A DNA stretch of 64,000 bases from Vitrella brassicaformis CCMP3155. Its lineage: Eukaryota; Protista; Chromerida. The DNA lies in NCBI GenBank assembly GCA_001179505.1, contig CDMY01000677.1, forward strand, positions 186,001 to 250,000, in the 5' to 3' direction. The translations under genes were made by a program, and so were the position numbers. The notes under the pieces were generated by a model. It made no database searches. It was not told where the DNA came from and saw only the letters and a program-made list of their open reading frames with translations. Positions 1-64,000 of the stretch are shown here, piece after piece (the first letter of the stretch is position 1; each line of letters begins with the position of its first letter).

Positions 1-180
1 GACTTCACTTCATGGGCCGCCGCCCAAGACGCCAAAAAAACAAAAAGCGGCAGCAACAGACAGAGGGGGAGGCGATGGGATGGTAGGGGATGCGATGGCA
101 GCGAGGAAGGGCACGATGCCTGCACAGGGCCTGCATCGCTGCCTGCATTCTATATTTCCATGTCTCTTTCACTGGAACAC

Positions 181-735
181 GTGAGGAACGCTTTTCTGTC
201 TCGATGTCTGCACAGGCTCAGTGCGGCTGAGTGCCCCAGATAATCGTTGCCTACACTTTATATCGTTGGTGCGTCTGTTCCCTTGGTCCGACCCCGCAAA
301 GGACACATGAGTGTGTCATAGTTATGCGAACTCGTTACCATGCCATTCATTGTAAGCAGACGTCATTACATGTATGTGCTCGGGGCATCCACCACGATGC
401 CTGTGATCCTACGTCTGCGTCTTATGTTTTGCCAAGTCATGGATGACTCTGCTTGCTGACGTGTCTCGGTGCGTTCATAAAGTCAGTGCGCTTAAGGCCA
501 ATGCATCATTGCATGTCGTCAAAACATTCTCGCGTCCACTCATCAGAGACACGACAAGAGCACATGATTTACTTCCAGTGTTTTCCACGACCAGCCAGCG
601 GCACAGCCATCGACAAGAACGACATGGATGTGACACCAGACCTCACACACGCCATTCAATCAAGCTGTTCGGCTATTCGAGGAGAGTCAAATGATTCGCA
701 TCACCTCACCCTTTCACTGTCAGGTTCACCGCCCC
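181..735. repeat. Non-coding repeat segment downstream of the family gene copy 1; inverted homologue is split between 57805-58170 and 63833-64000
   Basis: 343-735 aligns by eye with the reverse complement of 57805-58170 (e.g. gcatccaccacgatgcctgtgatcctacgtctgcg). 181-352 aligns with the reverse complement of 63833-64000 (e.g. gagtgccccaga..ccgcaaaggacacatgagtgtg). The spurious ORFs 231..446 and 63614..63952 are near-identical. Confidence 0.9.
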
Positions 736-769
736 ACCGTCCCCGCCTTCTAGCATAGCTGTCATCCTC

Positions 770-2120
770 TTGTTCCCTGCTGGGGTGCAAGCGTGGCCCA
801 GGCTTGTGCTGTTGTCATGCCCGCGGCCATCAACGCCAGAACATTCCTCAGCAGCCGGCCGAAGGCGCGCACTGGTACTGCCAAATTGCCGAAGAGCAGC
901 CGCTCATCATTGCTCAGCAGCTGGAGGATCAGCTGCAGTGTCTGGGGGAGCAGAGGGGGCCCTCCTGGTGCGGCTGGGGAGTCTCAGTCGTGTAGAGGTA
1001 AATCGCGCGATAGTATTCGTGGATGTGGGCGGCGAAGATGTCGTGCTCGCCCTCTCCGCATAGGTAGATGGAGCCGCTCCGCTCACCGTTGTTGGTGCTC
1101 ACCAGCCTCGTCTGACGACCCCAGGGGACGGCGGCCTGCAACGATGAGAACAGACAGGCATCCCAGACCTACGCAGCTTTTGACCTCGGTAGCTGGTCTA
1201 CTTGGGTCAGCAGACAGGCAGCTCGATTCCACTGAGCCTGGTCCTCGTGAGAGCTGAGAATACCGCTACTGCACGTCCGTTGCTCCTCAGACGAGAAACT
1301 AGGCAGAGAAACAGGGCAGACACACACACAGGTCGTCCATTTGTGCGGAAGTGGCTCCATGGGTCAAATCGCCTTACCGCGAGACGACCAGTTGCCGGAA
1401 GCTCAGGTGATCCACCTTGTCGTTGACTGATGGGTACCACCTCCCTTAGGTCACTGAAGGAAACACCTCATTGTGGACTGAAGGAAACACACATATGCAC
1501 ACAATGGCCCACACGTGAGCATCGCCCTGTTGTGCCATGGGTATTGTCGCTCTCACACTCCCCTCTTACGATTGGGTCCGTCGGGTCGAACGCATTGCCG
1601 AAAGCATGGTTGGCGGGGAGCGTCTGCTGTGTGTAGACAGTCACCACTGTCTCAGCCAGCTCTTCGACGCCGTCGGTCAGTGCGGTCTCGCCTCGCCTTG
1701 CCCCAGCACGTGGCCGAACAGCCTGCTCTGCTCGAGTGAGTCCGCCCGGCCGTCGAAGACCGCCTTGGACCCCACACGACGCATGTCCGCCGGCCTCACT
1801 GCGATAGGCAGCGAATCGATGGCCCGGCCGTGTCGGGCGATGCGCATCGGGCGAACCCATCCGCCCCACTGCCCGCCCTCCTCCAGCACGCACACCAACT
1901 TCAACAAGTACGCCACACGCGGCATGGCCTCGCCATCGTCCGGCTGGTAGCTGGCGTCCCAGGACAAGATGCCGCCGACCTGGTGGTCTGTGACGCAGCG
2001 ATTGATGCGCTGGACGAAGTAGCTGTCGGCGAACTGCTGTGTGGCCACGCGTGACAGCAAGCGGAGGGTGTACAGTACAGATCTGCTGCAGTGGCGACGT
2101 TCTCCGTGCGGCCTGACACA
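770..2120 (-). pseudogene. Lineage-specific multicopy family gene, copy 1, frameshifted (paralog of 56536-57752)
   Basis: Exons share VRPAD(M/V)xRVGSKAVFDGRADSL, SFDPTDP(I/V)VRG and SGSIYLCGEG..YTTETPQPHQEGPL with copy 2. There is a 5-nt tandem duplication gtacagtaca at 2070-2079 and a 1-nt deletion near 945-955 relative to copy 2; both shift the frame. The 5' end is unresolved. Confidence 0.7.
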
Positions 2121-2475
2121 CAAAGCGCACAATGTACCAAACGACACATGCCGTATCCCTCAGATCACCAGGTGCGCAGCAGATCTCCCTGACCTACGCG
2201 CGTCGTCAGAGATCAGGACGCGCCAGCAGCCGTGGTAGTCCTCCCCGGGCTTGACGATACACACACGGGGCGTCGGTTGGTGCCGCTCCGCTCCGGTGCG
2301 AGCTAATGACTCCTGCAAAAATCAAATTTTGACTGGACTTGCGACACACGGCTCCCCCAATAATAACTTCTCCGCAAAGGGTTCGACGAGCCGGAGGGGT
2401 TTCGTGGGGCTTCTGGGTGGGCGCTCCTCTCCGGGAGACACCGCGTTTGGTCTGTCGTGTCGCCGGCCCAGCCAC

Positions 2476-3498
2476 ATGACGACCCACGAGAGGGGCTCGG
2501 ACTCCGCCAAAGGCACCGGCAAAGTGATGGTCGACAACCGTTCCACCGACAGGGCCCTCCCCGAGATGCCCAACGCCTCGCTGTCGTCTCCCGAGGACTC
2601 CACGGACGACAAACGTCACCCCGTGTCGCCAACCCTGACCGGCTCGCCGCCTCACATCGCATCGACCTTCATCGCTGGCAAGAGCCCCTACCGTCGTCTG
2701 AGCGGCACTGCGTTGTCACCGGGGAGGGGCAGGTTGGGGAGGGGCAGCTTTGGGATGGGCGGCGAGAGCCCTGAGGCTCCGAAGAAGAAGCAGCGGCTGG
2801 CACTGCTTCTGGCGAGACGCAAGGCGCTCATGCGCAAGCCGTAAGCAACGAATCGAGCCAGCGAGGGGCACACGGTGCCTTCAGGAATGGCTGTCTTGTT
2901 TGTGTGTGTCGGTCATGTGTGCAGGCACGTCATGCTGAATTTGGCCATCTCGTCTCTCCGCCGGTCGCCAAAGCACAACGAATGCCGCGCTCTGCTCACC
3001 AAGAACGCACGAGACATCAAGTCGCCACGCCGTTTGCCGCACGCCGCCTCGTCGCTCCCGCCTCCGCCTCCCTGGGAAGGGTATCCGATCTGCCCGCCAC
3101 TGAAGGTCAAGATTTCTTCCACACCAGTCCATCAGCGTGAGATAACCATCCCGTCCATCAACATGCTGACCGGCGATTGGGTCTTCCCTGATGGGACGGC
3201 GATGCCCTGCTCATTCGCCTGGTCAACAGGCACTGGAGACGGGCGGCAGACGGCTGAGGAGCAGCAGACGATGAACAAGGAAATCGACATGGTGCTGAGT
3301 AAGATGACGAGTATGACGGCCCATGGGGCTGCTGCTGCTCCTGCAGACGTGGGTGGGGGAGGGGCTCGAGAGCCTGCTGGTGGTGGTGGTGTGCTGGGAG
3401 AGAGCGACGATTTGGTGGCTGCGGAGACGGCATCGACTGAGGGGAGGGAGACCATTGACACCAACACCAACAGCAACGGAGGCCTCCCCGACACATGA
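2476..3498 (+). CDS. Hypothetical protein, 2 exons, basic NLS-like segment (PKKKQR..RRK)
   Basis: ORF 2251..2844 splices in frame to ORF 2875..3498 through gtaagc..tgcag (about 2843-2924). No family recognised. Confidence 0.55.
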
Positions 3499-4242
3499 TC
3501 GATCAGCCACACGAGACACGAGCCAATATGAAGAGACCCGCATGGATGTATACGTAATCACACCACACAGAGAGAGAGGGAGAGGGGATCTGACACATAC
3601 ACTTTTGGATTTGGGATCACTCATATTCTTTTGCTCTCCCATCTAGAGGAATCACAGAGAGAGAGAGAGAGAGGGAGAGAGGGCACACTAGTACTTCCAT
3701 TTGTTGTGGCGGCGAAGCCGCCGTACGGGATGCACGCAGCAGTAGGGGTGAGTGAATGGTGTAGGGTCCGTCGATTGAGAACGAGAAAAGACCTTCTCAG
3801 TGTGCTGGTGGTGAAGGGTCTGTTCATCTGGTCATGCAGGAAAGGGACAGAGACGCGATATATGGTACATGAGAACACCGACCCGACGAATGAATGGTGC
3901 ATCCTGTCATGAGGGGTGCATGTGGTTCATATGGCATCGCTGACTATCTATCTGTCTGTCTGTCCGCATGCCATGCACGCAAACACTTAACTGTCACATG
4001 CCCCCACGATGCATCGCATCCACCATCTGCTAACGCAACGACTGACTGACCCACAGACGACTCACCCACCCTACCCCATCTGTCTGTCTGTCTGTTCTAC
4101 CTGTATATACATCACATACACCGCCCACATAAATACACACACACACACATACACACATGCCCAGCAGAGACCACAATCTACATTGGCTGGCTGGCTGCCT
4201 GCCTGCCTGTCTGCCTGCCTCTACTCGCCCTCACTCACTCAC

Positions 4243-7200
4243 TCACAGCTGCGGCACGCTCCCCCTTCCCTCTTGGCTGCTCTGCCCATCCCCACCATCA
4301 TCACCATCGTCCTTCAACTCGCAACGCAGCCACCTATGGGCGGGGCCACATACACACACACACGGCCGACGTGTGTGTGCGCTCCTTCGCCCACATGCAC
4401 ACGCATACCTGATGATGATGGTCTCCTGCTGCTGGTGCAGCGTGTGGAAGATCTTGTTGGCGAACCGCCACTGGGCGTGGGTACGGCTGGATGGCAGCTG
4501 ACACGATTGGCCGGAGGGGGAGAGCATGCGCTTGATCAGGAGGAGCCAGAAGTTGTCGGTCTGGTGCCGTGCATCCAGCTGCGAAAAGAAGAACTCCGCC
4601 CTGCAGCCGGCCACACACACATCCATCCACACAACACAACACAATGCACAACGGATCCATTCGTGTGTCCACCCACCCTGATAGCAGGAATTTCCAGCTG
4701 TCCTGCATTCACGCACGCAGACAACAGACACACGCCCATCCGATGACGCACACGCACACGCACTGCACCCCCCAGCCACTCACGAAGACGGTGCACTTGG
4801 CTTCAATGAACTTGACGGGCGCTCCCCAGGGCAGTGGCGGCATGCCTTCCCCTCCCCCTCTGGCCAGCCACGGCTTCGTCTCGCCCACAGCCGTCAGATA
4901 GCCGTCCACACACCCATTGATCGACAGACGGCAATGCTCCGAATCGGCGGGCGGCTCCTCTGCAGCCCAACACACACACGGGGAAAGGCCACGTGCACAC
5001 GACACACATGCCTTGGCTGTCTGTGTGTTGATTGATGTACCGAATAGGATGAAGTCGAAGGGGAGGCCGAGCTCTTCCACGGCATTGACCCACACCAGCC
5101 GCCACGCTGCGCCGGGCTGGAAGCTCACGCGGTACGACCGCTGATCGATCTGACCACACGCAGAGCAGACGACGGGAGATGAGATGGGGGAGAGGGGCTT
5201 GGTGGGTGGCTGTGGTGGGGCTTTCGTGTTTCGACCTGTGAGTGTGTTTGGTAGTCTGACTGCTGCGTGAAGAACTTCGGAAAGACCTTTCTGAAGGCAA
5301 GCTCCTCACCGGCCCTATCAGGTGGTGTGACGCGACACACACAAGAGTAGCCATTCATTCGAATGTCTGTTGGTGCACACAACACAGCCAGCCACCCTCC
5401 GTGGTACCCACCGTACCTGCCTCTCCTCTCCAGCTCGTTCTCTTCGACCCTCTCGAGCTGCCGGATGGCCGTGACGCTACTGCTGCCGGCTGCTGCCTCA
5501 AGGCCACTAGCACCCCTTCACACACACACATACGCGCCAGACACTCTCTCCTTCTCCCTGTGTGTGTGTGTGCGGGTGCGTACCTGATCCTGGCCCTATC
5601 ATCAACGAGTGACGACTCCATCTGCTGCAGGAACCGATCCGTCTCCGCGTCGATCTCCATCTCACGCACCTCGCATATGGGCACGGGCGTCGGGCGGCGA
5701 GGATGATATTGTTGCTGGTGGGCAGGCACACGATCATGACGACGGTCGCCAGCACGCAGGTGCGTCGGAGTGGTGTGGATGGGGGGCTGGGAAGGGGTGG
5801 AGGATGGGGGTGGGTACAGGTCGACCTCGATGGCCATCCTGTCTGCTGCTGCTGCTGCTGATGGTGCTGGTGCTGCTGGTGTGGGTGGGAGGGGGCGAGG
5901 GGCGAGATGGACATCTGCTTGGGAGAGGGAGATGCCCTCACTCCTGAGCAGAAAGGACAGGTCGGCCGCATCTAACCCAATGCTGCTACGCAACCTGCAC
6001 ACAACCACAGACGACAAAGAAAGAAGGCGCATCACGCACCGAAGGACACATCAATCCGCCCACCCAGCCACCCAGCCACCCACCAATCGATCGCGATGCT
6101 CCTCAACGCTCCCCCAAGGTAAGCACTGATCGCCTCTCCGACATCCATCCTCTGCTGCACATGCTCGGCTTGCTGGTTGACATACAGCACCGGCACACTC
6201 TCGCCGCCAGCAGCGATGGGCACGTATCTGGATCTGCGCGACGGCTGCACCGATGGGTGCGTGAGGGCGGCGCCCAGGGTGACCGGGGGCATCCCGTGGT
6301 TTGCGACTGTGTACTGCACCTGCACAAGCCACCAAACGAGGCATGCATCCTGCGCCTGGGGAGTGGGGGGTTGGTTCATTTGCACACCTGCAGCTGGTTG
6401 ACAGGCACCTGATGAATGAATGAATGAAAGACAGGCAGGCAGGCAGGCAGGCAGAGAGGGGGCTGATTTGTGGGTGCGGGGAGTCGGCCGGGTGCATGAG
6501 ATGAGTGTGCAGATCTGACCTCGGTGATCCTGTCAAGCATGAAGATGGGGTGGGTGGGCTCATCGCGCGCAAGACGGGCCATCTCCTGCACACACCCAGC
6601 CCATCACAGCCAGCCAATTGACACAGACACCAATGTGGGGTGAGGGTGGGCCTAGGTGCGGGTGTGTGCAGACAGACCAACTCACCGTGGGTCTTTTTGA
6701 CCGGCAGACGGCGATGAGTGCCTGGATAACCGACGTGTGCAGCAGCCTCTGGTGCGGTTCAGAGGGGGGGCGGTGCATGGGGGCCCCAACGATGTACTCA
6801 GAGATGCGCACACATTTCTCCAGCCTCCTGACCCCCAGGTGGTGCTGCAGGAAGTGCTGCACACGCTCGTTGGGCGCGTAGGCGATCGAAATGCCCATCG
6901 AGAGCGGCAGCCGCATCCTGAGAAAGAGAGAGGGAGGGAACAGACGTGTGCTATGAATGCATAGCCGACACCGTGCGTGTGTCTTCGCATCGTACCCTCC
7001 CTGGTCCTGGATGAATGCATGTCGGCGGTCGACAAAGGTCCGCCGAGCTGAGTCCCACACAAGGGCACTGCACGCCACGCACGGTGGACACAGAGAAGAG
7101 ACACACACCCGTCCATCCATCCATCCATGTGTGTTCATCGTGCCGGGTGCGGTGGGTGCTTGCATACTTCTGGGCGAACGAAGGGTACCAGTGTGTGTCC

Positions 7201-10200
7201 TCCTGCCGCCTCAGGGCCAGGTCGAGGACCGTCACGGCCTGCACTATGAAGGCCTGCATAGCGTACACACACACACACATACAGAGAGAGAGACTCGCGA
7301 GTGCACTGTGCGATGGGTGTGCACAGGGATATCCCTCCGGCTTACCTCGACGCTGGTGGATAGGCCCTGGTCGGCACTGCCGCCGTGGCTGTTGCCCTGC
7401 ACCAGGTTTGGACACCCCTTCCTCCACCTGACACACACGGAAAGATGTTCACTCGTGTGCGTGTGCAGATGGTTGCGAGGCTCACAGGTGTGCGTAGTGG
7501 CACGCTTCAGGCTCCTCCGACACCAACTGCAGGCAGGCAAGCAGACAGACACGTGGACGACACTATGCATACGACCATGGATGGACTCATGCATACGTAC
7601 GTGTCGCAGCAGCGGCTTGACGGTGTCCTGGAAGGCGGGCTCGATGAGGTCGCAGAGTGTGAGCACCTCCCCTACAAAAAGCCCCATCCAGCCGTCGCGC
7701 CACACGAAACGCTCCCTGTCCACACTGATAGGCCAAAGACAGCCAGGTGTTGGTGCGTATGGATGGATGGAGGGATGGGCGGAGGCACTGTACCTGACCC
7801 ACTGGGCGTTGCGGCGGTGAGGATGTCCCTCCACCGCCATGGCCGTGTTGCTCGCGTCGTCCCTGACGGCCCGCAGCGGCAGAAAGAGCAGTTTCTCCGA
7901 CCTCATCGCGCGGACGGTGCCCTCTCGTTGGTGCAGAGGCGATGCTGGACTGTCCATCAGCCGGCCCTGAGCAAACAGAGAATGGATGGATGGATGGATG
8001 GATGTGGGCTTGGGTGTCACCACTCACCATGGCGCCATAAAGGTCCACCAGCTGCCGCATCCTCCTCTCCGTAAGTGATGTGGGCGGTGTATCGGCCGCC
8101 ATGACCCGCAGCCGCTCGAGCATTGGGGTCAGCGAGAGGGCGTGATGCACACCAAACACAGACAGGATCTGCACATACACGTGGAGAGGACAGATGCGCC
8201 CAGCATTGCAGAGAGAGGTACACTGGTTACACAGATAGACAGGCCTCACAGTGAGGCAGACCAGACCTGTGTGATGATGTGTGTGGGTGGTGACGGCGAG
8301 AAGGGAGACGCCGGCACGAGCGACACCAGAGGGGCCACCAGGGCGGGATGCAGCAGCGGAAACAGACAGTGCAGCGAAGCCGGGATCTCCGACGCACAGC
8401 TGTACACCTACCGCACACACAGACACACAGAGAGAGAGAGAGATCCGACATGCACTGCACCCAGGCCAGGCGCCATAGCTTGCACTGCATGTACCATTGT
8501 GGGTTTGTGGAGTCGATATGTCCCGTCGATGGCCGCAGGGAGCCACTCGGTGTTCCTGGCCGCATCAATCAACGGCTGTGGCAGCTGCAGAGACCCTTGG
8601 GGTGGAGGTGGGGGCGGATAAAAGCAGGAGCTTCTCGAGCGGGAGTGATGATGGCTGGGCGGAGTGCTGTCCATTCGCCTCCCAGCACTGACCAACAGCA
8701 GCCATGCCATGCATCTCCCTCCCTGTGTTTGCTCCCTGACCGTAACTCACGTGCTGCCTTACTAGTAGTCATGATGCAGCACCACCTGCAGGAAGCAGCT
8801 GGCCCTCTCCACCCACAATTCCACCTCACCACTGCCACCGTCGCCCCCATGATGCTGCGAATGCTCCCCTTCCACATCCATCCCCAACGTACCGCCTCCC
8901 CCACCACGACGAGCTCCACCCACAGCCATCCAGCTCAGCATGCCGCTGCTACTGAGCGGCGGGCAGCATCGGATGGCCGCGTGTGTCCGGCACAGCAGCT
9001 CAACGGCCGCATCGTCGTAGCGACCATCCAGTGTAGCGAAGTGGGAGCGGTCGGATGGTGAGGGGAAGGTGAGCTCGAGTGGGGCGGTGAGGGGGCGGCA
9101 GATGGGCGTCCGGGAGAGGCCGTCGAGGGCGGGGTCGACGCGCCTTGCTGTTCCTGCTGAGTCAGTGCCTGTCCATGCCGCCACTTCTGGCGAGGCCCGT
9201 CGGTGGGCCGCCGATGGGTGGGGCCTGCAATGGTGGATCCACCACACCACACCACACCACACCACACATGGATGGGCGTGGCGTACAGGCATCAGTCGTC
9301 ATCTGGCCTTTTCTCCTACCCCCATTCTCTGGGCGTCAGTATGATGGCCTCCTCTCCGTGTGAGCGCGTTTCGACCCTCGTGAAGGCGGCCAGGACGGGC
9401 AGCTTGTGCAGGTTGGCGGGCAGGGAGTGCTCCGCTACTGACGTGAGGAAATGCGTTATCACCAGCAGCACCCTGCAAGCATCACACACACACATATACA
9501 CACACAGATGAGATGAGATGAGACGAGACGAGTGGAGCAGACTAGCCGCGTGGTTCTGTGTGTGCCTCTCACCGCTGGTTGTCGGCGTCCTTTGCAGATT
9601 GCAGGCTGAGAGCCATCTCGGCACATCCGTCGACCAGCCAGCTGACCACAAGAGAGAGAGAGAGAGTGAGAGAGATTCGTGTGTGTGGATGCGTTGCGTG
9701 CGCATGTTGTCGCCACAGCACAGATCAGCTCAATCACCTGAGGTAGTTGTCGACCGTCAATCGCTCCACGCCGAGCGTCTGGATGAGCCACTCGCGGGTC
9801 CGCACAGACAGGTGCCTCTCCGTCTCGGCAGACAAGAACACACATGACACCTGCACACCCACACACACATATCATATGCACAGGGGCAGCCCTGGCTGCA
9901 CAGAGAGGACAGGCGTACACTACCCTTTTTCTGATGAGTGGTGCGACGGATGGATCGTTGAGCTGCGACCGCTCGAAGGCCTCGCGCAGCTGGGGGTTGG
10001 GCAGACAGACGCGCACCTCCTTCTCGCCCGTATGCGCGTTCACCGGCAATGGAGGCTTCATGAACCCTGCACACCACACACGACAGCACACGACACGAAC
10101 AGATGAGATGCACACTCAGCCATCCCAGCCATGTGGCTGGCCACATGGCTCTCTCGGTGTGGGGTGCATGGGACACTGACTGACCGACCTTCGTCCGTCT

Positions 10201-12779
10201 TGAGGAAGGGCACCTTTCTGAGCACCTGCCCGCCCCTCGCACCGACTACCTCCCTCACATACTCGTACACCTCGCCAACCTGGTCGTCGCTCAGACCCAC
10301 TAAAGACGACGCAGCACCACCACCACCACCAGCACCCCCCGCCCACCCACTCGGCTGGAAGAGAGCCTCCACAGAGGCCTTCTTGACTCCAAGAGCCGCC
10401 AGCACAGCCGTTCTCTTGGCGTAATGCGGGTGCACCAGAGGGATGTGCCGGATGCAGGCGTAGAGGGGCTGTGGTGGGGGGCTGCCTGTGCCTGCCACTG
10501 GGGGCAGGGAGAGCGAGGGTGGCGTGCACAGCGAGCCTGTGTGAGAGGGGAGCAGGGGAACGGCCCGCATGTGTGTGAGGATGGTTGACGCGCAGGGGCG
10601 GAAGGATGGGTGGACTGTTTGTGGGATGGGCAGCCACGAGAGGATCCAGTCGATCATTGCGGGGGTCTCCCTGCAGACACCACACACGATGGACATCAAT
10701 TAAGATGGCTGCAGTGTGTGCAGGGTGCATGTGTTGGTTACGTGAGTGTGGGCGCCGCTCTCTTGACGAAGTCGAGAAAAGTGTCGGCGACTCGGTCGAG
10801 CAGGAACCGGTTGAACCGCAGCTCGTCGTCAAAGTCAAGCGACTCACGGCTGCACCAACACACACACGCAACAGAGATCCACACCACCTCACACACACAC
10901 ACACAGACGCCACGCCCACCTGGCAGTGGTGGTAAAGTCCTTCGCGTTGACGACGAAGGGCATCTTGCTGTCGACCCTTGTCGGCAGGTCGGCGAACACA
11001 CTACACCCATTCCCAGACGCCGACCACTGGCCAGTGTCGCTCTCGCTCTCCCTATCTGCCGCTTCTGCTGCTGCTACTGTGGTGATGGTGGTGGGTATGG
11101 GCAGCGCGACAGTCACAGATGTCTGCTGCAGCTCTAGGCGACGCAGGGAGATGGCAGACAGCCGCTGGGAGGACGGCACCTGCACACACACTCACACAGG
11201 CACACACACACACACACAGAGAGGGAGAGAGAGAGCCGAGGATGAAGCACAGCATAGAGAGGAAGGAGGCTCACTTCACTCACTGGCGGCTTGGGCACTG
11301 GGAATGTGCGTCGGTGTGTAATGAAGGTCTCTGTGGTGGTGTGTGTGGCGGGGGAGGGGCCGTCACGCGTCAGGTTGGCCGTGAGCGTCCGGCTGCTGTA
11401 CCACACCTGCACAGCAACCCAACAGCAACAGCCATGCACACACGACACCACAGAAACCCTCTGACATGACAACTCATCCCTTTATTCGTTGTCTGTCTCA
11501 CCCACCCACCCGGGCCTTCTCTTCACACACGACCTCCCGCCTCTCCACCACTCGACCGCTCCCACTGCCATCCTCAATCTCCACGCAGATGCGCCGCAGC
11601 TTGCGCAAAAACAGCAGCGTGCTCATGGGCACCTCCAACAGCGACGCCTTGACGCCATCGATCTTCTCATGCAGCCACGCGGGGCAGTGGGTGCGCGAGG
11701 GGTCGGCCTGCGTGAGGGGCAGCCGGAAGATGGTCCATGCAGAGTGATGCTGTGCGAACGCGGGAAGTGACGGCAGCCACCTACAGACAGACGAAACGAG
11801 AAAGATGCGTGTGTGTTGGGTTGGGCTGGCTTGTTGGGTGTGGATGTGGGTGTGGGTGTGGGTGTTGTCTGTGTGTGCACCGACCGAGGGACGATGTAGC
11901 CGAACCCAACTTCTGGGTCCACGTCCTTGGAAAAGGCGAATCGGTAGCCCCCGCTATAGACTTCTGGCGTATCGCTCAGCCGAAAGACAGACTTGAAGCC
12001 TGCAGAGCAGAGAAGGAAAGGATACAGCAGACAGACACGTTCGTGTCTGTCTGATGTCCGTTGCCTTGGTCTTGCTCACTCCCTCACCGATGCCCTTCTC
12101 TCCGATCATCTCCTCTCGCCTCTCCGACTTGGTCGACGCACCCACGTCACACAAAGCCTCTACGTCGGCACCGCTGAAGCCCACCTGACCACACAACACA
12201 CGGATTACACACACACGGAGGAATCGAATCCCCTCCCTCTACGTGTCGGTTGCCACAGATCCAATTATCCATGTGTGGACGCGCCTACACTGACTTCACT
12301 CACCTCATTGTTCATGACGTAGAGCGCCGGGCACCGTGGGTCGGTCACCAGCCGGAATGTGAGGCTGGGGGGAGCGGAGGACGACGGGTGGCTGATGGAT
12401 AGATAGACAGCCAAACGAAGGGAGGGAGGGAGGGAGAGGGACACTCAACACACGTGGGTGCAGTGCAGTGCAGTCATGGATGCGGTGCGTACTAGGTGTT
12501 GTCCTCTGCGTTCTGTATGAGTTCGAAGAGGCAGTGCGCCCGGTGTGAGTAGATCTCGTCCGCCGCCAACTTGATGGCCCGGTGCAGGCGTGAACGCTGC
12601 TCGGGATCCTGTCACGTCAGTCACGCAGCACAGCACACACACATTCATTCATTCATTCATTCCATCATGCAATCATGGCCTTTGATTGATGTTGCTTGTG
12701 CATGTGTGACCCACCTCACCTCTGTCCTGAGCCTGTTCCTAATGGAACGGATGTGCTCCTCCTCAGAACAACGCGACAT
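4243..12779 (-). CDS. NO VEIN/sacsin-like protein: N-terminal GHKL (HATPase_c-like) ATPase plus C-terminal DUF3883 (NOV_C) nuclease-like domain; many exons
   Basis: Spliced N-terminus reads HCLFELIQNAEDNTY..LTFRL..LYVMNNEVGFSGADVEALCDVGASTK..IGEKGIGFKSVFRLSDTPEVYSGGYRFAF..GFGYIVP. Spliced C-terminus reads RRGRAGEELAF..VWVNAVEELGLPFDFILF..KFIEAK..FWLLLIKR. ATG at 12779, TGA at 4243. Internal exon boundaries are only partly traced. Confidence 0.85.
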
Positions 12780-12946
12780 TTCACCCAACCGACCGATGCA
12801 GTCGCTCAATCAGTCAGTCACTCGGCTCATACACAACAGTCGGCTCAGTTGCCTCCTAGGGTGCTCCCTGAAACCGCTTCAAGAGGCGGGAAGCAGAGCA
12901 CGGCACAATGGTGAAGCCTCCCCGCTGCACCCAATCCCTCACGAGA

Positions 12947-15900
12947 ATGGCGACAACGGCGGGCGGAATCTTGCCCTTCCTGCTTGGTTTACTGCCGCTC
13001 ACTTGGTTGGACACCGCTGCCGGGTACAGCGACTTCTTCATGGACTGTGCCAATGCCATAGAGCTGAAGAACTTCTCCGGCCTGCCGTCCCATGACAGCT
13101 ACACGTACGTTTGTTCCCACCCATGGATTGGGTGCGTGTACTGTATTGCGACGCTATTCTGTCTGTCTGTCTGTCTGTGTGCAGATCTTGCCTGGCGGCG
13201 TCGAGCCCCGGGGCGGCGACCAAGTATTGCCTCGGCGAGCTGACGGCGTTCGGGGGCGTCGCTGGTACAAGGGCAGGGCAGATGAACGAACGAATGAAGT
13301 CTGACTGGCCTGGCTGCCTGTGGATTGGATTGTTGTTTGCAGGCCTGACGGCCGGGCTCTGCCTGCCCAAGCAATGCTCGCAGGTCTGCCTGCTATGACT
13401 GACACAGGGGGGCTGGCGTATCGCATTGGATGTCTGCAGGTGTTTGTGGACGGGACGGTTCGGTGTCATTCATGTCTGTCTGTCTGTCTGTCTGTCGTGC
13501 AGGGTGACCTGGAGGAGTTCATCGAGACCACCTGCGCGGCCCCGTCGTGTGCCGACATCATTGAGGAGTTGCAGCCCCTCTGCATGGTCGTGCAGGGGGT
13601 GCTCTGCGACCCCAAGAACAGGTAGGCAAGCCACAGCACAGGACAGGACGGCACAGGACGGCACAATACACCATCTCTCTCAGTGAATGAACGCGAGTGT
13701 CACTCACTCACTCTGTCTGTCTGTCTGTCTGTCTGTCTATCATCAGGACTGCACCGGCGCACAACTTCCAGCTGTCTTGCCTCGAATCCACCACACCAGA
13801 CTCCAAAAAAGGTCCACACACACACACACGAATGTTCTACCTTTATATCGGCTGGTGGGCATGGCGTACAGGTCAGATGCTGGAGTCCACTTTGGCGTGT
13901 GGCGGGATCGATGCGCAGCGGACGGTCGACAGCGGGCTGGTCAACGACCTGGGCAACTGGGACGGATGCCACAAGGTAAGGTGCGGTGGGATGGTGCATG
14001 TGGGCCTGGCGTGGTGTGGCGTGGTGTGTGTCAGTCAAGTGGGCGTGCAGTGCAGTGCAGTGCATGTGGGCATCTATCTCATCTATCTTGTGCTTGTCTT
14101 GTCAGCTTCCTGGCGCCCACTACTGCTTTGCCGGGTACAACCCCATCTTCATCTCCTCAGGGCAGGTAGGGTACACAACACACAACACACCCCACACCCC
14201 ACACTCACACACCTGTGTTGTGTTCTCCCTGCAGTGTGTGGCGGACACGTGCACGGCGGGCAAGTACGAGAGCATGGCGGCCTTCGCCTGCGAAGTGGAC
14301 AACTGCCTCGCCATCACAAACCTCATCCAACCTCAATACTGCCTCTTCTGGTCCGCCGGCACGGCACACGCACACAGAATCCCCCATGGTTTCGTTGACA
14401 GACGCATGTCTGTGTGTGTGTGTGTGTGCGTGCGTGCAGGAAGACCATCCTGTGCCACCAAGCCCCGCCCCCCAGCCCCTTCATCGCCGCTCACCGTTGG
14501 CAAGGCCGGCTGGGCAGCCCCAACGACCTTCCCATCCCGCCAGAGGTCTCGCTCGACGTTACCTGCGACTACACACCTCCGAAAATCGGGGCCGGTCAGT
14601 CAGCCCGCACGGCATCCATCCATCCATCCATCCATCCGTGTGTGCGCACGTGTGTGTGCGTATGTGTGTGTGCAGGGACCTATGTGATGATAGGCATCTC
14701 AGCGGTGATCACGTTGCTGATCATAGCGGCCACCGGGCTGTCGATACACTTGAAGCAGCGACAGCAGAGAGAGGGCGGTGGAGGCGGGGGCGAAGCGAAT
14801 GCCGACGTCAGACTGCAGACCATCAACGTCGAAGAGGCCGGCAAAGACGTGGCAAGACGGTTCGTGCCATGACAGACACACACAGACACACACAGAGACA
14901 CCGAGAGAGATGTGAACACTCATGTGTGGCGGTGCTGTATTGTGGCATGGGGTGGGCGGCAGGGACGAGCCGCGTGTGCCGTCACTAGGCGAGAAGATGC
15001 TGCTGGCCTTCTCCCTGACGGACAACTGGGCGCACCTTGCTGAGACACACACTGTGAGACGACCAGGGAGGGGTCCACACCAGACACGGTGCGGATGGAC
15101 CACATGTGGTGTGCTTGCTGTATGCAGCACACGGGCGACATCACCTGTTTGAACGGGCTGCGGGCCATCTCGATCTGTTGGGTGCTGCTGGGCCACGTCA
15201 TGCTGCTCATTGCGGGCGGCATACCACTCAAAGACTTCGCGGTCGGTACCTACCGTACCGTACGACACACAGACTTGCACACACACCTACACACGTGTGG
15301 ATGTGGGTATGTGTGATGTCGTGCAGGAGACCCTCAAAGTCGGTACGTGCCTTCACAAGGCGCACAGCACAGCACAGAACGGCACTCTCTTTCCTGCCCA
15401 CACCTGTGTGTGTGTGTGCGTCTTTGGGCGGCAGTTGGCCGTTTCTCCTTCCAGCTTGTCGTCGGCGCCTTCTACTCCGTCGACACGTTTTTCTTCCTCT
15501 CGGGGTTCCTCACCGCGTACGTCGCCGTCAAACACGCCGCCAAAAGGGGCGGCAAGATCAACATCGCCCTGGCCATTGTACACAGGTGCCTACAGAGACA
15601 CCGATGGATGGATGGATGGACACACACAAGTGGGAGGCCGTGGGGTGTGTGTGTGTGTGTGTGTGTAGGTGGATCCGTTTGTCGGTGCTTTATGCGTTTG
15701 TCATTGGGGTGTGGGAGTTCGTGACGCCCTTCTTCGGTGACGGGCCGCGGTGGCCGCTCTTCGTGACCGACCTGCACGCCTCATTTCTCACGGTGGGTGG
15801 GTGAGTGAGTGGGTGGCTGGATGGAGGTCTCATCCTTGTGTGTGTCGTGTGCGTGCAGGGTGGCAAGGAGAGCGCTTGCAAGCAATATTGGTGGGGATGG

Positions 15901-17731
15901 GGCAGGGGACAGCACGTCATTAGACGCTTGCTGATGTGTGTGTGTGTGTGTGTGTGTGTTAATGTGTGCAGGTGGGCGAACCTTCTCTACATCAACAACT
16001 TCATTCCCAAGAAGTTCGGCGAAATATGTCTGCCGTGGACATGGTAGGTACGGTCATCACTCCCCAGCCCCGCTATGCACCTCTACCTCTCTCTTTCGGT
16101 GTGTCCGTCTCTATGTCTGTGTGGCCAGGTACCTGGCCAACGACTTTCAGTTCTTCGTTGTGGGCATCATTGTCCTCGCCATCTACTGCGGGTACTCATC
16201 CGCAGACACACAACGGGCAGGCCCAAACAGGTCTGTCTGGCTGTTGGCTGTCTGTCTGTCTCCCTGGGTGCGTCAGGTACTCCAAGAAGATCGGGTGGTA
16301 CCTCATCGGTCTGCTTCTCTTGACGTGCTGGATCGTCACCGGTGAGTCAGTGAATGGATGGATGCGCTATCTCACACACACTGTTCACACAGCACATCAA
16401 TCCATACGCAGTGCGGTACAGCACGTGTGTGTGTATGTGTCTGTCTGCAGGCACTCTGGACGTCGTCCGGGACTGGCAGGTGGCAGTGCTGCCCATCCTC
16501 TTTGAGGCCGACCAGCACCAGTTCTATGAGCTATACGAGAAGCCATGGTGCAGAATCGCACCATACCTCATTGGAATGGTACCCCTCCCCCCTCCCTCCC
16601 TCCCCCCAAGAACACCAACACACAAAGCCGTTGGGTGCCTCGTGTGTGTGTTTATTTGGTCAGATTGGCGGTCTGCTGATCCTGGAGCACCGTGAGGCGG
16701 TGCGTGAGCGGCTTGTGGGGCTGACCAGGTATGGCCGGCTGGTGTGCCATGCCCTGGCCGCCGGGCTGATGCTCTTCGTCGTCTTCATACAGGTACATGT
16801 TGCACACACGCACACACACACCCCCACACACACACAGAGAGAGAGAGAGACGTGTGTGGGGCATTGTGTGCAGTATGAGGCCAACAAGAGCACGGCCGAG
16901 CCGTGGTCTCCCACAGCGACCTTCTTCTACAACGCCTTCTCACGGTGGGTGCGTACCTTCCCACACAATCCCACACACCACAGATGGACCTCCAGAGACA
17001 CCCATGGATGTGTGCGTGCGTGTGTGTGTGTGTGTGTGTTCTCCACCCTGCAGGTCTGTGTGGGCGGTGGGGCTGTGGTGGATCGTGGTGTGTTGCGCCA
17101 CGGACATGGCTCCCTGGACCAACAAGATTCTGTCGCTGCCGGTGTTTCTGCCCTTCGCGCGGCTGACGTATGCCTTTTACCTGATCCACCTGCCCATCAT
17201 CGCCATCTGGCTCTTCACCAGGAGAGACGTCGACTACTATTACGACGGTCGGTATGCAGGCAGGCAGGCAGCCCGCATCCATCCATCATGTTGGCAAGCT
17301 CATGGCTTTGTGTGTGTGTGTGTGTGTGTGTGTTGTCCACCAAACAGGTTTGGTGGCTGTATACTACCCGGCCTTCTTGGTGCTGGGTTTCAGCGTGGCC
17401 ACCTTCTTCTACCTCTTCGTGGAGGCCCCCTTCATGAACCTCGACAAGCTCCTGCTCGCCAACCTCATGAGAGCCTCCGACGAAGGTGCCAGAATCGCCA
17501 AACGTATGCAGACCCCACAACCCACCACACAACACAACACAACACCACATCCACCGGTGGATGTGATGTGTATCAGGCAAAGATGAGAGTGGCGGGCAGG
17601 CGAGCTCCGCTGAGAGCTTGATGGACTCCTCCGGCGCCACGCCCCCCGGCCGGCGGGCCATGAGGCACAACGGAGAGCCACATAGCACAAAGACAGACGA
17701 GCGCCCGACGGCTGCGCTGCTCAGCGCATGA
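12947..17731 (+). CDS. Acyltransferase-3 family membrane protein, NRF-6/OACYL-like, with signal peptide and Cys-rich N-terminal domain
   Basis: Signal peptide MATTAGGILPFLLGLLPL. Family motifs CLNGLRAISICWVLLGH, SVDTFFFLSGFL, ANLLYINNF, CLPWTWYLANDFQFF, YEKPWCRIAPYLIG and FLPFARLTYAFYLIH. Confidence 0.9.
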
Positions 17732-18792
17732 CCGACACACACACACACAACGGGGGGAGGGCGAGGGAGGGAGGGAGAGGAGCGCGTGCGTGTGTGTGTT
17801 ATTTCTGTCCGTCCGTCTGAATGGCGTGGCGCTTGCGTGCGTGCGGTGTCTATCGTGGTGTCGGTTTAAGAGGGCAGGCAGGCAGGCAGGCAGGCAGAGG
17901 TAAGCGAGAGCTTTCTGTGACTGAGTGAGTGGCCCGGTGAGTGAGGTCATTGATCATTGTGTATTTCTCGGTAGCCAATCTGGCTGGCGAGCCAGTGCTA
18001 GGGCGCCCCGAGTGCCCGCCACTGCAGCCTGGAGCCTTTTTCTTCACCTACCCAGCCCTGCAGCTCAGCTGCGTCCATAGTCAATGTTGTATAGCAGCAA
18101 TTCGTTCGGTGAGCGTACATCCATCGTGTGTGTACTTGGGTGGCATCCATGTGACTGTGACAGTCAGTCAGCGAAGCTGCTCCAGAGCTTTACCCCAGGC
18201 AGGGAGAACTAAGGCAGGGAGAGAAACACACGGTCAGAGTCGGATCTCACTCAGTCGACCTGCATAAAGGAAGCCACTTATCTATCTCTTTGTCTGACTG
18301 TCAGCAGAGTACAGCACAGCCGTCAAGGGGCTTTTGTTTCCCCCGGCCGGCCTGTCGATATGGCATGTTTGTTATGTATACAAGCACTCGGTGAGTGCCA
18401 TCCATGAGCACGTGCGCACGAATTCGTCTCTGTCCCATGCATTCGCACATGTGCACACTTTGTGTGTCGTGGTTTCTCGGGGGAGAGCACAGAGAGGGTA
18501 GAGATCTTCACGAGTGTGGTCAAGGAATGGTGAACCTATGATTGCATGCACTGTCTGCTTGACGTCAGTGGATCTTAAGGGGCGTGCAATTCATATCCCA
18601 ATGAAATCGCGATGATTTCGATCCTCACCGATCGCCGGCGCTGGCGGGCTGGCTGGTAGGCGCGAAAGAACAGGAAAAGTGAAGAAAGAAGCTTCCTCCT
18701 AGGTTGATCACCCGAGGCGGCTTCTCTCGAGGGTGCCCGCAGCCTATAACTCTAGCTATCTACAGCGTGCGAGGGGAGGCTCTCTCGGCGTG

Positions 18793-19820
18793 ATGAGGTT
18801 GAAGGCCGTCGATTTGGACAGCAAGTACTGCTGTAGGCTGCCCCAGGAGGTCAGACGATGACAACTGGGCAATGCAGAAGACACCAGGGAAGAAAAGACG
18901 CCGCATTTCGTGTGTGTTGTGTTGGGTCATTCAGGTGGTGCAGAGGATCCTGGCGTTTCTTCATTTCAGGGTGCTCGCCCCTCTGGCACCGTGCGCCAAA
19001 GTGTACCGTGATGCATTCAAGGAATCCCTGCCATGGCGTAAGGGACGCCACATGCACACGGGGGAAGAACAAAAAAGGCCTGCACACACCGAGTCTCTTT
19101 CTGTCTGTCTGTCTGTCTGGTCCTTCAGGTGTGACGGATGGCCTTCTGAACACGCTGTCCATTCCCCCACCCCCGTTGCGACTTCGCCATGTGCGAGCGT
19201 CGAGGGGGCAGCCGCTCGATGCCGTTCATGGACCTAGCGGCACCATTGGTAGGTGAGCGAGGGAGCGCTGCAAAAGCCACATGCATTCACAAGTGTTGTG
19301 TGGTGTGTTGTGTGACTGCTGCAGTGGTGCACCAGCGCGTTCATCGGAAGCTCAACCAGCTCAAGATGGGCATGGAGGACATCCTGAGTGTGATGCGCGG
19401 ACACAAGTGCCACATGTCCCACAAGCCCCCGTCCACCCTCGTCCGCCACGACACCATCAAGATTTTCACACCAAAGTGAGCGAGCCAGCACCGAGCCCTT
19501 TTCTCACTACTTCTCAACATCCGTCTGTCTGTCTGTCTGTCTGTCTGTGTGCTGGGCGGGTGGGTAGCTTTGTGCTGGTGGCCATTCCCGGCCGTCTCGG
19601 CCCCAACAACGAGATGCACATGCATGTGCGACCGTCCCTATATTCGGTATACAACACGCGATACCTGCAGGAGGCGGGTGGTGAGCTGCCACCCCGCCTC
19701 AACGTGCACCTGGCCAAGGCCATGCGCGACCACGTCGAGTTCGACAACCCCTACGTGCATCTGACGGACGAGCGCAACTTTGTTATTGCCGCCTCGTCGT
19801 CGTCGGGTCGGCGGCAGTGA
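18793..19820 (+). CDS. Hypothetical protein with N-terminal F-box-like motif
   Basis: Spliced sequence MRLKAVDLDSKYCCRLPQE|VVQRILAFLHFR|VLAPLAPCAKVYRDAF resembles an F-box (LPxEvxxxIlxfL). The exons join in frame. The 3' end may extend to about 19915. Confidence 0.55.
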
Positions 19821-20700
19821 GTGTGGTGCAGTGCAGTGCAGTGCAGTGCAGTGTAGCTTTCATGTGGGCGCGGTGAGGGGGCTGTGTCGATAGGATTCAT
19901 GCAGTGTGTTGACGTGACAATATTTCCACATGAATGCGTGTGTGATGGCTGTCGAGACTGTCTGTGGCAGCGAAATCAAGCATTAGTGTCTCTCGAATCC
20001 AGGACACGACATGCCCACCCAAAACGGTGCCTATACCCTCTCCCCGGGTCATTGGCCACGCACAACACGCCACATACACCCATTAATCGAGGGACTTCCG
20101 TCTGTCTCACTCGCCGCAGGATCCATGCACACATGTCTCTCTCTCTCTCTCTCCCTCTCGCTCTGTGTGCGTGCGTGTGTGCGCTTCTAGGGTGACAACT
20201 AACTTTATGTGGTGGCAGGTGCTTGGCTGGCCCGCCGCCACCACATACTGAGACAGACTGGATTTCGATCAGCAATCTCACCGCCGATTGCAAACTCGTG
20301 GATGTTTCGACTCTCGTGGATGATCGAATAGATGGCCGTCAACTCATGACAAATGCATTCAATTGTACCCAACAACCCACGCACAGCAGATGAATGGCTC
20401 GGCCGATAGCTCACCAGCTGGCACACACCGGTACAGTACAAGCTGTGTGTCGGAGCTCTGTGAAGCGGACACTGTAAGTAAGTAATCAACGCTCCGAAGA
20501 GAAGAGACTAATTGACTGTACATTTAGCTGCACACATACAAACAAATACGTCAGTCAACATCGATCAGTCTCACACGTGTGCACCCCCTCCAGGCCTGTA
20601 CACGCCCATATATCTGCGGCTGCACTCGCAGCACATTCACCAGCCACACACAACCCCCTCGACGACGAGCTGGCCGAGCTCCTTCGTTAACGACCAGTGG

Positions 20701-22772
20701 CTAGCTGCCCTTCAGCTTCCCCCTTTGTGTCGGCCGCTTCTCTTCCGCCACCAAGTGATAGTTTCGGAACAGCTCTTGGGGGGCGAAACACTCGCGGAAG
20801 TTCTCCCACACGCCTGACATACACACATGCATAAGACAACACGCGCAACGCAACCCAGTAATCCATCGGTTGTGTTCATGGAATGGTAAGGGTTCCTCGT
20901 CTGTCTCCGTCTCATCCACTGACTGACTGACCACTGACCTTTGTCGTATATGTTCTGGATCTGGTCTGGCCGCTCGCCGCTGAGCTCCAGACGCCGCCTG
21001 AAGGAGTCAGAGACACACACGGATATGATGCGCAGGCAGGGCTGGCGATCTGGGTGCTCCACTGATCGACTGACCTCTCGTTGCGATACTTGAAGGTCTC
21101 GTTGGTCGTCACGTTCGCAGCGACCTGCCGTAAGAAGGATGGCACACGTCGCGGGGTGTCAGTGTGTCGTGGGGGGTGCGTGTGCCCGGCCAACCGACCA
21201 GGAAGAGATGGTATGCGGTGAATGCCACGAGGACAGCCGACATGATGATGCACAGCAGCGTCACGAACATCAATATGGCGTTGTTCGCCAACATGTACTG
21301 ACGTCCATCGACACACAGAGAGACAGAGAGAGAGGGATGGCTACCGACGGCAGGACAAGAAGAAGAAATGGCCTCTTCGTGCCGACTGACCTGGAAAACG
21401 ATTGAGTACGAGGCAGAGAATCGCTCTCCTGTGACGGCATCGACATACACAGCTGCAAACACGCACACAAGGACAGACAGGTCTGCCCTCCCCTCCCCTC
21501 CTCTCTCTTGGCACAACCGGTCCACGCACCCACAGCCACCACACCCGTACCTTGGAACAGCTGCCTCTCTATGATCTGTCCCAGCAAGATCAATACACCT
21601 TTAAAGCAGCGCAGCCACAGACAGCAAGATGAACAAGATATCACTCACTCACGGTGCACATGCCTTCTGTGCTGGCCGAGTGTGGTCGGTGTGTGTGTGT
21701 GCGTGTACGTGTGTGCGTGGTTGCGTACCGACGAGGGATCCATACACACAGAGGAAAGCGTGTGTGAGGAGGAAGTAGATGAACCACCGGTGGTTGCCCT
21801 CGCCCACACAGTTGCCTATCCACACACAGTGATGGTCAAACCTGCTCAAACAGAAGGTCCACCCACAAACACAGCACTACTCCCGCCTCTCTGCCTGGGC
21901 GTCTGGGTCTCTCTGTCTCTGTGTGACTGACCTGACGACGCACACGTCGCACATGCTGCAGTGTTTTGACCGTGCTGGTTTGAGGGTATCGCAGGTCGGG
22001 CACTTCTTGCCTTCAACAAAGATCACCCCGTCATAGGGAAACTGGGACACACACGCCTTCTCGTTGGCCCTATGCACAATCCCTACACACACAAAGGGGG
22101 CGGAAGGAAATGGGGTATGTGTGCTGCATTCACATGCCGTTCATACGGACCTGGGTCTTTGAGAGATGCAATAGCAAAGGTGAACAGGCACACAGCGAAG
22201 GCAACCAGGCCGCCCCACCTGCAGCGCAACAGTGTGTGTCTTCCCATGCACCCTGCCGGCTGTGGTGCATTGCATAGCTGAGTGTCTGCTCGCTCACTTG
22301 TGGGCGCCACTGATGAGCGGCCCGGGCATGTACGGGTAGCCTGATGGACAGACAGACAGACAGACAGGCACAGATCTCATGCAGGAATCGACCGCCTGTG
22401 TGTGGCAGGGGTCCGCTCACCGAAAGTGACGAAAGCAAAGTACCCCCCAACCACTATAAACAAGTAAAAGATCTGCACCACACACACACACACACACACA
22501 ATGAGCAAGTAGCACGGCACTGCATTGACATTGACCTGTATAGAGGGGTTGTTTTTGTAGAGCAGGTAGTGCATCCACGAGTCGACCACCTCGGTGCCCT
22601 TGTCGCCGAAGAGCACCTTCAGCGTGCTCTTGAACGCCCACGGCACGCCGATGCACACGCACCTGGTGATGATGTCGATGCACGTAGAGCCTTCGGGGTC
22701 GCCGCAGCACAGGATCATGGCGGCGAAGCCGCAGATAGATAGATAGGTGATTATCCACAGCCACCAAGCCAT
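20701..22772 (-). CDS. DHHC palmitoyltransferase (Swf1/ZDHHC4-like)
   Basis: [48 protein letters not shown], a DPG motif, a TTNE motif (NVTTNETFK), and N-terminal transmembrane segments. Confidence 0.95.
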
Positions 22773-22920
22773 CTGCTGATGCGATGAAGAAGCCAAGATC
22801 TGAAGCTCAGGCTGTCAAGAGAAGGCTACCTCACGGCTGGCTGAGGCGTAATCTCACGCGTAATCTCAACACTCCTCTCTGCGTGAAGAAGTCACAGTGA
22901 TTGCTTCAAGCCCGCAGTTA

Positions 22921-22928
22921 AGCTCGCA
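22921..22928 (+). promoter_or_regulatory. AGCTCGCA candidate promoter motif (DHHC/PAS divergent region)
   Basis: One of seven divergent gene starts carrying the octamer. Confidence 0.5.
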
Positions 22929-23163
22929 AAAATGGGGAGTGAAAAAGATGACCACGCAGCAGCGCGTCAGAAGAGCGGCTGCATCACGACAGTAAGACCA
23001 TCTGTTCGACGTTTTGACATTCGATTTGGACATTGATGCGCTCGTGAGGCATCAGCTGCTACCTGTTGCCTCACTGTTCGAAGGTGAGGGACACACACGC
23101 TGGAGATTAGATTGTCGCGCAGCCTCACTCCTGTCATTGTGCATTGCGTGTCGTCGTCAGGCA

Positions 23164-26100
23164 ATGTTGGCCTCCGCCCTGCAGAATGGCGTTCACCATG
23201 GTGGTGGGAACGGCGAGGAGATAACGTCGTGCGGCAGCTGCCAGTACAAGCAGCAGCGCATCCAGGACCTCCAGGATGAGGTGCTCCGGCTGTCCAACGC
23301 CTACCACAGTAAGCTCACAAACACGCGCAGACCCTCGGCCTCTGACCGACCCTGACTGACGTGTTTGCTGTGCGTGTGTCTGGGTGCAGACCTGACGATT
23401 CAGTCGGTGTTCACGACGCCCACGGCATCGGCTGCCGTCGCGCCCCCCTCCATGTCCGTTGCCGTTGCCGTGCCCCCGCGTGCAAGCAAACTCGGCCTCT
23501 CACGCGCAGCCACGTCCGTCAATGCCGACGTACGCAGCACAGCAGGCACACACACAGACCACACACCCGCCCCCCGACAGACACACGATGAGATGAGTCA
23601 ATCCACTGCCAACCGGCTGTTCCTGCGTTGCCTCTAACGATGCAGGTGGACCGTGCGTCGGCCATTCCGGCGGCCTCGGTGGGCTGCGGCGTGTGTGCAG
23701 GTGGCGAGACGGCCTCGTTCTCAGCGGGGAGCGGTGGCGAGGTGGACAACGACAACGAGCAGGAGGAGCAGGGCTTCCACGGCATCATCGAGGACGGCAT
23801 GGGCATGACGATGAGCATGGGTGGCGGAACCGACGTGGACGGCGGCAAGCAGGGTGACGGCGATGCGAAGGAAACGGAGAGGGAACATGAGGATGACACT
23901 TATGAGACCGGTAGGTGGGGGAATGAGGGAGGGACACTCTTGGCCCTCGTGTTCTGCCAGACAGACAGACAGAAATGATGGATGGTGTGTGCTCCCTCTG
24001 TGTGATGTGTTGTGTGTGGCTGGACGATTGGTGCAGTTGAGGAGGCTGTCGACACCATTCGCCGCCTGCGTGCCGAGATGGAGACCATGCGCGGAAGGCT
24101 GCAGTACCTCGAGAGGAGGGAAACAGAACGTCGGTCACACACGACACGAGCGCCCTGACATGCATTCGTATGTGCGTATGTATCTATGTTGCCTGCTGCA
24201 GGGTCCCAGGAGAAGCGTCGACAGGAGAAGAAACTCAGCAGCCTGCTGCAGGCCTTCGCCGAGACGGTCAGTGGCCAGAAGCGAACGAATGACCAAAGAG
24301 AGGAACGACCCCTTGCCGCTGCTGCGCTCGATGCAGGTGAACATCAGTGCCTGGTACTGCGACACGGAGGACCAGGCAACGACCTACTGCCACCACTCCA
24401 GGTGCGTGCAGCAGAAACAGATGCTCACACGTACTTGTCTAATTGTGTGGTCACGTCGCATCCCTGATGTGTGCAGCAAGGTGTATGAGGCGCTGACGGG
24501 CCGGTCGATGCCGAACGACGAGAACACCATCCAAAGCTTCGAAGATTCGCTACAATACTTCCAGGTACCGACCGTACCCTCTTCTGTGCGTGACGTGCAC
24601 CATCCACGTGTGTGGGGTGGTGCAGGAGCCCGGCCGCGGGGAGCTGCAGATGGCGTGGAACAAGCTGCGGACAGAGGGGTGCGGCTACACACTTGAGCTC
24701 GGATTAGAGCGGCCTGATGGCCAAGTGCGGTGGTTCAAGTGTGCGGGTCGGATGGAGAAGGAGGGCTCCAACCACCATGAGGCAGGCCTCATGTGGGGCT
24801 TCATGATGGTATGGTATCCATTTTATCCACACACATCACATAGGGAAGATGAAAGGCCTCCTCCCATCCCATGTTTGTGTCAACTATTTAATGGTCAGGA
24901 CACGACAGAGGAGAGGAAGAGAGAAGGCGAAAAGGAGCGGTTCCGCGGCCGGCTGCAACGGCTGGCGGACGTCACTTTCGACGGATGGGGACTCGGCGAC
25001 CTCCAAGAAAGAGTCCTCATTGAGGTGGGTCGTTTGGCACACCAATACCACACACACACACACACAACAGACCTGCCTATCTGTTGTGGCCGCGTGTGTC
25101 AGTGTTCGCCGTCGCTCAACGTGTTGTTTGGTCGCCGTCTGGAGGGCACGCCCATCGAGCAGACCCTGCCGTCCACCGTCATCCAGCGCATCGCTGCCGA
25201 CGGATACGGCAGACACCTGCCAGTGCGGCTGAGGCGGTCTGACGGGGAGGTTTTCGTGGCAGAGCTCAATGCGCTCGTCGACTCTGACGATCCAGGTGAG
25301 AATGTCGACGAGTGGGAAGCGAAGCCAATAAGAGTACATTCTGATGTGGCCTTGTGATGCGCTCAGCCTTGGTCTTTTTCGCCGTTCGTGTGGTGGAAGA
25401 TGAGTCGACCAGCCCCACACCCACACTCGGACCGCCGCCACCCCTCAGCAGTAAGGAGCAGCAGCACAGACGAGGCCTTCACACACGTCTCTCGCACTGT
25501 GTGTACCTGTGTCGTCTCCCTGCCTTCATCCCTCTATCTATGCAGTTCGCAGCGCCCGAACTGCTGTCAGAGGCAGCCGGACATCCAACTCATCCAACTC
25601 GTCTTCCAACACCAACCGGCAGCGGCCCCCCCAGCCCCCGCAGCAGCGGGCGGGCTCGCTGGGCAACCATCAGCCGTCGCCCTCCCCCCCTCCCCCGCCC
25701 ACCAGGCAGGAGACGCCCCCCTCGCCCACAGCTGCGCTGCCGCCACTGCAGGCGAAGCGGAGGGAAGGCGACTCCAAACCAACAAGGGCTACAGGGTTGG
25801 CAGTGGTGACGGGCAGGAGAGTTCTGAAGGAGTCGCCCAGTCCGTCACCGTCTCGCGGCTCGCGGTCTCCTCTCGAGATTGCTCGGGCCGACCTGCCAGC
25901 TGTGTTGGAGGAGAAAAAGGACGACGAGGCGGGAGATGATGTTGCCGTCTCGCCCTCACCTGTCCGCGCAGCTGCTAGGCCGCCCTCCCCCCTGCCGAGC
26001 GCATCCTTCCCCTTCCCCGCCCCCGCTCCCTCCTCCACAAGCGCGGATGCCACCAACACGGCCGTCTCTCCCACATCCACCGCCGCCCCAGTGGTGCTGG

Positions 26101-28127
26101 ATGGGGCTAACGAGCCCCCACCCAATGTGTCCCCGGTCAACGGCATTCCCCCATCAGCCGGGCCGGCAGAGCAGCCCAACCACCGCCACCAATCGCGGCC
26201 TCTCACTCTTGCACCGAGGTACCCATCACTATGCGGCAGCGACAAGGGCGACCGCGGCGAGCTGTCGTCGCCCCCGCCGCCCGTCAGCCCTGCCCACCAG
26301 GAGCTCAAGGGCGACAGGGCGTCCTTCATGCTGTCGCCCACATCAGACGACATGATCAAGAACGGAGTGGGTGTGGGTGTGGGCGGCAGCAATCCGCAGG
26401 TGAGGTTCGGCGGGCCGTCGAGTCGTCCGCGTGCGGTGCCGGGTGCGCAGACATCCTTCCTCGCTCGCCTGGCACAGGCATCGTCGGCTGAGGCAACCCA
26501 GGCCGGCGGAGCCGTCTCGATGGCGGTCAACGGCACGAGCACGGGCCTCTCCCTCGCCTTTCCCCCTCCGCTGCCACACCAGGCGTCCCGCGGTTGCTCT
26601 CAGTCGCCCTCGTCCCAGGCCAACAAGAGGGCAGAGCCAGACGTGGTCGACACGCACCCATCGCCACCGCACCCGCACAAGGGCCGAGGTGGGCTGCCCA
26701 ACGGCCCATCGTATGGGGTCGGTGGCCTGATGGACGCCGAGAGGACGGAGGAGATTCTGGCGCAGGGGACGGCGTCGTCGCCTGTGCGGCTGGAGCCGTT
26801 CCTCAGGGAGTTCCAACTCTTAGCCGGTGTGGTGTTTGATGGCTGGGCGGTAGGCGACTTGCAGGAGGGGGTCATTGTGAATGCGAGCCCTGGTTTGAAC
26901 ACGCTCTTCCGACGGGCGGTTGAGGGCACACAGATGGCCGAACTGTGAGTGTTTGCAGCAGAGAGAGCGGACGGGCACACGCAATACACATCGTCTAGGG
27001 AGCGTCCATGGCATGGATGGGTGCGGCTTGTCTGTGTGGTATATGCAGGTTTCCCCCATCTGTCCTGACCACCATCCGAAGGTACGACGGACGATGAGAT
27101 AGAGTTAGATGCATTCTGCATTTGCCTGTGTGTGGTCACTGACTGACTTTGCTTTCAGCACTGGTTGCGCCCGGCACCTGCTGGTCGACCTGACGCGCGG
27201 CGACGGCACGCGGCTCGTGGCCGACGTCAATGGCGTCATAGATCCTGACTCGATGGGCTCCGTCTTCCTCACCGTATCCGACCTCACAGACACCTACCAG
27301 GACAGCCACCACCAGCTGCATCTCAACACGGCCGTGACGGCCAGCAGCACCTCGTCAGTGGACCGCACACACGGGGGCCTCACCGGTGTGGCGGGCTCTG
27401 GCCAGCCCGCCAACATGCTGTCTGCATCGGCGGCCTGCCCGGCCATCGACGAGGAGGAACGTTTGAGTGAGTCGGTGCACTCGCCGCGAGAGAGGGAGAG
27501 GCAGATGAGCACCAACACCAACGCCAGCAGCAGCAACAACAACCAGTCCACCAATGTGCGGCCACCGCGGAGCTTCAACAATAGGGACGTCCTGCATCTC
27601 TACTTGTAAGCTATGATGCTATCCACGATGAGGCGAAACACACCGGCCGAGCCGCCTGTGTGTAAGTATGGCCTCCCCTTCTGTCTCTCTGTGTGTGCAG
27701 CAACGAGTTGGGCGATCTGTATCTGAAAGTGAAGGACCGGCAGCCAACCGCGAGCTCTCCTGGCCCCTCGTCCCAGGCCAGCGGCAGCAGGTCACTCCGA
27801 CCGCCCGCCGGCCGCAGATCACGCCGCTTCCGAGGTGGATCGCTCTCATCACGGTCATCGTCAGGGGGCGCCTCCACCGGCAGTTCGGCATCATCATCCC
27901 TGCCAACCATATTCGAGAATGTCCACGAGCACGACGGTGAGGACGGCGAGACCAACGAGCACCAGAAACACCACCCTGCGGCCAAGAGGCACCACCACAA
28001 CCATGGGCTTCGCCCGCGAGGGGCCAGTGCAGGAGCAGCAGCTGCTGCTGCGAGTAGTGGAGGAAACGGCAGGCATCCGGAGGCTTCAAGCTCGTTCCGT
28101 GACGTGGGTGGCGGGGGGAAGGGGTAG
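23164..28127 (+). CDS. Multi-PAS-domain protein (coiled coil plus three PAS/PAC-like domains, long low-complexity linkers); no output domain recognised
   Basis: PAS_3/PAC-like YTLELGLERPDGQVRWFKCAGRM..QDTTEERK. PAS-like RLQRLADVTFDGWGLGDLQERVLIECSPSLNVLFGRRLEG. Its paralogous repeat FQLLAGVVFDGWAVGDLQEGVIVNASPGLNTLFRRAVEG..LTRGDGTRLVADVNG..VFLTVSDLT. The 5' start is uncertain. Confidence 0.75.
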
Positions 28128-28658
28128 ACACAGGGATGTGTGCAGACAGACAGACAGACAGAGGGTGGTGTGTTTACTTGTTTCGTCGTGCTGCATCCGT
28201 GAGATTGACTGATCCACCTGTGTGAGAGTCTTTATCGCCCTGACCGACCGATGGATGTGACAGAAATCCGAAGGCCGATTCATTCATTCAATCATTATCA
28301 CGACGTCTTCTCTGTCCATATCTTTCACGCACTAGAAAGGCAGCCGCACTTGCCGACCAGTCGCAACTGCGAGCTTTGCCCTCACCCACCTTTAATCAAT
28401 CAGTTGAACCCATCCCCCCATGAGACGACAAGGGCACTCAGGCCATGCACACGCGCACGCAGGGCACGCAAGTGTCGTCAGGTGTTGATATTTACAACGA
28501 AGAGAAGAGAGAAGCATGCTCTATCCACCAGGCCCTCGCGCTAAGCAGTCTGCCTGTTTCTCGGTGCTAACAATCCATCCATCTGCAGCTATGTCTGGCA
28601 GTGCGTGCATGTGACCCCTTGACTAGCTAGCTATCCGGCCGGGAGGGGGCAACAACGT

Positions 28659-29297
28659 CTAAATCCGCTGAATAGCATCAGCGATCCCCTCGATGCTGAT
28701 CAGCCGCATTTCCACATACCGCTTCAGTTGTGGGTCGATGAATTGCCTGATCTCCCCCTCTCGCATCGACCCCAACATGGCCTTCTCGCAATCATTCTCG
28801 CCGGCCACACGAATCACTAGCCCGGGCAACTCCATCGCGTTCCTCTTGCCGTGAAATCCGTCAGTCCATGTGGCCCAGTGCAGCTTGACCATGTCGTTGA
28901 CTGTCGGCACCTTCCCGGTCCCTTCGCGCACGATGCGGTAGCGGATACCGCACGGCGTCACAGTGAAGCCGTCATCTCTGTTGTCGCCGTCGCCTACCGC
29001 CGCCGCTGCCGCTGCTGCTTGTGATGGGTGTTGCCGCCCTTCTTGCTGCTGGTCTTGACGTTGCCTCTTGGAGCCAACCGATGGCCTGACAACAAGAGGG
29101 CAACCGATCATGAGATAGGCACATTGATGAGCCGACCACATGGCTCACTCATGGTGCTCGAAGCAGAGCTTGATGTGGTGGTGGAATGATGGCTTGATGG
29201 CCACACGATGGCCCTTGACGTCCATCTCGTAACCGCCGCGGCTGTCCTCATAGACAAAGTGCCCATCCAACAAGCCGACGACGCGGTCACTCATGGG
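28659..29297 (-). CDS. Divergent FKBP-type PPIase-like protein
   Basis: FTVTPCGIRYRIVREGTGKVPTVNDMVKLHWATWTDG..SMREGEIRQF..VEMRLISI matches the FKBP fold pattern. An upstream exon (..CFEHHE|PSVGSKRQ) splices in frame. The true start is unresolved. Confidence 0.65.
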
Positions 29298-29570
29298 CTG
29301 CATGCACACAGCAATTCGCCTGGCGATTCGTGACACCCATGCATTCCATTTCCTCACCTGTACTTGTCGCTGATGCTGATGGTGGGAGATCTGTCAAAAG
29401 CGACTTGTGATCTCGGTAAGCAACCCGCTCAGCTCGCTATCCTCACGCCGGGGTCCAGCGGCGTCAGCAAAAGCGGGAAAAGATCGCCAACTGCGAGCTT
29501 GTGAGCATCTTCGTCAAGTGCTTGGCCTATCTCACACAAGCGCTTTTCTATCGACCTGTTTGGTGTCGAG

Positions 29571-32500
29571 ATGTACGGGGGCACGTTCGATGGTTCAAGC
29601 AAAGGGCGTGTGGTGTCACTCGCTGGTGCCAGCGGCCGCAAGCAGGACAAGACGGCCTTCCTCGCGCAGCAGCGGCGTGAACGGGAGGAAAGGGAGCGCC
29701 ACAGACTGCGGGAGAAGAGCGCCACGGCCATCCAACGAGTCTACCGCGCTTTCCGGGACCTTGAGCAGCACCGCAGCGACGAGAGGGCGCTGTTCGATAA
29801 GCGAGTCGCCGACGTGCAGCGCGTCCGGGCAGCCCTGCCTCAGGACGTGAGTGCGAAAGCAGTGGCCACCGTGCTGCCCCTGCTGTTGCGGCACATCCAG
29901 TTCTTCATGAGGGTGACGCGAGCGGACCAGGCCGACCGCGAGCGGCTGACCAGGGTGGTGGAGTGGGTGAGGGAGTCGGGCCAGCAGCAGCCGGGCAATG
30001 GCAACTTCTTCGCATCCGGCCGGTCGACCGACCGCCAGATCGTGGCCGTCTACACGGTGCAGACGAAGCGGCTGCTGACGGCCCTGCTGGCCCTCCACTT
30101 CCCCCCCGACTGCATCCTCAACGTGCTCGACTGCTTCGTGTCGTCAGGGCAGCCGAAAGGCGGCAGCGTGGGCGGCCTGCTCGACGCGAAGCTGCCGGCT
30201 CACGTGTCGGCGGTGGTGGCGCACCTGGTGCAGCGATGCGGTCTGTTTGGGTTCTTGGCGGACTGTGTGGGTGGGTGGCTGCGTGAGGGGGAGAGGAGGG
30301 GGGACGTCATGATGGCCGCCAACATGGGGGTGGTCGCCACCGCTGCCGTAGACGAGCAAGGTACGCCACCGCCGCCCATTGTACGGCTGTGGTCATGGTC
30401 ATGGTCATGGTCATGGCTTGGTTTGTTGTCTTTGTGTGCGTGGATGCAGATGTGCCCTATCGCAGCGAGGGGTTCTTTGTGCTGTTGTTCGCCATTCCCT
30501 ACTTCGTCCCGCGCACCCTGCAGACCTCCCACGACGTGCTGCAGCTGATCCGCAATCCGCCGGGCCGGCTGGTCGATCGCCTGTGGCAGCGGCCCACTTC
30601 ACAGGGGACGACCATCGATGGGACCGTCACGGTGAGAGAGGGAGGGAGGGAGGGAGGGAGGGAGAGATTGGGAATGGCAGTGGGGTGAGGGAAACGTGTT
30701 GCATGTCTGCATGGTGTCATGGGTGTCAGGATGGGCAGCCCGCTGCAATGTGGACGCTCGGCAACCTCCTTTCCTTCCTGCAGCAAGTCCACAACGAAGG
30801 AGGTAAATAAATAAAGCAACCAAAGCAACCAGCCACTCACCTCTCGCTCCCACACTCCTATGCCAAACACTCTTTCAGGCGAGCTGCCGCCCCTGTATCT
30901 GCGGTTGCTGTCCTGGTCCCACGAGAAGGTCCCCCCGCTGCACCTGAAAAAAGCCCTCAGGCGGTACCACCACCTCCGCCGCGCCAGCAAACAAGCGGAG
31001 ACCGTCGATGCCGACATGCCACCTGCTGCTGCGGCGGCGGCTGCTGCTGCTGCGGAGGGTGGTTGGAGGAGGGAGGATGTGGTCATGCGCGACGTCAGTG
31101 TGAGCGTGAGTGGGGGCACTGGGCCGTTCGATGAGCCGCCTGATCGGGTGAGTGACTGAGTGGGAAGAGGCGGACGGATCGGGGGATGGGATGTGTGACG
31201 GTGTGATGTGTGATGTGTGGTGTGTTGGGTGTCATGTGTCCATCCATCTGTCAGTTGTGCTGTCAAGTGGGTATCCTGTTGGAACGGTTTTTGCTGCGGT
31301 CGCTGCTCGCCATGGTCGAGGGGGACCCGCACCAACGTACGCACACAAACACAAACCACACATCCCTCACTCACCCATCTCTCTGTTCGTCTGTCTGTCC
31401 CTCTGTCCCTTACCACAGAGATCGCATATCTGCTTCAGCTGTACTTCCCCCCGCCCCCCATGCCGGTCCCCACATCGCCCCCTCTCCGCGGCGTCACGGC
31501 AGGCTCACACATGTCACACCACTCCGTCGACGAAGATATGGAGGAAGAGCAAGAGATCGGCAGCAACGTCGCCGGTGCGCGTGTGTGTGTGGGGGGGTGT
31601 GTGTGTGGGTGTGTGTGGAACCTACGCATCTCTCATTGTGTGTCTTGTGTGGTGTCTTGTCTTGTGTGATTGTGTGCAGCGATTGACCCAGCAGTGCTCA
31701 ACACGCTTGCATTTGCGACGGGGTTGACGGCGAAGCTGTATTCGCTGATCCGGCAGGAGGTGACGCGGATCATGCAGGCCAGCAAGTGCTCCTTCACCAC
31801 GATGGTCGACAGCTTCCTCTCTCAACTCGGCAGCCCGCCCGTATTCCTCAGCCCACTCGCAACCATCCTCCGGTGAGTGAGTGGGTCTGTGGGCCTGCCC
31901 TGCCACACACACCCTCACCCTCACACACCCTCCCCTGGTCTCTCTCTGGGTGTGCGTGCTCAGGGCGTTCTGTGCGGTGTATCTGCATCAGCTGCAGGTC
32001 ATGTACGACCACGAGTTCCGCGGCGACGGCCACGGCCCCAGCGACGGTCATGCTGGCCACGACGCCGGAGCGACCAACTCCCAGCGCAACCCCCTGTCCA
32101 TCCCAGAGGTGCGGTGGATCACCCCTTTCCTCAACCTGCTCGCATTCCGGCTCGTCAAGACCTCCATCACCAATGCGCCGCAGGCAGGCGCGCCGCCCAA
32201 GGTGAGCAAAGAAGCGGGGGAGATTGACGGCGCAGAGGGTGCACTGTGTGTGTGTGTGTGGCATAATGGCATGTATCAGTGGTCGCTGCGGCAGCTGCTG
32301 ACTGGCCTGGTGCGGAGTCTGTACGATCGCGATGCGCGGGTGCATTTCATGAAGGACGGCGACTGGGTGGTCGGCGAGGCGCGCTCACTGCTGGTGAGGC
32401 CCGACCCCCTCTACCCCACACCCACCACCCCGCCACACACACACACTCTCTTCTTTCTCTCTGTGTGTGTGGTGCATCTCTATCAGCGCAACCGCTATCA

Positions 32501-34873
32501 GCTGATTCAGGGTCTGAATGCGCAGTCTCCCTTTGACGACTGGGAGGCCGGCAGCCAGGTGGGCGGCGGTGTGGCCAACACGGCCATCCCTCACGCCAAC
32601 GACATCCTCGACGCCGTCCTGCTCGAAATCCCACACACCGTCCCATTCAACGACCGCGTCCTGGTCGGTCTTTCTGTCTGTCCGTCTCTGTCAAAAAAGT
32701 GGCAATCAATGCTCTCATCTGTGCCTGCCCTCTCTGTCTGTCTGTCTGTCTGTCCATCAATCCATCAGGTGTTCCGTCACAACACGGCGGAGGACCGTCG
32801 TGAGAGAACTCGGAACCCTTTCGGAGGGCCGCAGCACGTGCACCAGATACGGAGGGACTACATCGTCGAGGACGGGCTCACCTCTCTCGGCTCACTCGAC
32901 GGTGCGCGCGTGAGGCCCCCGACGCCCTCCGATCCATCCATCCATCCATCCATGTGTGTCGGTGTGTGCAGAGGCGGGTCTGAAGGATGTGTTCCGCGTC
33001 CAGTTCGTTGATTCTGACGGCATGGTGGAAGCCGGCATCGACGGCGGCGGGCTGTTCAAAGAATTCCTCGTAAGATGATGAGAAGACTTGGACCCTCCAC
33101 AACCAGACAGACTTACCCAGCCAGACACACGCCGACCTCTCGTGTGTGTCACACGTGTGTGTGTGTCAGATTTCGCTGTCCCGCACGGCCTTTAATCCCA
33201 ACTACGGTCTGTTCCAGGCGTCCCCCAACGACCAGTCGCTGTACCCCTCACCGGCCGCATTCGTCGCTCATCCAAACGCCGCTCAGCTCTTCACGCTGCT
33301 CGGCAAAGTCGTCGGCAAGGTGGGCAGGGGATGGCAATCCACTCCTGTCTGTGGATTGGTCGCTATGATGTGTGTGTGTATGCGTATCAGGCGTTGTATG
33401 AGCACATTCTGATTGAGCCGCAGTTCAATCGGGTGTTCCTGAACCTGCTGCTGGGGAGACTCAACCAGGTGAGAGACCTATGCTCTCATTCGGTGCACTG
33501 ATGCATGGATCTGTCTGGTGTGGTGGTGTGTGGTGTGTTGGGAATAATGGCCAGGTTGATGACATTCCTTCGCTCGATCCCGAGTTCCACAAGAACCTCC
33601 TGTACCTCAAACAGTACTCTGTACGTCAAGAAAGACAGAGACACACACGCTCAGAAGGATCCTCGCCCATCAGCACACACCTGTGTGTGTGTGTCTGTGT
33701 GTGTGGTGTGTGTGGTGTTTGTGTGGTCAGGGCAACGTCGAGGAGCTGTCGCTGACCTTCGCGGCATCCGTTGGCGAGCTGGGCTCTACCGAGGTGAGCC
33801 ACAGCACCGACCTGTGTGTGTGCGTGTGTGTGCGTCATTTGTCTGCGCGTATGTGTGTTTCAGGAGCATGACCTCATCCCCAATGGCCACAACATCCCTG
33901 TCACCAAGTAAGCAACCCCCCCCCCCACACAGATGGATGGAGAGGTCGCCCTTGTCATCTGTGTGTCGGTGTCTGTGTTGATCTGTCTGTTACCTATTGC
34001 CTTGATTGACTGACTCGTTCAGCGAGACCAAGTTCAAGTACATTCACCTCATCTCCCATTTCAAGACCAACGTCCAGATCAAGACACCCACTGACGCGTT
34101 CCTTCAAGGCACGCACACACACCACACTCTGTCCCCCGCCCCCCTCTCTCACCTCACCCACCACTGTGTGTGGATGTGACACACACACACACATGTGCAG
34201 GTCTGCAGGCGGTGCTGCCCCTGGAGTGGCTGCGCATGTTCAGCCAGGACGAGCTGCGGCTGCTCATATCAGGCACGCCGGAGGGCTTCGACGTCCTCGA
34301 CCTCAGACGGCACACACGGCTTGCGGGCGGATACGAGGAGGGTGACGAGACCATCAAGCTCTTCTGGGAAGCGCTGGTGAGTCCATCAGCACTCACCTCA
34401 GCCACACAGAGAGAGCTGAAGGGACTCTGTGTGCATGTGTGTGTGCAGAAGGAGATGGACAAGAACGAGAGGGCGGCCTTTCTCATGTTTGTCACGTCAT
34501 GCTCCAGGGCGCCGCTGCTGGTGAGTGTGAGTGTGGGTGTGAGGGAGCGGGCAGGTGATGGTCAGCTGATTGCAATCATGTGTATGTGTGTGTGTGTGTG
34601 TGTATGTGCAATTGCAGGGTTTTCAGAACTTGACGCCTCCGTTTTCGATCCACCGTGTCAACGACACCACCAGGCTGCCCACAGGTGTGTCCATCACTCA
34701 CACACTTACACATGCATCGCATGGGCGTATGTGTGTTTGGTTACATTCATCAATTGTGTGCAGCGTCTACGTGTGCCAACCTGCTGAAGCTGCCCGACTA
34801 CCGCAACAAGGCGACCATCATGAAGAAGCTCAGGCAGTCCATCTTCTCGGGGCAAGGATTCCAACTCTCATAG
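29571..34873 (+). CDS. HECT E3 ubiquitin ligase, UBE3B/UBE3C (plant UPL6/7)-like, with N-terminal IQ motif
   Basis: N-terminus FLAQQRREREERER..SATAIQRVYR. HECT motifs IRRDYIVEDGL, EAGIDGGGLFKEFL, AFNPNYGLF, FSQDELRLLISG and FLMFVTSCSRAPLL. The catalytic C-lobe reads PTASTCANLLKLPDY..GFQLS*. Confidence 0.96.
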
Positions 34874-35200
34874 GAGGACAAACAAGCCAATCCCCTCAAC
34901 CCCCTCCCCCGCCCCACCCCCTCCCCCGCCCCCTCTCGCCCCCCCGCGCCCTCTTGTGTGGGCCCGGCAGCCAGCCAGACAGAGAGACAGACGCTGGCTG
35001 TTGTGCTGATGCCCCATCCCCTGCCCTCGCTTGATTGACAAACAGACACGTGCAATGCATCCTCATGACATCCTCGACCTCTCTTATCCCATTCATTGTA
35101 CAGCTAGTTGCGGACTTGCCATGCACCTCTGACCGATCGAGGGCACCCATCAGTGCGCGCCTCCCTTCGTCTTCATGCGTATGTCTGAGTGTTTTTTGCG

Positions 35201-35230
35201 GCGAAGCGAAGCGAAGCGAAGCGAAGCGAA
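35201..35230 (+). repeat. (GCGAA)6 microsatellite
   Basis: Six perfect pentamer copies read directly. Confidence 0.95.
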
Positions 35231-35709
35231 TGGAAGGGAAGCACAGGGGGGATGGGGGCCTCTGTTGTTTTGGCTAGGTGCATCTCTGTCGTGGCCACGA
35301 CAGATGGACAGACACAGACACCCTTGTGTGCCCCCATGCCTGTGTGGACTTCCGTCGTATATGCGTCTCGTGGTGTGTGTGTGTGTTGTGTGTCGGTGGA
35401 AGCAAGCGACTGAATGCTTGCTTGGCGGTGCGTTGCGTGATGCGTGCGTCCATCTCTCTCCCCAGAGATTTTTGGCGTGACTCCCCTGACTTAATCGACG
35501 GATGGTACACACAACTCCCTCCACCCACGGTCAACGAAACAATCGTCAGTAGAACAACCAACAAGAAGACCCACCCACTCATGCCACGGACACAGACGTC
35601 CCCACCCTCCCTCCCTCCCAGCCCTTTACTTCAAGTGGCACACTGCTGTCTCCCTCATCTTCAGATGGACGGATGGCTACGATAGGTCGGTCATCTCAGA
35701 GATGGGAAA

Positions 35710-36678
35710 TCATGTGTTGGGGAAAGCGCTGTGTCGTGTGGGTGTGGCGTCGTGGTGGCTGTCCGAGTGGTGCAGCAGCACCGGGGGCACGCTGAACGCA
35801 CGGTTCGACGCCAAATGCGATAGAGACACGGGGCCGCTCGGGTGCGGGTGCGACTGCTGCTGCTGCACACACGCAACACAGCCAAACCGACACACGCAGA
35901 GAGAGAGAGAGAGAGAGAGAGAGGATGATTCAGACCTTTCAGACTTCGTGTCTCGTGCCGTGCGTGGCATGAATACCACGTTCATGACAGATGCGGCCGA
36001 TGCGCGCATCATCGGACACGACACCGGCAGCTGAGTGGGCGGAGGGGGAGGAGGGGGTGCGACACGGGCCACAGCTCCCACCGATGCCGCGGAAGGCCCC
36101 CCTCCCCCGCTCCCACCTCCCTCCCCTACCTGAATCACACCCGCCGGCTGCTGCTGCTGCTGCTGCTGTTGGTGCTGCTGTCTGCTCACCACCCTCACCG
36201 CCAATTCGGCCTCCTGCATTATCTCCCACGGCGACTTCTCGCTCACAGGCGACAGCAGCACCCGCCCGCCAGGCGATACCGACGGCGTCCCCGGCGATGA
36301 GGAGCCCGTCTGCTGCCCGTTGGTCGGGAAGAAATAAACCACTGGTGGCGGGGCGAGACTCATTGCGCTCGGGACACCCCCCCCAGCGGCCCCAACAGCA
36401 GCAACCGAAGCCGCCTTGCTCTGTGGGCCTGCTCCTGGCGCCGCAGAGGGCCCGACCTGATATTGCTGGTATTGGTGATGATACCGGACGGCACTCGGCC
36501 TGCCCTGGGCCTCGGGGGAGGCCACTGGGCTGGCCTCGATGGTGGGGTCCTGGCAGATGGCGCTTGAGTGCCTGCGGTGGATGTTGGAGGCGTCCCCTTC
36601 ATGTTGCTGCTGATGGGGGAAGTTTGGTGGCCGGGACGGCGCGCCCATGGGCGTGGGAGTACCTGGAAGCGGCTCCAT
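35710..36678 (-). CDS. Hypothetical low-complexity (P/Q/S/G-rich) protein
   Basis: Long ORF starting MEPLPGTPTPMGAPSRPP, divergent from HGH1. It probably contains an intron near 35880-35930. The 3' end is uncertain. Confidence 0.5.
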   Translation of the reverse strand: MEPLPGTPTPMGAPSRPPNFPHQQQHEGDASNIHRRHSSAICQDPTIEASPVASPEAQGRPSAVRYHHQYQQYQVGPSAAPGAGPQSKAASVAAVGAAGGGVPSAMSLAPPPVVYFFPTNGQQTGSSSPGTPSVSPGGRVLLSPVSEKSPWEIMQEAELAVRVVSRQQHQQQQQQQQPAGVIQVGEGGGSGGGGPSAASVGAVARVAPPPPPPPTQLPVSCPMMRASAASVMNVVFMPRTARDTKSERSESSSLSLSLSLCVCRFGCVACVQQQQSHPHPSGPVSLSHLASNRAFSVPPVLLHHSDSHHDATPTRHSAFPNT

Positions 36679-36693
36679 CGCTTCTCAATTCCG

Positions 36694-36701
36694 AGCTCGC
36701 A
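36694..36701 (+). promoter_or_regulatory. AGCTCGCA candidate promoter motif (hypothetical/HGH1 divergent region)
   Basis: Exact octamer 16 bp upstream of the minus-strand ATG; retained in the duplicate at 45042-45049. Confidence 0.5.
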
Positions 36702-36873
36702 GTCGACTGGGGTGCTCTCTGAAACCGCCAAACTGGGGTTTGGACGACAAATCGGATCACGCTTCGGTGTGAAGTAGGGTCTTTTGAATCATCAACCTGT
36801 TAATCGGTGTTTTCAAGAGGCAGATCTCTGTCACCATCATCCTGAGTGTTTCTCAACGAACTGTCAACGAAGC

Positions 36874-38857
36874 ATGGCAGCATCTGAGGAGGCGTCGCAG
36901 TTCGAGGAGCTCATAGGCTTCATCTCTGACCCGCGCGTGTCGGCGAGATCCGGCGCCATCGACATAGTGGTTGGCTTCGCAACCAACAAGGCGTTCGTGG
37001 ACTTCTGCAGCGACAGGGAGCGGGCCAAGTCGGTGGTCAAGCCGCTCCTGCGGCAGCTGGGCCAGGGCAATGAGCTGTCCCACAAGGCACTCACTGCACT
37101 CATCAACCTCGCGGAGATCCCTGAGATCGGTACGCGGCAGAGAGCCAGACCGAAGCGCTTGTCGCACTCACTAGTGTGTGTGGTTCCCCGGTGTGCTTCT
37201 TGTGCTTGTTGTGCTTGTCTGTCTTCAGTGTCGTCGATGCTTGATGCGTCGGGTGTTCGTCGGCTGATGGAGAGTCTGTGGGACATGATGGCCGCTCGGG
37301 AGAGCCGCAGCCATGACAGCACGCCGCTGCACGAAGAGCTGAACCTCATGCTGCTGGCCAACCTCACGAGGGACGACAAGGGAGTCGCACACGTGCTGCA
37401 GGTGGGTTATTGCCGAGGGGCATGAAAGGGGTTCTCATTCATCCATCAGATCCATGTCACACAGTGTGTTGTGCCATCTATGTGTAGACCCACGAGAAGG
37501 AGGAGAGTCGTGGGTCGTTCCTCGCCACTCTGCTGAAGCTATTCTTCGATCCCCCGGCGCCATCAGAGGACAGGTGGGTGTGATTGATGTTTGAATGGCG
37601 GCCATGGGCACGGTGACCGTGTGTATTGTATTGGATGATGCTTCTCTGCTTGTGTGTGTCGTGTCAGGGAGCACCCTGATCGGTGCCTGTGGGTGGGGCA
37701 CATTCTATTCAATGTCACGGGCACACAAGAGGGCAGAGAGGCCTTCCTCAAGGGGGCGCCACACACGCTCAACGCTCTCAGGTACGCACAGACAGACAGA
37801 CAGACAGACAGCCAGGGGCTGACAGACAGGGGCTCCCAATGTGCTCGTACGGACGGCGGCCTCTGTTTCCCTCCTCTCTCTGTCCAGTAAGCAGCTTCGC
37901 TACACTGGTCGTCGCCCCACCGTCCTGCAGACCCTCCGGCATACAGCGCTGGACCAATCCGCCCACCAGAAGTTGCTCGCCGACCAGGTGGAGCTGATGC
38001 CCCGCGCACTGACCCTCGTCTACCCGCCAAAGGGCCCCAAACGGGACAGGCCGGTGATTGAGGGGCAGGGGAATGGCGTGACGGAGGCGCCTGTGGCCGA
38101 CGCGTCGGTGCATCCCATCATCGATGTAAGTGAGTGACCGACACAGAAAGGGTTTGCGTGCATGTATGTATGTGTGTTGTCCCCGATCAGACTGATGGGT
38201 TCGGTCCAGTGCGCGACGAGTCAGTCCGCAAGTTGGTTGCCGACATCGTCTTCATCCTGGGGGCCACCAAAAGCGGCAGGTAGGAAGGCACCTGACACAT
38301 GTGGGTGTCGTCAACTGCCGCAGTGTGTTCTGTCTGCTTCTTTCCTTCAGGGAGGGGTTGCGGCGGCTGGGTGCGTACGAGGTGCTGCGGGCATGGCATC
38401 TCAACGAAGAGGCCGACCACATCCGGTTGGCGGGCAAACACACACATGGACAAAGAGAGATGTGCCTGCATCGCTCTCTGTGTGTGCGTCTGTGTGTGCA
38501 GGGACCAGATCGAGAACATGGTGCACCTGTTTCACTATGAGGAGGAGGAGCTGGACGAACAGGACCGGCTTGAGGCTTTGAGGCGGCAGACACAACAGGC
38601 ACTCAAAGCCGCCAAGGAGAAAGCCGAGGCCGACAAACACACCACTGACACGTACGAGGAACCAGCACGCAGCGGCACGCACAACTCTGCCCATAAACTG
38701 TCTCTCTGCCTGCCTGTCCAGCTCTTCTCGCGACACCGACGTCCCCCCTCCCCTGTCAGCAGACGAGGCCGTTGCCGATGGCGCGCCAGGCGCTGGTGTG
38801 AGTGAGAAGACGAGTGTGCCGTTCAAGGTGTCCACACAAGTGGACGAAATGGACTGA
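36874..38857 (+). CDS. HGH1: HGH1 (FAM203) homolog, eEF2 chaperone
   Basis: EELIGFISDPR, ALTALINLA, LMLLANLTR, HILFNVTGTQEGR, VADIVFILGATKSG|REGLRRLGAYEVLRAWHLNEE, ENMVHLF, and an acidic end DEMD*. Confidence 0.88.
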
Positions 38858-39272
38858 AGTGAGTGGATGCGCGTGTTGCCTCGTGTCGGGAGTGCTTTGG
38901 GGCTGTGTGTTTGTGACGCTTGGGTAGTAGGCGGGCAGGCTGACCTGTGTGCATGTGCAGACAGACGCGAGAACGTCCCCACAGAATGGATTACTGTCGA
39001 ATGGCCGGTCGGTCCGTCAGGCAGCCCCCCACAAACCAATCAGCGAAGCCAGCCGGTCATTCATCCATCCATCCATCCACTCAGCAAGGGATGCATACCA
39101 CACCACGTCTGCGCTGCCATGACAGAATCGATGGGTGGGTGGGCCCTGCGGGCCCTAACAGTCTAGACTCTCGCACACAACACACTCACGCATGTATGTA
39201 TCTCTCGTATACACAGACGCGGGGACGGATGCACTCGCTGCACTTGGCCCAACCAGTCTCAACGCATGACTA

Positions 39273-40833
39273 CTAGGCGAGCACGCAGGACTCATATGTT
39301 GGGATCATGTACTTGATGTTGATGAATGCATCCTGACTCACAGACAGACACACAGACAGACACACAGACAGACACACAGATAGACACACAGAAAGAAAGA
39401 CGCACCATCCACTCGGAATTACACCATAATAATGCTGACCTCTCCTCCGTGAATTTCGAAGAGCTCCAGGGTCTCCTCAATCAACTCGCCCAGGTTGGCC
39501 CTGAAAGACACACACAGACAGAGGGCCCCAGAGAGACAGACAGGAAAATTGTCGTGGGTAGCTTGGTGTCTCTTTCTGTCTGTGTGTGACCTCTTTCGTT
39601 GTCCGTAGTCCATTTGGTCTCCCGTGGATGTCTTTCGGTTTTTGTAGAGGTTGAATACGGGCAGAATCTGCCGGTAGTACGGCACCAACGCCTCACCCAC
39701 CATCTCACCTGTACCAAGCCGCCGTGGTTGGGTCTCGGTGTCCATAGGGCGGGCCTGTCTTGTGGTGTGCTAACCTGAAAGGACGAGAGCCTGCAGCACC
39801 TTGAGCATCGTGCACATGATATCGTGGTCGCGTGTGTTCAGCGCAGCTAAAGGCAGGCAGGCGCGCGAGAGAGGGAGAGAGGGCCCCCCACAAGCGGGGG
39901 ACAGCGAGACATATATCCGATGCCGAAGGTTGTGGGTGTGTGTCTCCCTCCCCTACTTTTGATTGGGATGATGAGTTGTGGGACGACCGGCAATATCTTG
40001 CTCCCTCCTGCCTCCAACAGATCAAACACCTTCACACGCAACCGAAACACCACACAGCGAGACACCGACCGATGGATGCACAGAGTGAGAACACATAAGT
40101 GGCCATGCCCGCAGGTCTGTCTGTGTATGTGTGTGTGTGTGTCTCTGTGCATCTCTGTGGCCAATTGCATGGCGTGGCATGACTCACGCCCTGGACGGCG
40201 AGGAATCTGTAGGGGTCTTCCTTCTCGCGAAGTCCGTCGAAAAAGATGGGGAGGTAGTGGTGGTAGTCGAGCTGCTCTGGCTTCACCTTCCACGCTATCT
40301 TGTTGCCGGTGCCGCCATGAAACACGTTGATCGGCAAATCGCCACGGTCATAAAAGCTGACGACATGACACAGGACGACGACATACCACGCACTCCCTTC
40401 CTCCCTGTGCCTGCCTGCTTCTCTGTATGTGTGTGTATGTGTACCGTCTGAACTCCGATGGAGGGATTGGCCGTTTCGAGTACGCCCCAGCCTTGGGGGG
40501 CGGCGCCAGGTCAGCCCGTTTGGCCTTCATGGTCGAGGTCGTGATGCCGCCCGTCCCAACCCCCTTCTTGAGGTAGTCTCGCCGGGGGCTCGGCGGCGCA
40601 GTTGTGGCCTTGCCAGTCACAACCAATGGGCCGGGCGTGACTGTCTGTGCCGACAGGGTGTGGGGATCCTTCTTAGGCTTGAAATCGGGCGGGAAGTCGC
40701 CGAAGGGCGAGTCGGGGTTCTTGGGGAGGCGCCCAGAGGCCTTCTCCTTGCGGTGCCAGTCGGGGTCTGTCAGCTTCTTGATCCCATCAGACAGGATGAG
40801 TGTGGCGGCGGCAGATATCGTGCGTGACTGCAT
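39273..40833 (-). CDS. PACRG: Parkin co-regulated protein (axonemal inner-junction protein)
   Basis: [80 protein letters not shown], and [19 protein letters not shown]. Confidence 0.97.
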
Positions 40834-41096
40834 GGTCAGGGGGAGGGAAGGACGGTCTACCAGATGTCCGCTGGAGCTTCTCTCTTCGCCGTCAAGGCGT
40901 CAGCAGGCCGACTTGATCCGTAGCTTGAGCGGGCCACTGGGAAAGTTCCCCTCCTCGGGAATCGCACTTCTTGTCAAGGATGGGGTCCAGGCGAGCAGTT
41001 GCCTCCACAGGGCGGGGTGGGAAGCTGCCACAACCACTGACAAAAGGTCTCCGAGCAGCTCGCAGTCTCGCCCCCCACCAGGCCCCCATCAAAGAG

Positions 41097-44000
41097 ATGT
41101 CGGAAGCACGAAAGAGGGCAACTCGGAGGCCTCGTGAGAGCCTCCACTTCTCGTTGAAGCCCTTCAAGGCTCTGCGAGGCGTGAAGCGGCACGAGAACGA
41201 CGCCCCGAAGGAGACCCCGTCCGCTGAGCCCCGGCAGCATCTGTGTCATGTGCACAGACACGGCACGAGAGACAGAAAGGAAGGCTCGGAGGAGAAGAGC
41301 AGCGGCGATGCAGCTGGGCTGCCAATCCTACCACTCAGGTTCGAGGAGGCGCTGGACCAGTTCCTCTCGGCGAGAGAGGTAGGGACACCAACACAAGACA
41401 AAGGGCAAAAGACAACCGACGTGCGGGCTGTTGTTATCGCAGGATGTGTACCTACCCAGCCGCAACTCGCCCACTTCCCGGTCATCGACCGACAACGGAT
41501 TTCGGTGCACGCTGTCGGACCTCTTCGACTTGGAGAGCCCCATCACGCAGAAGGCCCAGGGTGACAACGACGAGCCCGAGGGGCGCGTGAAGCCCATGTC
41601 CAATCTATTCGAGGATGAATCGGACATGGGAGACGACAGGGAGGGGGAGGGAAAGCCTGCCGCCGACAAAAGGAGAAGAAAACGGAGACCACAGCCGCCG
41701 CAGAGGGAATCGTGGCAGGTACACAATGTATATGGCTCACTGGACATTCATGGTGCAGGATGGTTCGGTTGGTGTGCCGTGTTTGTGCCGGACAGGAGAT
41801 TCTGTGTTACAATCCGCGGCAGTACCATGAGTTGGTCATTTGTGTGACGGGAGTGCTGGGCCGCGATATTTTCGCCGCAAAGCACCTGACGTTTGACCAG
41901 TTCCGCCAATGCTTCGAAACGGCATACGGCGAGCTGCAAGACATGAACTTCCAGGTGGACATGCATAAAATGCCGCATGACACTGTCTGTCTGTGTCGCT
42001 CCCAGATCCGGCGATGGAGAATGAGAAGCTTTCTAGTGAAGCCATACACCGCAAGTAAGCCCTACCCCAGCGATTGAGTGGTCTTTCCCATCCTACCATC
42101 ATCCCTATTCTCCTCCCTGTCTCAGTCCCCACTCCCTGCCGCCCCAAACACCGCCCAGTGCTGCCCGCGCGCCGGCTGTCGCGACGGCCGCAGCCACTGG
42201 AAGGCGACCAATCGCCTGTGGTCGACTCAGCCAGATCGGCGTCATCCTGTGCGCGAGAGAAGAGAGCAGGCCGCGGCCGACGGGTGTCGCCGTCGCTGCA
42301 GCAGAGGAGGAAGAAGCCGGCCATCCGGCTGGTGGTGTTTCTGGGCGGCAAGGACATGCTTGCTCTCGACTGGCTGGAGTTTCTGGCGATCCATTACGAG
42401 GCCAAGAGACGGAGGGGGGAGGGGAGTCCGGGTGGGAGAAAGAGGGAGAGGACGGCATTGCTTCTGGTAGATTACCCCGGGTATGGTGTTTGTGAGGGGA
42501 GCCCGAATGTCGAGACGCTCTGTGAGACGGCAATCGCGGTCAGCCACAGAGAGGCAGAGACCTAATGTGGTGTGGACCGATCACCAGAGATCGTGTCTCT
42601 CTCCATCCATTAGGCCATCCGTGAGGGCCTGTCATGGCTTCGCGGCCGGCACCCCTCCTCACCTCTGAAGCTGCATCTTCTGGGCTATTCGCTGGGCACG
42701 TCAGTCGCCCTCAAGACGGCCACAAGCATCCTCAGAGATCCCTCAACAGTCATCCCCCCAACACCGCCCGTCCCCCTTGCTTCGCTATCCTCTTTCCTGG
42801 ACTGCCCCTGCATACACGCCATCCCGAGGCCGACCATCCCGCCAATCGACCTTTTTGCGGCAGAGAGGGACGCGAGGAAGGAGGACGGGGAGGGTGAGAC
42901 ATGTTCTGCTGATGGTGCTGATGATTGTCCGGGCGGTGCACCTGCCCTGCTGTCATGCGGGGGATCGTCGAGGCTGAGCCGGCTATCCGATTCGGTGTTT
43001 CTTGACGCGCCTGAGGTGATTGACCCGTTCACCCCGTCACGCATGGCTGATGTGGAGAGCCGGGTTGACGCCATCTGCGGCAACAACTTCGACTTTCTCG
43101 AGGTGCTCTCGCTGCCAAGGTACACACAGAGAGACAGGCGCACATTCACAGACCGTTTTGTATCTGCCTGTGTCAATCAATGGGTGGTCGGTTACATCTG
43201 CAGTGAGGACGCCACTCCGCCCTGCTTGTCGATGCCGGCTTTCCCAAACTCTCCCAATACGGCCAACGGAGCTGCTGTGAAGCAGATAGAGGTAACGGCG
43301 TCCACCAGTGTGTCATCGGCGTTCTCAACGCCACTCGTGGACACGCCGGAGAGTCAGACGAGAGAGGGGCCTCGCCGAAGCTCATCTGCTGCTTCCCAAC
43401 TTCCGCCTTTGCCTGAGTGAGTGTGTGTGTGTCACTTTCTGTGTGCAGAAGATGTCTCTGTGTCTGTGTGTCCATTAGCTTTCATTTGGAAGGGCTGAGC
43501 TTGATGGCCCCGTTCACCAACACGGAGGCCATGGCGACTGAGCTGCTGAGGTCTGTGGGCCTGTGGGGCCCGCCGCAGCTCATGGCCTTCTTCCTCAAAG
43601 GCCTCGTCGCACCATCCGTCAAGTAAGTACGTGAGAGACTGAGCGCCCGACATAGAGGGACGTCACCACATCGATTGAGACACGCAAGCCATCCTACGTT
43701 GTGTTGGTCGCCAGGTGGGACAATCTGTCGGCCCTTAAGGATCTGATTGAGCTGCAGCTGGGCGGTCAACCGTCTCCCGCCTGTTGCAAGCCGCCTTCCC
43801 TCACGGTGTCGATAGTCCACGGCAGCGACGACGCCCTGACGCCCCCAGCCATGGGTGAGCAGCTGGCCAACGTGGCCCACCGATGTGTGCGTGAGGGGCG
43901 GCTCAAGCACGCCGCCCATGTGCTGGTGAGCAACGACAGCGGCAAGAGCATCCGGCAGATCCTGGGGGAACAGAAGAGGAAGATGATACCTGATGTGCAG

Positions 44001-44181
44001 ATTCACGTACGCATCGAGGGAAAGGGAAGAAGAGAGAGAGGAAGGGAGGGCAGGCCAAGCGCATACATACATCGTGTGTATTTGGTTGCAGTATTCGACG
44101 GTTGAGGGTGCTGACCACGGGTCGATTCTCGTGACTGAGCGGCACGTGCTGGAGGTCCTCAAACATGTCAGACTCGATTGA
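41097..44181 (+). CDS. Alpha/beta hydrolase (ABHD12/13/Bem46-like) with long insertions
   Basis: LLVDYPGYGVCEGSP, nucleophile elbow LLGYSLG, LMAPFT, RWDNL, IVHGSDDALTP and VEGADH give a full Ser-Asp-His triad. The start could be 40971. Confidence 0.85.
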
Positions 44182-44639
44182 CTGACTGACGAGAAGCGCT
44201 TTTCTCTCTCTCTCTTGTGTCGTTTGAGCTCTGGGCGGGACAGACAGACAGACAGACGTCAGCTTGGACGTTAGGTCTCAAGGCCGCCGAGTGGCGGTGT
44301 TGCTTTGGTGTTGTGCGGTGTGGTGTGCTGTGTTGCGGTGCAGCACATGTACAAAACGAACGATGGACTGCTATTTTTCCTTCCCCTCCGAGTCAATTTC
44401 TGGATGCGGGCGGATACATAGACCGTGTGTCAAATTGATCCACGCATGTGTCTCATGTTCGACCGGCAACTTACCTCGAGAAGTGATTTCCACTCAGGCT
44501 TGAACTGCCTCACGCACTCGTCTGTCCTTATCGCCCCTTGAGAAAGCATTCTCTCATTCAGATAACTCAGATCTTTCATTCACAAGCTCGTCACAAAGTA
44601 ACAAGCACCGGCCTGGCTTCGTCAACACAAAGATTTTCT

Positions 44640-45240
44640 GGCCCCTCGAACTGTGACGCCTCCTCGATGTCGCCATGCTTTCTTGAGAAACACTCGGGGT
44701 GATGGTGACACGGATCGATCTCCCATTAAAGCACCGATTGACAGGTTAATGGTTCAAAAGTCCCCCTTCGCGAGACGAACGGGGAGAGACACAGGACTTG
44801 CTCCCAGTCCGTAGCTCGCAGTCTCCTCCCCTCAGCTCGAAAACGGGGAGCCGAGACACACGGCTGCTTTGTCGTAACCTCATTCTTGTAGGAGCCGTCT
44901 GTCGTCAAACCCTACAGAGACACGACCTGAGCTAGAGTAGGGTTCGACGACACACGGCTCCTCCAAAAATTTGATTCTTGAGATTCCCGAAAAAAAGCCG
45001 TGTGTCTCGGCTCCTCCGTTTTCGATCTGAGGGGAGGAGACTGCGAGCTAAGGAGCAAGAGAGCCGCAAACACATGGAGCCGCTCCTAGGCACTCCCATG
45101 CCCACGGGTGCACCCTCACGACCACCGAGCTTCCCCCAGCAGCAAAGCAACTTGAAGGGGACGCCTCCAACGTCCACAGCAGACGGCACTCAAGCGTCAT
45201 CTGTCAGGACCCAACCGTCGAGGTCAGCCCCGTTGTAGAT
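44640..45240. pseudogene. Inverted duplicate of the 36520-36910 bidirectional promoter with 5' stubs of HGH1 (minus) and the MEPL.. gene (plus)
   Basis: The reverse complement of 44645-44760 matches 36781-36908 (cttttgaa..atcggtg..tgtcaccatca..gagtgtttctcaa..agcatggc..gaggaggcgtc.cagttcgagg). 45075-45238 encodes MEPLLGTPMPTGAPSRPPSFPQQQ versus MEPLPGTPTPMGAPSRPPNFPHQQQ. Confidence 0.85.
44812..45050. repeat. Imperfect ~60-bp inverted repeat (arms 44812-44870 and 44991-45050, 120-bp spacer)
   Basis: tagctcgcagtctcctcccctcagctcgaaaacggggagccgagacacacggct is the near-exact reverse complement of agccgtgtgtctcggctcctccgttttcgatctgaggggaggagactgcgagcta. Confidence 0.9.
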
Positions 45241-45629
45241 GTTGCTATGCTCAACGTTACTCTCTGCTTCGAGGATCAAAAGTCGCATGCAAGCTCAGCT
45301 CGCGATCGGCCTCAGCGAAGAGATTTCGCAGTAGACCCTCCTGAGGTGCCAGCAGTGCCGTCTGTTTGAGATGGATTCGTCGTCGGGCAGATTCTTTGCT
45401 GCGAGCAGCCGCGAGGGGCGGGCTGACTGCGTCGTCGTCGAGCAGCCGCAGCGAGATGCGGAGGCAAAAAGGGAGAAGCAAGGCACTGGGACGAAGCAGC
45501 AGGTGGGCAAACAGGAGCAAAAGACTCTCATCCCACGTGTGTTTGCTTGTGTGGCACGCATTTTGTTTGAATCTTCAGGAGAGTTCCGGAGGAGACCGTC
45601 AGATCTGCATCGACGTCAGAAAGTGCCCC

Positions 45630-48600
45630 ATGACACTCGCGGTGGAGGTGCCTGCGGTGACGCCAAAGGCCACTGCAGCATCGACCGCAGAGATGGACGA
45701 TGACACAGAGTGCCTATTTGGCCCCGACGCGGCTCGATGGGCGGCAAGCGCTCCCCCGGGGGCGTGCAGGATCACTCACAGCCTCACGCCTGCCGAGGAC
45801 ATCGACTCCTTGGAGGACGGCCTCTTCTCTGATGACACGGACACGTATATGAAGTCGGCAAAAGGTGTGACGGCCAGCGTCGGCGAGCGGCTCGGCATCG
45901 CCGCCGACCCCAAGAGCCGGCCCTTCGTGAAGCGTGTCGCCGCTCGCTTGGCCAAGGATCTGGAGCGGTTCCGTCGCATCCTGATGCGTCTGGATGAGAG
46001 CAACGAGGAGTGCCAGTTGGCCACGGCCGACATGCTCTACCGGCTCGTCGCTGAGCGCCTGCTGGCGTTCGTGGCACCGTCGGACATTATCCGTATGGTG
46101 CAGACGATCTTGACGATTTTGAGCGTGAAGGTGGCGAGCAAGGGGGTGGACGTGGAAATCCCCTGCGAGGTCAAGAGTCTGATCGCATTCCATCACATCG
46201 GGACGCTGCCGACAGACAAGCCCCTCTCCCCCGTCGACGTGGTGTCCGTCGCACGCCTGTACCTGATGCGGTGCGGGCTCCTCGTGGCACTCGAGCTTGC
46301 CCCTGCTGCGGCCATCGAGCTTCGCAACAGCTTCCTCCACACCCACAAGGCCACCATTCGCCAATTGCTCGACATCATCGTGGAGAGCGCACAGCCAGGG
46401 GTGGCTTTCGAGGCCGTGGCATTGCTGCGGGTGCTGTACAAGCCGAGCCCCCCAATTGCAGTAGCTGTGGAGCTGTGCAGCATATTTGTCGAGAGCTTGA
46501 AGGTGCCAGCGGACGAGCAGCCAGCGGGTGTGGAGGGGTTCTTCACGGTGCTCTTCAACGCTGCACAACTCTGGAGCACACGTAAGCCGGCCAGCCAGCC
46601 AACCAGCCGTCAGACAGCGATCGGTCGACTCCTCCTGACGTTGTATATTGACTGATTGACAGGTGAGGAGGAGTGGTCTGTGGTGAGGGCTGCACTGAGT
46701 GCCCACGTATACTCTCATTTCGGAGGCCTGGTCGACCTCATCGCTCATCGCCCAGCGTCGACGTACACGCGCTGGGCGGCCAGTCTCACCCTGGGCACCT
46801 TCATCCATGCGTCACTCACCCTGTGCATCACAAGAAGGAAAGGTATGTGCACATATGGATCGGAGAAGGTAGGCGGGCCGAGTGCAGGCAGGTACGTGTT
46901 TGCGCAGCTGACGGCCACGCCCTCATCGAGATTGAGCAGCATGGTGTGGACAAGGTGCTTTCTCCCGCCCCGATGCCGATGGAGCCGCTTCGGCGTCTGG
47001 TGCTGGATGCAGTGGCCAGGGAGGGCCTGGTGACCGCTGCAAGCCTCGATTAGCGGCATGAGCTGTCTGGGATGCTGATATCCAAGGCTCTACTCGTCCC
47101 GGCACTTCACATGATAGGTCGGTCAACTAAGGCGCGTCGTGGGCCTTGGGTGGGTGCGATGTATTGATGTGTGTCCTTTGGGTAATTGATCGTGCAGAGG
47201 CCGGGGAGACCGACATTCTGGTAGAGGCGGGGTTTGTGTCGACTCTGATCAGTCTGTTGGACACCTGTGAGCGCATCGGAACAAGCGTATCGCTTTGTCT
47301 GATTTGCCTCAAGTCCCTGATCACGGGCCATCGAAAGGTCAGGTCTCCACCCACCCTGTGGCTACCACATTTGACCCGGCGGCGTGTGTATAGGTGCTTG
47401 AGACCGATGGCCTAGCGGAGGCCCTGTGTGGTGCGTTGCTGAAGGAAGCCCGTGGAGAGTTCCTCCACTGCGAAGGACTAGGGTACTTTCGCGACGTTGA
47501 TCGCATGTACGCCATCGACCTACTCAAGGGACTCGTGAGGTGAGTCAGTGAGGGACGGCTGGAGGGAGGGATTTACTGCGAAGCATCTCTCTCTGTGTGT
47601 GTCTGTGCCTGTCTGTCTGCAGCTATGGCAGATCGCTGGGTGGCAAGACGGCGCACAATCCCTACACACGCCAGATACTGCAGGTACCAATGTTGCAATA
47701 TGAGCATCCACATCCACGAGCCCCATCCACCTGCCTGTATCCATCAGCTGGAGTCGGTCAAGGCCATGCGGGCCCGCAAGAACAACATCAACGTGCCACC
47801 GCAGGTCAGCCGCGCACACCGCACCAGGCACGAGACCCATGCACCCACCCCGGCTGCCATGACTGTCTGCAGGTGTCGGCCTTCTTTGACTCGCTGGCAC
47901 ACCAGGACAAGAGGGACAGCAAGGCCAAGTCGACTCAGCCGTCCTTGTCGGATGCTCAGCTGGCGGCAAAGGACAGAGAGGCGCAGCGCAGAGCAGACGA
48001 GCTCATCGAGGAGGAACGGCGCGAGAAGGCAGCCAAGACCAAGAAAAACAACAAAGCCAAGAAGGGCAAGGCCTCCGAGTCGGCAGTGGAGCCGTCCCTG
48101 CCCTCAACGGCCGCACCAAGCAGGTGGGAGGGACAGCCACACGCACCACCACAGACCAGTTGGAACACTGCGTGTCTGCTGTGTGCAGGTCGTCGTCTAC
48201 TGTAGTGGAGGAGGACGTGGAGCCGCCCACGCCGTCTTCATCCAGTGCCGACACGTGAGCAACCAACCAATCTACTTGGCGCGATGTACGCCCAACCTCC
48301 ATAGCATGTGTCTGAGCGGCCTCTTTTGTAGGTCGGTTCCGTCGGTTGCACTTGCAGCGGATGGGGGGCAGCGAGAGGGATTGATCGAGTCGACAGCGAA
48401 TGAGGAGAGCGACGACAACAACGGCGACAGTGACGACATGCTCATCAACTCGGCTTTCGGCCAGCACGCACGACAGAACAACACCGACAGCCACAAAACA
48501 CACAAGACCGGCAAACAGGGCATGAAAGACCTTCTCACACCCACCCCTGACCCGAAGCCACTGCCCCCGCCCCGCCCCTCCACCACGTCCACCGAGAAGG

Positions 48601-51600
48601 GGCAGGGCCGTCACGGCAAACCCCGCCTCTCCACGGCCACTGCGTCCCTCCCCGCGGCTGTGGATGGGCAGCAGCACAACCACACCAACACCAGCACCAA
48701 CAAGAAACAAACGGCGGCCCCCCCGCGATTCGGGCAAGGTTCGCTGGCCCCCTTCGCCAAGGTGATGGTGCCCGCAGAGGTGGACGATGACAAGGAGGGG
48801 ACAGTCAGCCACAACGCGGCTCAATGGGCGGCGGCAAACGCTCCCCCAGAAACCTACGACATCGAACTCAGCCTCAAACCCGTCAAGGACATCGACGCCT
48901 TGGAGGACGGCCTCTTCTCTAACGACATGCAGACGTACATGGCGTCGGCACAAGGTGTGACGGCCAGCGTCGGCGAGCTGCCGCTGCCGGTTCTGAGACT
49001 CAACCCCAAGAGCCCTGAGTTCGTCAAGCGCGTCGCCGCTCGCCTCGGCAGGGATCGGGAGGCCTTTCGTCGCATCCTGATGCGTCTGGTGGACGAAAGG
49101 AACAAGGAGTGCCAGGTGGCGACTGCCGACATGCTGTACCGCCTCGTCTCTGAGGGTCTGCTGTCGTTCGTGGCCCCGTCGGACATCACCCACATGGTGC
49201 AGGAGATCTGGACGGTTGTGGGGGTGGACTTGGCGAGCAAGGGGGTGTTGGTCGAGCTCCGCGGTGAGGTGAAGAGCCTTGTCGCCTTCCAGCTCATCGG
49301 GACGCTACCGACAGACAAGCCCTTCCCCCCCGTCGATGTGGTGCTCAAAGCTCGCATGTACCTGATGCGATGCGGGCTCAAGTCGGCCCGCAACAGCCTC
49401 CTGCAGACCCACAAGGCCACCATCTGCCAAGTGCTCAGCATCGTGCTGGAGAGCGGCCCGCAAGGGGTGGGTTCTGAGGCTATTCGATTGGTGCAGGCGA
49501 TATACGAGCCGAGCCCGCCCGTCACGCTGCCCGTCGCCGTGGCGGTTGAGGTGTGCAGCATGTTTGTAGAGGCCCTGCAGCTGCCAGCGGACCAGCAGCC
49601 TGCGGGTGCGAGGGACTTCTTCGCGGTCATGTTCAACGCCACAACACTCTGGATGATAGGTAAACAAAGAGGGATCGACTTCTGTCATGCAACTTGTGTC
49701 TTGATTGACAGGTGAGGAGGAGTGGTCTGTGGTGAGGGCTGCGCTGAGTTCCCACGTATACTCTCATTTCGGAGGCCTGGTCGACCTCATCGCTCATCGC
49801 CCAGCGTCGACGTACACCCGTTGGGCGGCCAGTCTCACCCTGGGCACCTTCATCCATGCGTCACTCACCCTGTGCATCAAAAGAAGGAAAGGTATGTGCA
49901 CATATGGATCGGAGAAGGTAGGCGGGCCGAGTGCAGGCAGGTACGTGTTTGCGCAGCTGACGGTCACGCGCTCATCGAGATTGAGCAGCATGGTGTGGAC
50001 AAGGTGCTTTCTCCCGCCCCGATGCCGATGGAGCCGCTTCGGCGTCTGGTGCTGGATGCAGTGGCCAGGGAGGGCCTGGTGACCGCTGCAAGCCTCGATT
50101 AGCGGCATGAGCTGTCTGGGATGCTGATATCCAAGGCTCTACTCGTCCCGGCACTTCACATGATAGGTCGGTCAACTAAGGCGCGTCGTGGGCCTTGGGT
50201 GGGTGCGATGTATTGATGTGTGTGTTCTTGTGGGTGACTGATTGTGCAGAGGCCGGGGAGACCGACATTCTGGTAGAGGCGGGGTTTGTGTCGACTCTGA
50301 TCAGTCTGTTGGACACCTGTGAGCGCATCGGAACAAGCGTATCGCTTTGTCTGATTTGCCTCAAGTCCCTGTTCACAAAACATCGCAAGGTCCGTCCGGA
50401 AGCCACCCTTCATCCAGCACATCGACCTTGTGGCGTGTGTGTATAGGTGCTTGAGACCGATGGCCTGACGGAGGCCCTGTGTGGTTTGCTGCTGAAGGAC
50501 GCCCGGGGAGAGCTCATATACGGCGATGGGCGAGAGTGCTTTCGCGACGTTGATCGCATGTGCGCCATCGACCTACTCAAGGCACTCGTCAGGTGAGTCA
50601 GTGAGGGAAGGCTGGAGGGAGGGATTTACTGCGAAGCATCTCTCTCTGTGTGTGTCTGTTCTGTCTGTCTGCAGCTATGGCAGGTCGCTGGGTGGCAAGA
50701 CGGCGCACAATCCCTACACACGTCAGATACTGCAGGTACCATGGTTGCAATATGAGCATCCACATCCACGAGCCCCATCCACCTGCCTGTATCCATCAGC
50801 TGGAGTCGGTCAAGGCCATGCGGGCCCGCAAGAACAACATCAACGTGCCACCGCAGGTCAGCCGCGCACACCGCACCAGGCACGAGACCCATGCACCCGA
50901 CCCGGCTGCCATGACTGTCTGCAGGTGTCGGCCTTCTTCGACTCGCTGGCACAGCAGGACAAGAGGGGCAGCAAGGCCAAGTCGACTCAGCCGTACTTGT
51001 CGGATGCTCAGCTGGCGGCCAGGGACAGAGAGGCGCAGCGCAGAGCGGACGAGCTCATCGAGGAGGAACGGCGCGAGAAGGCAGCCAAGACCAAGAAAAA
51101 CAACAAAGCCAAGAAGGGCAAGGCCCCCGAGTCGGCGACGGAGCCGTCAGTGCCCTCACCAACGGCCGCACCGACCAGGTGTGAAGGAAAGCCACCCACT
51201 CCACCACCACAGACCAGACGCAACGTCTTTTCATCCGTGTGTCTGCTGTGCGCAGGTCGTCGTCTACGGTAGTGGAGGAGGACGTGGAGCCGCCTGCTCC
51301 CTCCTCATCCAGTGCCGACACGTGAGCAACCAACCAATCCACTCGACGCGATGTACGCCCAACATCCATAGCATGTGTCTGAGCGGCCTCTTTTGTAGGT
51401 CGGTTCCGTCGGTTGCACCTGCAGCGGACGGGGGGCAGCGAGAGGGATTGATCGAGCCGACGGCGAATGAGGAGAGCGACGACAACAACGGCGACAGTGA
51501 CGACATGCTCATCAACTCGGCGTTCGGCCAGCATGCACGACAGAAGACCACCGACAGCCACAAAACCAAGACCGGCAAACAGGGCATGAAAGACCTTCTC

Positions 51601-53311
51601 ACACCCACCCCTCATGCGAAGCCACTGCCCCCGCCCCGCCCCTCCACCACGTCCACCGAGAAGGGGCAGGGCCGTCGCGGCAAACCCCGCTTCTCCACGG
51701 CCACTGCGTGCCTCCCCGCGGCTGTGGATGGGCATCAGCACAACCACACCAACACCAGCACCAACAAGAAACAAACAGCGGCCCCCCCGCGAGTCGGGCA
51801 AGGTTCGCTGGCCCCCTTCGCCAAGGGGATGGTGACGCTGAAGCCCCCACATGGCAGAGGGAGTGGGCCGATGGCTCGCGGCCCACCTGTCCCGGAGGGC
51901 CCCTCTCGCTCTACGACAGCCGGGAGTGGCGCCGGCAGGGGCCTGATGTCTCTGTTTGCTAATGAGTCGACTCCACCGCCCCGCCCCCTCTCCCCGCCCC
52001 CATACCCAACACTCCCGTCAGCCGAAGAGCTCAGAAAGGCCGACCAGTGGCAGGAGCAGCAGCAGCAGGCGACATTCGAAGCCGAGTGGCCGAGGTAAGA
52101 CAGACTATAGCGGTCGAAACTTCTGCACCTCTGATCTGCCTGTATGTCTGTAGTCTCCCTACTACACCTGCGTCAGCCGCTTTCGGCCCGTCGTCACCAC
52201 GGCCACCTGTCAACCCACAGTGAGGCACATGATTCTGCCGATCGATAAGTGCATTCATGAGCTGTGTCACTCATCGTTCGGTGTGCACGCAGTACTCCAC
52301 CGTTGCCCGTTAGCCATGACGGCCCCATCAACATCGGCTTCTCAAGCGTTGCCCTGCCACACGATCCCATTCCTCTCTCCCCGCCCGGCTCGCCACTCCC
52401 TCTCTTGCCGATGTCGCACTCGGATGGCCCCCCCGCCGTCGCTGCTGGTGGTGAGGGGCCGTCATCTTCGGTCGACCCGTTCTACGACGACCATGACAGT
52501 GACGATGACATGCATGTGCCGCCCCCGCCGCCAATATTCGAATGGGAAGAGGATGAGGACAGCGGCTACGGTACCCCAGCACCAGCACCAGCAGCGGCAT
52601 CATCGAGTAGTGCATCCATCCCGTCTGCTGCCAACGGGAGAGCGGGTGGGTGAACACGGCACCGAACAGAGTGGCCAAGGGGCGAATCAATCATGTGTGT
52701 CATGAGCAAGGTTTGGCACGTGTGTGCTGTCCGTCCGTCTGCAGGTCTTCTGAGGGCCATGGCGATATGTACCACTTGATGCTGCAGATGCAGCTCGAGA
52801 TGCAAGCCATGAGACAACAGTGAGCCAGCCGAGAGGCAGCCACCAAACGAACCGAATGCCAGCCTTCTCCTTCGTTTCCCATTTCAGGCTCGCCCAGATG
52901 AGTGGGCAGCAGTCCTCACAGCAGCCCCCATCCAGCAGCTCGTCGGCTCCTCCACCCCCTCTCCCTCTCCCTGCCCCTCTCCCTGCCCCTGCCCCACCCA
53001 CCACTCAGTCTCAGCCAAGCGGCCAGTGCTGTGTGTGTTACGGCGAGCACGGCCCGGCCACTTTCGCCTTCGTCCCCTGCAGGCATCTGTGTTTGTGCGC
53101 GCATTGCCACCAGCAGTACAAGGCCCGTCACGACCAGAAGGTGGCGCGGGTGCAGCAGCGGAACCGCACCAGGGACAAGCCGCTGCCGCTGGCGCAGTAC
53201 CGATGTCCCTACTGCAATGGCGAGGCGGTGCACTCTGACACGCTTCCCAACCTCCGGCAGTGGGTGGAGCAGATTCACACGATCGACGGAGGCGACGAGC
53301 TGTGCGTTTAA
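45630..53311 (+). CDS. Lineage-specific helical (ARM-like)/coiled-coil protein with internal tandem duplication and C-terminal C3HC4 RING
   Basis: Two units each have a large helical exon, small exons and the coiled coil DREAQRRADELIEEERREK. The final exon reads CCVCY..AFVPCRHLCLCAHC..CPYC. Both units have an in-frame TAG or a 24-nt intron (see findings). The start is uncertain. Confidence 0.7.
45688..51834 (+). repeat. Tandem duplication, unit ~3.06 kb (45688-48770 and 48772-51834)
   Basis: 46650-48770 versus 49699-51834 is near-identical including introns. The large first exons (45688-46580 versus 48772-49660) are clearly more diverged. Confidence 0.93.
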
Positions 53312-53544
53312 GTTGAGAAGAGATGAAGGCCGTGTGTGGTGTGGGGGTGGATTTAAGTGTTGCCGAGGGGTTTAAGTGTCGGATGTCTTCCGTCACGGGC
53401 ATTTTTGCCCCTACCGCTCGCTCACTAAGTCATTCCATTGCACTACACTACATAGCCATTCATCCATTCGTTCATTCATTCAGGTGTTTGTGTGTGTAGG
53501 TATATATATATATACGTTGTCTGTCCTGAATCAATCAATGAGTG

Positions 53545-53874
53545 CATGTGCGTACCCACTCGCTGTTCGTGTGCATGTGCGTATTTATCCAGGTCTTGTG
53601 TATGTGCTCAGACGGGGGGCGAGGGTGGGCGGAGGACATACACACAGACATACATGTGCATGGTGTCAAGGAAGGTTGGTCTATCAACTTTCTTGTAGCC
53701 GCTGTCCCGCTGATGCACTCATCCCACCCCCTTCCTCCCTACCTGTCTGCCTGCCATGTGCGTACCTACTCGCTGTTCGTGTGCATGTGCATATTTGTCC
53801 AGGTCTTGTATTGATGTGCTCCGACGGGGTGCGTGGGTGATGGTGGACATACGTATACGTGGTATCAAGGAAGG
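53545..53874 (+). repeat. Intergenic imperfect direct repeat (~120-130 bp, period ~210 bp)
   Basis: catgtgcgtacc(c/t)actcgctgttcgtgtgcatgtgc..ccaggtcttgt..gatgtgctc/tatgtgctc..gacgggg..ggacatac..tcaaggaagg occurs at 53545-53676 and 53755-53874. Confidence 0.85.
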
Positions 53875-54001
53875 TGCATTCATTCACACACTCATGAATG
53901 GAATGGCACGTCAGAGTGTCCAACCAACGTTGCGGGCATCGTCATCCCTCTCTCGCACGCCAACAAACGAAAAGCAATGCAGTCATACATTTGTACACGC
54001 A

Positions 54002-56423
54002 CTACAGCTGGGACTGGTCCACCCCACTATCGTCCACACGCCTCTTCTTCGGCACCCGCTTCAACTTACGCCTCACTGCCGGCCTCTCACACGCGACCGC
54101 CCTCTCAATCCCATCTCCATCACACGACATCCCTCCCCCTCCCTCTCCCCCCGCCCCAGCCTGGCTCTCGCGAGGCCGCTTGACCAGCCGCTTGATCAGC
54201 CGCTTGTTGGCGCTGCTGCCCACCTGGCTGCCCTCCTCAACGTCGATCGGCGATGAAGACGACATGCCCACCATGCCATTAGCATCAGCACTGACAGCAG
54301 CAGGTGCAGGTGCAGGTGCTGCTTCTGATGTTGGCTGGTTCCGGGGAGAAGGTGGAGGGGACGACGCCAGAAAGTCGCCGAAGATCTGATCGAGAATATC
54401 CCTCTCTGGCGGCTCTTCTGGTGCACCAGCTGCGGGGCCCGTAGCATCGCCGGCTGCTGCAGCTGCTGCTGGTGCTGCTGCTGGTGGGAGAGACGGTGAT
54501 GGAGGGGCCTGTGGGGGTGGTGCAGGGGTGTCTTCGGGGTCATCGGATGGGAAGAAGAAGTCGTTGATGTCAAATCCTAGGACGGGCGAGGCCGGAGCGT
54601 CCGCGGCAGGTGGCTCGGGTCGCTCGGACGACCGCCTGAGCTCGAGTGCCCGCTGATCTCGCTCATAGGCGGCCTCGTGACGCCTGATCAACACACACAC
54701 ACACACACACACAGAGAGAGAGAGGCAGGTAGGTGTGAGAATGATTGCCCGTTGTTCAGTGCCACACCGTTTCCGGTCAGGCGCGAGGCTCTCCCACTGC
54801 TCCTGCAGGTTCCTCACCAACTCATCTACCTGCATCCATGACAACAAACAGTCGAAGAAGACGTGATAGGTCGCCACAGCAGGCATGTGCGTGTGCGTTG
54901 GTGTTTGGCTCACCTCGGCGTACGGGCATTCGCCTCGCTTGAAGACGAGCATCTCATCCACGAAACGACTCCTGGGCGACCGCACAGCCTCCCCATTAGG
55001 AACACCCTCCTCGACCACACTGAACACACCACACAAATCGACATATGACCAATGTTGGCAGGTGTTACCAGGTAAGTCCGCTTTCTCACCGTTTCTTCTT
55101 CTTCCTGGCGGCGGCCTTCGGTCTCAGCGGCTTTGGCCCCGCCTTGCGCTTGGCCGCCCGCCGCACCCTCTCAGGCACCACATCCACACGCCCACCACTG
55201 CTATGCCCTGCCGCCGGAGCCGCCGCCTTAGCCGAACCAGCAGCAGCGGCCGGCTGCCCTTCATCCACTGCCGCCTCCTCCCCGTCCCCATTATCGGGCC
55301 CCTGTGGTAGCTCCTGTTTGTCCAGTATCTCCTTGATGTCGGTCTCATAGAGGACGAGGACCTTCTTGGCTATCGACGGGTCGTTGTTGAGCGCCATGGC
55401 GGCCTCGTACTTGGTGGTGCTCGTCACCGCCCGCCCGTCCTTGAGGTAGCTGCCCACCACCAGGTAATCGGTGTTGCGCGTGACACTGCTCTGCACCTTG
55501 CCCCCGAGTGCCCTGACTGGCCTCTCCGCGTCCTTCCTCGTCAGCTTCTTCAGCTCGCCCGTGAAGACAAAGCTAGCTCCAGCAAAGGGGTACTCGCGTG
55601 TCGGGAGCTCGGGCTCCTTCTTGGGCTTCCTGGGACCCCTCCTTGCCTTGGCCTTGGCCTTGCCCTTGGCGCCCGCTGCTGTCCCAAAGCTCAGGGGAAT
55701 GCGGCGGGGACCACTCCCGCTGGTTTTCGCCCCTGGATGTGGCTGCCTATCGTCTTGTGGTGCGGCCTGGGGCGCAAGCTGGGCAGCGAGGGGCGCGTCG
55801 TCATCCCATAGCAGCGGGTCGGTGGTCCCCCTGGCATTGTTGGCGTCAACAGCGTGGTCGCTGGATGGCGTCACCATGTCGATTGGTGGAGGGGGAGGGG
55901 CAGACGCACGGGGAGGGATGGGAGGAGGGGCAGGGGAGGGAGCGGGGCAGACCATGCCCGCCGGGTGATGCAGACAGGCGCGGCTGATCATTCCGATGAT
56001 GTGGTGGCAGATGCCGTACTCTAGAAACACGTGGCAGTCGCTGCACGCCTTGTCCACCAAAGCCAGCTCATCGCCATAGCGCAAGGCCGCACGCACTTCA
56101 TGAGAACGACCGCTGCTGCTCTTGGTGGAGCTGCATCGGCTTGATAGCACCCACTGCCTGCCGCCATCCACCTCGTTGGTCGTGTTGCGAGCAGAGAGGT
56201 TGCTGATGAGCTCCGGTTTCTTCAGTACGCCGGAGCGGACAGCCATGAGGTTGTAGAAGGTCTGTGGGACGGTCGCTGACTCATGCCGAATCGGCGAAAG
56301 GTGTCCCAGGTCCTCTAACTCCTCCTCCTCCTCACGACAAATCAAAGCCGCCACCTCCTCCTCAGTCACAGTGGCTCTGTGATGCCAATACGGCTCCTCC
56401 AAATCAGTATTCTGCGGTTCCAT
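54002..56423 (-). CDS. SWIM-like Zn finger + RFC1/ligase-type BRCT + HMG-box-like protein
   Basis: [17 protein letters not shown] (SWIM-like). [50 protein letters not shown] (BRCT). An NLS-like RKKKKR. Spliced [38 protein letters not shown] (HMG-like). Confidence 0.75.
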
Positions 56424-56459
56424 CGTGAATTCATACACAATTCAAAAACTGAGGACATT

Positions 56460-56475
56460 AGCTCGCAAGCTCGCA
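56460..56475 (+). promoter_or_regulatory. Tandem AGCTCGCA x2 in the 112-bp divergent spacer (SWIM-BRCT/family copy 2)
   Basis: agctcgcaagctcgca read directly. Confidence 0.5.
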
Positions 56476-56535
56476 ACAACGGTTCAGCCGTTGGTGGGCG
56501 TCTTCTTTTGGGCGCCTTTTGCATCACGCCGAGTG

Positions 56536-57752
56536 ATGGCGAAGCGTGTCTGCACGGAGGATGCTTTGGCGGCCTCCTCGGCCGCCTCCCACACGTCGCA
56601 AAGCCGCTTCCCCGACGTCCTTGGTGAGGCGGGCATTGTTCTGGCGGACTTCACGACTGCACCGGACCTGTACGCCTTCAGACGGACCTCACGCGCGGCC
56701 ACACACCAGCTGAGTGCCAACTACCTCGTCCAGCGCATCAGCCGGTGCTCACCGACCAGCAGCCGTGTGAGGCCGGCGGACGTGCAGCGTGTGGGGTCCA
56801 AGGCGGTGCTTGACGGCCGGGCGGACAGCCTCAAGCAGTACAGCCTCTTCGGCCACCTGCTGGGGCAACATGAAGTGATAGCCCTCCGCCAGATCGACGG
56901 CATCGAGCAGCTGGGTGAGACACTGGTGACTGTCTACACACAGCAGACGCTCCCCGTCAACCATGAGTTCATCGGTTCATTTGACCCAACAGATCCTGTC
57001 GTGAGAGGTGAGGGACCGCGAATGCATGCAAGTGGCATGGCAGAACAGGGGATGCCAAATTGTGTGCTATGGTGTGTGTTCCGTTCCCTTCAGCGAACAA
57101 CGAGGTGGATTACATGAGTTTCCGACAGCTGGCCATCACGCGGTAAGTAAGGCGACACGACCCATGGAAGCCACTTGTACACATGTGGATGATCCGTCTG
57201 TGTGCCTTTGCCTAGTTTTCCGTCCCAGGAGCGGAGGATGTGTTATCGCAGCATCCGGCAAGGCCTATACGCTCAGTTTCGGCACATGTTGCGGCGAGCT
57301 GCCGATCTGCTGACACAAGTAGGCCAACTACCGAGATCAACTGCTATGTCGGGGGTGCCTGTCTCTTCTCATCGTTGCAGGCCGCCATTCCCTGGGGCCG
57401 TCAGATCAGGCTGGTGAGAGTCGACCATGGGCGGCGGAGCGGCTCCATCTACCTATGCGGAGAGGGCAAGGATGACACCTTTGCTGCCTGCGTGACCCTC
57501 CGTAGTCGCGACGACCGCTGTTGCACGATTGACCTCTACACGACTGAGACTCCCCAGCCGCACCAGGAGGGCCCCCTCCGCTTCCCCCAGACACTGCAGC
57601 TGGCCCGTCAGCTGCTGGGCAATGACGAACAGACGCTCTTTGGCGATTTGGCGATACAAGTGCGCGCCTTCGGCCCGCTGCCGAGGAAAGTTATGGCGTT
57701 GATGGCCGCGGGCATGACAAAAGCACAAGCCTGGGCCACGGTTGCACCCTAG
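56536..57752 (+). CDS. Lineage-specific multicopy family gene, copy 2 (internally deleted; possibly a pseudogene)
   Basis: Starts MAKRVCTEDALAASS and is paralogous to 770-2120. It lacks about 60 aa (GGILSWD..RAIDSLP) present in copy 1 and has TAG where copy 1 has CAG near the C-terminus. Confidence 0.65.
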
Positions 57753-57804
57753 CAGGGAACAGGAGGATGACAGCTAGGAGAAGGCAGGGACGGTGGGGCG
57801 ATTA

Positions 57805-58170
57805 ACCTGACAGTGAAAGGGTCAAGCGATGCGAATCATTTGACTCTCCACGAATAGCCAAATAGCTTGATTGAATGGCGTGTGTGAGGTCTGGTGTCAC
57901 ATCCATGTCGTTCTTGTCGATGGCTGTGCCGCTGGCTGGTCGTGGAACATGGGTACTCTTGTCGTGTCTCCGATGAGTGGACGCGAGAATGTTCTGACGA
58001 CATGCAATGATGCATTGTCCTTAAGCGCACTGACTTGATGAACGCACCGAGACACGTCAGCAAGCAAAGTCATGACTTGGCAAAACATAAAACGCAGACG
58101 TAGGATCACAGGCATCGTGGTGGATGCCTCGGGCACATACATGCAATGACGTCTGCTCAGAATGAATGGC
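57805..58170. repeat. Left part of the split inverted homologue of 181-735
   Basis: Reverse-complement match to 343-735; homology stops at aatgaatggc (58161-58170). Confidence 0.9.
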
Positions 58171-60174
58171 TTGATGGTACTGCTGCCAAATGGGGTCGGG
58201 ATTGTCTGTCAGGCCGGGGGCGGGGGGGAGGTGCCGGTCCACTGTGTTGCGGCGACAGAAGCTGGGCGGCTTCTCGCCCTCTGGCACCACCTGACAAAGA
58301 CAGATTGATGCTCACAGGTGGATTACACAGAAGTAGCTGGGACATGGCTGTTTTGTGTGTACCTGTGGTGGTCTGCTGCTGCTGCCGTCTTTGTCCTGTG
58401 TTGATGTGGCTGGCTCGTCCTCTTCAGCCGTGAGGGTGTCAAAGTCATCCTCTGCATCATCATCTGCAGCAACCGACGCACACTCATGTGCCACCATATG
58501 ATGCCTGCCGAGTGAATGTGTCCCTTGCGTCCGTCGAGGGCCGCATCGAGAAGCGCTTCCACCCTACAGGCAGGCAGGCAGACAGATATCACAGCTGTGA
58601 CACATCCACGTGTGTGTGACCATGGTCATGTAGGTCGCACACTCGTCGTCTGCCTCCTGAATGGCCGCGTCTCGCCGGGAATCCTCACACCCTGAACCAA
58701 ACACACAGCCAGCATCCACCAGCTTGGTCGAGGCAGCTTTCTCTCCGAGGCATCACCATGTTGGCTGGCTGTGCGCTGCAGGTCGCTGTATCGCTGACAC
58801 ACTCGGCCGAGCTTCCACTGGTGCACCGCTGCACGGGGGGCACCTGGTGGGGTGAGTGACACACACAAAGGTCAATGAGCTGGACACACGAGACGGGTGA
58901 TTAATGACCACTGACCATCTTCCCCAATGCCTTTCTGGTAGCAAATCAGTCCGTTCGGATGAATCACAGACACATTGCCTGACAGACAGACAGACAGACA
59001 GACAGAGAGTGGGTGACGGACGTCTCAAGGTCTAATGGCGTGTTCCCTGGCCGGCCTACATGTGGTGTCGAGTTGGTGCGCCTTGTCGGGGCTGTAGAGG
59101 CGGAAGACCTTCCGCCCACGCAGCAACACATACAGATTGTCGTGCTGCACACACACAACTAACGAAATGCAAAGGACATGACGGTTGGCTGTGCATCTGT
59201 CTCACAAAGTCATGGTGGAGTCCACTGGTGGTGCCAGCGCGGCTCTGCCCCATCCACACGTTGTACTGATACGGCAAGAGGTGACTGCACAAGCAGACGA
59301 ACAACAGTGTGCCGCGGAGAGAACAACTGGTTGTTTCCATCCTCTCCTACCCGAACAGCTTGGGCCTCAACGGCACATCAGCGAGCAGGGCGGACGCGGG
59401 ATGCCCAGTGAGCGACACAGGACCTGCTCTCAACACCCAAGACCCGGTGGACACAGCCATCAACAGAGTCCATCAGAGTGGTGTGTGTTGACTGACCGGT
59501 GCCTGTCTCGTCTATCGTCTGTGTGGTCAAGTAGAGATCCTCACGACCTGCACCCAACATGCAGCCAGCACAATCAGCGGCCAAGTGGCTTCGTGGCTGC
59601 ATCCAAAGTGGATCGCTTGCCTTTATCGAGCTCATCGAGGAAAGCACCGAAGGCCATCCTTACTTTGCGGCCCTCACCTGCACGGCCACAAAAGACAAAG
59701 CGATGACCGAACTCTACTCCTGCCCATCCCTCACCAAATTGGTCAAAGTCATTCCGCCGGTGCTCGACATCGACAAACGAATCACCGGCCCTCTGTCGCA
59801 AATAGCTGTTCGTCCACCGCTGGAGACCCTTGAATTCGCCGCTCAATGAGTCAGTGAGCACCACTGGCATTCGCCACTTGACGAACTGATAGAAGAAATC
59901 ACCAGCAGAGAGAGAGGCCAGGGGCACACCCTCAATGGGCCAAAACACATCAGGCGAGAACCTGAATCGACAGGCACAAAGTGCACCAACAGAGGAGCAA
60001 TGGGAGGTGTGTGCTCGGGTGTGCTCGTCCAGCGGCTTCCTTCTTTGCATCGTCGAACTCACTCACTCACCCTTTGTATGTGACGACGGCGTCTTGACAT
60101 CTTTTGCCTCTTTCTGCCCTGTTTGTGAAGATCTGCTCATCCCGCTGCCTTCTCGGCTTCTTGCGATGCTTCAT
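58171..60174 (-). pseudogene. JmjC/cupin-8 family gene, 3'-truncated at the insertion boundary
   Basis: FVKWRMPVVL..WTNSYL..GDSFVDVE..FGEG..MAFGAFLDEL, YLTTQ, YQYNVWMG..TTSGLHHDFHDNLYVLLRGRKVFRLYSP, and KPPSFCR. The frame runs into the repeat before any G-x-x-LYLP-x-GW-x-H-x-V strand. The start is uncertain. Confidence 0.75.
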
Positions 60175-60272
60175 TTTCACTCCTCACAACAGCTAAGCTC
60201 GCAGACCTCGGGCAGGGTTTCGGAGCCACTCTCTCTCAGCCGCGCAGATCTCGCAGGTCTGGCTTACCAGCA

Positions 60273-62911
60273 ATGTCGAGCAGGGAGGAGCCCAACTTGG
60301 AACGGCTTCTGCAGTCGCTGCTGCCTCGTCTGGCCGCCTTGCCCACCACTCATGAGCGGCTGCGAGTCGTCAGCCCCCTCGACATCATTGACCACAGCAT
60401 CCCTGAGTCAGCCACAACGACCCCTTTCGGCCACACGCCCCGCGTCAAGATCAGGATCTTCCGCAAAGTGCGAGCATTCGGCTTCCGGGACGTGGCTGTC
60501 GTCGGCCACTACTATGGATCTATGCCGCGGGTGGAGGACCGATTTGCGCAGCTGCTGCGGGCCGAGGAGCCGCGGATGAGCGGCTGCTGGTTCATGCTGG
60601 GAACAGGTGGGCAAAAGGGCCATAGTGAGGGTTCACATTCGTGTCATGATGAGAAGTGCTCTGTGCTTTGTCAGGCGACGATGAGGCGTTGTCACGGCTG
60701 GAGGCGTCCGGCATCCCCAATGTGATGCTCGACTACACATTCCGCAACCCCTGCACAGGCAGCAGCTCACTCGACAGCCTCAAGACCACCATCGGCCGCA
60801 TCCATGAGCACTTCAAACAGCTCGACAGGGAGGTGGGCATGGCTGCCGACAATGACGGCATGCCTCACTTGGACGACCAGGCGAGTCAGTCGGGCTACCG
60901 GGAGCTGAAGCGCGATCACCTGTACATCAACTTTGTGGATCTGCTGGACTTCAACATCACCATGGACGCGCCAGAAGTGAAGGTGGGACCTCACCGGTGA
61001 CTGTGATTGCCAGAGGACGATACTCATGCATTCCATGTGGCGCTTTCCATGTGCAGAAAGTGATGGATTACCTGTCGTCTGAGAGAATACCGATTCTGAA
61101 AGGCATCTGTTTTGAGGGTGCGAGAGGCATTGCGTTTGCTGATGAGTACGGCGATGTGACTCAGCGCCTCCGGTGAGCGCCAAGACAGAGCAGTGCACTG
61201 AGCCCACTGTACTTGTTATTCTGTCTCCAGCGCCTTGTTCCCTGCGAGTGACTTCAAGTTGCTGGTGCACTCACACGCTGGGCCGCACGGCGACAACTCA
61301 CAGGCGGCGGCATTGGAGTGTGTCCGTCGGGGGGCAGACGGCGTCTGGGCAGGCTTCATCCCTCAGGCCGCACAGACGGGCCACAACTGCTCATTGCAGT
61401 ATCTGGGCTACCTGCACAGCTCCGGCAACAACCAAGTCGCGCAACTCTACAATCTAAACACGGTGAGATAACAGGGGCGGGCCATCCGGCATCCAGAACA
61501 ATATTCTAAGATGCCGCGTTGTGTTGTTCTGCAGGCTGTTGAGACGGCCCGATCGCTGCATGAGTTGAGTTTCCCCGGCGAGCCCATCCCAGCCGACTGC
61601 CCCATCTTCGGCAGCAACGCCTACTCGTGGGTCCACAGCGTCTTCAGACACGACAGACGGACACCGAGAGGGCTGCCTGCACGAGCGGTGAGCCAGCGGC
61701 AAGCACTAGGTAGCACTAAGAGAGGACATAGACACGTGTGTTGCTCCCCGTCAACAGGTTGGTGCGACAGAGGGTGCGCGGTTTGCTGGCATGACGACCG
61801 ATGTCGACATGCTCATCCAGCGACTGGACGGCCTCATTGGCAGCGATTTTTCTTCGATGCAGCCTGATGCGAAGAAGGTCTCCGCATTGGGCGTTGTGAC
61901 AGCGATCCAGCTCCTGCTGAGTAAAGAACATCAGTGCAACTTCAACGACCCCGACAACCTCAGATACATCTACAGACACGTGAGAGGAGCAGTAAAGGCA
62001 GAAGCAACAGAGAGAAGACGGGAGATGACTTTCGTTGTGCTTGTAGGTCGACAAGGTGGGTTTTGGCGTTTCTGACACGGCCTCTCTCATCAAGAGGCCA
62101 CACATACGCCATCTGCGGCAGTGGCTGAGACGGCCCTCCCAAGATGCGCGTCTCCAACTGCTCTACAGGTGAGAGGAGAGGTGTGTGAACCAAGCAGTGA
62201 ATACGCGAAGAGGACTGTCTCTCTTGTCTGTCAGGTCGACACGTGATGGTGACAGCTTTGATGACCTCATGAGCAAGGTGGGGTCGGCTCGCGGTCTGCT
62301 GTTCGCCGTCAAGCACAACAACAACAAGTTCGGCGTCTTCTTCGACGGCTCCCTCAACCAACCGAGCGACCCGAAATCCGACCAGACGACCAGAGGCGAC
62401 CTCTTCTTTTCGCTCAGCGGCAGCTTCCCTCAGCCCACACAGATCCACCCATCGCAAGACAGACAGCGGGTGGATGTAGCCGGGAGGGACGGGGCTGTGC
62501 AGGGGACCGGCGGGGCATCCGGCAAGATCGTGATGGCAGATGGCTACCTCTGGCTGGCGTATTCGAGGTCGTCCACTCCGTCGCCCTCCATCCTCAGCTG
62601 CCATCACTGGATCGACAAAGACATCACACCACCAGGCTTCACCGGCGGAGAGAGCTCTGACGGTAGAAACATTCTGGCAGACACCATGGGCTTCACGGCT
62701 GACGTCATTGAAGTGTATCAGGTGGGTGCGAAATACACGCACGTGCACGTCAGCGATCATCCCTGCGGTGTGCTATGTGTGTCAGGTGGTGAGAGGCCCC
62801 TTCCCTGCCATCGATCGTGACGCCCTCCTGCCCCTGCCCGTCGACTTCCCCAAACCTCTTCCTGCGAGTGCTCTGTCGTCGCCCGAGAGGACGTGCCGCA
62901 GACCAGCCTGA
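60273..62911 (+). CDS. Divergent DRE-TIM-barrel (HMGL-like) protein fused to a C-terminal TLDc domain
   Basis: IIDHSIPES..GHT..KIRIFRKVRAFGF..RVEDRF and LLVHSHAGPHGDNSQAAALECVRRGADGVWAG..GHNCSLQYL. Continuous in-frame splicing (YRH|VDK|RPHIRHLRQWL..LQLLYR|STRDGDSF..FGVFF..ADVIEVYQ) links it to the TLDc domain. Confidence 0.7.
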
Positions 62912-63299
62912 CTGACTGATTGATCGTGTGATTGTGTGTGGTTGGTGTACTGTCTGTTGGTGTTGGCCTGCGTGTTGGTTTGCGGCAATTGTTTCGCCGC
63001 AACGGTCTTGTGAAGTCAGCCATGTGTGTCGTTCTTTTTGTACGTGTCTGCGCGTCGAGGTGTCCTTTTATCCGAGCCATCGCCGTAGTGTGCACACGAT
63101 TTGTCCTACAACGCTCTACCCTTTTGCGTGCATCACACCGCTTCTTTGTGCAGTGAGGTGATTTTCATGCAAGTCGTGCCGGTACACTTGATGCTGCTGT
63201 CGATGAGCAGCAGAGAGACCACCGCACACGCTGTTGTCTTTCAGCGTCAAGAGATCCGACTTCCATGTCTTCCATGGACGTGCCGTAGCTCGTACCTGA

Positions 63300-63832
63300 T
63301 TGATAGTTGCTGGCCGTCATGAACGGACTCTGACACATCTACTGAGTACGAACAGTTGACTGGATGATGTCCCTTTCCAGGCTGAAAAGCCATCGCATGA
63401 ATGAGTGATCACCACGTTTGTTTCTGTATGGAGCCAGCCAAGCCAGCGGCCGCCTTATACTCGAATGCAGTCAGCCAACCACACCAGGAGGTCGTCTACA
63501 GCCGCAGCAAAGTCACAGCCACCAGCCACTGCCAAACCGCATCCCTTAGCGACAAGATGGCCAGTAAATTGCGTGGGTGTGGTACGGGGTGTGTGGCGGG
63601 GGCCGAGGACTCTTCACTTCGCATGGGCTGATCGCCGCCATCGTTTCTTGCTGCGTGTCTTGGCCTTGGCTTTGCCTGACGGGTGGAAAGACACGCCTAC
63701 ACGTCCACATGCAGATGAAGGAGCCGTGTGTGGTGTGTGTCTCACCTTTGGCGGCTGCCTTGTGCTTTTTGGTGAGCGGGCGCTTCGAGCCAGCATGACT
63801 CGCGGCCCTCCGCGACCTTTCCGCCCACACAC
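63300..63832 (-). pseudogene. Possible 5'-truncated gene fragment (basic, K/R-rich exons) at the right edge of the insertion
   Basis: Spliceable exons SRRAASHAGSKRPLTKKHKAAAK|GVSFHPSGKAKAKTRSKKRWRRSAHAK with a canonical gtgag..gtag intron. No start codon inside the block was identified with confidence. Confidence 0.35.
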
Positions 63833-64000
63833 ATGAACGGCATGGTAACGAGTTGGCATAACTTTAGCACACTCATGTGTCCTTTGCGGGGCCGGACCGA
63901 GGGAACAGACACACCAACGATATGAAATGTAGGCAACGATTGTCTGGGGCACTCAGCACTGAGCCTGTGCCTACATCGAGACACAAACGTGTTCCGCACG
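63833..64000. repeat. Right part of the split inverted homologue of 181-735
   Basis: Reverse-complement match to 181-352, beginning at atgaacggcatggtaacgag. Confidence 0.9.

Follow-up and report, generated by a model that had tools for sequence, protein, structure and literature searches.

The window, that is, the whole stretch of 64,000 nucleotides of Vitrella brassicaformis DNA that was analysed, carries the two arms of an inverted segmental duplication, one at each end. The left arm is unbroken (77-1799), and its inverted homologue is found in two pieces, the first extending from 56767 to 58173 and the second from 63833 to 64052, with the break between 58170 and 63833. A block of 5,662 bp, bearing two head-to-head genes, separates the two halves of the right arm, and the collinear left arm is without it. 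The features are as follows, in window coordinates.

77-1799, minus strand: left arm of the inverted segmental duplication, including a lineage-specific gene
342-350, minus strand: unfilled ('empty') site of the left arm, with a single ATGAATGGC
56767-58170, plus strand: right arm, part A, with the 3′ part of the arm gene and its downstream flank
58162-58170, plus strand: 9-bp target duplication, left copy, ATGAATGGC
58171-63832, no strand: inserted block, 5,662 bp, absent from the left arm, which is otherwise collinear
58171-60174, minus strand: JmjC/Cupin_8 gene, 3′-truncated, cut mid-exon, introns kept
60175-60272, no strand: divergent intergenic spacer, 98 bp between the start codons of the head-to-head genes
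60273-63050, plus strand: TIM-barrel-like/TLDc gene, apparently intact; its 3′ end is approximate, set where paralogue homology ends
63306-63832, no strand: orphan tail, the last 527 bp of the block, with copy C (97% identical) as its sole counterpart
63833-63841, plus strand: 9-bp target duplication, right copy, ATGAACGGC
63833-64000, plus strand: right arm, part B, running past the window to ~64052, and to 64912 when compared with copy C

The split arm and the 9-bp duplication

The initial annotation of this DNA had described the contiguous segment at the window start as a repeat whose inverted homologue is split. The split is borne out by the comparison of 77-1799 with the two pieces of the right arm. 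The term repeat is not appropriate, as the segment is not a member of a dispersed family but one of the two copies that make up an inverted segmental duplication, and it contains a lineage-specific gene. Identity between the arms is 90-97% over 128-1000, and 60-85% further in. Three further copies of the arm gene exist, all on contig C312. Coding similarity of the arm gene stops near 57670, which places the insertion ~500 bp downstream of that point.

Both halves of the right arm cover the same 9 bases of the unsplit copy (342-350), and this overlap corresponds to direct repeats bracketing the block, ATGAATGGC at 58162-58170 and ATGAACGGC at 63833-63841. The 9-mer ATGAATGGC is present once only in the unsplit left arm, at 342-350 on the minus strand, in keeping with the earlier description of these direct repeats as target-site-like. 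The left and right 9-mers are identical at 8 positions out of 9, for which a hand calculation gives a chance of ~1e-4 at a fixed junction. The final C of the left copy is assignable equally well to the donor, and the right copy carries one T to C change, common to a later copy of this junction (copy C, described below). The size of the duplication is within the 9-11 bp of Pack-MULE and Mutator target sites, and the left arm, unbroken across 342-350, is an unfilled paralogous site with contiguous flanks, as in filler-DNA insertions.

Polarising the event by means of the three C312 paralogues was dropped, as their similarity to the arm stops at window 504, 150 bp before the site. Among the copies of the segment initially delimited as 181-735, the left arm has the site unsplit, and the C312 copies end before reaching it. 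These outgroup copies leave room for a loss in the left arm: the block would then be ancestral to both arms, and would have been removed from the left one, either by recombination between the 9-mers after an older insertion, or by a deletion at a chance microhomology. The count of one unfilled site against two filled right junctions is compatible with such a loss, and so is the 90-97% identity of the arms around the site, given that donors match the block at 78-90% only. A chance-microhomology loss, however, would require the deletion end to match the start of donor homology to the base, a coincidence of about 1 in 1000, and the precise-loss version still needs an earlier insertion with a 9-bp duplication, so that the event would be of the same nature and differ only in date. 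We consider the ancestral presence of the block in both arms unlikely.

Genes and other segments of the block

The gene at the left junction was identified as JmjC by a whole-genome Cupin_8 scan and from the donor ORFs, after Pfam searches of the single minus-strand ORFs of the block had given no JmjC match; exons were searched singly, and not as a joined spliced protein model. The window copy has the HHD iron-binding motif (GLHHDF) and Cupin_8 profile positions 152-180. Its coding sequence breaks off mid-exon after ...PIWQQYHQ, without the LYLPASWFHEV strand. Profile positions 221-250 (the ...WFHEV strand, or distal iron-ligand strand) are lacking, and the window copy does not make up a full cupin fold with HxD...H iron ligands; the donors encode these positions past the breakpoint. 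The reading frame goes 113 nt into the arm and then meets a stop at 58057. In the donors, the frame reads ...YHQ VTAKAGEM L|YLPASWFHEV, the exon going on past ...YHQ up to a GTTAGT donor site, meaning that the window copy is broken mid-exon, and the JmjC gene is indeed cut at the left junction, as first proposed. The donor-type JmjC genes, exons summed, score 42.5 and 38.4 bits, compared to a family cut-off of 27.4. We also considered that the breakpoint might be a 5′ splice site, the GT of the donor being read as an intron start, and rejected it, since the exon runs on for 28 nt in frame.

The second gene diverges from the first. A TLDc domain is found at 62185-62820 (Pfam TLD, E 6.6e-7), and the exons have open frames that are conserved in a distant paralogue, in keeping with the apparently intact TLDc gene of the initial annotation. 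The 'DRE-TIM' part of that claim is tentative, being drawn from motifs only: an HxH...GHN-type motif is visible, no Pfam threshold was reached on single exons, and a genome scan with the HMGL-like Pfam profile gave no match within the window. The 98-bp spacer may act as a bidirectional promoter, a function read solely from the head-to-head arrangement of the genes. As for the orphan tail, no Pfam match and no coding-like codon-position GC pattern were detected in its 527 bp, and the whole genome, searched once with the DNA and twice with ORF proteins, yielded copy C alone. The gene fragment that had been proposed at the right edge is thus unsupported.

Origin of the block and its later history

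Two paralogous units, C677:294443-299264 and one on contig C1027, share with the block its head-to-head JmjC/TLDc order. They answer the search for a donor locus with a fuller JmjC gene and matching order, as their sequence runs on past the left end of the block and codes for the remaining JmjC domain (VYLPASWFHEV). The JmjC 3′ sequence common to both beyond this end amounts to 570 bp, and donor homology begins at the exact nucleotide where arm homology ends, the donors having a common, different left flank. At its left end, the block is therefore an ordinary genomic copy whose homologues continue past its limit. About 5.1 kb of the block derives from this type of unit, of which another example lies on the same scaffold at a distance of 45-50 kb. 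Contig C1027 is unplaced and has the appearance of a tandem array of ~6-kb units that collapsed in assembly. The possibility that the block is one period of a tandem array (a re-integrated circle) was discarded, as the donor sequence upstream of the block start gave no alignment with its last ~520 bp.

The donor-type copies are only 78-90% identical to the block, and identity is mosaic, ranging among paralogues from 52% to 100% in 150-bp windows. Dating by divergence was abandoned for this reason. The mosaic indicates that paralogues exchanged patches by gene conversion. Copy C (C677:258493-263070) is a later partial copy that includes the right junction of the block; it consists of the right 3.5 kb of the block and at least 1.08 kb of flank, re-duplicated in inverted orientation. 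Taken together, these comparisons show the later events at the block, namely a partial re-duplication as copy C and exchanges by gene conversion among paralogues. Likewise, comparison with the donor-type units shows a TLDc gene that appears to have arrived whole with its putative promoter, and a JmjC gene that arrived cut mid-exon.

The assembly is made of short reads and contains many paralogues 85-97% identical, C1027 itself resembling a collapsed repeat, so that a misjoin of paralogous segments might be suspected. The right junction is nevertheless present in two copies differing by 1-5%, and is therefore not an assembly join. No common sequence exists at the left junction across which an assembler could jump, and the region contains no Ns. 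An artefact of this kind is extremely unlikely. The short-read assembly shows the left junction once only.

A 9-bp target duplication falls in the Mutator range, and an analogy with Mutator/Pack-MULE insertions had been drawn at first, together with the remark that neither TIRs nor a transposase was seen. The remark proved correct: local alignments of the first n bases of the block with the reverse complement of its last n (n = 30, 60, 150 and 400) scored at or below 200 shuffles, and a whole-genome scan for the MULE transposase domain (PF10551) gave no match at E<=0.01. The block has no TIRs at both ends, nor is it part of an element family with common termini and an autonomous MULE transposase; its termini are not multi-copy in the genome, and the right 543 bp are found only here and in copy C with its flank. 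Helitron captures are recognised by 5′-TC ... CTRR-3′ ends, insertion between A and T and no target duplication; the block starts with TTGATGG, ends with CACACAC and has its 9-bp duplication. The published census of Vitrella TEs, which total only ~1.5 Mb of the genome, contains no Mutator or hAT elements (PMC4501334). Since TIRs are absent from the block and the MULE domain from the genome, the Mutator/Pack-MULE analogy fails and a repair-type reading is favoured. Capture by a Pack-MULE-like or other DNA element with eroded termini, or integration of foreign DNA by an enzyme supplied in trans (a transposase or an integrase), might still be invoked on account of the 9-bp duplication, and one reported integrase gives a precedent for the insertion of non-element DNA with target duplication (PMC2939329). 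It has to be set against the results above and against the position of the left end, in the middle of an exon that runs on in the donors. Such a capture is very unlikely.

Target-primed reverse transcription gives variable short duplications, as would be expected if a long unspliced read-through transcript had been inserted by a LINE-type, RNA-mediated process. Among the TEs of Vitrella, LINEs make up the largest class (PMC4501334). This explanation is close to refuted, as no JmjC intron has been lost, the promoter and the two divergent genes are present, the block introns align with those of the donors, and no poly(A) run is found at either end of the block. A coincidence between the breakpoint and a splice site, at first apparent, vanished when the reading frame was checked.

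Probable repair of a staggered break and comparison with known systems

The block is probably an insertional duplication made without a transposon, at a double-strand break with staggered ends that was closed by end-joining or by synthesis of filler DNA. The initial annotation had considered either a capture without TIRs or an insertion by templated break repair, and the existence of donor-type units with the same gene order and no TIRs supports this. The source would be a ~5.1-kb fragment of a head-to-head JmjC/TLDc unit, together with 527 bp of other origin, and the target would be the downstream flank of the lineage-specific gene in one arm of the inverted duplication. Nicks 9 bases apart would have opened the target (a staggered break suggested by the product), fill-in of the overhangs would have created the 9-bp direct duplication, and the fragment would have been end-joined, or copied as filler DNA by synthesis-dependent repair. 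Two observations go against a break-repair insertion: no donor more than 90% identical was found, the actual donor being perhaps lost, unassembled or overwritten, and the 527-bp tail has no source in the genome searches.

Microhomology is limited to 0-1 base at the left junction, and none is visible at the right one. A 6-base ATGGTA, common to the target and to the block start, was examined as a possible priming microhomology; lying 3 bases out of register, it does not give the observed junction, and we took it as due to chance. These values bear on replication template switching of the FoSTeS/MMBIR type, in which a stalled fork would have moved off the arm onto a paralogous unit close by and copied ~5.1 kb of it; a further switch, to a second template, would have added the 527-bp tail, and the return of the fork to a point 9 bases upstream of its departure would have made the short duplication. 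Donor-type copies at 45-50 kb on the same scaffold, an insert composed of two origins and a neighbourhood dense in nested inverted and direct duplications would all suit template switching, which is weakened by the near absence of microhomology and by the failure of genome searches to return the second template. We regard template switching as a minor possibility. What one old event has left behind is compatible alike with capture by end-joining, with filler copied by synthesis-dependent repair and with template switching during replication.

A break-repair insertion at this locus provides a natural, well-resolved case, in an alga related to apicomplexan parasites, of a whole gene copied with its promoter while its neighbour was cut to a dead fragment, transposon-free. 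Together, insertion, re-duplication and conversion mosaic show small gene families being shaped by segmental copying and repair in a TE-poor genome. It is a single data point toward a genome-wide survey of such inserts. That Vitrella recurrently pastes ordinary DNA, up to gene blocks of 5.7 kb, into staggered breaks, independently of transposases and with short target duplications, is quite doubtful at this stage. If true, break repair rather than transposons would be what chiefly drives the shuffling of genes and introns in TE-poor Vitrella, and if, in addition, one nuclease made the staggered cuts, it would represent an unrecognised integration activity.

FoSTeS/MMBIR segmental duplications are known from human copy-number variants, typically with microhomologies of 2 or more bases. 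The Vitrella block resembles them in that its template lies nearby, the insert is composite and inverted duplications abound around it, but has only 0-1 base at its junction. With Pack-MULEs it has in common the 9-bp target duplication and the transport of a gene and a gene fragment, and differs from them by the lack of TIRs, of common termini and of a genomic MULE transposase, and by its plain mid-exon edge. Patch-mediated repair at staggered nicks, reportedly described in rice by Vaughn and Bennetzen in 2014, a study that PMC7407515 cites, also duplicates a short target by fill-in and needs no transposase; the rice events are said to be mostly small tandem duplications, whereas a 5.7-kb foreign insert is found here.

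Gene movement by filler DNA during double-strand-break repair is an established mechanism in grasses (Wicker, Buchmann and Keller 2010, summarised in PMC3445842). As far as that summary goes, the grass and Vitrella cases are alike in having a gene-carrying genomic copy at a non-collinear site, no transposon termini, a donor type that is retained, and truncated genes at the edges. According to the same summary, the grass breaks are linked to neighbouring transposons, whereas no TE is seen at the Vitrella site, which differs also by its clean 9-bp duplication and its chromerid alga host. We conclude that the event is of an already known kind, a clean but ordinary case of gene copying by DNA-break repair, and reveals no new mechanism.

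Geometry of the split arm

A 5,662-bp block at window positions 58171-63832, with a JmjC gene on the minus strand and a TLDc gene on the plus strand, interrupts one of two homologous arms. A repeat scan and direct reading found the left arm (77-1799) uninterrupted and its inverted homologue in two pieces, 56767-58173 and 63833-64052, in agreement with the split described in the initial annotation. The "repeat" named there does not belong to a dispersed family. It exists as two inverted copies, the arms of a segmental duplication, which lie ~55 kb apart. Homology begins ~2.2 kb to the left of the window and reaches window 1800, broken by ~1.75 kb of non-homologous sequence, with an arm-versus-arm identity of 90-97% at 128-1000 and 60-85% further in.

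Insertion site in the two arms (slash, block boundary)
Unsplit copy, minus strand: ...TTACA ATGAATGGC ATGGTAACG..., 9-mer single, at 342-350
Split copy, left junction 58170/58171: ...CAGA ATGAATGGC / TTGATGGTA...
Split copy, right junction 63832/63833: ...CACACAC / ATGAACGGC ATGGTAACG...

The 9-mers flanking the block are 8/9 identical, a match expected by chance at a fixed junction with a probability of ~1e-4 (hand calculation). The inner part of the arm is a lineage-specific gene, three further copies of which are found on contig C312.

Five-copy arm gene family (68-78% DNA identity)
Window 504-2105
Window 56533-58012
C312:6829-8122
C312:94820-96459
C312:124444-125742

No Pfam match was obtained with the longest open frames of this family. 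By frame-specific conservation, the right-arm gene is on the plus strand and its coding similarity stops near 57670, which places the insertion site ~500 bp downstream of the gene. Just inside the inner boundary of the right arm, a 450-codon open frame on the minus strand (55086-56438) encodes a BRCT domain (Pfam E 2.8e-9).

Donor-type relatives of the block and the truncated JmjC gene

A search of the block against the whole genome (72,700,666 bp, 1,064 scaffolds), together with a local self-comparison, yielded four relatives (C677 is the contig containing the window).

Relatives of the block
C677:294443-299264 (copy3): 85% identity to block positions 1-4875
C1027, unplaced contig of 5,785 bp: 90% over block positions 1-2378, 78% over 2625-5135
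C312: TLDc gene only, 75%
C677:258493-263070, inverted (copy C): mean ~86%, block positions 2184-5662 plus 1,080 bp of right flank

Both ends of C1027 fall inside a TLDc gene, 247 block positions apart, and a partial TLDc gene, its 3' part, stands tail-to-tail with the JmjC gene; the contig probably represents a tandem array of JmjC/TLDc units that the assembly collapsed to a single period of ~6 kb. In the left-junction alignment, copy3 and C1027 match the block starting at exactly its first base, upstream of which the two match one another but not the block. At the sequence level, both behave as donors of the block. They also carry, beyond the left end of the block, the rest of the JmjC domain, as expected of a donor of the kind sought in the initial annotation; the observation made there is sound overall, and its reading as a TIR-less capture or a templated break-repair insertion came through this test.

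Exon-by-exon detection found Cupin_8 (the JmjC fold) profile positions 152-180 at 59052-59144, minus strand. Positions 221-250 match too in copy3 and C1027, where their coding sequence lies beyond the left end of the block. In a three-way alignment with translations, the window copy retains the introns and the GLHHDF iron motif, and diverges from the donors after ...PIWQQYHQ. In the donors, VTAKAGEM and a GTTAGT intron follow, then LYLPASWFHEV..., the strand bearing the distal iron-ligand histidine, while the window frame extends 113 nt into the arm, to a stop at 58057. The loss of match and the frame running into the arm mean that the gene was cut mid-exon, confirming the truncation reported at the left junction. 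A breakpoint on a splice site was ruled out by a frame check. Judging from its translation, the window copy should be catalytically dead.

These alignments bear on whether the left arm was ever filled. A deletion at chance microhomology is an unlikely source of the unfilled site, as it would have had to end on exactly the base at which donor homology starts. Recombination between the two 9-mers may have removed the block precisely, the C312 outgroup copies stopping at window 504, short of the insertion site, but such a loss still presupposes the same insertion.

TLDc gene, right end and order of events

Pfam placed a TLDc domain at 62185-62820. Since its exons are open and share 61-80% protein identity with a distant C312 paralogue, the inserted gene looks intact, as first proposed; the DRE-TIM part of that proposal fared less well, HMGL-like Pfam models falling below threshold, and the TIM-barrel assignment rests on motifs. 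The start codons at 60174 (minus) and 60273 (plus) are 98 bp apart, a spacing from which we infer a bidirectional promoter.

Homology to every donor-type copy is gone by ~63305. The remaining 527 bp are found only in the block and copy C (97% identical). This tail has no protein-level relative in the whole genome, no Pfam match and no codon-position GC pattern of real exons, so that the gene fragment initially annotated at the right edge is unsupported. Either two sources contributed to the insert, or it came from a lost or unassembled paralogue.

The right 9-mer has a T>C change that also occurs in copy C, which orders the events as insertion, mutation, then the partial re-duplication yielding copy C. 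Leftwards of 60354, the 5' end of copy C departs from the block in frame: an unrelated in-frame start, MASSGDETAESERTS... (C677:263071-263170, equivalent to window 77071-77170, outside the window), replaces the first ~27 TLDc codons. Either a new first exon was recruited at the duplication breakpoint, or the N-terminus evolves fast.

Among five TLDc paralogues (window 60354-63305, C677:260060-263070, C677:296560-299264, C1027, C312:43414-46006), identity is a patchwork: adjacent 150-bp windows range from 52% to 100%, and nearest neighbours change. Copy C and C1027, for example, are 100% identical at 60709-60859, copy3 and C1027 97-99% at 62171-62467. This mosaic indicates frequent gene conversion and makes divergence unusable for dating the steps.

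Other duplications were seen nearby. Beyond the window end, three copies of a ~0.4-1.1-kb segment adjoining the right arm (C677:250131-250989, 255574-256670, 258493-259263), direct and inverted and 92-97% identical, form a nest of recent small duplications. Window 45685-48770 and 48772-51834 are a head-to-tail tandem duplication (~3.07-kb unit, 86% overall, patches of 77-98%), possibly another mosaic, and 44808-45054 is an imperfect palindrome (247 bp matching its own reverse complement at 77%).

Mechanism of insertion

The Vitrella assembly is a short-read one (PMC4501334), and the junctions might be artefactual. Against this, the right junction occurs in two copies differing by 1-5%, no sequence able to mislead an assembler is shared across the left junction, and the block region contains no Ns.

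The block ends have no terminal inverted repeats or poly(A), and are neither Helitron-like nor multi-copy; no MULE transposase domain was matched anywhere in the genome. The likeness to Mutator is thus confined to the number 9. Vitrella transposable elements total only ~1.5 Mb, most of all LINEs by class, and their published list includes neither Mutator nor hAT elements (PMC4501334).

The inserted DNA is ordinary genomic sequence with an edge inside an exon, junction microhomology amounts to 0-1 base, the target duplication is short, and element features are absent. Together, these five features fit repair of a staggered double-strand break, which would open the target and allow a DNA fragment to be integrated, or filler to be copied in by DNA synthesis. 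The main alternative is replication template-switching. Nearby templates, a composite insert and a neighbourhood crowded with inverted duplications speak for it, the near-blunt junction against it. As an insertional segmental duplication by break repair, the event is of a known kind; only the organism and the clarity with which its parts can be made out are new. The staggered-break mechanism that fits the Vitrella block, by fragment integration or filler copying, is the one proposed for non-collinear gene insertions in grasses, as summarised in PMC3445842.
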